Shown here: positions 1-64,000 of the stretch, piece by piece | Layout: every line of letters begins with the position of its first letter | Numbering within the stretch: the stretch's first letter is position 1 | Assembly (NCBI GenBank): GCA_965218095.1 | Contig: OZ244587.1 | Coordinates: forward strand, 5,280,001-5,344,000 | Origin: Candidatus Poribacteria bacterium | GTDB taxonomy: Bacteria; Poribacteria; WGA-4E; PCPOR2b | Reading direction: 5' to 3' | DNA: 64,000 nt | The notes under the pieces: generated by a model | Databases searched by the model: none | Told to the model about the DNA's origin: nothing | The model's input: only the letters and a program-made list of their open reading frames with translations | Program-made: the position numbers and the translations under genes

Positions 1-136
1 TTGCAACTAGACAACTAACGTCGCATCTGAACTCAAGCTCTTAATCGTTAGATCGATATGTCACGTGGAACGGATTTTCTCGCAAATATAGTGATAGTAC
101 ACTTAAGTAAGTTCTGTGAAGAAAGGAGCGAAAAAT

Positions 137-931
137 ATGGGAAAAGTGTTTGTAATTACCTCCGGTAAAGGCGGGGTTGGTAAAAGCACTTCCACAGCGA
201 ATATCGGAACTGCTTTAGCCGTGCTGGGTAAAAAGGTTGTTGTTGTTGACGCAGACGTGGGATTGAGAAACCTTGACGTCATCATGGGCCTGGAGAGCCG
301 CGTCGTTTATACATCGATGGATGTGCTCGAAGGCGTTTGTGACCTCGAAAAGGCGCTTGTAAGAGATCGGCGAACAAAAGACCTCAACCTGCTTGCAGCT
401 TCTCAGAAGAATAACAAAAGCGATATTCAACCGGAACAGATGAAAAAGATCTGCTTTGAGCTGAAAGAGAAGTGCGATTACGTCCTCGTCGATTCACCCG
501 CTGGCATTGAGCAAGGGTTTCAGAACGCAGCAGTAGGTGCAGATGAGGCGCTTATCGTGACAACGCCCGAAATTGCATCGGTTAGAGATGCGGATCGAAT
601 CATCGGTTTGTTGCAGAACATGGAGATTAGTGACATACAACTCATCATCAATCGTCTCGCACCAGAAATGGTCGAAGCAGGGGATATGATGGAGCCGACG
701 GATGTCATTGACATTTTGTCAATTGATTTGGTTGGAGTCATCCCAGAGGATAAGGAAATTATCGTTTCAACCAACCGAGGGTTACCGTTAGCCTATAATC
801 ATAAGTCTGATGCTGGGCAGGCCTACAAACGTATCGCGCGGCGGCTTGCGGGAGAAGATATCCCAATTCCAGAGTTTAAGCCAGAAGGCTTGTTCGATAG
901 CTTGTTTGGCAAATTGTTCAAGTGGGGCTAA
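137..931 (+). CDS. minD: Septum site-determining ATPase MinD
   Basis: Deviant Walker A ITSGKGGVGKST, DADVGLRNLD, DSPAGIE and a C-terminal amphipathic helix (LFDSLFGKLF). AAGGAG precedes ATG 137. Confidence 0.97.
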   Translation: MGKVFVITSGKGGVGKSTSTANIGTALAVLGKKVVVVDADVGLRNLDVIMGLESRVVYTSMDVLEGVCDLEKALVRDRRTKDLNLLAASQKNNKSDIQPEQMKKICFELKEKCDYVLVDSPAGIEQGFQNAAVGADEALIVTTPEIASVRDADRIIGLLQNMEISDIQLIINRLAPEMVEAGDMMEPTDVIDILSIDLVGVIPEDKEIIVSTNRGLPLAYNHKSDAGQAYKRIARRLAGEDIPIPEFKPEGLFDSLFGKLFKWG

Positions 932-944
932 AAGGAGAAAACAG

Positions 945-1220
945 ATGTTCAAACGGTTAATACAGGTACTGAATCGGCAACCGAAGAGCAAAAGTGTCGC
1001 AAAAAGCCGTCTGCAATTGATCTTAGTGCAAGACCGCACCGGGGTTGATGAAGAGGTCATGAAAAGCTTGCAAGCAGACTTGACTGAAGTGCTGTCAAAG
1101 TATTTTATACTGAAACCAGATCATGTCGAGATGGATCTACAGCGGGAAAAAGACTCAATGGCGCTCGTTGCAAACATCCCGGTCTTTGGTATGAAAGTCC
1201 GTCATCCCATGCAGGCGTGA
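945..1220 (+). CDS. minE: Cell division topological specificity factor MinE
   Basis: SKSVAKSRLQLILVQDR ... ALVANIPV; directly after minD, with an AAGGAG RBS. Confidence 0.95.
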   Translation: MFKRLIQVLNRQPKSKSVAKSRLQLILVQDRTGVDEEVMKSLQADLTEVLSKYFILKPDHVEMDLQREKDSMALVANIPVFGMKVRHPMQA

Positions 1221-1252
1221 TTCGGTTGCGGATTGCAGCCCCGACGAATGCC

Positions 1253-2056
1253 TCAAAGCAGCAGACGCTCAACGGCAAGGGCTACCCCATCATTGTGATT
1301 GGTGTCTGTGATGTAATTTGCGCAAGCCTTAATCTCATCAACGGAATTTCCCATGGCGACCCGAAAACCGGCGACTTCCATCATGCTTTCATCGTTGTAG
1401 CCGTCGCCAAACGCGACAAGCAGATCGGTGGAGATGTCGAATTGGGCGGCGAGGGCTTTCAGCGCCCGTCCTTTCGATACCTGCGGGTTCATAAACTCAA
1501 TGTATTCAACCTGCGTCCGTGTCACATACAACTGCTCGCCAAACTTTTCCTTGCATTCAATCAGAAGTTGATCGATTTTTTTAGGCGTATCCAGGATTTG
1601 CATCTTCGTAGGTTCTTCGCCGTCTAATTGGTGCAAATCGCCGAGCGCCGTCGCTGCAACCTCTGTCCTCGTCTCATACAACTCACTCCACGGATTGACC
1701 TCCTTGATATACAACTGATCATTCAAACAGAAGTTCAGATGCAATACGCTCTGATCACAATATTCGACGAGCGCCGTTGCATCCGGCGCAGGGATGGGCG
1801 TGTGGTGAAAGACTTCGCCCGTTTTGGTGTGCTTGACCATCCCACCGTTGTATGAGATGATCGGATTTTCTAGCCCAATCTGATCGCTGATTGGCAGAAT
1901 CGATTGATGCATCCTGCCCGAAACCAGCACGACCACAACGCCTTGCGCTGATAATTTTTGAAGCGCTTCGCAATTCCGATCTGTCACAACGTGATCATCA
2001 TTCAATAGCGTTCCATCCAAATCCAAAGCCGCCAAACGGCATCCAATTTTTCCCAT
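1253..2056 (-). CDS. Cof-type HAD-IIB hydrolase
   Basis: DLDGTLL, SGR, SKGRAL, FGDGYND and AMGN motifs. Confidence 0.93.
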   Translation of the reverse strand: MGKIGCRLAALDLDGTLLNDDHVVTDRNCEALQKLSAQGVVVVLVSGRMHQSILPISDQIGLENPIISYNGGMVKHTKTGEVFHHTPIPAPDATALVEYCDQSVLHLNFCLNDQLYIKEVNPWSELYETRTEVAATALGDLHQLDGEEPTKMQILDTPKKIDQLLIECKEKFGEQLYVTRTQVEYIEFMNPQVSKGRALKALAAQFDISTDLLVAFGDGYNDESMMEVAGFRVAMGNSVDEIKACANYITDTNHNDGVALAVERLLL

Positions 2057-2346
2057 CTGTTTTCTCCTTGTACCCAGTGCCTGAAAGGGGAATATTGTGT
2101 TTGACCTCGTCAACTCTATGCGTTCTTATAGTTCTGTTTTCCGTCCGGTTGATTCAATAGCTGCTATAGCTTTTCTTTGGTTTCCGGTGAAAGGGAACGT
2201 ATATCTTCCGCTGTAACGGAATGGACGCGCTCTTCGAATTGTTGTCAGTAGCCATCAAATCTACTATTCCAAAGTCTGATTTTGCTGCACGAAATCAAAA
2301 TTGTCCAGATCGATGTCTACAACTCGCTGTTTGGTCGCCAGCGGAT

Positions 2347-3465
2347 TCAGCAGATCGCCTTTTCAGTATAGCGATCAAACAGATGAATGTGTTTCGCATC
2401 GAAATCGAGCCAGACTAACTGTCCAATATCAATCCGGAATGCGGGATGTGTACGTGCTCTGAGGAAGATGAAATCGCCTGTGGCGGAATTTTCGCCCAGA
2501 AAGATATCGATAATATTGACTGAACCCAGCGCTTCGACAAGATGTACCGCTGCTTTGACGCCCTTCTCAACCGGCTCTTTTGAGACGATAGTATGTTCCG
2601 GACGAACCCCAAAGACCAATTCATGGGAACTTGCCCCTTGACGGACAAGCCCCATCTGTTTATCGGACAACCTTATCGAAACATCGGTGTGCGTCAGATG
2701 CAAAACCGGCTTGCCGTCCAATGACTCAACCTCGCTAGCGATCAGGTTCATTGATGGACTCCCCATAAATTCCGCGACAAACAGGCTCTCCGGCTGATTA
2801 TACACTTCTTGGGGTGTCCCAATCTGCTGAAGCACTCCCAGGTGCATGACAGCGATTCGGTCTGCCATCGACATCGCTTCAATCTGATCATGGGTGACGA
2901 AAATCGTCGTCGCCCCTAGTTCACGCTGAAGGCGTTTGAGCTCGGATCGCATATCCACTCGCAGCTTTGCGTCGAGGTTCGACATCGGCTCATCCATCAA
3001 GAACGCCTTGGGATGACGAACCATCGCCCGCCCCAACGCGACGCGCTGCATTTCCCCGCCGCTCAGATGGCTCGGCTTCCGATTAAGCATCGCCTCAATT
3101 CGCAGGATGTCCGCAACTTCTTTCACCCGTTTCTGAATTTCGGGTTTGGGCGCCTTCACGGCTTTGAGCGGAAATGCGATGTTATCATAAACAGTCAGGT
3201 GTGGATAAAGCGCGTAAAATTGGAACACAAACGCGATGTCTCGATCGGCCGGCGATAGTTCATTCATCCGATTTCCATCAATAAAGATGTCACCTTCTTC
3301 GGGGTGTTCTAACCCGGCGATTGCCCTGAGCGTGGTTGTCTTCCCACAGCCAGAGGGGCCCAGGAAAACCACAAATTCTTGATCATGAATTTCAAGGTTC
3401 ATGTTGTTGATGGCAACGACATCCCCAAAACGTTTTGTGACGTGTTCAAGTTTGATTTCTGCCAT
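2347..3465 (-). CDS. Sugar ABC transporter ATP-binding protein (MalK/UgpC family)
   Basis: GPSGCGKTT, LSGGEMQR, MDEP, VTHDQ and a C-terminal TOBE-like region. Confidence 0.95.
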   Translation of the reverse strand: MAEIKLEHVTKRFGDVVAINNMNLEIHDQEFVVFLGPSGCGKTTTLRAIAGLEHPEEGDIFIDGNRMNELSPADRDIAFVFQFYALYPHLTVYDNIAFPLKAVKAPKPEIQKRVKEVADILRIEAMLNRKPSHLSGGEMQRVALGRAMVRHPKAFLMDEPMSNLDAKLRVDMRSELKRLQRELGATTIFVTHDQIEAMSMADRIAVMHLGVLQQIGTPQEVYNQPESLFVAEFMGSPSMNLIASEVESLDGKPVLHLTHTDVSIRLSDKQMGLVRQGASSHELVFGVRPEHTIVSKEPVEKGVKAAVHLVEALGSVNIIDIFLGENSATGDFIFLRARTHPAFRIDIGQLVWLDFDAKHIHLFDRYTEKAIC

Positions 3466-3836
3466 CTAATTTCAGGATGGTTCATTTTCCATTCTATCAC
3501 TAAATATTTAGTGCGCACTATGACAGCCTCTTCATCAAACGTGACGAGTGATAAGTGACAAGTGATTCACCTATCATTCACCACTCGTTACTCATCACTC
3601 TTATGTCGTAAGGCTATAAGGGGAATAGATCAATCTTTTTCACGCATTTAGTGATGGCATACCATCCCCTCCTGCCTCATATCTTAGCATACCAACATAA
3701 AAATTGAAACCCAAAATGATAATGCGTGAATCACGAAGAATTGGTATAATAACCCAAGTTGCTAGTAATTGAAAATCCATGGGTTTTCCGTTAAAGTAGA
3801 GGTAATCCAAACCATAATACCTCAAAGGAGAAACCC

Positions 3837-4636
3837 ATGGACATACAAATTGTAACCATTTTCTATCTCTGTGACAAGCTCTTAGAAGCACTCAACTCAA
3901 AACCACACCCACAAACGCAGATGTCTGATGCCGAAGTGATGACCACCGGCATCGTCGCTGCGTTGTTCTTCGGGGCAAACTTGCAAACCACTTGTGACTT
4001 TCTAAAGACTCATGGCTATATACCCAAGATGCTTTCAAAAAGTCGATTCAACCGACGACTTCATCGAATTAAACCGATGTTCACCCCATTGTTCAAAATC
4101 TTGGGACGAAGCTATGTGCAACTTAATCAACAGAAAATCTATGCACTGGATACCATACCAATTGCTGTTTGTTCCGCATTCGTCGGTCAAAAATCTACAC
4201 CGATAAGGCATATCGAGGCTATCAAGCGTCCAAACGTCGGTATTTCTATGGCTTGAAAGTTCATCTGCTAGTGACTGCGAGTCGACACCCTGTTGAATTT
4301 TTTGTGACCCCAGCCAGTACAGGGGACGTTGAAGGGTTACAGTGGTTTGACTTCGACTTGCCACCGGGCTATGGTGACAAAGCATACAATAATTATGAGA
4401 TAGAAGATATTGTTACATCAGTCGGAGTCGAATTAAAGCCAGTACGCAAGAAGAATTCCAAGCGGCTGTATCCACCATGGGAGACCTACTTGGCTAATTA
4501 CCATCGTAAGTCTGTTGAGACGGCTGGCAGTTTGATTAACAAACTGCTTCCACGTTCAATCCATGCAGTAACGCAACACGGATTTGAATTGAAAGTGGTC
4601 TTGTTTGTATTGGCTAGCAGTATCAATCAGCTCTGA
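3837..4636 (+). pseudogene. IS982 transposase, frameshifted
   Basis: Two overlapping ORFs (SDAEV..SRFNRR; YFYGLKVH..GDKAY..RKSVET) with a frameshift near 4170. Confidence 0.88.
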
Positions 4637-4669
4637 GTTCACTCACATATTCAGTTCACTCACATATTC
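4636..4669 (+). repeat. 17-bp tandem duplication AGTTCACTCACATATTC x2 inside the IS982 right end
   Basis: Exact repeat at 4636-4652 and 4653-4669. Confidence 0.9.
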
Positions 4670-4707
4670 GATGAATAGGTCGCAACTTGGGTTATAATAA
4701 CACATAA

Positions 4708-5871
4708 ATGACAACATGGGCAGAAATAGACCTTTCCGCAATCAAATCCAACGCACAGGCAATCAGAGCGTATACCGAGGGTAAGCTGCTGATCGCCGTT
4801 ATCAAGGCAGACGCTTACGGGCACGGTGTGATTCCTGTTGCGAGAGCGTTAAGCGAAGAAGCCGCGATGTACGCTGTTGCCACAGTTGAGGAAGCTGTCG
4901 AATTGCGTGCGGCTGGGGTCAGGAAGCCAATTCTCGTGCTGTTCAATGCCCTGCCCGACCAAACGGAAACAGTTGTCCGGCATCAACTGACGCAGTCAGT
5001 GTGTGAATCAATGCTCTGCCAAACGTTGTCCCGCACCGCTCAAGCATCGAATCGACAGATTAAAGTTCACGTTGATGTGGACACCGGCATGAATCGCGGT
5101 GGAATATGGTATACGGAAGCTGTTGGTTTCATCCAGTGGTTGACATCGCTGGAGGGGGTTGAGATTCAGGGAATCTTCACACACTTTGCAGCGGCGGACG
5201 AAGCCGACAAAAGCCACGCACATCTTCAGTTAAAACGGTTCAAGTCCGTGCTTCAGGCTCTCTCCAACCTCAACCTACGCCCCCCGATTGCGCATGCCGC
5301 CAACAGTGCAGCGATGTTGACGCTTCCCGACTCCCATTTTGATGCAGTTCGTGTGGGCTTGGGTTTATACGGCGTTTATCCATCGTCTGACGTCAGAGGA
5401 GCGAGTGCTGTGTCCTTGTGTCCTGCCCTGAGTTGGAGGGCGCGAGTCATCAGCTTGCATGAAGCGACGCCAGGGGAAGGGGTCAGCTACGGCTCCACTT
5501 ACAAAATCAATCAGCCGACATGGTTAGCCACTCTGCCCGTTGGCTACGCCGATGGCTATTCACGTGCCCTATCGAATCGTGGTGAAGCGTTGATCGGAGG
5601 GGCAAGGTGTCAACTAGTCGGATCGGTTTGTATGGACGGCACCGTCTTTCGGATCGAGCCGCCGAAGGGAGGACGCGCGGATCTGCCCCTACGCATTGGC
5701 GATGAAGCGGTGCTGATCGGGGAGCAGGGAGATTTGGAGATTACCGTCGATCGGGTTGCGGAGAAGGCGGGAACCATCTCGTATGAGATTTTGACAGGAC
5801 TCGGGAAACGGATCTCTCGGGTTTATGTGAATCGAAAATCAGAAGCATTTGACATCAGAGCGGAAGGATGA
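4708..5871 (+). CDS. alr: Alanine racemase
   Basis: AVIKADAYGHG (PLP lysine), DTGMNRGG, HAANSAA, GYADGY, VCMD and TISYE motifs. Confidence 0.97.
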   Translation: MTTWAEIDLSAIKSNAQAIRAYTEGKLLIAVIKADAYGHGVIPVARALSEEAAMYAVATVEEAVELRAAGVRKPILVLFNALPDQTETVVRHQLTQSVCESMLCQTLSRTAQASNRQIKVHVDVDTGMNRGGIWYTEAVGFIQWLTSLEGVEIQGIFTHFAAADEADKSHAHLQLKRFKSVLQALSNLNLRPPIAHAANSAAMLTLPDSHFDAVRVGLGLYGVYPSSDVRGASAVSLCPALSWRARVISLHEATPGEGVSYGSTYKINQPTWLATLPVGYADGYSRALSNRGEALIGGARCQLVGSVCMDGTVFRIEPPKGGRADLPLRIGDEAVLIGEQGDLEITVDRVAEKAGTISYEILTGLGKRISRVYVNRKSEAFDIRAEG

Positions 5872-5962
5872 TAAACTGAGTAACGCAACTTATCATTGGC
5901 CACGTCATTTCATGATAACCCTCCATACCTCTGTAGATAAGGGGCCGTTAGCTTGTCTACCA

Positions 5963-6187
5963 ATGAACACGGGGGGCAGATCGTCACCCTTGATAGAGCG
6001 GGAAACCTTACAGGGACGCTCCCATAAAGTCACGAGCGTTTTACACCTGCAAAGGAGAGCAATCAAGCGACTCAACACGAACTTTTCTGAAATTGTTCGT
6101 GAATGTGTCATCAACGATTTGCCGAAGCTAATCGATCGCGAAACCAAAGCAATAAAAGCACGCAAGCAACAGCTGAAATCCATATAG
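5963..6187 (+). CDS. Small hypothetical protein, possibly ribbon-helix-helix-like
   Basis: NFSEIVRECV helix resembles RHH/antitoxin proteins; start uncertain. Confidence 0.35.
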   Translation: MNTGGRSSPLIERETLQGRSHKVTSVLHLQRRAIKRLNTNFSEIVRECVINDLPKLIDRETKAIKARKQQLKSI

Positions 6188-6244
6188 TGATTGACTTTCG
6201 TAGCTTGGAAAAAAGCACGGAAAAATCACCGAAAAGAGTTTACC

Positions 6245-6565
6245 ATGAGCACTGAGAACCACGACCGCGAAACCAACAATGAAGTTGAGGCGTTGCAACC
6301 CAAAACGCAACCGGGCTTTAGCGAGGGCACCGTAACAAGACCTGAGATGCCCACACGCCCGCCGATACTGGGACTTGAATCCACAGCCACACCCGTACAC
6401 CTCCCCGCACCTACCCACGAAATCGGAACGCTCCCGGTTCCTGACATAGAAGTGCCGTCCGTTGTTGGGCATGAACCGACACTTGCGCCAGATGAAACGC
6501 CACTCCCCGATGTACCCGAACCCCGTCAGTTCCCGGTGCGCTTGCAGAAGGAGGATTTTCGATGA
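6245..6565 (+). CDS. Pro-rich, probably disordered hypothetical protein
   Basis: ATG 6245; P/E/T-rich; stop overlaps the start of the next gene (ATGA coupling). Confidence 0.5.
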   Translation: MSTENHDRETNNEVEALQPKTQPGFSEGTVTRPEMPTRPPILGLESTATPVHLPAPTHEIGTLPVPDIEVPSVVGHEPTLAPDETPLPDVPEPRQFPVRLQKEDFR

Positions 6566-7716
6566 AACATCAGAACAAATCATTGTGGCAGCTGCCTCTG
6601 GTTACACTTGCGGTCGTGCTGCTATTTTGCACCACAAGCAACGCCCAGACCGTGCCACAGGTTGCAGAAAAAGCATTAGCCGCTACCGTACCTTTAGAGA
6701 TGCAGGGTAGAAACGGTGTCGCACTCGGATTTGGCAGTGGCTTTTTCGTCCGACGCAACCTCATTGCAACAAACTACCACGTCATCGAAGGGGCGGCGCG
6801 AGGCACCGCGAAGTTGGTTGATAAGGATACGACGTACGCCATTGAAGGTATCACGGCAACTGATAAAACAAACGACCTCGCACTTCTAAAGGTCACTGTG
6901 TATGGTATCAAACCCCTTCCACTGGGCGACAGCGACACGGTTCGGATTGGCGAAACGGTTTACGTCGCGGGCAACCCGTTGGGTTTAGAAGGCACAGTCT
7001 CGGATGGCATCATCATCAGTCGCCGCGATAGAGACGCGAAAGAACGTTTCCAGATGACTGCGCCGATCTCTCCGGGCAGCAGTGGGGGACCGGTGCTAAA
7101 CCGCAAGGGTGAAGTAATCGGGGTGTCAGTCTCAGCCTACCGTGGGCTATATGCACAGAATCTCAATTTTGCGATTCCTTCAAATGCGCTCAAAACGCTA
7201 CTTGCACGATCGGGAACAGTCAAACCCTTTTCGCAAGAGAGTCAATCCATATCTGCTGAGACTTATTTCATTAGAGGCTATGAGAAGGCAGAATTGGGGG
7301 ATTATAAGGGGGCGATTACGGACTACACCCAAGCCATCTACCTCAAACCCGATGATGCCTTTGCTTACTGCTTTCGCGGACTTGCGAAATATGATCTGGG
7401 ACGATACGCTGTCGCCATTTCTGATTATAACACTGCTATCCAACTCTTCCCAGATTATGCTTTTTTTTACTTCAATCGGGGAAATGCGAAGGCTCGCTTA
7501 GGGCAACATTTCGCCGCTATCGCAGATTATGACACGGCTATCCGCTTCCAACCCGATGATGCCAAAGCCTACTGCAATCGGGGTATTGCAAAGGGGAGTC
7601 TGGGACGTTTTGGGGAGGGGAAGCAAGATCTCAGGGCTGCCTTGAAACTTGCAGAAAGAGCTGGCAATGAAAGTCTCAAAACCGAGATTGAGGCATTCCT
7701 TCAAACGGTTGACTAG
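6562..7716 (+). CDS. Secreted trypsin-like (S1C) serine protease with C-terminal TPR repeats
   Basis: Signal peptide; GSGFFV, TNYHV, DLALL and ISPGSSGGP triad motifs; about four TPRs (AITDYTQAI..AY..RG). Confidence 0.93.
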   Translation: MKHQNKSLWQLPLVTLAVVLLFCTTSNAQTVPQVAEKALAATVPLEMQGRNGVALGFGSGFFVRRNLIATNYHVIEGAARGTAKLVDKDTTYAIEGITATDKTNDLALLKVTVYGIKPLPLGDSDTVRIGETVYVAGNPLGLEGTVSDGIIISRRDRDAKERFQMTAPISPGSSGGPVLNRKGEVIGVSVSAYRGLYAQNLNFAIPSNALKTLLARSGTVKPFSQESQSISAETYFIRGYEKAELGDYKGAITDYTQAIYLKPDDAFAYCFRGLAKYDLGRYAVAISDYNTAIQLFPDYAFFYFNRGNAKARLGQHFAAIADYDTAIRFQPDDAKAYCNRGIAKGSLGRFGEGKQDLRAALKLAERAGNESLKTEIEAFLQTVD

Positions 7717-7778
7717 TGGGACTGAACCCGTCGCGCGGAAGGGGGGGGACAATTATGGACTTTTCTGCATGGTCCCCA

Positions 7779-7940
7779 TCACATCTGATCGTGGCGGGGC
7801 TCGGCTTTGCTACGATACATGGCGTAATATCGCCGATGTAAAGCGATACAATGATTGTAGACATGGCTATACCCGTTGATTTGACGGTGTAGATGCCGAT
7901 TCCGCCTATGATGATACAATTTGAACTTGTAAGTTTTCAT
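7779..7940 (-). pseudogene. tnpB: Truncated TnpB (IS200/IS605) N-terminus, 53 aa
   Basis: Hand translation MKTYKFKLYHHRRNRHLHRQINGYSHVYNHCIALHRRYYAMY matches the TnpB N-terminal pattern (YxFKLY..YNxxxxL); it stops after 53 aa. Confidence 0.75.
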
Positions 7941-8130
7941 GGAATTCACCGTTCACCGCATCAACCCACTGGAATGGGTGTCAAGGGCGGTTGGCGGGGT
8001 TGCCAACCGTCCAGTCCCTTGACAACGATGATAGCGAATTATACCATGCAACGCCTTGAAACTCAAGGCTAAAGCGGTCTGTATCCCAAGTCTAAAGACT
8101 TGGGTTTTAGACCTAAAGGGAGTTTAGATA
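7779..8130 (-). mobile_element. IS605/IS1341-type element relic (end hairpin plus truncated tnpB)
   Basis: Hairpin CCCAAGTC-TAAA-GACTTGGG followed by TTTTAGACC (about 8084-8112), and a GTCAAGGG..CCCTTGAC stem (about 7979-8023), both upstream of the tnpB fragment. Confidence 0.7.
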
Positions 8131-8143
8131 ATAGGGGAGCCTC

Positions 8144-8365
8144 ATGACAACAGAACAAGCAACAACCCTGAAAATCACTTTAGAATCAATGTTCGAGCAC
8201 ATTGCCCAAAAACAGAATATAACGGAAGACCTTGAGCAGATCGAGCGTCTACATCAGGAGATTGGAGCGGCTGCACCGCCGACGCTACGCCACTACCTGC
8301 AACGCCGAAGTTATACCAAAGCGCTCGATTTTCTGAAGGATGGCTTCGTTGCTGATTCGGATTGA
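8144..8365 (+). CDS. Small helical hypothetical protein
   Basis: GGGGAG RBS; 73 aa ending LRHYLQRRSYTKALDFL. Confidence 0.65.
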   Translation: MTTEQATTLKITLESMFEHIAQKQNITEDLEQIERLHQEIGAAAPPTLRHYLQRRSYTKALDFLKDGFVADSD

Positions 8366-8466
8366 CATCATATAAGGCTTAATTTAACTCAAATATGGGA
8401 AGTCCAGCAAACCAAATCCGCGACTAAAATGCCATGCAAGCCGTAAACTGCTCATTCCATACGTTA

Positions 8467-9302
8467 GGTTCTGTTGACATTTGAGTATAAGGTTGTGGCA
8501 TAATAGAAGAATGATGCCAATAACCTTACCTGATGACCAATGGAAAAAGATATACTCGTTTCTTCTAACTTGTCCCACCATCTATGTTGGCAACGAAGTG
8601 ACAACACGCCGCTTTATCGAAGCGGTTCTGTGGGCGACCCGTAGCGGTGCTCAATGGCGGATTCTGCCAGACACCTATGGTAAATGGAACACCCTCTATA
8701 AGCGTTTTGCTCGGTGGTGCGACAAAGGGGGCTTCACACAGATCCACCCCCACTTCGCCGCCGCCCCCGATATCGAGTCGCTTATTGTGGACAGTACAAT
8801 CATTCGAGCACACCCGTGTGCGGCGGGCGCCTTAAAAAGCTGGCGCCTTAAAAAAAAGGGTGGTACTGAAAACCAAGCGTTAGGTCGGTCTCGGGGCGGT
8901 TTCAGTACAAAAATTCACATCACCGTTGACGGCCTGGGTAATCCCCTAAGAATACATCTGACGCCCGGTCAAAGAAACGACATAGCGGAAGCAGAAGGGT
9001 TGATACTTGGATATAAAAGCGAGTATGTGATTGGAGACAAGGGATATGACTCCGACAATTTTATCGCTGTTATTGAGGCGAATGGAGCGATTGCGGTGAT
9101 ACCGCCCAAAAGTCATCGTGTGGATCAAAGAGATTACGACAAACATCTGTACAAAGAGAGACATCTGGTTGAATGTTTCATTAACAAGATAAAATGGTAT
9201 CGCCGCATCTTCTCTCGGTTCGAGAAGTTAGCTATCCGTTATTTTGGATTTCTCAGCTTTGTCTCCACTCTTATATGGCTCCCTTGAAATGTCAACAGAA
9301 CC
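8467..9302 (+). mobile_element. IS5-family (IS427-group-like) insertion sequence
   Basis: Perfect 16-bp IRs GGTTCTGTTGACATTT / AAATGTCAACAGAACC, each flanked by TA. Confidence 0.92.
8511..9287 (+). CDS. IS5-family transposase
   Basis: RSGAQWR.LP..YG.W, VDSTIIRAH, LGRSRGGFSTKIH, GDKGYDS and YKERHLVECF motifs. Confidence 0.93.
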   Translation: MMPITLPDDQWKKIYSFLLTCPTIYVGNEVTTRRFIEAVLWATRSGAQWRILPDTYGKWNTLYKRFARWCDKGGFTQIHPHFAAAPDIESLIVDSTIIRAHPCAAGALKSWRLKKKGGTENQALGRSRGGFSTKIHITVDGLGNPLRIHLTPGQRNDIAEAEGLILGYKSEYVIGDKGYDSDNFIAVIEANGAIAVIPPKSHRVDQRDYDKHLYKERHLVECFINKIKWYRRIFSRFEKLAIRYFGFLSFVSTLIWLP

Positions 9303-9309
9303 TAGAATA

Positions 9310-10017
9310 ATGAAAAAGAAAAAAGAAAACTATTTTAAGTCGGAAGCAGAGAAAATTTACGGTGAAGTAAAAGGATCATATAACCAAAAGAGTATCAAAA
9401 AGAGAATCGAAGCTCTTTTCCTCGATAACCTCGGAAAGATTCTATTGAGAGAACAAATCATCGAAGTAGCTAGAGACCCGATAACCCAAAAGGATCCTGA
9501 AAATTGGCATCAGAGGTTATCGGAGTTACGAACCGATGATGGATACACAATTTTGTCGTGGCGCAATCGGGGCGATCTAAAAATTCAAGAATACCTTATG
9601 CCTACCTCTGAAAAAAGGCAGCGAATCAACAGGAGGGTTCGTCCACATGACGAAGTATGGTTACAGATATTGGAAAAGGCGAATTACTCTTGTGAATGGG
9701 ATGAGGATGGTATTCGGTGTGAACTTGAGGATGGGCAAATAGATCCGATCGGAGGAGGCACCGTAAAACTGACGCCAGATCATAAGTCGCCACATTCCAT
9801 AAACGTTGAAACTGATCCAGACGATCCCAATCAATGGAGAGTCTTATGTGGGCGACATCAAGTCATGAAAAAGAATTTTTGGGATGATAGTACAGGTAAA
9901 ATCAATGTTTATGCTATTGTTCAAGCTGCAAGTAAAAAGGAAAAGCGGATTGTCTTTTCTTTTCTCCTAGATTATTTTGGGTATCAAATCAATGACGGGA
10001 AATTGGAGAAGGAGTAG
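9310..10017 (+). CDS. KpnI-like HNH Type II restriction endonuclease
   Basis: RIEALFLDNLGK, PENWHQRLSELRTD, DPIGGGTVKLTPDH and LCGRHQVMKKN.WD closely match R.KpnI as I recall it; adjacent to a methyltransferase. Confidence 0.85.
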   Translation: MKKKKENYFKSEAEKIYGEVKGSYNQKSIKKRIEALFLDNLGKILLREQIIEVARDPITQKDPENWHQRLSELRTDDGYTILSWRNRGDLKIQEYLMPTSEKRQRINRRVRPHDEVWLQILEKANYSCEWDEDGIRCELEDGQIDPIGGGTVKLTPDHKSPHSINVETDPDDPNQWRVLCGRHQVMKKNFWDDSTGKINVYAIVQAASKKEKRIVFSFLLDYFGYQINDGKLEKE

Positions 10018-10019
10018 GT

Positions 10020-10826
10020 ATGACTCAAATGACTTTCACGGCACTCGATAAAGTCACGCACAATAACGGAACTAAAAAGGGGAATGCTGTCATACTACCA
10101 CCGATGGATATATTTGAATCTATTGAATTGATTAAATCAACTGGTATTAAGCCGCGTGTCACAATGCTTGATCCCTGGTATAACAAAGGTTTTGGAGAAA
10201 TAAGAGATGATTACAATGATTTTGTTATATCCATACTCGAAGCCCTTATTGGTATCTCCGAGCATGTATTTTTGTGGGGTTTTCCTGAGATTATAGCTCA
10301 GTATTTTAATCGTATACCGACTGAATACCAGCTTGTTGCGTGGCTCACTTGGTACTATAAGAATAATCCATCTGTTATCCGAGGTTGGCGATCGAGTCAG
10401 AATACTTGCTTGCATCTTTCTCAGGGTGATACAAAGTTATATCCCGAACACTTTTTGAATGACGCACAAAAAGAAAAGCTAAAAGCAGGAAAGCTAAGAT
10501 ATATGCCAGGTCCAACGAGTGTCATAGAAGCCGCCTTATTGGTAGGCTTTGTGGGCAAGGATGAGCAGACGGGGCATCCATCTCAAAAACCGTTAAAAGT
10601 ATACGAGCCGCTTTTCTTCATGACGACAAAAGAAGAAGATTTAATTTATGACCCCATGTGTGGGTCTGGTACTACAGGTGCATTTGCATTGAAACATAAT
10701 CGGGCTGCAATTTTATCAGACATCAACGAGGAATATATTTCTATCGTTGAGTCGAGGCTTCTAGAAAAGAGGATTCATTCTAACAAGACATTGCCTTCAG
10801 CGCTTACAACTACGCTGCAAGCGTGA
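10020..10826 (+). CDS. Beta-class N6-adenine/N4-cytosine DNA methyltransferase
   Basis: Motif IV variant DPWY precedes HPSQKP and motif I DPMCGSGTT. Confidence 0.9.
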   Translation: MTQMTFTALDKVTHNNGTKKGNAVILPPMDIFESIELIKSTGIKPRVTMLDPWYNKGFGEIRDDYNDFVISILEALIGISEHVFLWGFPEIIAQYFNRIPTEYQLVAWLTWYYKNNPSVIRGWRSSQNTCLHLSQGDTKLYPEHFLNDAQKEKLKAGKLRYMPGPTSVIEAALLVGFVGKDEQTGHPSQKPLKVYEPLFFMTTKEEDLIYDPMCGSGTTGAFALKHNRAAILSDINEEYISIVESRLLEKRIHSNKTLPSALTTTLQA

Positions 10827-10860
10827 GTGAACTTTAGGTTAGCACCGGGGGAACGGAACA

Positions 10861-11310
10861 TTGGATAACAGAGAAGTCGTCGTGAACCTATGGTACGTAA
10901 TGGATGAAGAAGGAGTGATATACTCTTTGCGCGCCAAAGCTTATGTCGGCGCGGGTTCCGACGCGGAGAAACTCGAATTCTTGCAACAACGCGCCTCGCT
11001 CGACTATCTCGTAGCCGATCCATTTGAAATCCCACAACGTTTCTATCTACAGATTAGCAACATGGAAACGCATGACTCCACGATCATGCCGGTTGCACAT
11101 GTTTCCATGTTGCAAACATTGGACAGTCCAATCGTGCTTTTCGAGGATGCGCTGAAGGTAATAGAAAACCGATTTCCCGCCCAATCCCAATTAGAGATTC
11201 CTCAACACCCTTTAGTTTGTACAACGCCTCTTATGCAGAATAAGCGGGGGATAATTGAACCCCGGTTTTCAGGCCAGATACGATACCGGCCGAGATTACG
11301 CCATGATTGA
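10861..11310 (+). CDS. Hypothetical protein
   Basis: 149-aa ORF with TTG start filling the gap before rph; no recognised motif. Confidence 0.6.
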
Positions 11311-11338
11311 AAGTCAATTTAGAAAAAGAGGAACTGAA

Positions 11339-12097
11339 ATGGCAAGAGTAGACCGGCGCAAGCCGAATCAGATGCGCCCGACCCGCATAGTTCGGAATTA
11401 CATTAAACACCCAGAAGGATCTGTCTTGATTGCTGTGGGTGACACAAAAGTTGTTTGCACCGCATCGGTGGAGGAGAGACAACCGTATTTCATGCGCGAG
11501 CAGCACATCCGAAACAAAGGCTGGGTCACCGCCGAATATTCAATGCTACCGCGCTCAACCGCCGACCGGTTGCGGCGTGAAGTCACCCGTGGGTCACCCG
11601 GCGGAAGAACGCAAGAGATTCAACGGCTCATTGGCAGATCGCTGCGGGCAGTCGTAGATCTCAAAGCCCTCGGTGAACGCACGATCTGGATCGACTGCGA
11701 CGTCATCCAGGCAGACGGCGGCACGCGCACAGCGTCAATTACCGGCGCATTTATTGCGCTTTGGGATGCTTGTCAGTGGTTGATGGATCGAAAATTGATT
11801 ACAACTGTCCCGATTCTTGATCATGTAGCGGCGACAAGCGTCGGCATTATTGATGGGACGCCCATGCTAGACCTCTGTTACTCGGAGGATTCCACCGCTG
11901 ATGTGGATATGAACGTTATCATGACAGGCGCGGGGAAATTCGTCGAGATCCAGGGCACTGCAGAAGAAGCCCCATTCTCCAAGGAGGAGGCTGATCAGAT
12001 GCTCAATCTGGCAATCAGCAGCATTGGGCAACTGATCCGACTCCAAAAACGTATGATTATTGAGAAGAGGGATGAAGCTAGTATTGGCAACCCGTAA
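11339..12097 (+). CDS. rph: Ribonuclease PH
   Basis: [38 protein letters not shown] and EIQGTAE motifs. Confidence 0.97.
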
Positions 12098-12758
12098 TCG
12101 CGGCAAAGTGCGCGAAATCGGTGAAATCCTCAAAGTCCAAGACGAGATTGAGCTTTTGTCGCTTCTCAACTACCCGGACGCCCCGGCTGTCGTCGAAGAT
12201 GGCAAAACTTATGAGGAGAACGCCATCAAAAAAGCCTCCGTGCTCGCCGAATACACCGGATATTTAACGATCGCCGACGACTCCGGTTTGGAGGTAGACG
12301 CACTTGACGGTGCCCCCGGCCTCCATTCCGCACGGTATGCTGGTGAGAACGCTTCGGACGCAGATCGGATTGCCAAACTGCTTGATGCGCTTAGGGACGT
12401 TCCTGATGATCAGCGGATGGCGTGTTTCAAATGTGCTGTGGCAATCGCCAAACCTGATAGTCAAACGCAGGTTGAGCCCCAATCAGAGATCGAGTGTAAC
12501 CCCGATTTGCAATCGGGATGCGAGCAACTGCGCGAAATTCCGATTCTCAAGGTTATCGTTGGCGTATGCGAAGGCCGGATCATTCGCGCAGCCCGTGGGG
12601 TTCAAGGGTTTGGATATGATCCTGTTTTCGTTCCGTCTGACTATGACGAAACCTTTGCAGAGTTGGGAGAAGAGATAAAGAATCAAATCAGCCACCGTGC
12701 AAAGGCGTTGGTAATGGTGAGAGAGCTCGTAAACGAATATGGTGACGCAGATGGTTAG
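12072..12758 (+). CDS. rdgB: Non-canonical purine NTP pyrophosphatase (RdgB/HAM1)
   Basis: [29 protein letters not shown] and ISHRAKA; carries an insertion of roughly 25-30 aa. Confidence 0.95.
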
Positions 12759-12821
12759 AAATTGTAGGGACAAGCCTCCTCCCATCCAGGGTTAATCCGG
12801 CAGCCAAAGAAATGAGAGTAC

Positions 12822-13619
12822 CTAGTTCATACGGGGTAGGCGGCGGGATTGCTCGATGACGGTCCGATCTGATTTGGTCGAACACCAGTGAGATAGCGGA
12901 ACTTCTTCCTGTTTTTCCTTGATCTCTTTGGATTTGCTGTTGGCAAGGAGGTATGCTATAGAGGCGGGATGGAATGGTTTGTTTTTGGCGAGATAACAGT
13001 CACTGTTTTGACGAAAGCCCTCTGAGTAAGCAAAATATTTAATCTGTCCCTTTTCAGAAAATACAATCGCACAGACATGTTGACTCAAGCGGATGTAGCG
13101 AATGGATGTGCTTGTCAGAGAGGTAGAATACCTGCCAGCAAGCGTGTCGATTGCTGGCAAACCGGCTTCAGGCAGATCGGCTGCATCTGCTTGAAAAATC
13201 GGATACGGCATCAGCAACTCAACCGCGAATTGATTGGCACGCTGTTCCTCCAATCGGTGCGAATCAAACCCACGCAGATCCTCGCGCTGGCAGCGATGCT
13301 GTACGGTTCGCCCCCCATCTAGGTGGTAGTGCCCTAACTCGTGAGCGATTGTAAAGTTCTTCCGGGACTGCGATTGAATCAGGCTGTTGAGCAAGATGCC
13401 CCAGGCGTCACCGACTCGCATCAGGCAGCCGTCGTACCGGCTTTCCATTTCACGTTCCCAAACAACGATCTGGAGTTGCGCCGCGATTTTTCGGGGTTGA
13501 ATCGGGATGGCCTGGGCGTTTAATTCCCGCAACAACTGTTGCGCTTGCTCTGCGGGCTCTGGAGCTAGCTTGGACATCTGTTTTGAAATTTGATGTTTTT
13601 GGGGAGGTGGCTGATTCAT
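12822..13619 (-). CDS. ImmA/IrrE-family Zn metallopeptidase (CapP-like)
   Basis: NFTIAHELGH (HExxH), EQRANQFAVELLMP and a GAF-like tail; the C-terminus may be truncated. Confidence 0.88.
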   Translation of the reverse strand: MNQPPPQKHQISKQMSKLAPEPAEQAQQLLRELNAQAIPIQPRKIAAQLQIVVWEREMESRYDGCLMRVGDAWGILLNSLIQSQSRKNFTIAHELGHYHLDGGRTVQHRCQREDLRGFDSHRLEEQRANQFAVELLMPYPIFQADAADLPEAGLPAIDTLAGRYSTSLTSTSIRYIRLSQHVCAIVFSEKGQIKYFAYSEGFRQNSDCYLAKNKPFHPASIAYLLANSKSKEIKEKQEEVPLSHWCSTKSDRTVIEQSRRLPRMN

Positions 13620-13621
13620 GC

Positions 13622-13978
13622 TCAGTCCGCAGATACTTCATTACTTTCCTGTTTCTTGTTCTTGTCTCTGAGAAATTCGTAGAATTCGAGCATCGTCTCC
13701 TTATCTTTTTCCGAGAGCTCCATGATGCCCCTGAACATAACACTGACCTTCGGATCCGCTAAAAGATCGTCGTAGCTCTGCTTCTTTTTACCAAGCAGAT
13801 AGTCTGTCGTCACTTTCAGCGCGTCGGCGAGACTCGAAAGTGTATCGAATGACGGTTTACGGGTGCCGGACTCAAACTGTGAGATGGCCGCAGGTGTTAG
13901 CGTCGCAGATTTGGCGAGTTGCGTCTGTGTCATCTTGAGATCATCCCGGCGTTTCTTAATGCGTGCTGCAACAGACAT
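13622..13978 (-). CDS. XRE-family HTH repressor
   Basis: MTQTQLAK..LTPAAISQFESGTRKPS..LADALKVTTDYLLG. Confidence 0.93.
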   Translation of the reverse strand: MSVAARIKKRRDDLKMTQTQLAKSATLTPAAISQFESGTRKPSFDTLSSLADALKVTTDYLLGKKKQSYDDLLADPKVSVMFRGIMELSEKDKETMLEFYEFLRDKNKKQESNEVSAD

Positions 13979-14198
13979 GATTGCATATCTCCTTTCGTAT
14001 GAGTTGGGTTAGGAAGTTAACGAAAACAAAAAGGGTAATCTTCAAAGAATTCCCTAACAATTGTAACATACATTTTAACACGTGCTTCAATTTAATGCAA
14101 GGTATTATGACAGAATTACAGAGATATTAACGCAAATTTAAAAAGGGGTTGCAATCCTACCCGACATTTACTTTTGTGAATTAGATCCGTTTTGCGCC

Positions 14199-14227
14199 TT
14201 GACAAGAATTCCTGACTATGATAGAAT
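14199..14227 (+). promoter_or_regulatory. Sigma70-type promoter of the giant permease operon
   Basis: TTGACA-17 bp-TAGAAT with an extended -10 TG; GGAGG RBS before ATG 14273. Confidence 0.75.
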
Positions 14228-14272
14228 CTGAAGAAAGTTCAATAAAATACACCTTTTCCCGGAGGGGGCATC

Positions 14273-17200
14273 ATGATTAAGAGGTATTCGTACATCGGTT
14301 TATGGCTTTGCTTGCTTATTCTATCGTCTACGTATGTCTGTCTTGCTGCCGACGATCAACTGTTAGTCAGTCTTTCGGAGACCGCTGTCAAAATTCATGA
14401 CGAAGTCGACATCGGCCGGATCCGAAAGGACATCGCTCGGCTATCCAATCTGTCTACCCGCGTTACTGGCTATTCCGAATCTGCCTCCGCTAGCAAATAC
14501 ATCTTTGATCGATTCGTCGAAATCGGATTACAAAATGTAGAAAGCCGCGAATTCCCAATCTCCGTCCCGATTGACCACGGTGACGGAAAGGTAGACCTCC
14601 TCTCCGAAGAGGGCACTGTTCTAAAGACTTACAAAATCTGGCCCCTCTGGCCCAACCTTGTCCGTACCTCCCTCCTGCCTGACGGCATTTCTCATCTTGT
14701 AGGTGAAGGAGAGACCCTTGAGGGAATTGCCAAATCCTACCAGGTGGACCCACAAGCCATTTTAGCTGACCCTCACAACCAATACCTCCGCGATCAAGTG
14801 ACCGACAGCCGGGATAACGATGGTGATGGTGAAATTGATGAACCGGGCGAGTTGGCGCTTGTCGAAGGCAATCCCGTCTTCATCCCCACCGGTGGATTGA
14901 CGGTTCCTCTCTTCTATGGAGGAAAAGGTGAACTCGCTGACTTTAACGGCAAAGATATCGGGGGATTTTGGTACAAAATTCAACCCGGTGATACGCTGGA
15001 GGACATTGCTCACCGTTTTCGCATCGGCGCCGGGAGCATCACCGATGACGTTCTTAATAGTCATCTCCAGAAGACTGAAGACGGCATTGACAACGACGAA
15101 GATGGACAAATCGATGAATACGGAGAGATCCCCCCGCTGACAGAAATCTTGTACTGGGATACCGACGGCATCGACAACGATAGGGATGACTTCGCAGATG
15201 AACAGCCCGGTGATAACACTGACGGCGTTGATAACAACAACGACGGTCAGATTGACGAAGATGGCGAATTTGTCGCCGCTTCCGAATCCAGCATTTTTAT
15301 TCCCCAGGGCAGCGTCGTTCTGATTGACTTCAACTCCAGCACCAAATGGATTAACGCCGCGATGCTTGGGGCGAAGGCGGTGATCTTCATTGAGCCGGAG
15401 ACCACGATTCGTGGGGAAGCCGAGAACAAATTCCTGACCGTCCCTGCCAACATTCCTCGCTTCTGGATTTCTAAGGCAGATGCTGACGAACTCCTCGCCA
15501 TGCTTGGGGAAGTTCCCCACCTGTCCCCTCCAACAGGGGAGGGAAAACAGGAGGGAGGTCTCTCCGTTCGTCTCACCTGCACTATCACCTGGGAACGGTG
15601 CATCGGGCAAAATATCCGTGGCTTTCTTGAAGGTGGCGATCCTGCTTTGAAAGATGAACTGGTCGTGATCACCGGCTACTACGACGCAATGTCTGTTGTT
15701 CCTGCGATGGCGCCTGGCGCTGATCCCACCGGCGGGATTGCCGCGCTTCTGGAACTTGGGCGCATCTTCAGCCAAGAGAAATTCCGTCCGGGTCGGTCCT
15801 TCCTCTTCGTTGCAACGGATGCCCACTTCCAGGGATTAGCCGGCATGCGTGCGTTTATGGAGGGGATTGGTCAGGATATTGTCGGACGAGAATCGGACTC
15901 TCCCGGCACCCCCACAATGCGTGGGCTACGGCGTGGCTTAAGCGCGGATCTTTTTGAATTTGAAGAACTTGGGCGGAAATTGCTCCTTTCTATCGATCGG
16001 AACGTGCTGGTTGACCTTCCCTCGGATTTCTTCTACGAAGTCCACCAGTTTGATGCGGATCTCGACTCCCTGATGACTACTCTCACTCACCTTGAGCAGA
16101 CGCGGGGAAAAATCGACGGGTTGCGCAACGCCCAGCGTGATGCGAAGGAGAAAGAAAAGAGAAAACTGGAAACGGCCAAGAAGCGGGAGAAGCAGGGGTT
16201 TACTGAGGAGGAGAAGTCCCGGCTCGAAGTCAACCTCGCGAAGTTCAAGAAGGACGTGCTTCAGACGGCCCAATTTCTCCGGTTGATGGTCCGCCGGATA
16301 ACGTGGATGCGCGCCCAGGCGTTGAATGAATCCCGAAAGGTGCAACATGAGTTGATTGAACAAATCGCTTTGCCGATGGCTCGTTTAGATGAATGGGCAA
16401 TCGGGCGATTGGAAGCGGATTTGGCAGCGCAGCAAATCGGCGGGAAGTATGATCAGACGCCGGACAGCAGCTATTTGAAGCCGGAGAAAGGAGCGGATGG
16501 GAGCTTTTATCTGCCGGTTCCTGGGAATGTGCCGCCAATCCTGAAAGCGGATGTCGAGATGCTGTCCAGGGCTTTGGAAGACTGGGAATTTAAGGATTCG
16601 CGGAAATTCACTCTCCAGTATGCTCAGGAGCGCCTGCTAGACCGTCACCTTGATTTTAATGGACTGGAACAGATGAAGCAAGCCCGCAAGGTGGTTCACC
16701 GTGCTACGAAAGACCTCTCGGAATACATCGCCGTTGAGCAGCAACTTCTCGAAAAAGTCCTCGCCCAGATTCCTACTGACAGTGGTGCAGAGACCCGCAT
16801 CAAAAACACCATCATGCAGTTAGAGGGGGACCCCGCTTCCGTCCCCAAGGACCTGATCGTTGAGCTGAAGCTTTTCCTCAACGAGCCAACCCTGAAGCGA
16901 TTCGAGGTCATTCAGAACCAGCTCCGCCAGAAATTGGCCATAATGGATGAAACAGGAACGGCGACTTCACGTGAGTTGGACGCTGTCCTGATTGCCGACC
17001 TCACCCGAGACAAACAGAACATACTCGAAATCGCCATGCGCAACGCCCGCCTTGAACGACAGCGGATCGAATTCCTGCTGGAACGTCACGATTCGCTGAT
17101 CCGCCCTTATCTCGCCGAGGAGACGCTTGTTCTACGCCACCACCTCCCTGACGATGTGGTTGATCTCGCGATGGAGGTCCGGGCCCAGATCTTTGCCCAC

Positions 17201-20200
17201 CTTGAAGAAGAGCGCCTGCTGAAGATGGTGAAGAAGCGAGCGAAGAATGATATTGTCGATCTCCAGAACCTGTTGAATGTCCTCAACCGTCTTGATCACG
17301 ATCTTGATGAGGACACCAAGATTCTCCTGCGTGATAACCTGCTTACGATGCGCAACGCCCGATTCCGTAATCTGCAGAAGCGCGTCGAAAAGATTGCACG
17401 CATCAGCGAACCGGAATACAATCGGAAGGTCCGGTCGATTGAACAAGCGATTGCGCTGCAAGACCTCTTCAACCGTTACTACACCTCCCTTTTTATTGCC
17501 ATTGACCTTTCCAGCCAGAGCGACAAATTCGGCGTTTTCAACAAAGGCTGGTTCTACAACCAACAGCCTGAATTTGTGTTACGTCGCGAGTTCGCTTCCA
17601 TCGGCAACAGGCTCATGGAGTATGCGAATCAAGCCGATTTCGGTGAGCGCATCGGGAAGCTGTGGACCTTTACTGATGACCAGATCCGACAGGCGGTGAT
17701 GAGCAGCCAATGGGAGGTCGGGTCCGATATTGAGTCGAAACGGATAATTGAAGGTAAGTCGTTGGAGACCCTGATCGCCGAACACTACGACACATTGGTT
17801 GGGCTCTCCGGTGTCTCTCGCCTGATGAAGATGCAGTTTGAACAGATGAAAAACCAGGGGGAACCCTCCGAAGATATGCTCAAGGATATGGACTATATCC
17901 GCAAAGAGGTGGAGCGATTTATCCGCAACGACATACGTGAAGCGCGAAAGAACCGCAAAAATAAGATTCGTCTCCTCAATCGGCTAGATGCCATGCTCGC
18001 CCTCCGCCACGAGGATGCATCCGCGTTGACCGAAGAAGAAGTCGAGGATATCAAGACGCTCATCGACATCGTGGGCCTGGGCGGCGAAACGAACTTCGTC
18101 AACGCCATCTCCGCCAGTGGTGGCAAAATTTGGAGGACATACATCCCCGGCAAGATTGCCTTCGACAGCGAAGTAGCAACCCTCACAGGTTTTACCGGCA
18201 TCGCCTTTGCCACGATCGACGATGCCCGAATCCTGACCGACACCCCGCTCGACACCATCAACCGAATGGATCTGCGAGAAGATGGCGCCCTGCATAAGCA
18301 GGTGAAAACCCTTGCTGCTGTCCTCATCCAAGCGATGCGTGATCCGAAGATGCCCACTACCGCTCGGGTTGGGAACTTCTACTGCAATCTCTTTGGCGAC
18401 GTGGTGGAGTACGATGCCCGCGAGAGCGCACTTCCGAACAAGCCGGTCCCTTACCCCGTCCTCACCCTGCGGCGAAAGCACAAAACCATGATGGGGGTCC
18501 GCGGCGACCTCTTTGCAATAGGGGACAACAAAGGGAATTTTGAGGTCGCGGGGCTCGCGATGGAAGGACGCGCCACGTACCGCATTGGTGGAAAACAGGA
18601 GGTGGAAGCGTACATCCTTGACCCTGATTCCGGCGATATTGTCTACGCGCCGGACCTCGGCAACTTCGGAGCTAAACTCTTGCCAAACCTGGTACCCATC
18701 AACACGCACCGTCGTGGATGTCGAATTGTAGTCTTCCCATGCGTGTCCACTACCATCTACGATCTTGTAGATCAGCGTTATCTGCGCACACTACGGGAGC
18801 TAGAGGTCTTCAATGCGGTCAGCGATAGTACGCCAGAAAAATATGGGATGTCAAAGCCGTGGCAGCAAGAAGGGATCTCTGCAACGGAGCCGCTTGCGCT
18901 GGTCTATTCCGAACCAAACACCCGAATCAAGATCGGCATGGCGTATGGACAGATAGGCAAACGGTTGCTGCTGATTAAGGCAGGCAAAAGTGGAACAAAG
19001 AATCCTACGCTCTATACCGGGGATGGCTTTGTAGTGCGGGAAAACGGAAGCATTCGTGTGACCCCTTACGTCGTCGTGCGCGATATGTGGTGGCTTGATG
19101 AAAACCGGAGTAGTCTTTACAAACGCTTCGGCATCAGCAGCGATCGCCTCGACCAACTTCACCAGTTTGCCAATGAACATCTGGATCAGGCAGAGATTGC
19201 CCTCACCCAAAAAGACTATCAGCAGGCGCTTAAGCTTGCCCGCGCCGCCTGGGGATACGAATCTCGCGCTTATCCCGATGTGAAAAAGACCGGCAATGAC
19301 GTGGTCAACGGTGTGATGTTCTACCTTGCCCTCCTGATACCCTTTGCCTACTTTATGGAACGGTTGCTGTTTGCCTTCCCCACCGTACACAAGCAGATTA
19401 TCGTGACCTTCGCAATCTTCCTCGTGGTGTTCTTCTTCCTTTCGCAGGTGCACCCCGCATTTCAGATTACCACAACGCCGATTATCATCCTGATTGCGTT
19501 CATTGTCCTCGCGTTGACGGCGCTCGTGATTAGCATCATTATCCGGAAGTTTGAAGAACAGGTAGAAAAAATCAAGCAGGAAAGCTCAAAGGTCTATAAG
19601 GCAGATGTTGGTCGCCTTTCCGCTTCCGCCGCTGCCTTCAGTTTGGGTGTCTCCAATATGCGTAAGCGGAAAGGGCGTACCATCCTCACCTGTACCACAC
19701 TGGTCATTCTGACCTTTACGGTGATCTCCTTTACGTCGGTGCGCACCTTTATGCACCCTAACAGTACCAACCTTCCGTCGGTGACGCCGCGCTATACCGG
19801 GATGCTCATCCGCGATCAGTATTGGAGTCCCCTTGAGGAGCCGGTCATCACCTCGATTCTAAATGACATGCGGAAAACGCAGATTCCTGAAAAGAACTTG
19901 CGGTTGCTGCTGAAAAAACAGAAATCTCCAGAGGAAGTTACATCCATCTTTGCCGACCTGCGGCGGCAGGGGGCGTTAATCAATCTTGGCGGTGAGTCCG
20001 TATTGCGAGTCTACAACGTCGTCGCGCCGCGGGCGTGGTATCAGTCCGCTGGCACAGGTAATCAGTCATTCGTGCAGTTGACACGTACCCCCAATTCGAT
20101 GGATGCCGCGCCGCCGGTCGAACTCGCAACCGGTCAGCCGAAAACCTACTCCGCCACTATGCTTGTCGGCATGACCCCGGATGAACCCGGCGTCACGGGG

Positions 20201-21661
20201 ATTGACCGCTACCTTCAGTACGGTAAGTGGTTTAATCCGGCCGATGAAGTGGAATGGCCAACACAGTGGCCCTACGCTTGCGTGCTGCCCAAGGGTATGG
20301 CAGATCTGCTCGGCATCACCGAGGAAGATATGGGCAAAGCGACCGTATCCGTGTACGGTGCGAATTTCACCGTCACCGGTGTCCTCGGTATTGGTTTCAA
20401 AGATCTGCACGATAACGATGGCGAGGAACTTACGCCCGTTGATTACCAACTGATGCAGCAGCAGGAAGCGCGAGGTGGTGGACAACAGGGGAATCAACCC
20501 GTCGAAGGGGAGTTGGAGAAGTACATTCATCTTCCCCCTGATAGTGTTGCTATCCTGCCGTATAATGTGGTGATGAATCAGGGCGGGACGTTGCGCTCGG
20601 TCGCTGTCAACATGGAGCCACCGCCCGGCGATCCGGCGATCCCGCGCGCCGCCGATAGGCTTGACCTGATCATGGGACCGCTTATGAGCCGAATTGCGCT
20701 CGACTTCTTCGTCGGCAAGGATCGCGATACCTATCTCTACAGCTCAATCGGGATGACCTCTTTCTCCGGAATGGGGAACCTGTTTGTGCCGATCCTGATC
20801 GCGGCGCTGATTGTGCTAAACACGATGCTCGGTGCGGTCTATGAGAGAGTCCGAGAAATCAGCATCTATAGTTCTGTGGGACTTGCTCCTGTGCATATTG
20901 CTTTTCTTTTCCTTGCGGAGGCATGCGTGTACGCAATTATTGGTGCGGTGCTCGGCTACCTGCTCGGTCAGGCCGTTGCCACTATCCTGGTCAAATTCGC
21001 CTTTCTCGCTGGACTGACCCTCAACTACTCATCGATGTCAACAGTGGTAGCAACTATTATTGTAATGATTGTTGTTATCGGAAGTACGCTCTACCCCGCG
21101 ATTAAAGCAAGTCGAATGGCAGTCCCCGACATTGAGCGGAAATGGAAATTACCGGAACCTGATGGCGATGAATGGCACTTCGATCTCCCCTTCACTGTGC
21201 TGGTGGAAGAAGCACTCGGCTTGAATATTTTCATGCGGGATTACTTTGAAGCGCACGCCGACGAATCTGCAAGCGACTTCTATACGGACCAGGTTGCCTT
21301 TGGTCGGACCCCCGTGGCAATCGAAGGGAGAGAGGATGAGGCCTACAATATCGGCATGATGGTTTGGCTCGCCCCGTATGACCTCGGGGTCAGTCAATCC
21401 ATTCGGCTTGTGACCTCACCGGTCGGTGGAGAAGAGGAAGAACTCTACAAGATTAACCTTGATGTCCATCGAGAGAGTGGAGAGATCGCCTCGTGGAAGC
21501 GCGTCAACCGTCGCTTCTTGAACCTTGTCCGAAAGCAATTGCTGATTTGGCGGACGTTTAGCGCCGATGTCCGTGGTGAATTCCATGAACGTGGGCGGCA
21601 AGAGAGTGAAGCAGAAGCCGCGCCGAGCGTTGGCGGTTTGGCGCCCCAGCCAGCAGATTGA
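14273..21661 (+). CDS. 2462-aa membrane-anchored fusion: degenerate M28/PA peptidase fold with 2 LysM, DxDxDG Ca-type repeats and a long helical insert, plus MacB/FtsX-type permease
   Basis: Signal peptide; TRVTGY; LysM-like HLVGEGETLEGIA and YKIQPGDTLEDIA; repeats DGIDNDEDGQIDE; M28-like VITGYYD..PGAD..GIAALLE; TM cluster; FtsX motif VYERVREISIYSSVGL..FLAEA. Confidence 0.85.
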   Translation: MIKRYSYIGLWLCLLILSSTYVCLAADDQLLVSLSETAVKIHDEVDIGRIRKDIARLSNLSTRVTGYSESASASKYIFDRFVEIGLQNVESREFPISVPIDHGDGKVDLLSEEGTVLKTYKIWPLWPNLVRTSLLPDGISHLVGEGETLEGIAKSYQVDPQAILADPHNQYLRDQVTDSRDNDGDGEIDEPGELALVEGNPVFIPTGGLTVPLFYGGKGELADFNGKDIGGFWYKIQPGDTLEDIAHRFRIGAGSITDDVLNSHLQKTEDGIDNDEDGQIDEYGEIPPLTEILYWDTDGIDNDRDDFADEQPGDNTDGVDNNNDGQIDEDGEFVAASESSIFIPQGSVVLIDFNSSTKWINAAMLGAKAVIFIEPETTIRGEAENKFLTVPANIPRFWISKADADELLAMLGEVPHLSPPTGEGKQEGGLSVRLTCTITWERCIGQNIRGFLEGGDPALKDELVVITGYYDAMSVVPAMAPGADPTGGIAALLELGRIFSQEKFRPGRSFLFVATDAHFQGLAGMRAFMEGIGQDIVGRESDSPGTPTMRGLRRGLSADLFEFEELGRKLLLSIDRNVLVDLPSDFFYEVHQFDADLDSLMTTLTHLEQTRGKIDGLRNAQRDAKEKEKRKLETAKKREKQGFTEEEKSRLEVNLAKFKKDVLQTAQFLRLMVRRITWMRAQALNESRKVQHELIEQIALPMARLDEWAIGRLEADLAAQQIGGKYDQTPDSSYLKPEKGADGSFYLPVPGNVPPILKADVEMLSRALEDWEFKDSRKFTLQYAQERLLDRHLDFNGLEQMKQARKVVHRATKDLSEYIAVEQQLLEKVLAQIPTDSGAETRIKNTIMQLEGDPASVPKDLIVELKLFLNEPTLKRFEVIQNQLRQKLAIMDETGTATSRELDAVLIADLTRDKQNILEIAMRNARLERQRIEFLLERHDSLIRPYLAEETLVLRHHLPDDVVDLAMEVRAQIFAHLEEERLLKMVKKRAKNDIVDLQNLLNVLNRLDHDLDEDTKILLRDNLLTMRNARFRNLQKRVEKIARISEPEYNRKVRSIEQAIALQDLFNRYYTSLFIAIDLSSQSDKFGVFNKGWFYNQQPEFVLRREFASIGNRLMEYANQADFGERIGKLWTFTDDQIRQAVMSSQWEVGSDIESKRIIEGKSLETLIAEHYDTLVGLSGVSRLMKMQFEQMKNQGEPSEDMLKDMDYIRKEVERFIRNDIREARKNRKNKIRLLNRLDAMLALRHEDASALTEEEVEDIKTLIDIVGLGGETNFVNAISASGGKIWRTYIPGKIAFDSEVATLTGFTGIAFATIDDARILTDTPLDTINRMDLREDGALHKQVKTLAAVLIQAMRDPKMPTTARVGNFYCNLFGDVVEYDARESALPNKPVPYPVLTLRRKHKTMMGVRGDLFAIGDNKGNFEVAGLAMEGRATYRIGGKQEVEAYILDPDSGDIVYAPDLGNFGAKLLPNLVPINTHRRGCRIVVFPCVSTTIYDLVDQRYLRTLRELEVFNAVSDSTPEKYGMSKPWQQEGISATEPLALVYSEPNTRIKIGMAYGQIGKRLLLIKAGKSGTKNPTLYTGDGFVVRENGSIRVTPYVVVRDMWWLDENRSSLYKRFGISSDRLDQLHQFANEHLDQAEIALTQKDYQQALKLARAAWGYESRAYPDVKKTGNDVVNGVMFYLALLIPFAYFMERLLFAFPTVHKQIIVTFAIFLVVFFFLSQVHPAFQITTTPIIILIAFIVLALTALVISIIIRKFEEQVEKIKQESSKVYKADVGRLSASAAAFSLGVSNMRKRKGRTILTCTTLVILTFTVISFTSVRTFMHPNSTNLPSVTPRYTGMLIRDQYWSPLEEPVITSILNDMRKTQIPEKNLRLLLKKQKSPEEVTSIFADLRRQGALINLGGESVLRVYNVVAPRAWYQSAGTGNQSFVQLTRTPNSMDAAPPVELATGQPKTYSATMLVGMTPDEPGVTGIDRYLQYGKWFNPADEVEWPTQWPYACVLPKGMADLLGITEEDMGKATVSVYGANFTVTGVLGIGFKDLHDNDGEELTPVDYQLMQQQEARGGGQQGNQPVEGELEKYIHLPPDSVAILPYNVVMNQGGTLRSVAVNMEPPPGDPAIPRAADRLDLIMGPLMSRIALDFFVGKDRDTYLYSSIGMTSFSGMGNLFVPILIAALIVLNTMLGAVYERVREISIYSSVGLAPVHIAFLFLAEACVYAIIGAVLGYLLGQAVATILVKFAFLAGLTLNYSSMSTVVATIIVMIVVIGSTLYPAIKASRMAVPDIERKWKLPEPDGDEWHFDLPFTVLVEEALGLNIFMRDYFEAHADESASDFYTDQVAFGRTPVAIEGREDEAYNIGMMVWLAPYDLGVSQSIRLVTSPVGGEEEELYKINLDVHRESGEIASWKRVNRRFLNLVRKQLLIWRTFSADVRGEFHERGRQESEAEAAPSVGGLAPQPAD

Positions 21662-21744
21662 AACGTAATGGAGATGTACTCATCATTACAGTTACCCTTA
21701 TTCCCTTGCTCAACCATATCCTATCAAATCCGGTCTTTGCTCAA

Positions 21745-22103
21745 GAAAGAGAGAAGGTTGTTTGGGTCCTAGTGGCTTCGATGTTTCTGATTACCTCGGG
21801 ATGCGGCGAACCTGAGGAACCTATCGGGGAGGATGACGTCAAGCCAAAGCCCGTTACGAATTTCCTATTTATGAACCACCAGATGGTAGTTTCGTTGTCA
21901 ACATACCTGCTGCATGCGGTCGTGAAGCTGTGTATCCCACGGTAGAACTGTTTTTTGACCGGACACCCGCCTCTATTCGCGTGAACGGTACTTCTGTTGA
22001 GGCGGGGGTTTGGAAGGCGATAGGGGCAAAACCCGCCGAAAGGCAAGGAACTGGTCAATGGAACAACCTACTAGGGGATGTTCAAAGATGCCGAAGGAAA
22101 TAA
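21745..22103 (+). pseudogene. Possible degraded lipoprotein gene
   Basis: Lipobox-like LITSGC followed by an apparent frameshift near 21865 (continuing YEPPDGSFVV...); no clear start. Confidence 0.3.
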
Positions 22104-22154
22104 ATGGGAGATCAAATTTACATTTACGACCAAAAATGATTAGGAGAAAACAAA

Positions 22155-22322
22155 ATGGAGAAATTGGCATACGGTTTAATCTTTATCGGTGCGGTGCTTT
22201 GGGGCTTTTCGATTCTTTTTATGGAAGGGCGATGGCAGCCACAAATACTAGCTGCAGTTATTCTAGCCGTTGGAATCTTGGTTGCTCACATTTGGGAGGA
22301 AAGCTTCCGGGCAAAAAAATAA
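22155..22322 (+). CDS. 55-aa two-helix membrane protein (below the ORF-track cutoff)
   Basis: AGGAG RBS; MEKLAYGLIFIGAVLWGFSILFMEGRWQPQILAAVILAVGILVAHIWEESFRAKK. Confidence 0.6.
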   Translation: MEKLAYGLIFIGAVLWGFSILFMEGRWQPQILAAVILAVGILVAHIWEESFRAKK

Positions 22323-22392
22323 GTGAATCGGCAAATAGGCGAAACAAGATTCGTGAATTCGTTGTTCGCAGATTCTTGAAAGGAGAACAGGT

Positions 22393-24387
22393 TTGGCAAG
22401 AGAGAGAGTGTCGCAGGCAGAAGAGTGGCAAGCTTGGGCGCAGCGGTATGATATTGATGGTGGGATTCGGACCTTTGAATCTGGCTTAACCCTTAAAGTC
22501 TTTTTAGGCGCCCTTTTTGTCGGGCTATTGATGATGCCAGGTTCAATTTATCTGACTTTAGTGTCCGGTCAATCGGGTGCAGGCGCCGCCCCCTGGGTAG
22601 CGGTCATCCTGTTTACGGAATTGGCACGCCGATCCTTTACCACAGCGAGACGGCAAGAGCTTTACATGTTGCTCGGGCTCACCGGCGCCGCGGTCGGTTC
22701 TGGGGATCAATATCGGGGCTTCATCTGGAACGCCTTCTTTATTCAGACACAGCAGGCGGAATCGTATGAAATTGCAGACAAAATACCCTTTTGGATTGCG
22801 CCCTCGCAGGATTCGATTGCGCTTGCAGAGAGATTGCTTTTACATATGGACTGGTTTTGGCCGATCGTGATCTTTCTGATCATGAAACTGCTTGGAACGA
22901 TCCGAAGTATTAGTGCAGGATATTTTCTGTTCCGTCTCACGGCGGATTTGGAGCGCCTTCCTTACCCGCTGGCGCCCATTCAAGCTCAAGGCGCAACTGC
23001 CTTAGCGGAGACCACCGGTCGGGCAGAAACGTGGCGTTGGCGTGTGTTTTCCGTTGGGTCAATGGTAGGCCTGTTCTGGGGATTTCTCTATATCGGTATT
23101 CCCTCCCTCACCGGGGTGATGATGTCACAACCGATTCAGATTCTGAAAATTCCATTTATCGATTTTACACCGAGCATTGAAGGGTTCGCCCCGACGGGTG
23201 TGTTTGCGCTATCGACCGACTTCGGACAAATGCTTATAGGTTTCGTCCTGCCGTTCCCTGTCATCATGACTGAGTTTGCTGCGGCGCTCTTTACCCAGTT
23301 TATTCTGAACCCACAAATCCTTTATCCCACTGAGATCTTACATCAGTGGCGTGCCGGCTTGGATGTGCGTGGGGTTGGATTGTTTAATGGCCTTGATTTC
23401 TGGATTAGCTTCGGGATGGGGAAGGCCTTTAGCTTTGCTGTTGTCGGCCTAGCGGCTTCCATTCCGATGGTGCTGGTGCAGATGCGAAAAGGAAGACAGT
23501 CTGGCACGAGTGCACGCGGTTCACTGCGGCCTCCCCCAGGGCGTGGAGATTTTCCACTTTGGCTGATGGGAGGGCTATGGATACTTGGCATGGGAGTTTT
23601 TGTGTGGCTCGTGCATTGGATGGTGCCGAACTTCCCGCTGGCATTCCTGGTCGGCTTTGCCTTCGTGTATACCCCCCTTCATTCCTACATCAATGCTAGA
23701 ACTTTTGGTGTTTTAGGGAGGCCTCTCTTTGACATCCCCTATATCCACGAAACCACGTTTATTTTAAGTCGCTATGAGGAGATCGACATCTGGTTTGCTC
23801 CGCTGCCTGATGAAGACTACGGCGCTGGTACGCAGCATTGGCGAGTGCTTGAACTGACCGGCACAACCTTCACCAGTAATATTGCCGCGCATCTGATAAT
23901 GATGCCGATTCTGCTCATTTCTGGAATCATCGTTTGGCATTTCATCTGGAAAATAGCGCCAATTCCTTCTTCTCAATATCCGTTTGCACAAACGTGGTGG
24001 CCAATCTACGCGACCAACGAATGTCTCTGGAAAACCTCACTTCGCGATGGAAACAGCCAAATGCTACAAGCCATTCGTGGTGATTACGTGGCGGCTGGCT
24101 TCACCTCTTCGCTGGCAATCTACGGTTTGCTTTGGGTGGCTAAGATGCCAAGCATGTGGTTCTATGGCCTCGTTGGTGGGATTGGCGCCGACCCAGGGAT
24201 GATGATTCCACGAGTTTTGGGTGCAGCCATCGGTAGGTTTTACATGATCAAGCGATTTGGTCTGAAACGATGGTTCATGTTTAATCCTGTCCTGGCAGCA
24301 GGCTTTACTTGTGGCGTTGGACTGGTTGGTATGGGGACTGTTGCGATTGCGCTGGTTTCCAAAGCTGTGATTGTCAAACCTTTTTGA
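22393..24387 (+). CDS. OPT-like oligopeptide transporter (polytopic membrane protein)
   Basis: AAGGAG RBS and TTG start; many hydrophobic helices; OPT-like GLTLKVFLGALF..IYL..G and ERLPYP..A segments. Confidence 0.78.
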   Translation: MARERVSQAEEWQAWAQRYDIDGGIRTFESGLTLKVFLGALFVGLLMMPGSIYLTLVSGQSGAGAAPWVAVILFTELARRSFTTARRQELYMLLGLTGAAVGSGDQYRGFIWNAFFIQTQQAESYEIADKIPFWIAPSQDSIALAERLLLHMDWFWPIVIFLIMKLLGTIRSISAGYFLFRLTADLERLPYPLAPIQAQGATALAETTGRAETWRWRVFSVGSMVGLFWGFLYIGIPSLTGVMMSQPIQILKIPFIDFTPSIEGFAPTGVFALSTDFGQMLIGFVLPFPVIMTEFAAALFTQFILNPQILYPTEILHQWRAGLDVRGVGLFNGLDFWISFGMGKAFSFAVVGLAASIPMVLVQMRKGRQSGTSARGSLRPPPGRGDFPLWLMGGLWILGMGVFVWLVHWMVPNFPLAFLVGFAFVYTPLHSYINARTFGVLGRPLFDIPYIHETTFILSRYEEIDIWFAPLPDEDYGAGTQHWRVLELTGTTFTSNIAAHLIMMPILLISGIIVWHFIWKIAPIPSSQYPFAQTWWPIYATNECLWKTSLRDGNSQMLQAIRGDYVAAGFTSSLAIYGLLWVAKMPSMWFYGLVGGIGADPGMMIPRVLGAAIGRFYMIKRFGLKRWFMFNPVLAAGFTCGVGLVGMGTVAIALVSKAVIVKPF

Positions 24388-24521
24388 AGATAAGTTCACG
24401 AGTTCAGGAGTTTATTGGTTCAAGATGAGTTTATTCGTTTAGAGATCTATCAAAATCTGACAGTCAAACCCATGACCCATCAACCAATGAACTACTGAAC
24501 CAATGAACTCATAGACCTATC

Positions 24522-25451
24522 ATGGAATGGACAACCTTAGGATGGAGTGGCATTACCCTCAAAACCCCTGCGGACTGGGAACTGAGTGGATTATCCGGTG
24601 ACGATAAAAGTGGGTACTTGCGCCTGGATGATGCGGAGATGCCGCGCCTGGAGTTAAAGTGGTCTGAGTCAAAGAAGAAGAAGCCAGACCTCCAGCGTGT
24701 CCTCGATGAATATTTTAAGCTCGTTCGCAAAAATTACAAACGTAAAGAGGCACACCTTCACATTCAGCGCAATGTCAATCTTATCAAAGATGAGGGGTTC
24801 TTCGAGGGGCGAGAGGTCGTTTTCTTCAGTTGGAAGGGGGAGTATCGGGCAGGCGGCGTCATCTTCCACTGCCACACCTGCAGGCGAATCACAATTGTGC
24901 AGGTGATGGGACATCTCAAGGAGAATCTCCGCGCAAAAACAACCCGCATCCTAGGTTCCATTCAAGATCACCCAACAGGGCAGACAACGCCGTGGAGCGC
25001 CTACCAACTCAATGCAGAAATCCCGCGACGGTACCGTCTCGACAAGCATCAACTGTTGTCCGGCTACCTGCTTTTTTCATTTGTAGATGGAAGTCGTAAG
25101 GTCAGCATTGAGCGGTATGGGGTGGCAGACGTTGTGCTAAAGGAACATGACCTTGAGTCCTGGTTCCGAGCAAAATACGCCAAAGCTATTCGCGGGTACG
25201 GTTTCTCAATTGAAACTAGCCGGGACAATGTAGACGAACGATTAACGCTGATCGGTGGGCAAACCCGCATTATAGATCATATCCCCATGGCTCCCGTCCT
25301 GATTATTGATAAGGTGATGCGCCGCAAAACCTTCGCCGTTTACCTGTGGCGATGCCATCGCTCAAATCGAATTTACGTTGTTCAAGCTATCGCCAAACGC
25401 GATGCAGCCAAGACCGCTGAGGAGATTGCGGCGAGCATTCGGTGTCATTAA
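24522..25451 (+). CDS. Hypothetical soluble protein with an internal two-fold repeat
   Basis: WSGITLKTPADWEL..SGYLRL and WSAYQLNAEIPRRYRL..SGYLLF; each half ends near a C/H-containing segment (HCHTC; RCHR..RCH). Confidence 0.75.
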   Translation: MEWTTLGWSGITLKTPADWELSGLSGDDKSGYLRLDDAEMPRLELKWSESKKKKPDLQRVLDEYFKLVRKNYKRKEAHLHIQRNVNLIKDEGFFEGREVVFFSWKGEYRAGGVIFHCHTCRRITIVQVMGHLKENLRAKTTRILGSIQDHPTGQTTPWSAYQLNAEIPRRYRLDKHQLLSGYLLFSFVDGSRKVSIERYGVADVVLKEHDLESWFRAKYAKAIRGYGFSIETSRDNVDERLTLIGGQTRIIDHIPMAPVLIIDKVMRRKTFAVYLWRCHRSNRIYVVQAIAKRDAAKTAEEIAASIRCH

Positions 25452-25466
25452 AACAGGAACACACGA

Positions 25467-25503
25467 ATACAGGATACAGGATACAGGATACAGGATACAA
25501 GAT
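25467..25503 (+). repeat. Heptamer tandem repeat (ATACAGG)x~5
   Basis: atacaggatacaggatacaggatacaggatacaagat. Confidence 0.9.
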
Positions 25504-25646
25504 GCAGATTGCTTGCATCGCGATTTATCGGGGTTATCCCGATCTTTGGATAGGGGCTCAACTTGAATCTTGCATCTGACGGGAATTGGTGTTAATTTCC
25601 ATTTGTCCCCTTTATATATTTTACGCAATACGCATCGCGTTTTACC

Positions 25647-26066
25647 ATGATCAACCCAATACTTTACAAGCTCAGACTCAAAAAACGTCCAGATTCCGAA
25701 TTTGAGCGGGCGGATATTTTAAAATCATTACCGCTCCACAACGAGTTAATCGAATGGGAAGTCGATGATAAGGAGGAAGTTTCGCTGGTTATTCCTCAGA
25801 AGGAGACACTGTGGATACGGCTGGTTGCAAAGCTTTTTATGTTGCCCGGCAAGCGTGTGGTTGTCTTAGACGATGTTGGGTCTTATGTGTGGCAATTGTG
25901 TGATGGGCATAATTCCATCGGCCAGATTATCAAACACCTTTGTGGGAAATACCGTATGACGAGAAAAGAGGCAGAGACATCGCTGTTCACCTTTATGCGT
26001 CAGTTGGGTAAGCGGGGCATGGTCGGCTTTGCGGTTCCCCAAAAAACGAAGAAAGGAAAAAAGTAA
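25647..26066 (+). CDS. PqqD-family / RiPP recognition element-like protein
   Basis: VVLDDVGSYVWQLCDGHNSIGQIIKHL..Y..EAETSLFTFMRQLGKRGMV winged-helix pattern. Confidence 0.85.
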   Translation: MINPILYKLRLKKRPDSEFERADILKSLPLHNELIEWEVDDKEEVSLVIPQKETLWIRLVAKLFMLPGKRVVVLDDVGSYVWQLCDGHNSIGQIIKHLCGKYRMTRKEAETSLFTFMRQLGKRGMVGFAVPQKTKKGKK

Positions 26067-26897
26067 ATGGCAGAACTTGAGCAAGCGATAGATCCGGAAG
26101 CAATACCTGTGGATGGTGTTGTTCCAACCGAAACCCCCGAACGATTGAAGAGAGACCTACCGAAGGAAAATACGGTACGCGTAAGAAACCTGATTAAAAA
26201 ATATGAAATGGGCTCTAGCGTTGTTGAGGCGTTACGAGGCGTCAATTTTGAAATTCGCCGAGGAGAGTACATCTCGATTATGGGACCATCCGGCTCCGGT
26301 AAATCGACGCTGTTCAACATGATAGGCGGCCTGGACAAGCCAACGGAGGGCAGAGTCTACATTGATGAGGTAGATATTGCACAGTTAGATGCGTATGAAT
26401 TGGCGTGGCTGCGCTGCCGTAAGATTGGCTACATTTTCCAGGCATTCAACCTGATTCCAGTGATGACAGCCCTCGAAAATGTCTCTCTGCCCATGATCTT
26501 TGCCGGTATGACGGCTGATGATAGCCGCGAAAAAGCTGTTGATTTGTTAACCCTTGTCGGGTTAGGAGAGCGCGTGCGACATAAACCGCTTGAACTCTCC
26601 GGCGGTCAGCAACAGCGCGTCGCTGTTGCGCGTTCGCTTGCAAATAATCCGGCGATTGTGCTTGCAGATGAACCGACGGGAAACTTGGATACAAAGACTG
26701 GGCTTGAGATCATCGACCTCCTGAAAAGTTTGAATGAGGAAAATGGAGTGACGATTATTACCGCCACACACGACACAAAAATGCTCGATGTGTCGGATCG
26801 AATCTTCTACATGGGGGATGGTAGGGTCGATAAAATTGAGACACGCGAGGAAATTGATTTGCAGGTCGGTAGGCTTGACGGTGAGGAAGTGGGATAG
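26067..26897 (+). CDS. LolD/MacB-type ABC transporter ATP-binding protein
   Basis: GPSGSGKST, LSGGQQQRVA, LADEPTGNLD and ATHD motifs. Confidence 0.96.
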   Translation: MAELEQAIDPEAIPVDGVVPTETPERLKRDLPKENTVRVRNLIKKYEMGSSVVEALRGVNFEIRRGEYISIMGPSGSGKSTLFNMIGGLDKPTEGRVYIDEVDIAQLDAYELAWLRCRKIGYIFQAFNLIPVMTALENVSLPMIFAGMTADDSREKAVDLLTLVGLGERVRHKPLELSGGQQQRVAVARSLANNPAIVLADEPTGNLDTKTGLEIIDLLKSLNEENGVTIITATHDTKMLDVSDRIFYMGDGRVDKIETREEIDLQVGRLDGEEVG

Positions 26898-27151
26898 AAT
26901 TGAAGTGTTGGTCAAAGGAAAAGATGGCAAAATGCCGTCTTTTTCGGGTGTTATGTAATGGTCAATAGGATAATCGACACGTTTGCTTGGTAAATCCAAG
27001 CCGCAAATTGTAGGGATAATGTCTACCATCTTCCTGACCACCTACCTGACGAGTTTGGTTATCATGCTCAACTTTGGACAGAGCATGTCTACATTCCTTA
27101 CCAAGAGAGGCTCGGCAGCGAAGCCTAGGGAGATGAAAGAGGCTTTCAACG

Positions 27152-27436
27152 ATGGCAGAAGTTTTTATGAAGATAAAAGTTGAGATGCTGGAAGAAGGAG
27201 GCTACTTGGCAGCCAGCAATGAGTTGCAAGGGTTGGTCGCGTATAGGCGCACGGTGGCGGAAACGCTGGAGATAGCACAAGATGTAGCACGAAAACTCAT
27301 TGAATCGTGCATAGAACATGGGAATTCGCTTCCTCCGAGTGTGCTAAGTGTGCAGCAGGATGCTTCGCCGCGCCGCCACTGTCAGACAACGGTGAAAGTC
27401 CCGGTGGCCATCGAACTAAAGGAAGCAGCTGTATAA
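27152..27436 (+). CDS. HicB-family antitoxin (orphan)
   Basis: EEGGYLA..LQGLVA..TVAETLEIAQDVARKLIE..G..LP pattern. Confidence 0.75.
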   Translation: MAEVFMKIKVEMLEEGGYLAASNELQGLVAYRRTVAETLEIAQDVARKLIESCIEHGNSLPPSVLSVQQDASPRRHCQTTVKVPVAIELKEAAV

Positions 27437-27451
27437 GCCGCTTGGCCATCC

Positions 27452-28447
27452 TCAATAAGTTTCCTTGAGCAGTCGCTTTCTATCCCGAACCCTTTCAATC
27501 TTTGTCCACTCTGGCGCATCCCGAGGCAGCCGCTGGATGTCCTCCACGGTCAGACCTTCTGGAAGGTTGACGAGGTTAGATCCAATCCGATAAAGCCACG
27601 GATAGATACCGTACTCCATGCCTTTCAGCCCACACATATAAAATAGGGTATCCGGCTTCTCAAGAAGGGGCACAAGCGTATCCTGATGCTCTTCGAGACG
27701 GTCTTGCACATACAGCTTGTCCCCACGAGCATTGAGTTGTTCCCGACTAATCGCAGTGACGTAATGAAAATTCGGATGGCGCTCTGCGAAATAAAGAAAT
27801 TCCTCATTGTACATAATGTCCGTTGAATACGGCACGCCAAAGACCAGCCAGACTTCCCGTTCAAAGCCCTGATTCAATAGCTCAACAAGCATCCCAACAA
27901 ACGGAGCAATCCCTGTCCCTGTTGCTACGAACACGTAATCGCGATCTAGTGGGGCATCTGGCAGCAGGAAGCTCTTGCCTACTGGTCCCGTGATAAGCAT
28001 CTCATCACTGGGCTTTGCATCACAAATGTAATTTGAAGTTGCACCGAAAACCAATTTACCTGTTTCTTCATCCTCTTTGACTTCCCGCTTGACGCACAGA
28101 GAAACAGTCGTTCCCGCCCAGTCATCGCCCCAACAGGCAGAAGTAATCGAATAGAGGCGAATTTTATCGTTCAGCGCTTCGTGAACATAATTGAGTTCTG
28201 GGTCATTGAAACGTCCTTCCGGTACAACGCCAATGCTCTGACCAATACGATACTTGCCTGCCATTTTGCTCCCCTTCAGACTGAGGACGACGTGCCAACT
28301 GTAATTGGGGCTAGAACGATCCGTAATACGATACTTACTCAAAACCTCTGCCGGAAAGGGGTTCTTTGGTGTGTAAATATTCACCGCTGTTTCTGGAATT
28401 GGCATGAGCAGTAAATCAGCAGGCTTTTCTAAAAAAGACGTTATCAA
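27452..28447 (-). CDS. Ferredoxin-NADP+ reductase (plant/PetH type)
   Basis: RLYSI, SLCVKR, ITGPVG, ATGTGIAPF, YVQD, YMCGLKGM and C-terminal ETY; the start may be ATG 28405. Confidence 0.92.
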   Translation of the reverse strand: MITSFLEKPADLLLMPIPETAVNIYTPKNPFPAEVLSKYRITDRSSPNYSWHVVLSLKGSKMAGKYRIGQSIGVVPEGRFNDPELNYVHEALNDKIRLYSITSACWGDDWAGTTVSLCVKREVKEDEETGKLVFGATSNYICDAKPSDEMLITGPVGKSFLLPDAPLDRDYVFVATGTGIAPFVGMLVELLNQGFEREVWLVFGVPYSTDIMYNEEFLYFAERHPNFHYVTAISREQLNARGDKLYVQDRLEEHQDTLVPLLEKPDTLFYMCGLKGMEYGIYPWLYRIGSNLVNLPEGLTVEDIQRLPRDAPEWTKIERVRDRKRLLKETY

Positions 28448-28624
28448 GGTCCGCCTCCAGTCAATGTGATCATGAAAATTTGAAGTAGCGACATCGGCTC
28501 AACATTATAGCACTGACCAGATTTGCTGTCAACGGAATTTCTAACCTTCCCCAATTTAGTTGCAGATATATTGCCCGATATGCTACACTTAACCAAATTT
28601 ATGGTTCGGCTCTTGTGGTGATTC

Positions 28625-30553
28625 ATGCGATTCCGCACCCTCTTGCTCTTTATCATCGTTTTCCTTTTCGGCGCCGGCAAATCAACGGCTTTGGTTGATC
28701 TTTCTATCATCAGTCCGACAACGGGTTTTACAACAAACAATCGAACGCTACAGGTTGAGGGAGTAGTTGAATCCTCAATCCCAACGAAAGTTATCGTTTC
28801 GACAAATACACCTGCTGGTATTCGAGATCTCGCGCAAGTGGCGCATTCAATTTATGCAATCGTCGTAGATCTCGGAAGTTTACAAGAACTCAAGGGGCTG
28901 TTGATTCGTCCCGTTACGGATGGAGAGTTCCCACGCGGTCCACGCTTGACACGTATCGCCTTTTCTCAGGATGGTTCCAGTTTCTCTGGGGGGCAACCTT
29001 TCAACATTCCATCTGGCATAGATCCGGTTTTCCAAAGCGCCGTCGTTGATTTCTCGTCCATTATCTCCACACGATTCATTCAAATTGAGATGCTCGAAGG
29101 TTGGCAGATCGGGCCGATTGCCATTGAGTCAATCGGGTTTTTAGACACCAGCAATCGGATCATACAAGCGCGGATCCAATCCATTTCAATCCTGCTCAAT
29201 CTGACAGAAACACGCCGTGCAACTTTTTCCATAGAAGTCTTGCTCGAAGCGGGGGAAAACCGACTCTCGTTGATCGCGAGGGAACTTTCACTATCAGATC
29301 CGGATTCACCGGACGCGGTGGACGCAGAGACGATTTCACTCTTCCACCTTCCAGAGTTACAACCTGAAGCGGCTGATGAAGGATTTTTCACCCTGAGCGA
29401 TGGAAGCCAGGCAACAATTGTAATTCCGGCAGATGCATTTGATGAACGCATCAAAAAACTACAGTTTTTTCCGATTCCACCTGAGCAAGTTGATTCGCTG
29501 TCCTATCTGAGGAACACTCGTATTGTTAAGGGTACTTCGCCAGTTGTCGTTTACCGCTTTGAAGCACTCCGGCAAGGGGTGTTTGCAGCCAAAGCAACAA
29601 GGTCGCTGCCCAATCAACCACCAACGCTCGCTGTCGATGGCATCTTGGAGTCACCGTCCACATGGGTAGCGGGTCTTGTACCGCTGCCCGTTAGTCTGAC
29701 GATTGATCTCGGCATCCCGCGCACTGTCAGCCGTATGGTTGTCCATGCCAACGTGGAAGATGACATCTCCTTCGGCCCACAGAGTGCGACCATCCTCACA
29801 TCAAATGATAACGAAAATTTCACGGCGTATATTGGAATCACCGAGTTTGAAGACCAGACAACGGTTATCGAGCTTCCAACACGACCATCAGCCCGTTACT
29901 TTCGCCTTGAAATCACGGAGAGCAAACAAGCCAATAACATTCAACTGAATGAGGTTGAGTTTTTCGATGCATCGAGCGCGAAAATCGTGTCATTTGACAT
30001 CTTCGAGCATCTCATCCTTGAGCGCCCTGCATTGCTCGAACTAAGCTATAACCCTTCAGATTTGGTTGCCGCAAATATCACAAGAGAAAAAGACTTGAAA
30101 GTCTTCGTCTGGGATGCTCTCGCGCAAGAGTGGCAATTGGCAGGAGGCGAAATTGACCTAAATCAGCAAGCCGTGCGTTTGGAGCTCAACTTTATCTCCC
30201 AGGTCGCTCTGTTCCAAGCTGTCCCATCGCAGCTTCAAGCGGTGTGGAGTTTTAACCCCTTCTCGCCTGACGGAAATGGTATCGCTGACATGACGCGATT
30301 AACAATCGTGAACCCCAATGCTTCACAAATCGGACAAACTGAACTTGTTGTTGAAATTTTCGATCTCCACAATAAGCTCATCAGAACTTTGATTAATCGG
30401 ATTGTGATGAGCACGAATGCGATGAGTGTTGAATGGGATGGCAGAGATCAGAACGAGGAGATCGTTAATATCGGTCCCTACATCTACCAGATTCAGCTCC
30501 GATCTGGTACCCAGATTGGCGTCCGTAACGGCGTGATCGTGGTGGGAAAATGA
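28625..30553 (+). CDS. Secreted protein with two discoidin (F5/8C)-like domains and a C-terminal FlgD-Ig-like sorting-type domain
   Basis: Signal peptide; VDLG..TRFIQIE and IDLG..ARYFRLEI..NEVEF; NPFSPDGNG..IFD..LIRTL..WDGRD..GPYIYQI. Confidence 0.8.
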   Translation: MRFRTLLLFIIVFLFGAGKSTALVDLSIISPTTGFTTNNRTLQVEGVVESSIPTKVIVSTNTPAGIRDLAQVAHSIYAIVVDLGSLQELKGLLIRPVTDGEFPRGPRLTRIAFSQDGSSFSGGQPFNIPSGIDPVFQSAVVDFSSIISTRFIQIEMLEGWQIGPIAIESIGFLDTSNRIIQARIQSISILLNLTETRRATFSIEVLLEAGENRLSLIARELSLSDPDSPDAVDAETISLFHLPELQPEAADEGFFTLSDGSQATIVIPADAFDERIKKLQFFPIPPEQVDSLSYLRNTRIVKGTSPVVVYRFEALRQGVFAAKATRSLPNQPPTLAVDGILESPSTWVAGLVPLPVSLTIDLGIPRTVSRMVVHANVEDDISFGPQSATILTSNDNENFTAYIGITEFEDQTTVIELPTRPSARYFRLEITESKQANNIQLNEVEFFDASSAKIVSFDIFEHLILERPALLELSYNPSDLVAANITREKDLKVFVWDALAQEWQLAGGEIDLNQQAVRLELNFISQVALFQAVPSQLQAVWSFNPFSPDGNGIADMTRLTIVNPNASQIGQTELVVEIFDLHNKLIRTLINRIVMSTNAMSVEWDGRDQNEEIVNIGPYIYQIQLRSGTQIGVRNGVIVVGK

Positions 30554-30704
30554 AAGGTAACTGCACGGCTTTGGAGAAACTATCCCACGAAGAAAGGGAA
30601 ATCGTTCGTTCCTGTATCCACATGATGGTCCCATTGAAATTTTTGTTTCCTCATCAACCTAGAAAGTCGTAAACCTGTATATCGTTCCAAGGCGGGTGAT
30701 TGCA

Positions 30705-31410
30705 ATGAGAGATTGCGCGTATAAAATCCTGGTTGTCGATGATGAAGCGGATATCGTTGACTTTATCGATGATTACCTGACGGAAGAAGGGTACAGCGTC
30801 ATCAAAGCCTACGACGGAACTGAAGCCCTTGACAAAATGCGCCAGGATCCCCCCGATCTCGTTATCCTCGACATTATGCTACCGGGATTGGATGGCTTTG
30901 AAACCTGTAAACAGATGCGGACAGAGTCTGCGGTTCCAATTTTGATGGTAACAGCGAAAGACAGTGATGTGGATAAAATCGTTGGCTTGGAAATTGGCGC
31001 AGATGATTATATATCGAAACCGTTCAATCCACGTGAGTTGGTAGCGCGGATCAAAACAATCTTGCGAAGCAACCTATCGCCAGGATTATCAGCCGCAGAG
31101 CCAAACGCCCCAACTGAAATATAAAGATCTATCTATTGACACCGAACGTCGAAAGGCAACCATCGGCGATAAACTCTTGAACTTCACAATGAAGAAATTT
31201 GATCTGCTGCTATTTCTGATGCGAAACCCAGGGCGTGTCTATTCACGCGATCATTTGCTCGATTACGTATGGGGACAGGATAGCTTCGTGGGGGCACGTA
31301 CTGTCAATGTGCACATCCGGCGACTGAGGGAACAAATTGAGACAGAGGCAAGCCAACCCGAATATATTAAAACCGTCTGGGGGGTTGGCTACAAATTCAC
31401 AGACGAATAA
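30705..31410 (+). pseudogene. OmpR/WalR-family response regulator, frameshifted
   Basis: Receiver domain (VVDDE, LDIMLP, GADDY.SKPF) and winged-helix (VHIRRLR, TVWGVGY) lie in different frames; shift near 31068. Confidence 0.88.
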
Positions 31411-31604
31411 CTCGATGATAGAAGGATAGAAGGATGGAAGATATACAGGATTTTGCTCTCCTGAAATCCTCTTCCTGGCACTGCTTCCAACCCCCTCTCT
31501 TTTGGATTTTCCACCCTTCCGCCAATCGCCAATCTGGGATTTCACTTCACTCAACCCGTACACCGGTCCGATCTACTTTGGTTTCCATCTCCTATTTCAA
31601 GCTG

Positions 31605-32546
31605 ATGCTCCATCTTCTACTCCTCGGGACAGGAATGGTAGGATTCTCTACGTGGACGCATGCGGCGTTTGAGGATGGATTTATAGGGGCGCGCGCCTTC
31701 GCAATGGGAGGGGCGTTCACAGCAATTGGCAATGAATCGGATGGATTGCTCGTCAACCCCGCATCGATTTCAAACCTGATGTGGCATTCGGAATCACTCC
31801 AATCCGCACAACAATTATCAGCAACAATGGCGACACTGCACGTTGGCTTGAGTGATGAAACATCGATTACACAGAACCTGGTTAGCTATGCCAATTCCCA
31901 CGCGACGCGGGGGGCTTTGGGATTGCTATGGAAGCGGTTGAACGTCAGTCACTTGTATTCAGAAAATTATGTCCTCGTTGGGGTGAGCAAAAGTTACGAC
32001 CTCGGCGCCGAGGAGACGCGGCGTATCTCACTTGGAGGCGCAGTCAAATTCTTAAATTGGGACACGGCGCCGACAATCGGAGCAGACGGCGCCGTTGTGG
32101 AAGATTTGCCGGGGCGTAGTCAGTTGAGCCTGGATGTCGGGGTAATCTTTCGTCCAGCCCCAAGTATTCCGATAGCTCTATCCCTCCAGAATCTCAATAC
32201 CCCCAACATCGCTTCGACCGATTCGCCCGTAACAGAGAATCTCCCGCTGCAGGTGACGCTCGGTATCGGTATTTCTGGGCAAGACACCATATGGGGAATG
32301 GATCTCGTTTTCAAAGGAAGCCAGGTTGATGTTAAGGTCGGTATCGAGCGCCAGTTTAATAGGGAGAGTCTGATTGTGCGTGGTGGATTCCGGTTGGAGA
32401 ATCTGGCATGGGGAACAAATCTGACGCTTGGCGGTGGGTATCGCCCGTACAAAAGCATCCGCATTGACTACGGCTTCCTTTTTCCCATCGGCGGAATCGA
32501 GGACACTTATGGCAGCCATCGGTTTAGCATCGTGTACGATTTCTGA
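31605..32546 (+). CDS. PorV/PorQ-like outer-membrane beta-barrel
   Basis: Signal peptide; GARAFAMGGAFTA..NPA motif; amphipathic beta strands; C-terminal Phe. The start was chosen downstream of a repeat-rich stretch. Confidence 0.75.
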   Translation: MLHLLLLGTGMVGFSTWTHAAFEDGFIGARAFAMGGAFTAIGNESDGLLVNPASISNLMWHSESLQSAQQLSATMATLHVGLSDETSITQNLVSYANSHATRGALGLLWKRLNVSHLYSENYVLVGVSKSYDLGAEETRRISLGGAVKFLNWDTAPTIGADGAVVEDLPGRSQLSLDVGVIFRPAPSIPIALSLQNLNTPNIASTDSPVTENLPLQVTLGIGISGQDTIWGMDLVFKGSQVDVKVGIERQFNRESLIVRGGFRLENLAWGTNLTLGGGYRPYKSIRIDYGFLFPIGGIEDTYGSHRFSIVYDF

Positions 32547-32575
32547 AACGCCATCAATCGAGTGAGGCACTAAAA

Positions 32576-33323
32576 AAGAGTGAGTTGCCTTTCCTTTATA
32601 GGAGACCTATAAAAAATCACTTCTTTGCTTATTTTCCCAGTAACACCTTTTGAGTCTTTCAAGGGTTGAAAAGGTAAATAGTCCATATTCACCTTCACAA
32701 AAAATGAGTTCCCCCTTTCTCTTTAGTGCCCATTCGGCCAAGTTCTTATAATCAAGCAGATCGCTTCCATGTCTATACCCTTTTCCCGGCGCTTTTCTAT
32801 AAGGTGGCTCAATAAACCAGGTTGCTTCAATATCCGGAGCTTCGGTATAATCCCCACAAATAATTCGCCAGTGCTTTACCTTAAATAGATTATTCGCCAT
32901 ATACCGCTTACTTATGCTCCAATTCCTTGACAGAATTGGAGTGATTTTGATCGTCCGATAGTAAAAAGCCATTTTGGTTGCAGCATGTATAATATGTAGA
33001 AACTCAGAACTCTTTTCTCCAATCTTCAAATCTGGCATTCTTAATATCTCTTCGGGTGTTGCTTTCGCAATTAACCATTGCCATAGGCTCGCTACTCTTT
33101 CATCCTTCTCTATTAAAATAACGTTCTTCCTCCAATTATCTCCATGTAACGAGTATGCTGCTGAACCCGCAAAAGGTTCAATGATATTATCAAAATTCGG
33201 ATCAGGATAGTACCTGACTATCTGTTTTTTTCGACCGTAGTAGTAAAACATCTTCTTTATCAGTGGGCTTTGACCTACCAGAATTTTATAGGACGCGGAC
33301 TTGATTTGTTCAATTATTGCCAT
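32576..33323 (-). pseudogene. Dam-like DNA adenine methyltransferase, degraded
   Basis: YYGRK, IEPFAGS; motif IV reads EPPY rather than DPPY; apparent frameshift near 32685 (the alternative frame gives YLPFQPLKDSKGVTGKISKEVIFY). Confidence 0.7.
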
Positions 33324-33412
33324 CTTCTACCTGAAATGACAATATCTTTCCATATTTCCGCTGGTATTCTTTTTTATCAAGAATTACAGTCCATCCTGCT
33401 CCCATCTTTCTC

Positions 33413-34661
33413 TATAATGGTCCCCAATATTCGGGCCAGGAGTTAAGTAAGAAATAACGTCTAACTCCCGTCCACCAATGGAGGTCTGAATATGTCAACC
33501 AAACGGATTCGGCATACTGCCAAATTCAAGTTTCAAATAGCCGTTGAAGCCATCAAGCCCGATAAAACTATCAACCAATTGGCAAGCGAGCATCAGTTGC
33601 ACCCAAGCCAAATCAGCCAATGGAAGAAACAGTTGCTTGAACAAGGTAGCGATATTTTCGCTACCAACCCGACCCAGCGACAGCGTGAGCAAAATGACAG
33701 GGAGTCGAGCCTGTATGAGCAAATGGGGCGGTTGAATATGGAACTCGACTGGTTGAAAAAAAAAGCTGCCTCAAGCCGCTGAACAGAGACGGGCACTCGT
33801 TGAACCCGACCACCTGAAACTGAGTATCCGTCGTCAGTGTGAATTGCTCGGTTTTTCCCGGTCAACCCTCTACTGTCAACCGGCTACAGAGTCAGCAGAC
33901 AATCTGCATCTGATGAGACAAATAGATGAGCACTATCTGCAAACCCCTTTCTATGGGAGTCGTCGAATGACACAACATCTTAAGCGGCTTGGCTACCGTG
34001 TGAACCGCAAACGCATCAGGCGACTCATGCGTTTGATGGGCATAGAAGCGATTTATCCCAACTCACCCATCAACAGCGAGCATCGGATTTATCCGTACCT
34101 ATTACGTGACTATGAGGTGACAGCCTCCAATCAGGTCTGGTCGACTGACATTACATATATCCCGATGAATAAAGGGTTTATGTATTGGGTTGTGATACTC
34201 GACTGGTATAGTCGTTACGTCATCACTTGGGAACTATCTAATAGTTTAGAGGGTCAGTTCTGTCTTGATGCCTTGCATCAAGCATTATGTGGGGCAACCC
34301 CTACCATCTTCAATACCGACAAGGCGTCCAGTTTACAGCCAATGCTTTCATCGATACCATCGAAGCCGCTGGCATTGCTATGAGTATGGACAGCGTGGGG
34401 AGAGCCATTGACAACATTTACATTGAGCGGTTTTGGCGAAGCGTCAAGTATGAAGATGTTTATCACAAACTTTACCAAACAGGGCAAGCCCTGTTTGATG
34501 GATTAACTCAATATATCCGTTTCTATAATCAACAGCGACCTCACCAGAGTCTAAATTATGCTACCCCGGCTGAGGTCTATCTGAGCTAAAGCAGTGTCAG
34601 TTTATCTCAAATATCTTACTTATTTTTCCTGTGTTTTGGCCTCGACAATGGGTCCACTTTA
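33413..34661 (+). mobile_element. IS3-family element, copy 1 (orfB damaged)
   Basis: orfA 33492-33782 with an A9 slippery site; orfB has WSTDITY and is frameshifted near 34320 relative to copy 2; ends TATAATGGTCCC / GGGTCCACTTTA. Confidence 0.88.
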
Positions 34662-35097
34662 GTGGAAGCATGGACGGGTGATGAAAAGCAGTAGTTTCGG
34701 ATTTCGGCGGTTCTGGAAGGCGTGTTTGTTGGCATCAAATGAACGAGACGATTTTCCTGATGGATGTGGGGAATTATACTTCATAATTGCTTCAAACGTG
34801 AGGCGTATTGCACAAAACATAAGGGCTCATGTTAACTTGACAATGTTAAATTAGACGTCAAGTTAAGTAATTTTCAAAAATAAAACTCGTGCAAAGGAAA
34901 AATCCGGATCAGTAATTTCGATGTTTCTCTGACGCTTTCGCATTTTTTCAACACGCAACCGGTCAGGTAGTCGCGTAAACTGACAGTGCTTTAGCCATAG
35001 TACAGGTGAAACCCCAATCACGTTTCATCGTATATTCTGTCATAGGAATGATGGCTCATAATCATAATCGAAACGATTGATATTAGGAGAAAAACAC

Positions 35098-35253
35098 ATG
35101 TTCAACGGTATTGAACTCATGTTGGGAGCGGTTTGCTCAATTATGGGAATCGGCGGTGGATACCTTCTTCTCACTACTGTTTTCGCTGGCATCCAGTTAA
35201 TCTCTAAACGTCGCGGGTTGGAAGCAGAGGTTGAGAAAAATCTTGACACCTGA
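35098..35253 (+). CDS. 51-aa small membrane protein
   Basis: AGGAG RBS; MFNGIELMLGAVCSIMGIGGGYLLLTTVFAGIQLISKRRGLEAEVEKNLDT. Confidence 0.5.
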   Translation: MFNGIELMLGAVCSIMGIGGGYLLLTTVFAGIQLISKRRGLEAEVEKNLDT

Positions 35254-35360
35254 AACTCTCTTTGGGTAGCATATTACGCTGTTTCTGCATTTATTCCTTC
35301 TAACTTTTGTCCTCCGTTTATGAAAAAGAGGGAAATCCATCTTTAACCGGTGGCTTATTC

Positions 35361-36065
35361 ATGCATTATAAGCAACTCCACCCATGGGACATAACACCCG
35401 CCGAAGCACGCCAGATCCAAAACAAACTCCGTGATCAGGTCATACACGAAGACCAGTTCGGGGAGATCAAGACGGTCGCCGGGGTCGATCTCGGTTTCAG
35501 GAAAGACATCGCACGTGCATCGGTTATCGTGTTGAGCTTTCCAGAGTTGCAATTGATTGATGGTGTCCTCGTTGAAAGCCCGGTTGGTTTCCCTTACATT
35601 CCGGGCTTGTTATCTTTCCGCGAAACACCTCCCCTTCTCAAAGCTTTTGATCAACTAAATACTGAACCGGATCTCGTTATCGCTGATGGGCAAGGCATCG
35701 CTCATCCAAGGCGTTTTGGAATTGCGTCACACCTGGGGTTAATTTTGGACAAACCCGCCATTGGTTGTGCCAAATCCCGTTTATGGGGAAGACACAAAGA
35801 ACCAAAGCCTGAGGCGGGCTCAATTGAGTATTTGTACGACAGGGACGAAATTATCGGCGCAGCCGTTCGCACAAGATTTAACGTCAATGTCGTGTATGTT
35901 TCGATTGGGCATCGTGTCTCTTTGGATTCAGCAATCCGGTTTACACTGGCGTGTCGTCGGAATTACAGACTACCTGAAACAACACGATATGCGCATCAGG
36001 TTGCAGCGGGTAATATTTCATTGCCCCAAAAGGTTGAAGACGAGGAACAACTTACACTGTTTTAA
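35361..36065 (+). CDS. nfi: Endonuclease V (deoxyinosine 3' endonuclease)
   Basis: AGVD, FPYIPGLLSFRE, DGQGIAHPRRFGIASH, GCAKS, SIGH and RLPETTR motifs. Confidence 0.97.
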   Translation: MHYKQLHPWDITPAEARQIQNKLRDQVIHEDQFGEIKTVAGVDLGFRKDIARASVIVLSFPELQLIDGVLVESPVGFPYIPGLLSFRETPPLLKAFDQLNTEPDLVIADGQGIAHPRRFGIASHLGLILDKPAIGCAKSRLWGRHKEPKPEAGSIEYLYDRDEIIGAAVRTRFNVNVVYVSIGHRVSLDSAIRFTLACRRNYRLPETTRYAHQVAAGNISLPQKVEDEEQLTLF

Positions 36066-36216
36066 TATTGCAGGCCGGGCTGCAAAGGAAAGGAAGGATG
36101 GTGCGTTTCACGTTTCACACATTCTCCCAATGGATTTGTTGATAATGTGAAGTGGCAGATAGATAACATACAAATCAACGGGACATGGCATTTCGTTAAA
36201 CCGGTTCAAAAGGTAA

Positions 36217-37475
36217 TATAATGGTCCCCTATATTCGGTCCAGGAGTTAAGTAAGAAATTAGGTCTAACTCACCCCCGTAAATGGAGGATTAAATATGTC
36301 AACAAAGCGGATTCGGCATACTGCCAAATTCAAGTTTCAAATTGCACTTAAAGCCATCAAGTCAGACAAAAGTATCAACCAACTGGCAAGCGACCACCAG
36401 TTGCACCCAAGCCAAATCAGCCAGTGGAAGAAACAGTTGCTTGAACATGGGAGCGATATTTGCGCTTCCAGTCTGAGTAAGCAACAACGCGAGCAAAATG
36501 ACAGAGAGTCGAATCTGTATGAGCAAATGGGGCGGTTGAATATGGAACTCGACTGGTTGAAAAAAAAAGCTGCTTCAAGCCGCTGAACAGAGACGGGCAC
36601 TCGTTGAACCTGACCACCCCAAACTGAGTATGCGTCGTCAGTGTCAGTTGCTGGCGGTCTCTCGGTCAACGCTCTACTACCCACCCGCTGCAGAGTCGGA
36701 AGACAATCTGCATCTGATGCGGCAAATAGATGAGCAGTATATGGAAACACCTTTCTATGGGAGTCGCCGAATGACAGCGCATCTGAAGCGTCTTGGCTAC
36801 CGTGTGAATCGCAAACGCATCAGGCGACTCATGCGTTTGATGGGCATAGAAGCAATTTATCCCAAACCCAAGCTCTCACCCATTAACAGCGAGCATCGGA
36901 TTTATCCATACCTATTACGTGACTATGAGGTGACAGCCTCCAATCAAGTCTGGTTGGCTGACATTACATATATCCCGATGAATAAAGGGTTTATGTATTG
37001 GGTTGCGATACTCGACTGGTATAGTCGTTACGTCATCACTTGGGAGTTATCCAATAGTTTAGCGGGTCAGTTCTGTCTCGACGCCTTGCATCAAGCATTA
37101 TGTGAGGCAACCCTTGCAATCTTCAATACCGACCAAGGTATCCAGTTTACCGCCAATGCTTTCACCGATACCATCGAAGCCGCTGGCATTGCTATGAGTA
37201 TCGATAGCGTGGGTCGGGCCATTGACAACATTTACATCAAGCGGTTTTGGCGTTCGGTCAAGTATGAAGATGTTTACCAGAAACTGTACCCGACGGGACA
37301 AGCCCTTTTTGATGGATTAACTCATTATATGCGTTTCTATAATGAGAAGCGACCTCACCAGAGTCTCGATTATGCGACGCCGGCTGAGGTGTATCTCGGC
37401 TAAAGCAGTGTCGGTGACTCTCAATCATCTTACTTATTTATCCATTATTTTGGACTGGACAATGGGTCCACTTTA
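36217..37475 (+). mobile_element. IS3-family element, copy 2 (orfA 36296-36586, orfB to 37403)
   Basis: HTH orfA, A9 frameshift site, rve domain (WLADITY, NTDQG, DNIYIKRFW - the usual E reads K); same ends as copy 1. Confidence 0.9.
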
Positions 37476-37634
37476 GTCCTACTCCAGCCCTCTTGTCTTG
37501 ATGAAGTGATACAGTGTCAACTTGTGAACACCTGTTACCTTCGCTATCAATGCTTGACGAGTACCTTTCAATTTTTATCCTTCTTTCCCCCTCGGCATTA
37601 AAGAGGTAAACATCGTCGGCTATAATACGAATTT

Positions 37635-40600
37635 TCATACCAATGCCGCACTGCAAATAATTTTTGGAACGGATTCATTCTCAAGTTGAGCATCCCGCTG
37701 CCTCGATTCCCACTCCCCCATGTTATGTTGGTGGTAAAGGTCGATCAGATTTTGCAATAATGCGTTTCCTGTCACACCATTTCGACGTAGTAAATTGAGT
37801 TCTTGATTCACGGCGTTCGTAATTGTCCCGCGGAACGCCTTTTCCAATGTGTCCGCTTGAGCAGAGATATCTTCATCTGGCGCGTTCCTAAAAATAAGTT
37901 GCAATTCCTTTAGCACGTACCGTTGCGCTTGCGTCAGGGAAAGTGTGTGCTTGCGTTCCGATTGCAGGTCTCTGATTTCTTGAGTGAATAACCGCTTGAC
38001 CCCCATAATGACCGCGTTGTAATCCGTAGGCAACTCGCCCCCGGAAAGTTCCGGTTCGCACTTGATATAACTGAGGATGCGGGAGATGTCTCTGGAGATG
38101 ATACCGCCTTTTTCGTCCAGAAGGAATAGTTGCTGATAACGCCCTGCTTGACAAAACAGATAGGTCCCTTGTGAACCTTTTGGCATTGCTGTGCGAATCC
38201 CGTCTCTCAGATTCGCAATTCGCTCATACTCCGCCGGGTCCTCATGCCGCAGCTGCCTCAGAATCTCTTCGGCTTCGTTGAGATCTATTGCCTTTTCATC
38301 TTCGGCGTTTTCAAACAGGCTCAACTGTTCGCCTTCCCCCTCATAGATGGCATACATCGCTGTTTCGTTAAGTTGTTCTGATTTATCGAGGATAGCCGCG
38401 TCCTCGCCAATCGTATCGTGAATCTCTTGGATGCGATGATGAAGGATCTGTTGCAGCCCCAAATTTTGTTCGATGCCGGTTTCTGGCAGAAAGTTGAAGC
38501 CGTAAATCACATCGTGCTTGCTCCCGATACGGTCAATGCGCCCGAATCGCTGAATCAGCCGCACGGGATTCCAGTGGAGGTCGTAGTTAATAATTTTGTC
38601 GCCGTCCTGTAGGTTCAGTCCTTCCGCTAGCACGTCGGTGGCGATGAGGGTGAACAATTCCGACTCCCCACCCTGAAATTGGTACTCTGGATTTGCTTTC
38701 GGCGCGAAACGCCCCACTGCTCGTTCTTTGCTTTTGTCACCGCTATAGATCACGTCAACCTCATCCCGTTTGCCATCGGGGTTGAGATTTTCAAACAGAT
38801 AACGCGCCGTATCTGCATATTGGGTGAAGATTAGGCATTTTCCCTCGTTAAGTGGCGGTTCTGCCAAGTGCTGTTTGAGGATTTGCAGCTTAGCATCTTG
38901 CACGGCGGTGATTGGTGATACAAGTTCCGACATCCCTCGTAGTAACTGGAGGTCATGCTCAATATCTGCACGCAGTGCTTCGATTTTGAAATCCGCAATG
39001 TCGTATCGTGCTGAAGCCTGCCTCAACGCATCCATCAAGTCCTGTTCCTCTGCCTCGTTGGGTTCGTAGAGAATTGCTTGCGCTTCTTCACCGGCGGGGA
39101 CAATGCCACCTTCAAGGGCTTCGAGAAAGCGTTCGTGGACTGCCAACAACCGACGCACCGTCTGCTTAAAAGCGTACACGCTGGATTCAAATCGCTTGAA
39201 CAGGAGTATCCGCATCAGCCCACGCAGGTTGATCCCTGACCGTTGCAGGTTGGTATAAGGTTCTTGTTTCTGCTTTGCCTCGATCACGTAGTTCCAAAGT
39301 CCATAACGGGCATAGGTTAATTCGCCAGCCGAGGAGGAGTTCAATTGGCTGCTGCGCGGTTTTCCTATATGTTCCCGCAGCTTAAAGTAAAGTCCCTGAT
39401 AGGTGTCCTCGATATTGTAGGAGATGGTTTCCAAGACACGCTTGGGGAAGAACTGCTTTTTTCCACCGACAACAACGTAAGCCTTTCGATGTCCATCAAG
39501 GTATTCCTGAAATCGGGATGGATCAACGGGGTGATCGGTCCCCTCATCGAAACCGTACCAGCGCAAGATGTGATTGCGGGTGCGTCGGATGAGGATATTC
39601 CTCAACAGGTCGGGGAGATTTTTTTCTCGCTTCTCAATCTGGCGAAAGTACGTCCGCAGGTTGGGCGGATCGATTGGCAAATCGGTGATGTCGTTGTGAT
39701 GAAAAAGTTTAATCTGGTGGTATATGTCCCAAGCGCTCTTGTTGCGTGGTGTCGCTGTAAGAAAACAACATCGTCGTCTAGTGGCTAAGAAGGTCTGCAA
39801 CACTTTGTAGCGTTGCGTGTCGGGGTGGCGGAAGTTATGGCTCTCGTCAACCAGTACGAAATTCCGGTCGCGGTATATCACGTCACCAAGAATTGTAGAG
39901 GCGGTGCTGTGCACCTGCTCACCCTGTCCACCGTCACCTTCTCGTAAAACTCCCATAGAAAGCACACGGGCGTTGAGTTGGTAGACCTCATTGTAGCGTT
40001 CCCACATTTCGATCAACGGGGCAGGGCAGATAATCAGTGGACGTGCATTTTCCGTCCGTTCAAAATACTTAACAATCGCTGCACCGATGTAGCTTTTACC
40101 GAGACCGACCACATCTGAGACAAAGGCTCCGCCGTAATCGCGAATAATCTGCACCGCCTGTCGGACAGCAACTTTCTGAAAATCCGCTAACTGTTTGATA
40201 ATGTCATCCACCCAAAGTATGTCCGCCTCATCCTCCCCTTCGAGTCGGTCTTTAACCAGCTCATAAAGTGTCTTCATGTAAATATCATAGGGTCTGACGG
40301 GGGCAATCGCCCAAGATGATTTCATTACCTCCATCAGGGATTCATCGAAGTCTTCCGCCTCATCCCAGAGCTCGTCGAACCAGCGACACAGTTCGGCGTG
40401 GTTGGCGTTCCCTTGAACCACAACGTTTAACTCGGTATTGTGGCTCACACCGGATAGCGTGAGGTTGGATGACCCCACAACGGCGATGCCCTTTTCGTAA
40501 CGTCCGTCTCCATCATAATCGAAGATGTAGGCTTTGGCGTGTAGCCGTCCTTTGGTATAGACGCGAGCAAGCAGCCGCTTTTCCGCTATCATCTTTGCCA

Positions 40601-40970
40601 ACGTTTTAATCAACGCTTCACTTTCGTCGGTCTGATCCATCAACTCGACCGACTCTATGATATTCTCTACGGTGTCTGCCCCCATCTGCCGACGTTCGGT
40701 TCGCTTGGGATAAGCCTGCGCTTCTGCAGCTTCTGCGACTTGCTCTAATCTGCGATACCCCTCGGCGAGCTGCTCCAACGTTTCACGATTGGTGGTGTTA
40801 CCGATCAGCAGGCGCAGTTCTTTGGCGTGCTGGAGTTCTTTCGCAATGCTTTGGAATCCCGACAGAAAAAAGTAGCCCACCGCGAATCTTGCTTTTTCAG
40901 TGGAGTCGAGGATGACGTTGATGTGCTCGACCAACTTTTCGTTGCGGTTGTCGATGATGTCGTGTTGCAT
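37635..40970 (-). CDS. PLD-nuclease + SNF2-like helicase fusion
   Basis: AVGYFFLSG, RLHAKAY and VGSSNLT (PLD); DVVGLGKS, DESHNF, LTATP, EGLNLQ and QRFGRIDR (SF2). Confidence 0.92.
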   Translation of the reverse strand: MQHDIIDNRNEKLVEHINVILDSTEKARFAVGYFFLSGFQSIAKELQHAKELRLLIGNTTNRETLEQLAEGYRRLEQVAEAAEAQAYPKRTERRQMGADTVENIIESVELMDQTDESEALIKTLAKMIAEKRLLARVYTKGRLHAKAYIFDYDGDGRYEKGIAVVGSSNLTLSGVSHNTELNVVVQGNANHAELCRWFDELWDEAEDFDESLMEVMKSSWAIAPVRPYDIYMKTLYELVKDRLEGEDEADILWVDDIIKQLADFQKVAVRQAVQIIRDYGGAFVSDVVGLGKSYIGAAIVKYFERTENARPLIICPAPLIEMWERYNEVYQLNARVLSMGVLREGDGGQGEQVHSTASTILGDVIYRDRNFVLVDESHNFRHPDTQRYKVLQTFLATRRRCCFLTATPRNKSAWDIYHQIKLFHHNDITDLPIDPPNLRTYFRQIEKREKNLPDLLRNILIRRTRNHILRWYGFDEGTDHPVDPSRFQEYLDGHRKAYVVVGGKKQFFPKRVLETISYNIEDTYQGLYFKLREHIGKPRSSQLNSSSAGELTYARYGLWNYVIEAKQKQEPYTNLQRSGINLRGLMRILLFKRFESSVYAFKQTVRRLLAVHERFLEALEGGIVPAGEEAQAILYEPNEAEEQDLMDALRQASARYDIADFKIEALRADIEHDLQLLRGMSELVSPITAVQDAKLQILKQHLAEPPLNEGKCLIFTQYADTARYLFENLNPDGKRDEVDVIYSGDKSKERAVGRFAPKANPEYQFQGGESELFTLIATDVLAEGLNLQDGDKIINYDLHWNPVRLIQRFGRIDRIGSKHDVIYGFNFLPETGIEQNLGLQQILHHRIQEIHDTIGEDAAILDKSEQLNETAMYAIYEGEGEQLSLFENAEDEKAIDLNEAEEILRQLRHEDPAEYERIANLRDGIRTAMPKGSQGTYLFCQAGRYQQLFLLDEKGGIISRDISRILSYIKCEPELSGGELPTDYNAVIMGVKRLFTQEIRDLQSERKHTLSLTQAQRYVLKELQLIFRNAPDEDISAQADTLEKAFRGTITNAVNQELNLLRRNGVTGNALLQNLIDLYHQHNMGEWESRQRDAQLENESVPKIICSAALV

Positions 40971-40993
40971 GGATGCATCCTAGATCTTCTTGG

Positions 40994-41020
40994 AACGCGC
41001 AATCAATTGCGCTACTACAA
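40994..41020 (-). repeat. GTAG-type REP palindrome (second copy at 61341-61366)
   Basis: TGTAGTAGCGCAATT.ATTGCGCGTT in both places. Confidence 0.75.
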
Positions 41021-41098
41021 GCCGTCAATTTGTCCAATCTTTCACTTGCAAGCCAGCCCCCGCTTGCTGTTGTAACTCTGCTTTTCGCATGGTTGTTA

Positions 41099-41569
41099 TT
41101 ATTCCTTGGCCCAATCCACCAGTGCTTTATCGGGCGATGAAATATCGGCGATAGATGTGTAGTAGTAGCGTTCCCATCCGAGGCGGGGTAGGCCGGTGAA
41201 AATCATCAGGTTGAGTGGGTATTCATCACTATCGACGGCACGTCGAAAGTCGTCCCGAAATAGGAAGGTAGGCTTGCCGAGTGCGATCGCTATCCCTAGC
41301 TCAATCATGACTCCTTCATCTGGTGGCACTCCGTTCACGACCGCGAAAATCGCGTCTGCGTCGAATACATCCTGTTTATCCTTTTGTCCAATTCGGTATG
41401 CCCAGTCGGAGGATATTGTGTCTTGGTTGTTGCGTTCAAATGGCTCCCACACTTCTAAGCCAACCGCTTCCAATGCCTTAATGAGAGCGGGTAATATGGT
41501 TTCTCGTTGTTGCTCTGAGAAGCCGTAGGGGTTCGCAAGATATATTGTCTTTTTTTTGTTCACGGGCAT
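41099..41569 (-). CDS. Nucleoside 2-deoxyribosyltransferase-family protein
   Basis: IYLANPYGF, D..D..AD, PDEGVMIELGIAIALGKP and NLMI motifs. Confidence 0.88.
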   Translation of the reverse strand: MPVNKKKTIYLANPYGFSEQQRETILPALIKALEAVGLEVWEPFERNNQDTISSDWAYRIGQKDKQDVFDADAIFAVVNGVPPDEGVMIELGIAIALGKPTFLFRDDFRRAVDSDEYPLNLMIFTGLPRLGWERYYYTSIADISSPDKALVDWAKE

Positions 41570-41574
41570 TGCTT

Positions 41575-42798
41575 TTACGATTCCCTCTCTTCTTGCAGGG
41601 ACTTGGCCGCAAAAATTGTTAAGCGTAATTCTTCGCCAAATAGTTCGTATACAGGGATTTTACCGCTCAGTCTTTCACTTTCGTTCAAAATGATACCAAC
41701 CCCTTCCCCCCGACGTTCTAAAAAGTGTCGCCGCACTACCTGTGCACCCATATCATCGTTGAGTGTCGTTTCCGAAAGTAGGCGAGCTAGGAGTTCGTTA
41801 CGGGGCGCTTGGTTGTAGCGCAAATCGTCCACCGTTAAGGTGTTTGCCAATGCACCCGGCGAATACAGTTCTAGCCGGTCAGTGAACATAAACAGACGAA
41901 TCTTCGATCCGGCTTTTGAATAATCTCTATGTACAACTGCATTAACCACTGCCTCAAAAACGGCTCTCATGCTGTATTGTGATCGTTCTATTCTGCCAAT
42001 TTCCTTGCGGGCCGATACTTGGTTGTATCTTTCAACAAATTTGAAGGCCTCCACAATCTGTTGGTCCAGCGGTCCCCTAAAATCCTTAGCATCAATCTGG
42101 TAGTTCGTATCCCTTTCCACGCCATTATAGAAAACAGCTTGAATGAAACTGTTATAGAGATAATCGTCGGGTTTATCATGACACATCAACAAACCGGCTA
42201 CCGAGGCGCGGTACTCCTCGCCTTCTTTGACTAGCAAACGTCTTTTAAGTAGCAGGTCTTCTATCTTCTCACGATCAGTCGCTCTTGCTGTAATAAATCG
42301 TTGATACAGCGTTTCCTTTAATGTGTCTTTGTGAGTGTTCGGCACGAACTGCTCATCAAAAGAGATTCTACGTGCCTGCGAGCGGCTTTGTAATAACCGC
42401 CCCAACTGCTCGGTGGTCATCTCTCTTTTGCTGCTGCCTTGGCGGATGAAATAACCGTTAGATGTTTTGTGAACAAACGGGCTCCGAGGCACCTCGATTT
42501 TTAACAGATTTTTATCATCAATCCGCAGTTTTTCTGTAACAATGTGAACCATGGAGTCAATGTTGTCCCGACATATCTCAAGCACTGTTTTCTCTGTCCT
42601 GTCCAAATCTCGGCGGTTCATGCCGACAATTTTGTTATGGTCGTCAACACCGATCAGTATTGCCCCACCGCTGGCGTTGGCAAAAGCAGCGATTTCATCG
42701 GCGAGACTCTCTCTGTGAGGTAACTCTCTTTTGAATTCAATCGTTGAGTCTTCTCCCAGATATATTTTTTCAGTGAGTTCTGTCAAACTGTCAAACAT
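41575..42798 (-). CDS. Schlafen/AlbA_2 domain + HATPase_c_4 protein
   Basis: GEDSTIEFKR, AAFANASGG.ILIGVDD, EAVVNAVVHRDY, SPG, RNELLA and GEG motifs. Confidence 0.9.
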   Translation of the reverse strand: MFDSLTELTEKIYLGEDSTIEFKRELPHRESLADEIAAFANASGGAILIGVDDHNKIVGMNRRDLDRTEKTVLEICRDNIDSMVHIVTEKLRIDDKNLLKIEVPRSPFVHKTSNGYFIRQGSSKREMTTEQLGRLLQSRSQARRISFDEQFVPNTHKDTLKETLYQRFITARATDREKIEDLLLKRRLLVKEGEEYRASVAGLLMCHDKPDDYLYNSFIQAVFYNGVERDTNYQIDAKDFRGPLDQQIVEAFKFVERYNQVSARKEIGRIERSQYSMRAVFEAVVNAVVHRDYSKAGSKIRLFMFTDRLELYSPGALANTLTVDDLRYNQAPRNELLARLLSETTLNDDMGAQVVRRHFLERRGEGVGIILNESERLSGKIPVYELFGEELRLTIFAAKSLQEERES

Positions 42799-42918
42799 TG
42801 CTAATCCCCCAATCAATATATTACTGTCTGCATCGTGGATTGTCGCAGACTAACGGAGGACACGGATTCAAAGGTAGTCAATCAACTCAGAGAATGGAAT
42901 AGCTAGATGCCTTCCCAC

Positions 42919-43548
42919 TCAGTTCTGAGAGGGATCGGAAACTGATTGTGCGCTGCGGATGCGGTCTAATGTTCGCTTTAGACTTAGAGATGCAACAGCA
43001 GCACGTTCTAAATCCCAATGGGTTCGTACAAATTCGCTGAAACGACTGTTATATTCGGGACCTACTCTTGCGGTCGCTGCTCGTGGTCCCGGCACTAGCT
43101 GGTCTCGCAATCTTCTCTTGTTACTCCTTCGTGCAAGCGAGACCAGAAATTCTTTGGGATTGTCTATAACGTCTGTGTTGGACGGAATCCGATTTACGGG
43201 TATTGATAGAAATCCTGCGAGGGCACTCCGATCTGCCATAATCCAAGATTCGACTTCCATGACCGCAACGCGAAAGAAAAAACCAGGATTTAGGGAGCCT
43301 TTAACCCAAGATTCAATCAGGTTCGGAGGACAATTTTTGGAGGAGTCTAAATCTGTCAACATGAATACGTAAGGCGGTCCCTTGGCTGATCGGTTGAGTT
43401 CGATGGCTCTCCTTTGAAGGTAAGAATTCCCTTGATATGTATTTGGGATTCTTTGCACAATTTCGATACCAAAATGCTTTAGAATTTTAGTCGAAACTGC
43501 ATTGCTTAGTGCATCCTCAACTGCAAGGATTACGCTGTTTAGGCTCAT
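42919..43548 (-). CDS. DUF4276-like (TOPRIM/OLD-type) protein, partner of the ATPase
   Basis: LAVED, LTDLD..CPP, AVMEVESWIMAD and SLSLKR; translationally coupled to the upstream ATPase. Confidence 0.75.
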   Translation of the reverse strand: MSLNSVILAVEDALSNAVSTKILKHFGIEIVQRIPNTYQGNSYLQRRAIELNRSAKGPPYVFMLTDLDSSKNCPPNLIESWVKGSLNPGFFFRVAVMEVESWIMADRSALAGFLSIPVNRIPSNTDVIDNPKEFLVSLARRSNKRRLRDQLVPGPRAATARVGPEYNSRFSEFVRTHWDLERAAVASLSLKRTLDRIRSAQSVSDPSQN

Positions 43549-44699
43549 TATAGGAAACTCAACTGTTCAGCATTTTCGGGTTTGGCTCTTGAAAGCACGG
43601 CTTCACTGACTGTCAATCCAGCCTCAAGGAGTGTTCGCACTTCATCAATATCGGAGGCTATTTTGACTGCGGTTCCCTCTTTTGCAGGTGTGAGCAAAAG
43701 CACCTCCCTCCCATCAATGCCGGCTTCTGTCAGCAGGGCATCGCTATGTGTACTAACGAAGACCTGTCGCCGCCGTCTTCTTTGCATCTTAGAAATAAGG
43801 GCCGCGAGCTGTGATACAATTCCCGCGTTTAATGAAAGTTCGGGCTCCTCCAATAAGAGGACGGACTCACTTTCGAGCAGTGCCCATAATAGCCCCAGAA
43901 GACGCAGCGTCCCGTCAGAAAATTGATCTTCGCGTTGCCGACCTGCATTCGGACGCCAGTGGGAATACAGTGCCTGTAAATGGGGGCGGCCGGTGGTTTC
44001 GTCGCGAATAAATTCCAAACCCTCAAGTTGAGGCACAGCAATTTTGAGGGCTTGTTCGATTCTTTTTAAGCGTGAACGGCGGGTTTTTTCCGGGACACTA
44101 GCGACCCTTTCAAGGAACCCTTGCCCAAACGGATCATCTTCAACGATTCTTCCCTGAATTGAATCGGCAAACCGTAAGAGTTGAGGAACCAGATGCAGGT
44201 ATGTGATGGTTTGGAGGAAACGCACTATTTCCCGAAAATCGGCATTAACATTAATCTGCTCAAGAAAGGTCTGGGTGAGTCGATCTCGATCCGCTTCATC
44301 TTCCGCATTTGGTCTACTAAGGAGTTGTTCACCATTTTTCCATACACGTTCATAAGTGAGATAGGTCCGGCGGTATCCACGCGTTTCTTGGCGAAATCCG
44401 AGTCCATATTTCCAAGTTGCAGGAGAGTCTGAATCGTCGGCAAGGTGAATTTCAATTGTAACTTCTGGATCGCGCCGCGCTGCCAAACTACGGATTTTAG
44501 AAACTCCGCCTCGGTCTTTGACCGCTTTCTGAAAGCCCCCTCCCTCTGCTTTTACGATATCTCGAAGAAAACGAAAGATATCGAGGAGGTTGGATTTGCC
44601 GGACGCATTCACGCCTATGATAAACTGGCGTTCGCTAAGACGCACATCAATCTGTTGAAAATTACGCCAGTTTTTCGCGATGAGGTGATTGATAATCAT
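43548..44699 (-). CDS. AAA_21/ABC-type ATPase
   Basis: NWRNF, GVNASGKSN, FSDGTLR, LLEEPE and STHS motifs. Confidence 0.92.
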   Translation of the reverse strand: MIINHLIAKNWRNFQQIDVRLSERQFIIGVNASGKSNLLDIFRFLRDIVKAEGGGFQKAVKDRGGVSKIRSLAARRDPEVTIEIHLADDSDSPATWKYGLGFRQETRGYRRTYLTYERVWKNGEQLLSRPNAEDEADRDRLTQTFLEQINVNADFREIVRFLQTITYLHLVPQLLRFADSIQGRIVEDDPFGQGFLERVASVPEKTRRSRLKRIEQALKIAVPQLEGLEFIRDETTGRPHLQALYSHWRPNAGRQREDQFSDGTLRLLGLLWALLESESVLLLEEPELSLNAGIVSQLAALISKMQRRRRRQVFVSTHSDALLTEAGIDGREVLLLTPAKEGTAVKIASDIDEVRTLLEAGLTVSEAVLSRAKPENAEQLSFL

Positions 44700-44780
44700 A
44701 ACAGTAACTCCCGATAAGTTTGATAATCAAATTCTGGTTCTGCTGTAGTGTATTTCCTTAGGGGCAAGGCGCCCGCGCCC

Positions 44781-44924
44781 GTAGGGAACAGCGATCCTCC
44801 GGTTCCGGTTCTGTTGGTTTCAGTGACTGAAACCAACAGAACCGTGAATCCACGATTCCGTAAGGATTGTTCCAATCCAACGGAATCGGGATCTGTGACC
44901 GAGAGTCCGAGAGTTGTTCCCTAC
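44781..44924. repeat. REPIN/MITE-like element with a central palindrome
   Basis: Ends GTAGGGAACA / TGTTCCCTAC; internal GGTTCTGTTGGTTTCAGT-G-ACTGAAACCAACAGAACC. Confidence 0.75.
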
Positions 44925-44939
44925 TGAAGTGCCTAAATC

Positions 44940-45872
44940 CTATCTAGGATTCCATTCGGCGTTATGTTCAGTGCTGAGTGTGGCTGCATCCGAATCGGTG
45001 TCTAAATCCACCCCATCGCCGTTCTTTAATAGCGAACGGGTTTTGTCGTGGAACTCTGGATTTTCCTTTCCCCGGATGTCATAACCCCAAATTCTGTTGT
45101 TGACGGCGTTATCTATAATGCTGTTGATGTAGGCATAGTCCAGATTGGTTCGCCGCTGAATCTCCTCTAGTTCCATACCGTTTTGGTACATACCGAGTAC
45201 CTCGTGCTTGACTTTTTCACGCGCCATCTTCTCTTTCATTTCATCTTCAGTGACGCCGGTTTCTGCCGTTATTTCATTAAAGCCTTTGCCTTCTCGTAAC
45301 ATATCGTGTGCTTTGTCTTGGTTTGTTATCTTGTCCAAGAGTTGCATTATTTTCGCATGGTCATTAGATTGTGCTTCGGTTTCGGTCTCCACTTCGGTAT
45401 CCTCGTCTGGGTCATTTTGCTCGACTGGCAGGGGTGGTGCTTTGACGCTCCTGACAGCTTGATTGAGAGTGAGCAATGCTTTCGGAACAAGTGAGATTCG
45501 CTCTTTTGGGCTAAGGGATGAAATTGTAGATTCCAGACTGTCATACGCGGCGTTCAATGCGCTCACTGCCTTAGATGCCAGTTGTCGGTGATGCTTCTCC
45601 AGCTCCCGCAGGTAATTCGCCTGCATTAGCCTGAATTGCTTATCCCACTTTCCGGCGTTGTAACAGCTATCGTTAGGGTTGACGGTGCAGATTGCCTCCT
45701 TTGCCCATCGATGGTCGGCTTTTGGATCGCCGGTTGTTCGCTCTGGGTATCGCTCGACAAGAGCGTCAGCGACTTCGGTGGTGCTATGATCGTGAGCAAA
45801 TAGAGAAAGCCATTCTGCTAGTTCGGATTGGGTCTGGTGGTATGGGTTTTTGTATTTTCGTTTTTGTGTCAT
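44940..45872 (-). CDS. Hypothetical helical protein with HTH-like C-terminal segments
   Basis: 310-aa ORF; GKGFNEITAETGV and GMELEEIQRRTNL HTH-like repeats. Confidence 0.65.
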   Translation of the reverse strand: MTQKRKYKNPYHQTQSELAEWLSLFAHDHSTTEVADALVERYPERTTGDPKADHRWAKEAICTVNPNDSCYNAGKWDKQFRLMQANYLRELEKHHRQLASKAVSALNAAYDSLESTISSLSPKERISLVPKALLTLNQAVRSVKAPPLPVEQNDPDEDTEVETETEAQSNDHAKIMQLLDKITNQDKAHDMLREGKGFNEITAETGVTEDEMKEKMAREKVKHEVLGMYQNGMELEEIQRRTNLDYAYINSIIDNAVNNRIWGYDIRGKENPEFHDKTRSLLKNGDGVDLDTDSDAATLSTEHNAEWNPR

Positions 45873-46060
45873 TTTCTAACCTTTTTGGTGATTTCGACGG
45901 AGTGTTTAGGTGATTAGTTGTTTCGACAGGATTAAGGATTCAAATGGACGCTGATAAACGCAGATGAACACAGATTTCTTTCGTTTTTCTATTTTTATCT
46001 GTGACAATCAGCGAAATCTGCGTCTGCATCTACTTTTAGAACTGAAGCGCGTAAGTCCTA

Positions 46061-46474
46061 TTACATTTGGATTATGACAAATACGCCGATGATGAAGGCA
46101 ATCTCTACCATATAGAAAATAACAAGGGTGAGAGAAAAGATAGCGGAGGGCCAGCTACATTTGGGTTTATTTTTGTGCTTCATAGGATTCATCTCGAAAT
46201 CGGTATCGGATTGAACTCTGATTTCGCCGTATACTTGTCGAAACAACCTCTCCTGTTGGAGAAAGTATCCGTCCAGAATCCAAAACCCCAGGGCGGGAAG
46301 AATAAGCACCAAGACAAAATGTGAGTTTTGCATGTCCGGTTTGGCGATCAAAACCATCGCTGCGACAATGAGGATCATGCTCCAGCTTTTGACCCAGAAA
46401 CTGTTGCTCCCCAAACGGTTAATAACGGCTTGGGTCATTTTCAAATGCTCTACGACCTTTTCTGTGCCATTCAT
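46061..46474 (-). CDS. Small multi-TM protein of a type seen in defence loci
   Basis: HLKMTQAVINRLGSNSFWVKSWS..FWILDGYFLQQERLFR..Y; three hydrophobic segments. Confidence 0.75.
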   Translation of the reverse strand: MNGTEKVVEHLKMTQAVINRLGSNSFWVKSWSMILIVAAMVLIAKPDMQNSHFVLVLILPALGFWILDGYFLQQERLFRQVYGEIRVQSDTDFEMNPMKHKNKPKCSWPSAIFSLTLVIFYMVEIAFIIGVFVIIQM

Positions 46475-46612
46475 GGATTTATCCCTCAGCACGAAATCTT
46501 GAAATTTGGTGGTGTCATTTAAGGTTAATTTTCTTTCGAGGACTTGCTCTACAATGGCGATTTCCTCATTGTCTGAATCGCGGATTGTTGCAGATTAACG
46601 GATGACACGGAT

Positions 46613-46702
46613 TCAAAGATAGTCAATGACCGCTTTCAGTTTTTCTGCCGAGAGTTGTTCAATTAACATAACCGCTTGCTGTTGTAGGTCTGCTTTTCGC
46701 AT
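46613..46702 (-). pseudogene. Truncated small antitoxin-like gene (29 aa), part of the repeated spacer unit
   Basis: MRKADLQQQAVMLIEQLSAEKLKAVIDYL*; partial copies at 41060-41093, 42825-42882 and 49658-49713. Confidence 0.55.
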
Positions 46703-46809
46703 GGTAATCCCTTATTCTCCTCTCAGGCTTTGTGGGGCGGAGATTCGTCTCCCGCAATCAAGATAGAAACGGGCGAATCAGGGCGCCTCTGCCACAAAAT
46801 ACCTTATTT

Positions 46810-47574
46810 TCATTTCGGGTAATCCCGTATCCGTAAATCTGCTGGCCATTCGGACATCTCATCACCTTTTCTTCCCCGGCTCCGCTTACGCGCCCAATCT
46901 GTGCCCATCTGCTTGACAAACAGGGCGACCGAGGCATCGAGGCACTGATCCCGAATATCAACAACCCACTCTTCCTCCATCGGTCTAGCATCTGTCCCTG
47001 ATTCCCCGCCAACGATTACCCAATCTATACCATCTAATCTGAGATTACCGAGTCGCCCAAGTAACGGCTCCAATGAAAGGAACTTAATTTGTGCCGCGGT
47101 CCCTCGTAGACAATCAATCCTGAAGGTATAGTCTACGCTTTCCACACTTACCCCCATCCAGATATTCGGCGGCCAAACCAATTGAGGACTCAATTCTGCA
47201 AGGCGTTCCGCACGTTTGGTTAGGACTTGAAATTGGTGCCAGTCAGCCCGTTTCATAACATCAAAGACCTTTTGGATGTACTCAAACGGCACACCTTCAT
47301 GGAACAAATCGCTCATGGAGTTAACGAAAATCAACCGAGGTCTTTTCCATTTTAAGGGTTGGTCCAAAAGGTGTGGTACACGTTGAATGCGGTTGGTCCA
47401 ACGGGGCCCAGCTTTCGTCATTTTGGCGAGCCCCTCGTATGCTAAGCCCTCGCGAGCAAATCGGGAGGCGATACGTTCGGCGTAGCAGAAGCGACAGCCT
47501 TCGGAGACACGGGTGCAGCCACGTACCGGATTCCATGTTGATTCTGTCCACTCGATCTTTGTTTGGGTAACCAT
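46810..47574 (-). CDS. DUF5131 (phage Gp37/Gp68-like three-Cys motif) protein
   Basis: IEWTESTWNPVRGCTRVSEGCRFCYA, FVNSMSDLFHE, LTKR, EPLLG, VGGESG and FVKQ motifs. Confidence 0.93.
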   Translation of the reverse strand: MVTQTKIEWTESTWNPVRGCTRVSEGCRFCYAERIASRFAREGLAYEGLAKMTKAGPRWTNRIQRVPHLLDQPLKWKRPRLIFVNSMSDLFHEGVPFEYIQKVFDVMKRADWHQFQVLTKRAERLAELSPQLVWPPNIWMGVSVESVDYTFRIDCLRGTAAQIKFLSLEPLLGRLGNLRLDGIDWVIVGGESGTDARPMEEEWVVDIRDQCLDASVALFVKQMGTDWARKRSRGRKGDEMSEWPADLRIRDYPK

Positions 47575-47580
47575 TTTTGC

Positions 47581-48444
47581 CTACCTTCTCAAGATGTGTT
47601 CTGCAATTCCTACAGCGGTTGAAGCACCCCTCGGGTTTCCCGCTGCAAAACAGAGCAAGTATAATGGAATATTGCGGCTATTGTATAATCGCAGCGGATT
47701 TTTTGCAACTTCCGTAAATACCGAATCTAAACGCTCAATAAAATAGTGTTCAATAGCATCCCAATTATCGACTTTTTGTTGACTTGGAAGATTTTCAAAA
47801 AGTGAAGGTGTTTCACTCTCTTTGTAAAATTCATTGAACCAATCCTTAGTTCCAAAAAACTGGTCAAGTATATTTCGTATACCCTCGTCAATTTGGCCAT
47901 CTCTCCGCAAAAGCCGATTCACAGCGACTCCGAGCGGAAAAAGTAGCCACAAGTCAATTGCTTTGGTATTGGCAATTGCTTCGATCGTTTGCCACTTAAC
48001 TTCCATTCCATAAGGATCTAGGAACAAAACAGCTCTCCGTCTCGAAGATAGCCAATTATAACTACACAAATTTTGAACGTGTGTGTTCCCATCAGCCCTA
48101 ACAAGCTCAATACGGTCACGCAGATGCGGGAAGTCATCCTTTAATTTTTCGAGCTTGGAAAAACGATCTTTGTCTTTCTCAATAAATATGTACGTGTCAA
48201 ACTGAGGCTCCACTTTAAGCGCGACTCGTGCAGAGCCATCAAGAAACTCCAACATTTCAGGGAACATCAACTCTGAAGAATTTTCACTCTCTTTGAGTGT
48301 CCTATACCCCGCTCCGGCAAACGCATCAATATAGGCAAAGCGGAATGGTTGTTTATTCATTATGGTTGCGTAAGCAGAAAGATACTTGCGCACACGCTCT
48401 AGCTTTTCTTCTGTCCAATTGCCACCAAATTGTATTTTCTTCAT
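47581..48444 (-). CDS. tcmP: Three-Cys-motif partner protein (TcmP, SAM-MTase-like fold)
   Basis: FGGNWTEEKL, YIDAFAGAG, DGSARVAL, FLDPYG and YLLCFA; immediately upstream of DUF5131. Confidence 0.88.
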   Translation of the reverse strand: MKKIQFGGNWTEEKLERVRKYLSAYATIMNKQPFRFAYIDAFAGAGYRTLKESENSSELMFPEMLEFLDGSARVALKVEPQFDTYIFIEKDKDRFSKLEKLKDDFPHLRDRIELVRADGNTHVQNLCSYNWLSSRRRAVLFLDPYGMEVKWQTIEAIANTKAIDLWLLFPLGVAVNRLLRRDGQIDEGIRNILDQFFGTKDWFNEFYKESETPSLFENLPSQQKVDNWDAIEHYFIERLDSVFTEVAKNPLRLYNSRNIPLYLLCFAAGNPRGASTAVGIAEHILRR

Positions 48445-48544
48445 TTTCATGCTCCTGTTATTATATATTAACACATGTTAAGTTACAAGTGATAGTTGAG
48501 GTTTTTTATCGCGTGATTGGTGTTTCAGTCGGTGTCATTTAAGT

Positions 48545-49649
48545 GAGGGGTGCTCATAAGTCCCCTTATCGAAAGAGTGTAATCAGATGTGTTACATTTC
48601 TCAGGGGTCTTCCCCAAATAGAATTGACTAACATAGCCAGTTGCAGTAAAACCACCCCCAGCATCAAAAAGGTAGAGACATTCGCTTTTCGACTCACCGG
48701 CAATTGCTTATGATTGGTATGGGTCGATAGTAATTGGCTCAACAATCCAAAGATAGGTTCAATAGCAACCTTGCGCTTGTGTTGATAGGTCTGCAACTGC
48801 GCCGATTGATTCACCGCTTCAACATAACGCCGTGCCCGCTGACTCTTTGCGCCTCTGACGGGAGTGATTAGCAACAGTCCCTGGTTCGCCAAGTGTTGGG
48901 TACGTTTCAAGTCGGTATAGCCGGCATCAGCGACTAAATACCCGATGTTCTGTTCAAGCAGTGTGTCGAGTTGTCGGTCAAGGACGGCTTTTTCACTCAC
49001 ACACGCGGTGTCAATGGCACTCATACGAGGCAATCCCTCTATAGAGACGGTCAGATGAAGCCCATAGCCGTAAACCCAACCGTGATAGTGACTCTTTGAC
49101 CAACTGGCGTCTGTGTCAATGGCACGGATGCCAGTTGGGATGCGATTGGCATTTCTATCCTTCTGATGCCAGACGCTTCCTTTTGCCTTAAACAGACTTT
49201 TGTCTTGGTAAACCACCTCTGGAGGTGAGTCAGGTATCAAAGTCATTCCCACATCACCGAGATACCCGATGAACGCCTCTAGCTGGTAAGCGAGTTGTTT
49301 GTAGCGTCGGCAAAGGGTTGCCCGAGACGGAACACATGCCAGTTTAAGACGACACAGCCACTGCGGGTGTAGCTTGAGCCATCTGTGTTGTGCCTTAAAG
49401 CGATGGAGGCCTTTGAGCGTTAAGATGGCAAAAAGGACAATCAAGCAGTCGTCTGTATACGATTTCGGACGTCCATGGCTCTCAGGTGGCGGTGCATGGC
49501 TGGAAGCGTTGAAATGGTCAAGTTGTTCAAACAAAAATGTGATATAATACGTACTGTCAGGATAACCCATGTTATAATCCTCTCTTTCTTGCACGTTAGA
49601 TTAGATTATAACCGTTATCCTGACTCAAGTCTACTTATGAGCACCCCTC
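48545..49649 (-). mobile_element. 1105-bp DDE (DDE_Tnp_1-type) IS, copy A; transposase 48566-49594
   Basis: 17-bp IRs GAGGGGTGCTCATAAGT / ACTTATGAGCACCCCTC; 8-bp TSD ATTTAAGT; YGYGLH, ADAGY and RKVAIEPIF motifs. Confidence 0.92.
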
Positions 49650-49666
49650 ATTTAAGTGAGAGTTGT

Positions 49667-50530
49667 TCAATTAACGTTACCGCTTGCTATTGTAGGTCTG
49701 TTTTTGGCATGGTATTTTCCTATAGCTTGGCATATCGTGGTGATGTATCTACGGAAGTGGAGCAGAAGAATCTCCTGATCTTCCCCTAACCAACTTTGGT
49801 CAACGCTCTGAGGGTGTCCAGCTTCGTTTCGGTTCTCACGATATATGTTCCCAAGCCTATTTAACCGATTCTTCAACTCTTCTCCGAATTTCTTATCAGT
49901 CCCAAAGGTGTTGGGAATGACCGTATTGGAGAGATATTCGGTTAAGCGCAAAATGTTCCCGCTCCTTCTCTTTTTTATATCTTTCTGATACTGTTTGGAG
50001 TGAGATTCTATAGATTCCGCTAACCAATGTATGGCTCTCTCTGAAGCAGCACCGAGACAAATCACAGATGAGATGTACAGTCCTTCTTGGTAGGCACGTA
50101 GGCTTTCAAGATAGTATTGTTTAACGACATTATCAAGTGTGCCAATTTTCTGTTCTAGCGCATCAACAATTTCTTGGGGCTTGTCCACCAAAAGCAGGAT
50201 TTCATCATCAAAGTCAGACTTCATGCCGATAGAGGTAAGATGAACAATGAATCTATCTTCTGAGCGAATGGTTCGCGATGGATATGAGAAGCCTCTCACC
50301 ACTAATCCCTTTCTTTCAAGCAGGGCAATTGCTTCTAATAGCTCAGCAGGATCGTGTTTTCCTGCATCAAGAAATAACTCCCTCCTTAAACAGGCAACAG
50401 GATAAAAGTCAGAACAATCAGGATCGGAAGTGATTTTCTCTTTCAGAAAACGAAATACAAATTTTGCTAGGGATTCCACATCCATCCCCCGAATCTGCTG
50501 TTGTTCTTGTTCACTGAGTCCGGTACGCAT
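49667..50530 (-). CDS. Protein with a C-terminal HEPN/DUF4145-like domain
   Basis: YLESLRAY..GLYISSVICLGAASE..I and an RxxxxH motif (RNEAGH). Confidence 0.65.
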   Translation of the reverse strand: MRTGLSEQEQQQIRGMDVESLAKFVFRFLKEKITSDPDCSDFYPVACLRRELFLDAGKHDPAELLEAIALLERKGLVVRGFSYPSRTIRSEDRFIVHLTSIGMKSDFDDEILLLVDKPQEIVDALEQKIGTLDNVVKQYYLESLRAYQEGLYISSVICLGAASERAIHWLAESIESHSKQYQKDIKKRRSGNILRLTEYLSNTVIPNTFGTDKKFGEELKNRLNRLGNIYRENRNEAGHPQSVDQSWLGEDQEILLLHFRRYITTICQAIGKYHAKNRPTIASGNVN

Positions 50531-50609
50531 TGACTTTTATCCCCTCATTACTCAAAACTCATATCTATCCCTTCAAACTCCTTGCTTTCGGCACAATTGT
50601 GGTATTTTG

Positions 50610-51638
50610 TTAGGCATATCTTGAGCGAGCGGTAAATAAATATGAATATACATCTGTTTCGACTTTGTCACTACCACCAAGGCCCACCAACGCTCCTGTG
50701 GCTGCAATGGCAGCTCCTACCGGATCTCCCTTACTCAAATTCCAAACGGCACCAGCCAAACCTAAGCAAAATGATGCAGGCTTTTTCCACGTTTTGCGCG
50801 TCAGTTTACAAAGATCACTTGCCATTGATTCCAGTTCCTCCTGACGTGCCTCGAATGCTTGATCTCGCTCTCTAGATTCCATAAGACTCAACTCACGGAC
50901 AAACTTGCGTACACACAGGGTGTAGTTTCGATGTTCCGAATAATGCTCCCCGCGAAAAGCAAGGACTTCTTCAATAGGAACTGATCCTAAGTCAACTCCG
51001 ACAGTATTCATATCAAAGGCGATTATGTCATTGACTGTAGGGGTTGATGAGATAGACACAAGTTCTCCAAGTGCTTTAACTAACTCAGGGCGATCAGTTG
51101 CTGGAGATAAATCTAATCCCTGTTTTTGTCCTTGAGGGCGCAAAATATGTGCAAGCAGGACAAGTATCAGTGATCGAACAGTCGTATTTATTGGGATTGA
51201 GTGCCCTCCATCTTTTGTGTCTTTAGCCAACCCACGACTTTTCAGTTCTTCAAAAATCATTTGTGCTAACTCTGGATCTCCATCAAAACCTAGACGCGAC
51301 TTCGAAATAGAACCAAAAGCAGTTGTTTTATTAAGTTCATCAAGTGCGCCCGAAGTTATAATATCTGTGAGTTTTGAAACAAGTTCACAAGTTGCATCTT
51401 TATCTACAGCAGTTTCCGGTTTTATAACATGGAACAATCCATATTCCCTAAGACCTGTGATTATAGCGAGGTCATCAAGCCAAGAATGTTCTTCCATGTA
51501 GTTGGGAATAAGCATTCCAATTCCATCAAAGAAAAGGATTAGATTTTTAACCCAATCTGGATCAAAAAGATACTGATTTGGATAATAAAAAGCAACTTCT
51601 GGAAGTACTTTTGATTCCTTAGAAAATTGGTTTTTCAC
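50610..51638 (-). CDS. Hypothetical protein (possibly DUF6236-like); RBS cut off by IS copy B
   Basis: GTG at 51638; AFYYP..DWVKNLILFFDGI..IP; Gly/Ala-rich hydrophobic C-terminus. Confidence 0.7.
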   Translation of the reverse strand: MKNQFSKESKVLPEVAFYYPNQYLFDPDWVKNLILFFDGIGMLIPNYMEEHSWLDDLAIITGLREYGLFHVIKPETAVDKDATCELVSKLTDIITSGALDELNKTTAFGSISKSRLGFDGDPELAQMIFEELKSRGLAKDTKDGGHSIPINTTVRSLILVLLAHILRPQGQKQGLDLSPATDRPELVKALGELVSISSTPTVNDIIAFDMNTVGVDLGSVPIEEVLAFRGEHYSEHRNYTLCVRKFVRELSLMESRERDQAFEARQEELESMASDLCKLTRKTWKKPASFCLGLAGAVWNLSKGDPVGAAIAATGALVGLGGSDKVETDVYSYLFTARSRYA

Positions 51639-51649
51639 TTGAATTAACT

Positions 51650-52754
51650 GAGGGGTGCTCATAAGTCCCCTTATCGAAAGAGTGTAATCAGATGTGTTAC
51701 ATTTCTCAGGGGTCTTCCCCAAATAGAATTGACTAACATAGCCAGTTGCAGTAAAACCACCCCCAGCATCAAAAAGGTAGAGACATTCGCTTTTCGACTC
51801 ACCGGCAATTGCTTATGATTGGTATGGGTCGATAGTAATTGGCTCAACAATCCAAAGATAGGTTCAATAGCAACCTTGCGCTTGTGTTGATAGGTCTGCA
51901 ACTGCGCCGATTGATTCACCGCTTCAACATAACGCCGTGCCCGCTGACTCTTTGCGCCTCTGACGGGAGTGATTAGCAACAGTCCCTGGTTCGCCAAGTG
52001 TTGGGTACGTTTCAAGTCGGTATAGCCGGCATCAGCGACTAAATACCCGATGTTCTGTTCAAGCAGTGTGTCGAGTTGTCGGTCAAGGACGGCTTTTTCA
52101 CTCACACACGCGGTGTCAATGGCACTCATACGAGGCAATCCCTCTATAGAGACGGTCAGATGAAGCCCATAGCCGTAAACCCAACCGTGATAGTGACTCT
52201 TTGACCAACTGGCGTCTGTGTCAATGGCACGGATGCCAGTTGGGATGCGATTGGCATTTCTATCCTTCTGATGCCAGACGCTTCCTTTTGCCTTAAACAG
52301 ACTTTTGTCTTGGTAAACCACCTCTGGAGGTGAGTCAGGTATCAAAGTCATTCCCACATCACCGAGATACCCGATGAACGCCTCTAGCTGGTAAGCGAGT
52401 TGTTTGTAGCGTCGGCAAAGGGTTGCCCGAGACGGAACACATGCCAGTTTAAGACGACACAGCCACTGCGGGTGTAGCTTGAGCCATCTGTGTTGTGCCT
52501 TAAAGCGATGGAGGCCTTTGAGCGTTAAGATGGCAAAAAGGACAATCAAGCAGTCGTCTGTATACGATTTCGGACGTCCATGGCTCTCAGGTGGCGGTGC
52601 ATGGCTGGAAGCGTTGAAATGGTCAAGTTGTTCAAACAAAAATGTGATATAATACGTACTGTCAGGATAACCCATGTTATAATCCTCTCTTTCTTGCACG
52701 TTAGATTAGATTATAACCGTTATCCTGACTCAAGTCTACTTATGAGCACCCCTC
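51650..52754 (-). mobile_element. 1105-bp DDE IS, copy B (same as copy A); transposase 51671-52699
   Basis: Same IRs and identical 342-aa protein; its own 8-bp TSD AATTAACT. Confidence 0.92.
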
Positions 52755-52858
52755 AATTAACTCCTTATTGTAGGGGATGTATAAAATCCTGTCATATCTA
52801 CAAAAGCCTTGAAGGTCTTTGCCAACGAAATTTTATCTCTGAAGATTCAATCTGACGA

Positions 52859-52887
52859 AGTATACCCCACAACTGTTAAGCTGTCAA
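52859..52887 (-). promoter_or_regulatory. Sigma70 promoter facing into the cargo gene array
   Basis: Minus strand TTGACA-17 bp-TATACT. Confidence 0.75.
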
Positions 52888-52924
52888 TAGAATCGTGAGG
52901 CAATCTAGGGTCGTCTAGCACGGG

Positions 52925-52951
52925 CGGGCGGATACGGAGATCCGCCCCTAC
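52925..52951. repeat. REP palindrome GGGCGGAT..ATCCGCCCCTAC
   Basis: Hairpin with a GTAG end; related copy inside alr. Confidence 0.7.
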
Positions 52952-52979
52952 AAATTCCACAAAATCCCCTGTTGCCCTT

Positions 52980-55900
52980 TCAAACTTCTCGATTCCCTCC
53001 GCTCACGACCACTTTGGCTGTCGGCCTCCGACGAGCCTTGAGAATCCTCATTCTAGCGGATTCTGCTACAAACAAATGCAAGGCTCGAACTTCGGCTTTG
53101 CTTAATCCAATCTGAGAAAGGACTGCGTAGTCAAATTCTTGTCTGTCACATCTCTCAATTTCATCAGAGACGAGGTCAATAGGTCTATTCCTAAGTTCTT
53201 GGAAAATATCATGGAGAGAAGGTGTAATTTCTAAATCTCTGCACACCGGAATCTTCTCTAACAGAACGACTTTTGTATCTATTCCACCGTGATTGACTTG
53301 AAGTCCTTGTAGTTCAACCCACAAGTACGGCAAAAGGGTATTTAGGAAAATTGGAAGCGACGGCAATCCGTGTGCATCAATCGTGAAAAAACGATCGGAA
53401 GCCATTACATTTTGCGGGGCTAAGTAGCAGATGAAACGTTCAAAGAAAGCCCGTGGCCAAAATAGATTTGCTCTCCGTTGTTCCGGCAAGCTATACCAAT
53501 TTTGACGACTGGCAACACTGGAACCCGTGTGATAGCCTTCTGACTCACCATAACGAATATACTCCAAGGCGGAAGTGCCTCGGAGACTCTCTCGACTTTG
53601 GTGACACCAAAAGGCCATGCTTCCAACAGTGTCTGGAATGGCGATTCTGTAACAATTACGTGGACTGCGGATAACACGTCTTAAAAAGTGTTGCTCGATT
53701 TCACCTTCCCACCCATCTTCATTAATTACGCGCATCAGTCCATTTCCTATTGGGTTTGCGCTGTTGAAGTAGAAAAAATCGTTCGCTCCTGTCGTAAAGC
53801 CGCGCTGCACCTCAGCGACATCTCCCAAACGCACCAGTTTATCCTTCCCCTTCTCCAGAATTGTCCAGTAGATGTCCGGGGCGCGGAGATACTTCCCGCC
53901 CCACTTGTCGCCTGTATACTTCGTTCTGGGAGTGGCATCATCGCTGCCTGCTTTCAAAAGGTCCCCGTGCGAGATCGGAAAGACGCAGTGCTCCTGTGTG
54001 CTCAACCGTTCCGGGGTGGTCTCAATCTCGTAGAAGATGACCGCATCCAGAACTCCCTCAAACGGCACTTTGAAGGCCACAAACCGTGTTGTCCGGTCTA
54101 ATCCTCGCTCGCGTTTTTCGTCGGGTGCGGAGAAGAGACAGATGACTGTGTTCACATCGGCTGCGGCGAAGGAGCGTCGCGCCTGATTGTCGATAATCTG
54201 TTTGACGTGACAGTGCTTGAGGGTGAACTCCTGAAGGTCTTTTCCGTAGCCGACATCGAGCCACGAATTGGAGGTGATGAAACAGAACGCACCTTCCGGA
54301 TTGAGGAGAGAAAGTCCATGAAAGTAGAAGTAGATGTAGAGGTCGCTTTTGGCGTCAAGTTTGTGAGAGACAGCGGCTGACGGATTATCGGGTTTGATGT
54401 CCTTTTCGCGTCTGTAGCCAAAGAAGCGCGGAAACGCCTGATAGACAGAACGAGCGAGTTTTGCCTTGTACGCCTTCTTGTTTGTGGTGGTGATCTTTTC
54501 ACGTGGGGCTTTCGGATCAGAGATGTTCTCCTGTCGGACATACGGCGGGTTACCGATTACGATGTCGAAACCGCTCTTTTCGTCCGTGAAGAGCTCCACA
54601 AAGGCGATGTCCCACACAAAAGGCACGTCCTTCGCGCTCACAAGCGCGTTGCGAACTTCGGTGAGACGGTCGCGGTCTTCGGTCAATGCTTCGATCTGCT
54701 TCCGCCACTCCATCGCCTGTAGGTCGAGTTGGTGTACGGCTCTCTCTTCGATTGTGCCATCAAGCCGCATCTGTCGCTCTCTGGGACCGTCGATTAGCTG
54801 TTGCAGGTCGTCAATTTGCTCTTTGATGTCTTTGGCATGTGTATCAACCAACTCGCGGAAAAGTCGCAATTCTTCCTGTTGCAGCTCTTTTTCAGACCGA
54901 TAGCGACAAACGGGGTCGTTGTTGAAAAACTTCAGTTTTTCGTTTTTCAGGCGGGTGATACGGGCTTTTAACGCGGGCGGTACGCCGCTGAAGTCGGCGC
55001 GAATTTGGGCGAGGTTCATGCCGCCGATTTCTTGGACGAGGCTATCGCCGCATCGGATATTGAACGAGAAATGAGGAAGCAAGGGATCTTTCCGCAGGTG
55101 GAGTTCTTCACGGGGAAAATCCGCGTCGATGATCAGGGCGAGCCAGAGCCGTAATTCCGCAACATGACACGCCCACTCCATCACGTCTACACCGTAGAGG
55201 TTTTGACCGATGATACCCTTCTTGCGGTCAAAGCTGGATTCCTCCTGTCCAAGCCGTTGATTGGCTCTAGTCCGGAGGTCATCAAGGATGTGCAGCATTC
55301 CCACGAGGAAAGAACCGGAACCGCAGGCGGGATCGACGACCGCGAGCTCTTTTAGGCTTGCGTCGAGAGGCTCCCAAAGCTGCATCTCTGCGAGTTTTTC
55401 ATCCGCTCTTGCTTTATCGTCCGGATTAAAGGCAAAAAGCACCTCGTAGAGGAGGTTTTTATGGGTTTCTCCTAAGTGGTTCGTCAAGTTGTCCACCAGC
55501 GCGAGACGGCACATCAGATCAATCTCTGTGCGGGGGGTATAGAAGATGCCCGCGTCCCCGCGTTCATCCGCTTCAGTGGAGACATTGACGAGGCTTTCAT
55601 AGACCTTCCCAATCATCTCCGGATCGACCGCGACCTCCTGATCGAGGGGGCTATCTTCAGCGATGGTGAAGTTGTAGTTTTCAAGAAATTCAAAAATCCG
55701 CTTGAAACGCACATCAGAAATTAGGAAATCGTGTTCCCCGTCAAGGTTATTCTCTGTGAACAGACCGCCGTTGAGATAAGGGGCTAACGCCAATGCCTCT
55801 CGGATCGTGTCGGGGAAATGACGGTGTCCGCCGTGAAACTTGTTATTGAACGCCTCAAAGAATAGGACTTTGAGCCAGTGGTTGACAAACGAATCAACAG

Positions 55901-56663
55901 GCTCGTCTGCTGACCGGTAGCTCTCCCAAAACGACCGGAGAAACTCGGTATCCTCACCGAGCCAACGTTTGCGCTGAATAAAGTAGAGGAACATACAACG
56001 GTTGAGGAACTGCAACGCATAATCGTGTGCCCGGCGATGGTCTGCGGTCTGAATCGCCAAGTCGTCCTGAAGGACTTGGAAAACAGATTTATAATCTTCA
56101 AAGAATTGCTTTGTGACTGCTTCGACATCGAAGGCTTCTTCGTGACGCTTCTGAATTGCGAGCGGCGACAACTCTTCCAAATTGGGACTATCGATGGATT
56201 CCAAGTCAAGCATCGCAATCCGCTCGGATGCCGTGCGGAGTTTCTCATGAGGACTAATTGTGATGCGGCGGAATAGGCGGCGTCTCTCGGAGTCACCTGT
56301 ATCGTATTTGACATTGACAAAGTGCCAATCCGTTCGTTCCCGGTTGCTGAAGACGAATAGGGTGTAGGGATGGTCTTCTAGGAGCTTAGAGATGACAGGG
56401 CGTTCAGCCGTCAGCAGCAGACGGTCTGAGTTAAGACGGGCGTAGATGACATGAAAAGCGTTGTCCGTTCCGCCCGTCGCAAAGAGAACTGGATCGTCGG
56501 CGAGGGCATTTTTAGCCGTGTCCGTCCAGTCCTGACGGGAAATCCCGTCGTTTTGACGGTCATAGTTTAACTCTGTCCAGAACAGTTCCCGGAGGGGTTC
56601 GATTCCTCGAAAATCTGTGAGGAGTTGGCCGAGATTTTTTTGATGTTCGCGGTCATGGTGCAC
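52980..56663 (-). CDS. Type IIG/Eco57I-like N6-adenine DNA methyltransferase with C-terminal TRD
   Basis: PYLNGGLF, MIGKVYE, GIFYTP, DPACGSGSF, FDIVIGNPPYV, ITSNSWL and RLGDVAEVQRG. Confidence 0.93.
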   Translation of the reverse strand: MHHDREHQKNLGQLLTDFRGIEPLRELFWTELNYDRQNDGISRQDWTDTAKNALADDPVLFATGGTDNAFHVIYARLNSDRLLLTAERPVISKLLEDHPYTLFVFSNRERTDWHFVNVKYDTGDSERRRLFRRITISPHEKLRTASERIAMLDLESIDSPNLEELSPLAIQKRHEEAFDVEAVTKQFFEDYKSVFQVLQDDLAIQTADHRRAHDYALQFLNRCMFLYFIQRKRWLGEDTEFLRSFWESYRSADEPVDSFVNHWLKVLFFEAFNNKFHGGHRHFPDTIREALALAPYLNGGLFTENNLDGEHDFLISDVRFKRIFEFLENYNFTIAEDSPLDQEVAVDPEMIGKVYESLVNVSTEADERGDAGIFYTPRTEIDLMCRLALVDNLTNHLGETHKNLLYEVLFAFNPDDKARADEKLAEMQLWEPLDASLKELAVVDPACGSGSFLVGMLHILDDLRTRANQRLGQEESSFDRKKGIIGQNLYGVDVMEWACHVAELRLWLALIIDADFPREELHLRKDPLLPHFSFNIRCGDSLVQEIGGMNLAQIRADFSGVPPALKARITRLKNEKLKFFNNDPVCRYRSEKELQQEELRLFRELVDTHAKDIKEQIDDLQQLIDGPRERQMRLDGTIEERAVHQLDLQAMEWRKQIEALTEDRDRLTEVRNALVSAKDVPFVWDIAFVELFTDEKSGFDIVIGNPPYVRQENISDPKAPREKITTTNKKAYKAKLARSVYQAFPRFFGYRREKDIKPDNPSAAVSHKLDAKSDLYIYFYFHGLSLLNPEGAFCFITSNSWLDVGYGKDLQEFTLKHCHVKQIIDNQARRSFAAADVNTVICLFSAPDEKRERGLDRTTRFVAFKVPFEGVLDAVIFYEIETTPERLSTQEHCVFPISHGDLLKAGSDDATPRTKYTGDKWGGKYLRAPDIYWTILEKGKDKLVRLGDVAEVQRGFTTGANDFFYFNSANPIGNGLMRVINEDGWEGEIEQHFLRRVIRSPRNCYRIAIPDTVGSMAFWCHQSRESLRGTSALEYIRYGESEGYHTGSSVASRQNWYSLPEQRRANLFWPRAFFERFICYLAPQNVMASDRFFTIDAHGLPSLPIFLNTLLPYLWVELQGLQVNHGGIDTKVVLLEKIPVCRDLEITPSLHDIFQELRNRPIDLVSDEIERCDRQEFDYAVLSQIGLSKAEVRALHLFVAESARMRILKARRRPTAKVVVSGGNREV

Positions 56664-57066
56664 GATGTTACCCTCCCATATGCGGCATGGATTTTGGAAA
56701 AAGCGGATCGGCTTTAACTGGCTAAGAAGATGCCGCCGACTGCCCGATCCTTGTAAATATCAAACCCAACGAACAATAGGTGAATTGAACCTAGAAGTAT
56801 TATAAATCGAAATAGGCGGGTTTTCGAGGAAAAAATGAGGACTCTGATTTTCCCCAGTTTTTTGTGGGGTTCAGTGATCTGGGATTTTGGGTAATTGCCG
56901 GGTTGGGTTTCCCAACCCAAAAGCGGGTAAATCAGAACACTTTTTCGTTGCAGAAAGTGATGAAACTTTGATATGATATGATGTGATGCGTTGATGTTGT
57001 TGTATCCATCTTTTCGATAAGGAGGTGCGGCGCCTCAAAACGGGGAAGGTCTGCCGCGGATTTTTT

Positions 57067-57813
57067 ATGAGAAACAGAATTCGTGAGAAATTATCGGGTG
57101 GGGAAATCTCGATTGGGTCATGGCTGAACCTAGGGTCGCCACTGGCAGCGGAGGTGATGGCTGCTGCCGGGTTTGATTGGCTGGCAGTTGATGCGGAACA
57201 TTCGTCCGTGGGAATTACGGAGATTGCTGATATGTTCCGGGCGATTGAATCTCGGGCCGCAACACCCATTGTTCGGATCTGGGATCGCCAGCCGGAGACG
57301 ATTGGGCGCGTACTGGATGCGGGGGCATTCGGTATCGTCGCGCCACATGTTAGCACGACAGAGCAAGCCGCGCAACTCGCGCAAGCCAGCCGATACCCAC
57401 CACAGGGAAAACGGTCTTCGGGGACCGGTCGAGCGGTGACATGGGGAGCGGATTACCGGTCGTGGATTAACGATGAGGTCATGGTGATACCGCAGATCGA
57501 GGACCGGAAAGGGATTCAGAATGCTGAAGCCATCATGTCAGTCAAAGGTATCGATATTGGATTCCTCGGACCTGGCGACCTATCCCTTGAAATGGGTATT
57601 CCTTCTGGAAGCCCTGACCACGAGGCGGCGATTCAACAGTTCTTGGCAGTGTGTAATCGGGTCGGCAAACCTTGTGGCATTCCAGTATCTTCTGGGGAAG
57701 AGCTCTTGGAACGGCAGGAGCAGGGATTCATGTTCTTTGACTTGAGCAATGATCTGAGTTTCCTAGCGGCGGAGGCGGGGCGGCAGTTGAGAAAAGCAAC
57801 GGGTGATGCGTGA
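57067..57813 (+). CDS. HpcH/HpaI aldolase family protein
   Basis: GFDWLAVDAEH, VLDAGA.GI..PHV, RYPPQGKR, QIE and GPGDLS motifs. Confidence 0.93.
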   Translation: MRNRIREKLSGGEISIGSWLNLGSPLAAEVMAAAGFDWLAVDAEHSSVGITEIADMFRAIESRAATPIVRIWDRQPETIGRVLDAGAFGIVAPHVSTTEQAAQLAQASRYPPQGKRSSGTGRAVTWGADYRSWINDEVMVIPQIEDRKGIQNAEAIMSVKGIDIGFLGPGDLSLEMGIPSGSPDHEAAIQQFLAVCNRVGKPCGIPVSSGEELLERQEQGFMFFDLSNDLSFLAAEAGRQLRKATGDA

Positions 57814-58061
57814 AACGTGATTCAAGGAGACGGAGCCTGTCCGATCTATCAGGGATGCAGTCAGACTATAACGTACAAGGCGAACCTGTTCGCACGATAG
57901 ATCTCGGTTTTGTCTCGGCGGATGAGTACGCCTCCAGGGAGAAGGCTTCTTACTGGGATGGACGGAATGTGCAGGGTGAGCCTGTTGCAAGTGGCGTTTA
58001 TTTCTATGATTCAAGCCGGCACATTCTCTGCCACGAAAAAACTATAGTTGTGCTAAAATAG
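57810..58061 (+). pseudogene. Fragment of a FlgD-Ig-like C-terminal sorting domain
   Basis: YNVQGEPVRTIDLG..YWDGRN..GEPVASGVYFY with no N-terminal domains. Confidence 0.6.
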
Positions 58062-58113
58062 TATCAGATGACCCGCTGACGGGGGTCATTCTTAAGGGAG
58101 GGCATCGGAAATC

Positions 58114-59205
58114 ATGAAAATCACTCGCATCAGACTCTACATCGTCAACGTCCCTGAACGAAAGTGGTGGTGGTCCGACGACATCCACGGTCAGCCTGCG
58201 CATCGGCGGGCTGAACACGGTATCGCTGAAGTCGAAACCAACCAGGGGCTAACAGGGCTTACCCAGATAGGGCGTTTCACGCCGGTGGAGCCCCTCGAAG
58301 CGAAATTGAACTCGTGGCTGAGTCAGGATGTCCTGAAGGTCAATCTCGCTGAGGCGACGCCACCGATGGTAGGGGCTTTTGAACAGGCGATACTAGACCT
58401 GCGCGGCCAGACGCTCGGCGTTCCCATCTGGCAATTGTTTGGTGGCCGGCTGCGAGATCGCATTTTTGTCACCCAATGCACCGGCTACAAGACTCCGGAA
58501 CATACGGCAGAGGACGCTCAGTGGGGATGGGAACACGGCTTTCGCGCCTACAAGATGAAGTGCATCACCAGCAGAGAAACGACACCGGAAGAACGCATCC
58601 GCTACGTCACCGACCGGGTGGAGGCCATCCACAAGGTCCTGCCGGATATGGTGGTGCGGCCCGATATTCGCTGGCGGCTTCAGGAGGTCTGGGTCGCGCA
58701 AGAACTCGCTCGCCGTCTACAGAGGCATCGCATTGACTGCTTGGAAAGTCCGATAAACAAGCGTGCGGCAGGCGGTACGTTTTCCGAGTGGCGTCGTCTG
58801 CGGCAGACCATTCACTTGCCTATCGGCGACCATATTTCTAGCAGCGAAGACCTCATCCAGCGATTCCAGGCGGAAGCGCTCGACTACGCCATCGTCGGCG
58901 GGCAGAGCCATTTCGAGACAATCAACCAATCCCGCTTGGCTCATGAGCTTGGTATGGGCGGCTGGTCACAAACGGTGGCGTACGGGCCGGGGGCGGCCAT
59001 GGGGTTACACGTCGCTGCCTGCATGCCTAACTTGACCCAACCCTACGACATGGTCGGGCCCATGGCTTGGGAGGACACCCTGGTGAATGAGGACTTCCCT
59101 TTTGAAAATGGGTGCTTTGTAGTGCCGAACCATCCGGGACTGGGGTATACCCTGAATCACGATGCAGTTAAAAAGTATTTGGTCAAGGAGCAGGTTTTTG
59201 AATAG
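58114..59205 (+). CDS. Enolase-superfamily (mandelate racemase/MLE-type) enzyme
   Basis: MKITRI, DLRGQ.LGVPIWQLFGG, KMK, ESP and PGLG motifs. Confidence 0.9.
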   Translation: MKITRIRLYIVNVPERKWWWSDDIHGQPAHRRAEHGIAEVETNQGLTGLTQIGRFTPVEPLEAKLNSWLSQDVLKVNLAEATPPMVGAFEQAILDLRGQTLGVPIWQLFGGRLRDRIFVTQCTGYKTPEHTAEDAQWGWEHGFRAYKMKCITSRETTPEERIRYVTDRVEAIHKVLPDMVVRPDIRWRLQEVWVAQELARRLQRHRIDCLESPINKRAAGGTFSEWRRLRQTIHLPIGDHISSSEDLIQRFQAEALDYAIVGGQSHFETINQSRLAHELGMGGWSQTVAYGPGAAMGLHVAACMPNLTQPYDMVGPMAWEDTLVNEDFPFENGCFVVPNHPGLGYTLNHDAVKKYLVKEQVFE

Positions 59206-59298
59206 CGTTACAGCAAGGAGCGCGAGACTTTCACTTTCCAAGGAGGGCGTGCTGCCATACAGTCTCCTGAATCCAGATCTGAAAGGTAATCATCACCC

Positions 59299-60276
59299 AT
59301 GTCCAAGATCAAACTTCGTCCCACCCGTGAGGATACAATCACTGCTGCTCGCATCATTGCCGAACATTTTGAAGCCTCGCCCTTGAAAGCAGAGAAAGCA
59401 TTCGGCGAGTTCCTGAATGCCAGTGTGTTTGTAAAGTACGAATTTCTGAATCCGGTCAGATCGTTCAAAATTCGGGGCGCGTTTAATTTAGCCTATGCGC
59501 TTGCTCGCAGTGGAGATGTTTCGAGAGTCATCACCGTTTCGACGGGGAATCATGGCGCCGCTATGGCGTATGCCTGCCAGCGATACAACATTCCGCTCAC
59601 AGTTGGTGTCCCCGTCAACTGCGATCAGAGCAAAGTCGAATTGATCCGTCAATTAGGTGGGGAGTTGGAATTCCTCGGGCGTGACCTGGACCAAACCAAG
59701 GAACTGCTGCAAGGACGCCTGCTCTCACCTGACACTGTTTTTATCGAAGATGGTTCCTGCCCAGAAATCGTCGCCGGCACCTCAACGATTGGGTGGGAAA
59801 TTGTTCAGGATCTACCGGAGGCGGAAATTGTCATCGTCCCGGTGGCGAACGGCGCATTAATCGGCGGAATTGGAACGGTACTTAAGGAGTTTAACCCATC
59901 AATCCAGGTGATTGGCGTCCAATCAGATCTCGCGTCTTGTATGGCGCTGTCGTTTCAAGCGGGTCACGCCGTGAATACAGAAAGCTGTGACACTTTTGCC
60001 AGCGGTATAGCGGTGAGAGTCTCAATTCCAGAGGCAGTGGATCTGATGCTGGAAGTGGTAGACGAGATGCTCTTAGTTTCTGAGACGGATTTGAAACAGG
60101 CGATGGGCGCCTTCTATCGTTACACTGGACATTTGCCTGAAGGCGCCGGCGCAGCCCCTTTAGCCGCAGTGCTGAATATACGAGCCGCACTTAAGAATAA
60201 GACCGTCTGTTTGATTGCTTCAGGGGCAAATGTAGATAAGGTATTGCAACAGGAAATCAGGGTAAATTTCGTGTGA
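59299..60276 (+). CDS. PLP-dependent Thr/Ser dehydratase-family enzyme
   Basis: SFKIRGA, STGNHG, PVANGALIGG, EGAGA and SGAN motifs. Confidence 0.92.
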   Translation: MSKIKLRPTREDTITAARIIAEHFEASPLKAEKAFGEFLNASVFVKYEFLNPVRSFKIRGAFNLAYALARSGDVSRVITVSTGNHGAAMAYACQRYNIPLTVGVPVNCDQSKVELIRQLGGELEFLGRDLDQTKELLQGRLLSPDTVFIEDGSCPEIVAGTSTIGWEIVQDLPEAEIVIVPVANGALIGGIGTVLKEFNPSIQVIGVQSDLASCMALSFQAGHAVNTESCDTFASGIAVRVSIPEAVDLMLEVVDEMLLVSETDLKQAMGAFYRYTGHLPEGAGAAPLAAVLNIRAALKNKTVCLIASGANVDKVLQQEIRVNFV

Positions 60277-60308
60277 ACCTTGCGAAGGTTTGAAACCTTC
60301 GCAAGGTT
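60276..60308. repeat. Palindromic REP-like hairpin
   Basis: AACCTTGCGAAGGTTT-G-AAACCTTCGCAAGGTT. Confidence 0.8.
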
Positions 60309-60325
60309 GCGCAAGGAGGAAAATC

Positions 60326-61123
60326 ATGTCAGATTTCAAAGATAAAGTTGTAATCGTCACCGGCGGCGCCAACGGCATCGGCCGGGGTATTTCTACCGCT
60401 TTTGCCCGGGAGGGTGCTCAAGTCCTGTGTGCGGATATGGACGAAGCGGCAGGCGCACAGCTTGCTAGCGAATCCGGACAGATGGCTGGTACTATCCGAT
60501 TCCAGCGGGCGGATGTTGCCCACAGCAGCGAATGCCAGGGGGTAGTCGAGACAGTCGTGTCAGAATGGGGCGGGGTGGATATCCTCTGCAACAATGTCGG
60601 TATCCAGCCCGCGAGTAGTTATTTGCCTGCCCACGAATTCCCAGAAGAAATGTGGGATCGCATCATTGATGTGAATCTCAAGAGTTTCTTCCTGATGAGC
60701 AAATTCTGCATTCCAGAAATGAAGAAGCGGGGGGGCGGGGTGATCATCAACACAGCCAGCGTCCAGGGACTCCAGTCGATGAAAGGGGTATCGGCTTACG
60801 CAGCCAGCAAGGGCGGCGCCCTCTCCCTGACCCGTCAGTTGGCCCTGGAGTACGGCGAAGACAATATTCGGGTGCTGGCGGTCAATCCCGGTACAATTGA
60901 CACGCCGTTAGTGGCTGAAGCGGTGGACTTCATGGGCGGCGACTTGGAGAGCCTCAAAAAATTATGGGGTAAGGCGCACCCAATCGGCCGCATTGGTCAG
61001 CCCGAAGAAATCGCCAATGTTGTTCTCTTCCTAGCCAGTGACAAAGCCTCCTTCATGACCGGCGAGTACGTCTGCGTAGACGGCGGCATGATGGCAAAAG
61101 GCGCCTGGGCGGATAGCGAGTAG
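60326..61123 (+). CDS. Short-chain dehydrogenase/reductase
   Basis: TGGANGIG, NNVG, YAASK and NPGTIDT motifs. Confidence 0.96.
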   Translation: MSDFKDKVVIVTGGANGIGRGISTAFAREGAQVLCADMDEAAGAQLASESGQMAGTIRFQRADVAHSSECQGVVETVVSEWGGVDILCNNVGIQPASSYLPAHEFPEEMWDRIIDVNLKSFFLMSKFCIPEMKKRGGGVIINTASVQGLQSMKGVSAYAASKGGALSLTRQLALEYGEDNIRVLAVNPGTIDTPLVAEAVDFMGGDLESLKKLWGKAHPIGRIGQPEEIANVVLFLASDKASFMTGEYVCVDGGMMAKGAWADSE

Positions 61124-61491
61124 ATCCGATGCGACAGGATCATACTCGCATCGGCCATAAATTGGGATTTCATCATGGCTTAGAGCCTATGAATCCGCAT
61201 AGAGTGTTCTATATTACGATGGTTCCGAGTTTTTAGATAGACTCTTAGTTCAAGTTTGGAAGGGAAGGAAGAAACAGAAGGCGTTTCGCTCCTTTCTTCC
61301 CTATTTAAGTGATTTTCAGTATTAAACTATACATTTCGTTTGTAGTAGCGCAATTCATTGCGCGTTTGGGATGGCGATGAATCATCCTGCTACACGGGAT
61401 CTCGCTACGCTAGAGACCTCACTACAAACCATTACTTTTTTTTTGAAAATTACTTAACTCTCTGTTTCCGTAGATTAGTGAGAGGAAAATC

Positions 61492-62427
61492 TTGATCGTC
61501 CTTAGCAGCATTAATGGAAAGATAGGCATCTCGACAGCAATGAATGCCCTGAAGGCAGGCGGAGACGCCCTGGATGCTGTAGAAGCAGGAACCCGTGATG
61601 TTGAACGCAACACTGCTGACCAAACCGTTGGTTCAGGAGGGCTGCCGAATATACTCGGAGAAGTTCGACTTGACGCCGCCATCATGGATGGACGCACCCT
61701 ACGAGCTGGCGGTGTCGGTTCGGTGCAGGGATGCGTTCATGTGATTACGCTTGCCCGGCGCGTTATGGAGGAGAGCCCGCATGTCTTCCTTGTTGGGGAT
61801 GGGGCGGAACGCTTCGCACAGGAAATGGGGTTGATGCGCGAAGAACTCTTGACCCCTGAGGCAGAGGACAAGTGGCGTCAGGGACTGCTGCGCCGTTATC
61901 CGGATCTGGATGTCTCAAAACTGGCTGAGGGTAAGAACTTGCGGGATATAGTGAGGTACTTGAACCAACCGATGGCGGGTTGGAAACCGGCTGAACCACA
62001 CGGCACCGTTAACTTCATCGCCCAGGATGGTGACGGCAATGTGGCAACAGCAGTCAGCACAAGCGGCTGGCCCTGGAGCTATCCGGGACGTCTGGGGGAT
62101 TCTCCTGTGATTGGCGCTGGCGGATATGCTGACAACCGATGGGGCGCCGCCGCTTCGACAGGTACAGGCGAAGTTGTGCTGCGCACTTCCGCCACGCGCA
62201 GCATCATCCTTTATATGAAGATGGGTATGACCGTTGGCCAAGCGGCAGAAGAAGCACTCAAGGATCTGCGCGATTTGCAAGATCCCCTTGTCGATCACAT
62301 TGCAATTATTGCGCTGAATCGCGCCGGCGAGCATGTCGGTTACTCACATCGTCCCAATGAACGATATGTCTATATGACAAACACAATGAGCGAGCCAGCT
62401 AAGGTTGATATGGTGCAGATGCCTTAG
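61492..62427 (+). CDS. Type 2 asparaginase / glycosylasparaginase (Ntn hydrolase)
   Basis: VGSGGLPN, LDAAIMDG, HGTV, STSG, GRLGDSP and TGTGE motifs. Confidence 0.92.
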   Translation: MIVLSSINGKIGISTAMNALKAGGDALDAVEAGTRDVERNTADQTVGSGGLPNILGEVRLDAAIMDGRTLRAGGVGSVQGCVHVITLARRVMEESPHVFLVGDGAERFAQEMGLMREELLTPEAEDKWRQGLLRRYPDLDVSKLAEGKNLRDIVRYLNQPMAGWKPAEPHGTVNFIAQDGDGNVATAVSTSGWPWSYPGRLGDSPVIGAGGYADNRWGAAASTGTGEVVLRTSATRSIILYMKMGMTVGQAAEEALKDLRDLQDPLVDHIAIIALNRAGEHVGYSHRPNERYVYMTNTMSEPAKVDMVQMP

Positions 62428-62469
62428 CGTCTCCCGCTTGCGGCTGTGCATTCACAGGAGACATCCAAA

Positions 62470-63465
62470 ATGAGCCGTTCTCAGATGTTGACCAACGCAG
62501 TAGCCGAAGAACAGGCGTGGCGGGCGGGTACCATTGATGATACTGCATCCTGGCGCTACTCCCTGTCCGAAGATTGCCTCTCTGTTTTTGATGCGTTTGT
62601 TCAGGAACTGCGGCGCTATTCCCGACCGATTACTGAGATTCAGATTCAGAAATCATCATTCGACGCCCCTGGTCTTCGATCGGGGATTTCGCTTCGCGCG
62701 ATTTGCGGTGAGTGCCTTCAACCTGTGCTTGATGCCCTTAACTCGGGGCGGGGTTTTGCCATCCTTGAGCGAGTACCTCTGGAGCGGTTTACTTCTGAAG
62801 AGGCGCGGGCAGTGTACTGGGTGATTGGTCAGCTCCTTGGGCTTCCCTTTGAGCAAGATATTAAAGGCACCCTGCTGTACGATGTGCGAGATACCGGTCA
62901 GGATGTGGCTCGGGGAGCTCGCTTTTCCGTGACCAACGCCGAGAGCTCCTTTCATAACGACCATTCCTTTGGCGATCCGGTTCCCGACCTTGTGGGGCTG
63001 CTCTGCCTGCGCACGGCGAAATCGGGTGGACAGAGCCAGCTTATCACCGCATACACGCTCCACAATGAACTGCTGGGAAATCATCCTGATATACTCGAAA
63101 CTCTCTATCAGCCATTTTATTTCGATCGTCGGGGTCAGTTCAAAGCGGGGGAGTCACCGACTTTTCAAGCCCCAATCTTCCAATGGGATAGGCAGGAACT
63201 GACCATTCGCTATTTGCACTACTACATCCAGGCCGGCCACGAGCGGGCTGGTAAAGCGTTGACCCCGGATCAGGAAAGGGTCCTGAGCGTTATGGAATCG
63301 CTGCTGCGTCGTCCAGATTTCAGGGTGGAGTTTAGCTTAAAACCCGGGCAGATGCTTTTCACCAACAACCGGTGGGTGCTTCACAATCGTACTGCATTTG
63401 AGGATTATCCCGACCCGGAACGTCGTCGCCATTATGTGCGACTCTGGTTAAGTAAAGCCCGATGA
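62470..63465 (+). CDS. TauD/TfdA-family Fe(II)/2-oxoglutarate dioxygenase
   Basis: FHND, GLLCLR..GG.S, NNRWVLHNRTAF and R.W motifs. Confidence 0.92.
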   Translation: MSRSQMLTNAVAEEQAWRAGTIDDTASWRYSLSEDCLSVFDAFVQELRRYSRPITEIQIQKSSFDAPGLRSGISLRAICGECLQPVLDALNSGRGFAILERVPLERFTSEEARAVYWVIGQLLGLPFEQDIKGTLLYDVRDTGQDVARGARFSVTNAESSFHNDHSFGDPVPDLVGLLCLRTAKSGGQSQLITAYTLHNELLGNHPDILETLYQPFYFDRRGQFKAGESPTFQAPIFQWDRQELTIRYLHYYIQAGHERAGKALTPDQERVLSVMESLLRRPDFRVEFSLKPGQMLFTNNRWVLHNRTAFEDYPDPERRRHYVRLWLSKAR

Positions 63466-63560
63466 ATTGGGATACAAGCACCTGTCCGATTCTCGGACGA
63501 GCACTGTTGCTCTACTATACGAATCAATTCAACTCAACAAAAGCAAAGGAGGATTTTGAC

Positions 63561-63983
63561 ATGAGCACCTTACTTCACGTCGGAGTGCGCGCTTCCAACC
63601 TTGAGCAATCGATCCGTTTCTGGCAAGATGGCTTAGGGCTGCGAGTGGCAAAGCGGCGCGAAAACCGCTACGACCTCACAGATGGCTATCACAACTTCGC
63701 TGTCTTCCAACACCAGGGCGAACCACGTCCCCCGCATCTGGGCGGAATACTTGATTACCTGCATATCGGCGTCGGTGTGCCAGACGTAACTGTGGCTGCC
63801 AAACGGCTACGAGAGATGGGTTATGAGATCTTCTCCGATGGCTTGGGTGGTAAACAGCCACTAGATCCGGATAATCTCCAGGAACCGGCTTTCAAGGTGG
63901 AAGACCCGGATGGCATTACCGTTGATGTCAACGAAACTGACATGGCGTGGCCGGGTACGACCCTGCATCCTAACTCTCAGTAA
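63561..63983 (+). CDS. VOC/glyoxalase-family protein
   Basis: LHVGVR..LEQSIRFW..LG, HIGVGV.D and EDPDG; GGAGG RBS. Confidence 0.88.
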   Translation: MSTLLHVGVRASNLEQSIRFWQDGLGLRVAKRRENRYDLTDGYHNFAVFQHQGEPRPPHLGGILDYLHIGVGVPDVTVAAKRLREMGYEIFSDGLGGKQPLDPDNLQEPAFKVEDPDGITVDVNETDMAWPGTTLHPNSQ

Positions 63984-64000
63984 TTGGTGAGTGGTAGAGT

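Follow-up and report, generated by a model that had tools for sequence, protein, structure and literature searches.

Results

Gene organisation of the cluster

The window analysed here is a stretch of 64,000 nucleotides from the genome of a sponge-symbiont member of the Poribacteria. An ORF check of the window found six co-oriented genes, all on the + strand and at the coordinates proposed in the first-pass annotation. They encode a giant permease, a 55-aa membrane protein, a polytopic membrane protein, a duplicated-domain protein, a PqqD-like protein and an ABC ATPase. The ATPase gene had been reported to start 1 bp past the PqqD stop codon, and this is the case: the stop codon ends at 26066 and the ATG begins at the base directly 3' of it, 26067.

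A consensus promoter had also been proposed 5' of the giant permease gene. The site, TTGACA-17-TAGAAT with a TG-extended -10 element (14199..14227, + strand), lies 46 nt 5' of the ATG. It is the best promoter match of the region (11/12). Three related loci (L017, L005 and L068) conserve this stretch at 86-87%. The total of promoter-like sites in the region (12, for a shuffle mean of 12.3) equals chance expectation. The divergent gene at 13622..13978 (- strand) encodes an XRE-family HTH protein, possibly a local regulator, and a divergent homologue is found less than 1.2 kb from the start of the giant permease gene in 33 of 52 Poribacteria loci. An M78/ImmA-like gene (12822-13619) is found at this place in only 4 of the 52.

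As noticed earlier, the cluster has no RiPP enzyme or precursor: no radical SAM, YcaO or lanthipeptide enzyme is encoded among the 15 neighbouring ORFs scanned (8481-40970), the small spacer ORFs have no conserved counterpart in the compared loci, and the 10 distant loci annotated contain neither a RiPP precursor nor a maturation enzyme. No membrane-fusion or outer-membrane-factor gene is present in the cluster of the window or in the annotated loci, and no conserved hydrolase gene is present in the 15 neighbouring ORFs and the 10 annotated distant loci.

The giant permease

The giant permease (2462 aa; 14273..21661, + strand) was analysed with Pfam, NCBIfam and a hydropathy scan. It begins with a signal/anchor segment and a PA and M28-like ectodomain that contains an insert; these are followed by three extra TM helices, the FtsX module and a cytoplasmic C-terminal domain. 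Its relatives in distant loci are shorter, with about 1450-1830 aa. Near the N-terminus, a LysM motif (aa 234-257, 14972..15043, + strand; Pfam 5.5e-8) sits within an acidic D-x-D-x-D-G repeat region (aa about 130-345, with the motifs DNDGDGEID and DNDEDGQID). The LysM motif is present only in the Poribacteria forms, none being found in the 5 distant giants scanned.

The LysM motif is followed by a PA domain (aa 344-407; Pfam 2e-4, 21.8 bits for a cut-off of 23.9) and by the N-terminal half of an M28-like domain (aa 447-530), which together span 15302..15862 (+ strand) and were assigned by Pfam and motif alignment. The match to Peptidase_M28 (PF04389; 1e-5, 25.8 bits for a cut-off of 21.3) is confined to positions 1-78 of the 193 in the profile. 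One distant giant can be aligned to the aminopeptidases 2ek8 and 6hc6, and matches nicalin by sequence (1.4e-3). In M28 peptidases, the zinc ligands and the catalytic Glu are found in the H-x-D, G-A-x-D and E-E motifs. When mapped on 2ek8, the corresponding motifs of the giant are non-canonical, namely YYD, PGAD and AHF. We compared these three regions in 53 giants; the motif was located in 50, and all 50 exhibit the pattern YYD, PGA[DE] and [AG]H-x, with no His at the H-x-D position and with a His replacing the first Glu of the EE pair in every case. Within these three motifs, the canonical zinc ligands and catalytic Glu are absent from the giant of the window and from these 50 giants. On the evidence of these motifs, the M28-like domain is shown to have lost its catalytic residues.

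The M28-like half-domain precedes a charged, Leu-rich insert of about 730 aa (aa about 560-1290, 15950..18142, + strand; K+R 16%, D+E 17%, L 13%), which is probably helical or a coiled coil, judging from its composition. The insert is specific to Poribacteria, the distant giants being about 900 aa shorter. The hydropathy scan located three extra TM helices (aa 1677-1755, 19301..19537, + strand) on the N-terminal side of the FtsX module (19679..21118, + strand; Pfam and hydropathy scan). This module exhibits TM1 (aa 1803-1821), a periplasmic domain of about 350 aa and TM2-4. It matches FtsX (PF02687; 1.5e-12, 48.1 bits for a cut-off of 25.5) at aa 2172-2282, whereas the match to MacB_PCD (PF12704; 1.1e-5) at aa 1939-2041 falls just below its cut-off (26.3 bits for 27). 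The FtsX part of the permease fusion proposed from the translation alone is thus confirmed. The cytoplasmic C-terminal domain (aa 2291-2462, 21143..21658, + strand) belongs to no named family and is the best-conserved part of the giant, with 41-49% identity in most distant loci. The search with this domain retrieved 1351 cluster representatives at E<=1e-3 and 829 at <=1e-10 (50% identity clusters), and among the matches listed the domain is at or near the protein C-terminus.

The OPT-fold protein and the 55-aa protein

The 55-aa protein (22155..22322, + strand) has two TM helices in the hydropathy scan, and its ATG is preceded by AGGAG at 8 nt. Of 74 Poribacteria loci, 73 have a homologue 5' of the OPT-like gene; none was seen in the distant loci, which makes the protein Poribacteria-specific.

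The next gene (22393..24387, + strand; TTG start) encodes a polytopic membrane protein of 664 aa, previously described as an OPT-like transporter. The protein has no Pfam or NCBIfam match of its own: PF03169 gives 16.7 bits, at the C-terminus only, and is reached by only 2 of 15 members of the family; a PDB profile search with the family found nothing. Nevertheless, the AF2 model (pLDDT 82.5, pTM 0.81) matches barley YS1 (7wst_A and 7wsr_A) in Foldseek with an E of 6e-9 and a TM of 0.57/0.62 over 695 columns, the next match being at E 0.027 and TM 0.11. The OPT assignment, which depends on a predicted model, therefore stands at the level of the fold only. Characterised functions in the OPT family (PF03169, TC 2.A.67) are the proton-coupled uptake of oligopeptides or of metal chelates.

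With regard to DUF6785/DUF6784 (PF20581/PF20580), the 664-aa protein has no Pfam match and an Atlas feature score of 0.87. In hhalign, the DUF6785 profile is aligned to the 664-aa family with a probability of 1.8 and an E of 0.027, the ERL(P/S)(F/Y)P motif being aligned. The genome contains 13-14 DUF6785/DUF6784 paralogues, located beside sulfatase, BNR, GH43-like, PhyH, M24 and M55 genes. As none of these paralogues adjoins an FtsX gene, a protein of the OPT fold needs no ABC motor in general. A DUF6785 gene joins the cassette in one of the alternative gene orders, layout C.

The PqqD-like protein and its predicted partner

The 309-aa cytoplasmic protein (24522..25451, + strand) had been noticed for its duplicated domain. 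Its predicted structure (pLDDT 88, pTM 0.81) and alignment show an internal duplication of one fold, with domain 1 matching 2xb3_A (Z 14.9, rmsd 2.8, 138 aligned), domain 2 matching 5zxa_A (Z 11.6) and PsbP being found by Foldseek at an E of 7e-5. The modelled fold is the PsbP/Mog1p alpha-beta-alpha sandwich, present in two tandem copies. No sequence family was found for this protein; its alignment exhibits conserved Cys and His residues (CxxC at 116-119, C278 and C308-H309).

The 139-aa protein (25647..26066, + strand), which has a basic N-terminal extension, was assigned to the PqqD/RRE family by Pfam and profile search. The earlier PqqD assignment is borne out by the match to PF05402 (3.6e-12, 46.9 bits for a cut-off of 23.4), and the family profile matches TbiB1 (5v1u, 1.7e-5), PqqD (3g2b, 1.7e-4) and a lasso PqqD chaperone. 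None of the NCBIfam equivalog models for PqqD and lasso proteins is matched above its cut-off. Leader-peptide binding is established for the PqqD family, and the first-pass annotation had proposed that this member serves as a cytoplasmic peptide adaptor. Complex prediction with the 309-aa protein gave an ipSAE of 0.71, a mark reached by 58 of 80 solved complexes and by 2 of 110 mismatched pairs, the best of 3 controls being at 0.01. At least 97% of the contacts are shared between the runs, the pLDDT of the partner is at least 73, and the predicted interface uses invariant motifs of both families. The RRE is thus predicted to bind the 309-aa PsbP-like protein, which leaves the role of a free adaptor unsupported. 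Neither protein occurs without the other, and neither is found in layouts B and C; both are accessory components of a single layout and lie outside the core.

The ABC ATPase and a second module elsewhere in the genome

The last gene (26067..26897, + strand) encodes a 276-aa ABC ATPase of the MacB/LolD type, identified by NCBIfam and motif reading, with intact Walker A, signature, Walker B and H-loop motifs in its translation. Its best NCBIfam models are LolD, YbbA, DevA and MacB, in line with the earlier assignment, although all of these matches are under the equivalog cut-offs. The ATPases of the other cassette layouts group with it in a single clade.

In other lineages, a small FtsX permease is encoded inside the cassette. 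Its best homologue in the present genome is located about 550 kb away (49% identical over 210 aa, E 2e-51; next-best match at about 1e-16) and is present in 41 of the 41 Poribacteria genomes sampled. The ATPase encoded beside it is 63% identical to the cassette ATPase and falls inside the cassette-ATPase clade (support 84/89). A further 17 FtsX matches are found in this genome. The first-pass annotation had described the operon as a composite envelope machine; these sequence relationships suggest that it encodes most of the machine, the small FtsX and the paralogous ATPase being kept elsewhere in the genome.

Conservation and expression

Among 74 Poribacteria loci, 69 have the giant permease gene directly 5' of the OPT-fold gene. 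In distant metagenome loci, the C-terminal domain of the giant is encoded at most 3.5 kb 5' of the OPT-fold gene in 57 of 58 cases, at 39-48% identity. This adjacency is kept through three different gene orders, and the synteny is far beyond chance. Downstream, 68 of 68 Poribacteria loci carry the genes for the 309-aa protein, PqqD and the ABC ATPase; among the 36 distant loci whose flank is long enough, 21 carry these genes together with the small FtsX gene. Of the expected co-occurrence in other genomes, the pair of giant and OPT-fold genes therefore stands, but PqqD and the 309-aa protein, missing from layouts B and C, do not belong to every version of the cassette. The OPT-fold gene is a near-universal single copy (147/151 Poribacteria genomes), which fits a housekeeping envelope role as well as a nutritional one.

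In four sponge metatranscriptome libraries, the cluster is covered by contigs of at least 95% and mostly at least 99% identity. These contigs span four gene junctions and leave 13000-14001 almost uncovered. The gene set is present in RNA libraries; all four libraries stem from a single study, some DNA may be present in them, and a contig spanning two genes is not equivalent to a single transcript. The absence of any characterised system of this composition, claimed from the sequence, agrees with our literature search, which found no published one.

Discussion

Type VII ABC systems are characterised by ATP-driven mechanotransmission without transmembrane passage of the substrate. The cassette shares with MacAB-TolC, LolCDE, FtsEX-EnvC and YbbAP-TesA the FtsX four-helix module, with a putative extracytoplasmic domain between TM1 and TM2, and the LolD/MacB-type ATPase. 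Like LolC/LolE, it would have two different permease halves, the giant and the small FtsX, and, like FtsEX-EnvC, it places a degenerate peptidase domain under the control of a type VII system. In contrast to these systems, the proposed receptor domain is here PA/M28-like and fused N-terminally via three extra TM helices, the cytoplasmic C-terminal domain is conserved, an OPT-fold permease is a constant partner, cytoplasmic PqqD and PsbP-like subunits are present, and the neighbouring genes include no partner of the MacA/TolC or LolA type and no hydrolase partner. The 664-aa protein resembles OPT/YSL transporters (PF03169; barley YS1, 7wst) in the overall fold of its model, with 2 of 15 relatives reaching the Pfam model, whereas it is itself below Pfam/NCBIfam detection and its gene always adjoins that of an ABC mechanotransducer. 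Nicastrin, nicalin and the transferrin receptor are receptors with dead M28-like domains. The giant shares with them a PA and M28-like ectodomain without canonical zinc or catalytic residues, held on a membrane complex, but it is bacterial, is fused to an ABC permease and keeps a conserved Tyr, Asp/Glu and His set. Finally, PqqD-PqqE and lasso B1-B2 have in common with the present pair a PF05402 domain above the cut-off and a small subunit bound, here by prediction, to a larger partner; the pair differs in having no RiPP enzyme or precursor, a tandem PsbP/Mog1-like partner and scores under the NCBIfam equivalog cut-offs.

Based on these observations, we tentatively favour the view that most of a conserved ABC mechanotransducer of type VII (MacB/FtsX class) is encoded in the operon and works with an OPT/YSL-fold secondary permease, in which the ectodomain would capture, and the OPT-fold protein import, a peptide-like oligomer. 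The giant would be one permease half, and its PA and M28-like outer part, without catalytic residues, would act as a receptor, by likeness to nicastrin, nicalin and the transferrin receptor. The other half would be the small FtsX, encoded in the cassette elsewhere and beside the paralogous ATPase here. Binding and hydrolysis of ATP by the cytoplasmic MacB-type ATPases would move the FtsX helices and thereby the ectodomain, which would catch the oligomer in the periplasm and hand it to the OPT-fold permease for import. The PqqD/RRE and tandem PsbP-like proteins would pair as a heterodimer in the cytoplasm and tune the motor, for instance as a sensor of imported peptide. The role is probably capture and uptake of peptide-like oligomers; we infer the motor-permease contact, the peptide-like nature of the substrate, the import direction and the regulatory role of the adaptors. 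In favour of uptake, we count the neighbours of the DUF6785/DUF6784 paralogues and the DUF6785 gene of layout C. Against it, the OPT assignment is remote, the type VII systems characterised so far act by expulsion, extraction or activation, and no ABC mechanotransducer is known to feed an importer.

A protein that combines a degenerate peptidase domain with an FtsX module and a long charged insert, and that carries a LysM motif as well, would also suit an envelope-remodelling regulator of the FtsEX-EnvC kind. The FtsX module would then move the metallopeptidase-like domain on a helical stalk, and this domain would bind peptidoglycan and switch on or position wall hydrolases encoded elsewhere, with the OPT-fold protein recycling stem peptides and the RRE pair handling them in the cytoplasm. 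EnvC, the partner of FtsEX, is presented as an ATP-controlled amidase activator in two reports (PMC7668044, PMC12505981), and the near-universal single copy in 147 of 151 Poribacteria genomes suggests a housekeeping task. Nevertheless, LysM and the long insert occur in Poribacteria alone (neither is present in the 5 giants scanned from distant loci), the cassette has no conserved hydrolase gene, and the 17 other FtsX matches of the genome could serve division. We consider such a role unlikely.

The same modules could operate outwards, the OPT-fold protein moving a peptide or other product to the periplasm, the MacB-type module expelling it across the outer layers and the RRE recognising the leader of a precursor encoded elsewhere. 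The family of the RRE protein binds leader peptides and its profile matches structures of PqqD and of lasso TbiB1; models of darobactin- and bacteriocin-export ATPases give the cassette ATPase good scores, though under the cut-offs; and MacB-type pumps such as MacAB-TolC expel periplasmic substrates, as described in one report (PMC5985334). Export is nonetheless improbable: the cluster and annotated loci lack membrane-fusion, outer-membrane-factor, precursor and maturation-enzyme genes, PqqD is missing from layouts B and C, and the fixed synteny and the presence in 147 of 151 Poribacteria genomes are unlike those of a natural-product cluster. To our knowledge, the OPT-family members characterised to date are importers. 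That a MacB-type ABC system of the ordinary kind shares an operon by chance with a secondary transporter unrelated to it would agree with the DUF6785 paralogues working without FtsX neighbours, but the genes have stayed adjacent in 57 of 58 distant loci, at 39-48% protein identity and across three gene orders, which leaves very little room for mere neighbourhood.

The favoured reading of capture and uptake can be extended to a hybrid primary-secondary transporter class, in which a MacB/FtsX heterodimer (the giant and the small half, with two ATPases) is docked to the OPT-fold permease, ATP loads or gates the permease, the RRE-PsbP-like heterodimer is a substrate-sensing brake, and the whole is a main oligomer-uptake route in Poribacteria and other carriers. 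This extended version is doubtful as it stands. Partnership with a secondary-transporter fold is not known for any type VII ABC system, a dead-peptidase receptor of the nicastrin/nicalin type would be new in bacteria, and the RRE domain is found here in a non-RiPP setting with a predicted new partner fold. The kit is large and widespread, with 829 clusters of the C-terminal domain of the giant, an OPT-fold gene in 147 of 151 Poribacteria genomes and its sequence in sponge metatranscriptomes. From this spread, it probably represents a major, unstudied envelope function of abundant uncultivated bacteria.

Gene cluster and its representation in RNA libraries

ORF translation places six genes on the + strand at 14273-26897 of the window (G000:C1:5280001-5344000 on the single 6.35-Mb contig of the genome). 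They encode, in order, a 2462-aa giant MacB/FtsX-type permease fusion, a 55-aa protein with two TM helices, a 664-aa polytopic protein (P0002), a 309-aa protein, a 139-aa PqqD-family protein and a 276-aa ATPase. The ORF coordinates bear out the six co-oriented genes described in the first-pass annotation, and in the sequence the ATG of the ATPase gene directly abuts the stop codon of the PqqD gene. The borders of the cluster follow from the divergent XRE HTH gene upstream, accompanied by an M78/ImmA-like gene, and the convergent FAD/NAD oxidoreductase gene downstream. A consensus promoter had been proposed in front of the giant gene. TTGACA-17-TAGAAT (11/12, at 14199-14227) is indeed the top promoter-like match in the region and shows conservation across three related loci, but the number of promoter-like sites in the region is at chance level (12 versus 12.3 expected), with no excess.

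Contigs from four sponge metatranscriptome libraries of one study, matched at a minimum of 95% identity and mostly at 99% or more, span the whole cluster, and the upstream stretch 13000-14001 is almost devoid of them. Contigs among those listed bridge the giant stop (21496-21882 and 21627-21961), the junctions between the 55-aa and OPT-fold genes (22277-22704) and between the OPT-fold and 309-aa genes (24103-24664 and 24209-24546), and that between the PqqD and ATPase genes (26029-26538). The listed contigs do not bridge 21961-22277 or the 309-aa/PqqD spacer (25451-25647), which fall in low-depth bins and are uninformative either way. As RNA libraries can contain DNA and a contig over two genes is not equivalent to a transcript, these data establish the presence of the cluster in the libraries and give at most a hint of co-transcription.

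The spacer between the giant and 55-aa genes (21662-22154) measures 493 bp, compared with approximately 120 bp in L008, a locus of the sister genus, and an ORF at 21658-21945 carries a lipobox-like LITSGC. For neither the spacer nor this ORF was a counterpart seen elsewhere in the genome or among the loci retrieved; the spacer may be the leftover of a lost gene. The 309-aa/PqqD spacer contains a tandem heptamer of about five ATACAGG copies (25466-25502), and parts of it are found at three further places in the genome with 75-94% identity. Immediately 3' of the cluster lies a 94-aa ORF (27152-27436, + strand), which from its sequence we take to resemble a HicB-type antitoxin. Mobile or defence-type genes on the flanks (8481-10826, 33844-34383 and 36630-40970) comprise an IS4/5-family transposase, a DNA methylase, two rve integrase genes and a 1111-aa PLD-SNF2 helicase protein.

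Distribution and gene order

The gene order is kept across 75 Poribacteria loci. The giant gene lies within 3.5 kb upstream of the OPT-fold gene in 69/74 loci, the 309-aa, PqqD and ATPase genes are downstream of it in 68/68, and the 55-aa gene is present in 73/74. The five loci missing the giant upstream are attributed to inserted DNA or a duplicated OPT-fold gene, as verified in two of them (L008 and L009). The OPT-fold gene itself was found in 147 of the 151 sampled Poribacteria genomes, representing 21 of 22 genera, and the best 80 relatives on genome contigs all belong to Poribacteria.

More distant relatives (39-48% identity) were examined in 80 metagenome loci, whose phylum names rest on a few source names and Atlas cluster labels. 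The giant gene is directly upstream of the OPT-fold gene in 57 of the 58 loci with enough flank, and three layouts are observed. Layout A, seen in 21 of the 36 loci whose downstream flank reaches 4.5 kb or more, comprises the giant, OPT-fold, 309-aa, PqqD, small FtsX and ATPase genes. Layout B exhibits a small FtsX gene and an ATPase gene with an N-terminal CxxC extension upstream of the giant, and no PqqD or 309-aa gene. Layout C exhibits a DUF6785/DUF6784 gene upstream, with no ATPase gene within reach. The PqqD and 309-aa genes occur together in 21 loci, and the 309-aa gene occurs alone in one weak case. Of the gene set whose co-occurrence in other genomes had been proposed as a check, the giant and OPT-fold genes recur in all three layouts, and the PqqD gene, together with the 309-aa gene, is missing from layouts B and C. 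As these two layouts keep the giant and OPT-fold genes, the latter form the core of the kit, and the PqqD and 309-aa genes move as a pair.

The extension of the layout B ATPases (L115, L116, L118, L123, L126, L128 and L139) is approximately 55 aa long, zinc-ribbon-like, and carries a CP-x-C motif; it is found in exactly those layouts without the Cys-rich 309-aa protein and PqqD. In two layout B loci (L139:12272-13871 and L118:12195-13967), two DUF1559/N-terminal-methylation (prepilin-like) genes follow the OPT-fold gene.

The giant permease

The giant shows Pfam matches to LysM, PA (below the cut-off), Peptidase_M28 (positions 1-78 of 193), MacB_PCD (0.7 bits below the cut-off) and FtsX. Hydropathy scanning predicts a self-consistent topology. 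After the N-terminal signal or anchor (aa 8-26), some 1650 aa are located outside, and three TM helices (aa 1677-1755) then lead through a short linker in the cytoplasm to the first FtsX helix (aa 1803-1821). A periplasmic domain of some 350 aa separates this helix from FtsX helices 2-4 (aa 2171-2273), and the remaining ~190 aa form a cytoplasmic tail. The giants are 1450-1830 aa long in the distant metagenome loci versus approximately 2400-2500 aa in Poribacteria. Two parts make up the extra ~900 aa: an acidic D-x-D-x-D-G/LysM region, and a charged, Leu-rich insert (aa ~560-1290) that comes behind the first half of the M28-like domain and that, from its composition, we take to be helical or coiled coil.

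The H-x-D, G-A-x-D and E-E residues have recognised roles in M28 enzymes. A short relative of the giant was aligned to the aminopeptidase 2ek8 and the motifs were then read in 53 giants, in 50 of which the pattern found the site. In all 50, a Tyr or Phe replaces the His of H-x-D, an Asp or Glu is retained at the G-A-x-D position, and the E-E pair is replaced by a His and a non-acidic residue. Since the H-x-D and E-E residues are replaced throughout, the M28-like domain is probably a conserved pseudo-peptidase. A match to nicalin, a dead M28-like ER protein, was obtained for a distant giant as well (1.4e-3).

The cytoplasmic tail is the best-conserved part of the giant, with 41-49% identity in most of the distant loci, and bears no family name. 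At E<=1e-3, a search with this tail retrieved 1351 cluster representatives, of which 829 remained at E<=1e-10; among the matches listed, it is located at or near the C-terminus of full-length proteins of mostly 1450-1900 aa. Publicly, the giant is annotated as 'LysM peptidoglycan-binding domain-containing protein', 'M28 family peptidase' or 'hypothetical protein'.

The OPT-fold protein

Neither Pfam nor NCBIfam gave a match for P0002, and only 2/15 members of its family reach PF03169. A profile of 15 homologues gave no match at E<=1 among PDB sequences, and hhalign against the DUF6785 alignment was weak. Its AF2 model, built from 52 sequences (pLDDT 82.5, pTM 0.81), has the barley YS1 transporter as its sole match (E 6e-9, TM 0.57/0.62; next E 0.027, TM 0.11). 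Given this structural match and the weak or empty sequence routes, the earlier 'OPT-like' label is correct at the level of the modelled fold, but does not extend to OPT family membership by sequence. The Atlas neighbours of P0002 are clusters with OPT in 15-33% of members, labelled Lentisphaerota, Armatimonadota and Planctomycetota.

The window holds one copy. Close relatives in the sister genus carry a tandem duplicate 82% identical to P0002 (L008:7916-9913 and L009:4592-6589); in L009 the two copies are separated by an insertion of DNA methylase and PD-(D/E)XK genes. Outside the window, DUF6785 (PF20581) is matched 15 times in the genome, with full-length genes (635-690 aa) accounting for about 13 of the matches and internal stops present in some, for example at G000:C1:5383587-5385083 (L167), 4731921-4733411 (L172) and 4650697-4652157 (L174). 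Genes adjoining the DUF6785/DUF6784 paralogues encode sulfatase and maturase, FGE-sulfatase, BNR, GH43-like, PhyH dioxygenase, GFO/MocA, hydantoinase, M24 and M55 proteins. In this set, an OPT-related, uncharacterised transporter family is greatly expanded within catabolic clusters. A general association of OPT-fold/DUF6785 genes with FtsX genes was rejected: in this genome, only copies near 2.03 Mb lie within ~12-14 kb of an FtsX gene.

The 309-aa protein and PqqD

The 309-aa protein falls in no known sequence family. Its model (pLDDT 88, pTM 0.81) comprises two tandem PsbP/Mog1-like domains, the first similar to 2xb3 (Z 14.9) and the second to 5zxa (Z 11.6); similarity to the T6SS Eag-type chaperone SciW is also observed (Z 9.2). 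The protein has conserved Cys/His and no signal peptide. The 139-aa protein was correctly assigned as a PqqD/RRE domain (PF05402, 46.9 bits). It is under every NCBIfam equivalog cut-off, and its family profile matches the lasso TbiB1 and PqqD structures.

With both alignments, complex prediction for the two proteins gave an ipSAE of 0.71 (best of three controls, 0.01), the ipSAE mark being reached by 58/80 solved complexes and 2/110 mismatched pairs. Contacts agree at 97% or more between runs and partner pLDDT is at least 73. The predicted interface involves the invariant R106/E108/A109/E110/S112 motif and basic N-terminus of PqqD, and a cleft of the 309-aa protein holding the invariant N282/R283. 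These values express model confidence and support a predicted PqqD/309-aa heterodimer.

A scan of neighbouring and small ORFs revealed neither a RiPP enzyme nor an evident precursor, as had been noted before, and a RiPP function was rejected because both are absent from the cluster. The N-terminal extension of the ATPase as RRE ligand was also dropped, because layout A ATPases of other lineages are without it.

An unlinked small FtsX and a second ATPase

Layout A and B loci encode an FtsX protein of 215-260 aa with almost no outer loop, which is found in 0/68 Poribacteria cassettes. Its best homologue in this genome (49% identity over 210 aa, E 2e-51; next best ~1e-16) lies at ~5.856 Mb, some 550 kb from the cassette; the ATPase encoded after it shares 63% identity with that of the cassette. 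In the tree, this second ATPase falls within the cassette-ATPase clade (support 84/89) and groups with the non-Poribacteria cassette ATPases (92/90, unresolved within), separate from five further MacB-type ATPases that the tree includes from this genome. The small FtsX is single-copy in 41/41 sampled Poribacteria genomes, and unlinked where coordinates were compared. We infer a heterodimeric permease, comprising the giant and the small FtsX, with two related ATPases.

Proposed function

Encoded in the cluster are an ABC module of the MacB/FtsX class, its ATPase motifs intact, an apparently dead peptidase-like receptor domain and a tightly linked OPT/YSL-fold partner. The closest known kind is that of type VII ABC systems. 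In contrast to these, the receptor is a fused PA/M28-like domain with three extra TM helices, the giant has a cytoplasmic C-terminal domain, and there are a constant OPT-fold partner and RRE/PsbP-like subunits. The composition had been considered without characterised precedent, in agreement with a full-text literature search, in which the texts retrieved included no paper on such a system.

We favour a type VII ABC mechanotransducer working with the OPT-fold permease. Given their linkage, it is highly improbable that the ABC genes and the OPT-fold gene are neighbours only. A wall-remodelling regulator of the FtsEX-EnvC-like kind is unlikely, and an export route slightly more so. The known biology of OPT/YSL proteins points to uptake, and uptake is the proposed direction because of this biology and because the 13-14 DUF6785/DUF6784 paralogues of the genome lie in catabolic neighbourhoods. 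In the favoured mechanotransducer, ATP-driven motion of the giant ectodomain would capture a peptide-like oligomer and pass it on for import by the OPT-fold permease; the RRE/PsbP-like pair in the cytoplasm would tune the ABC motor.
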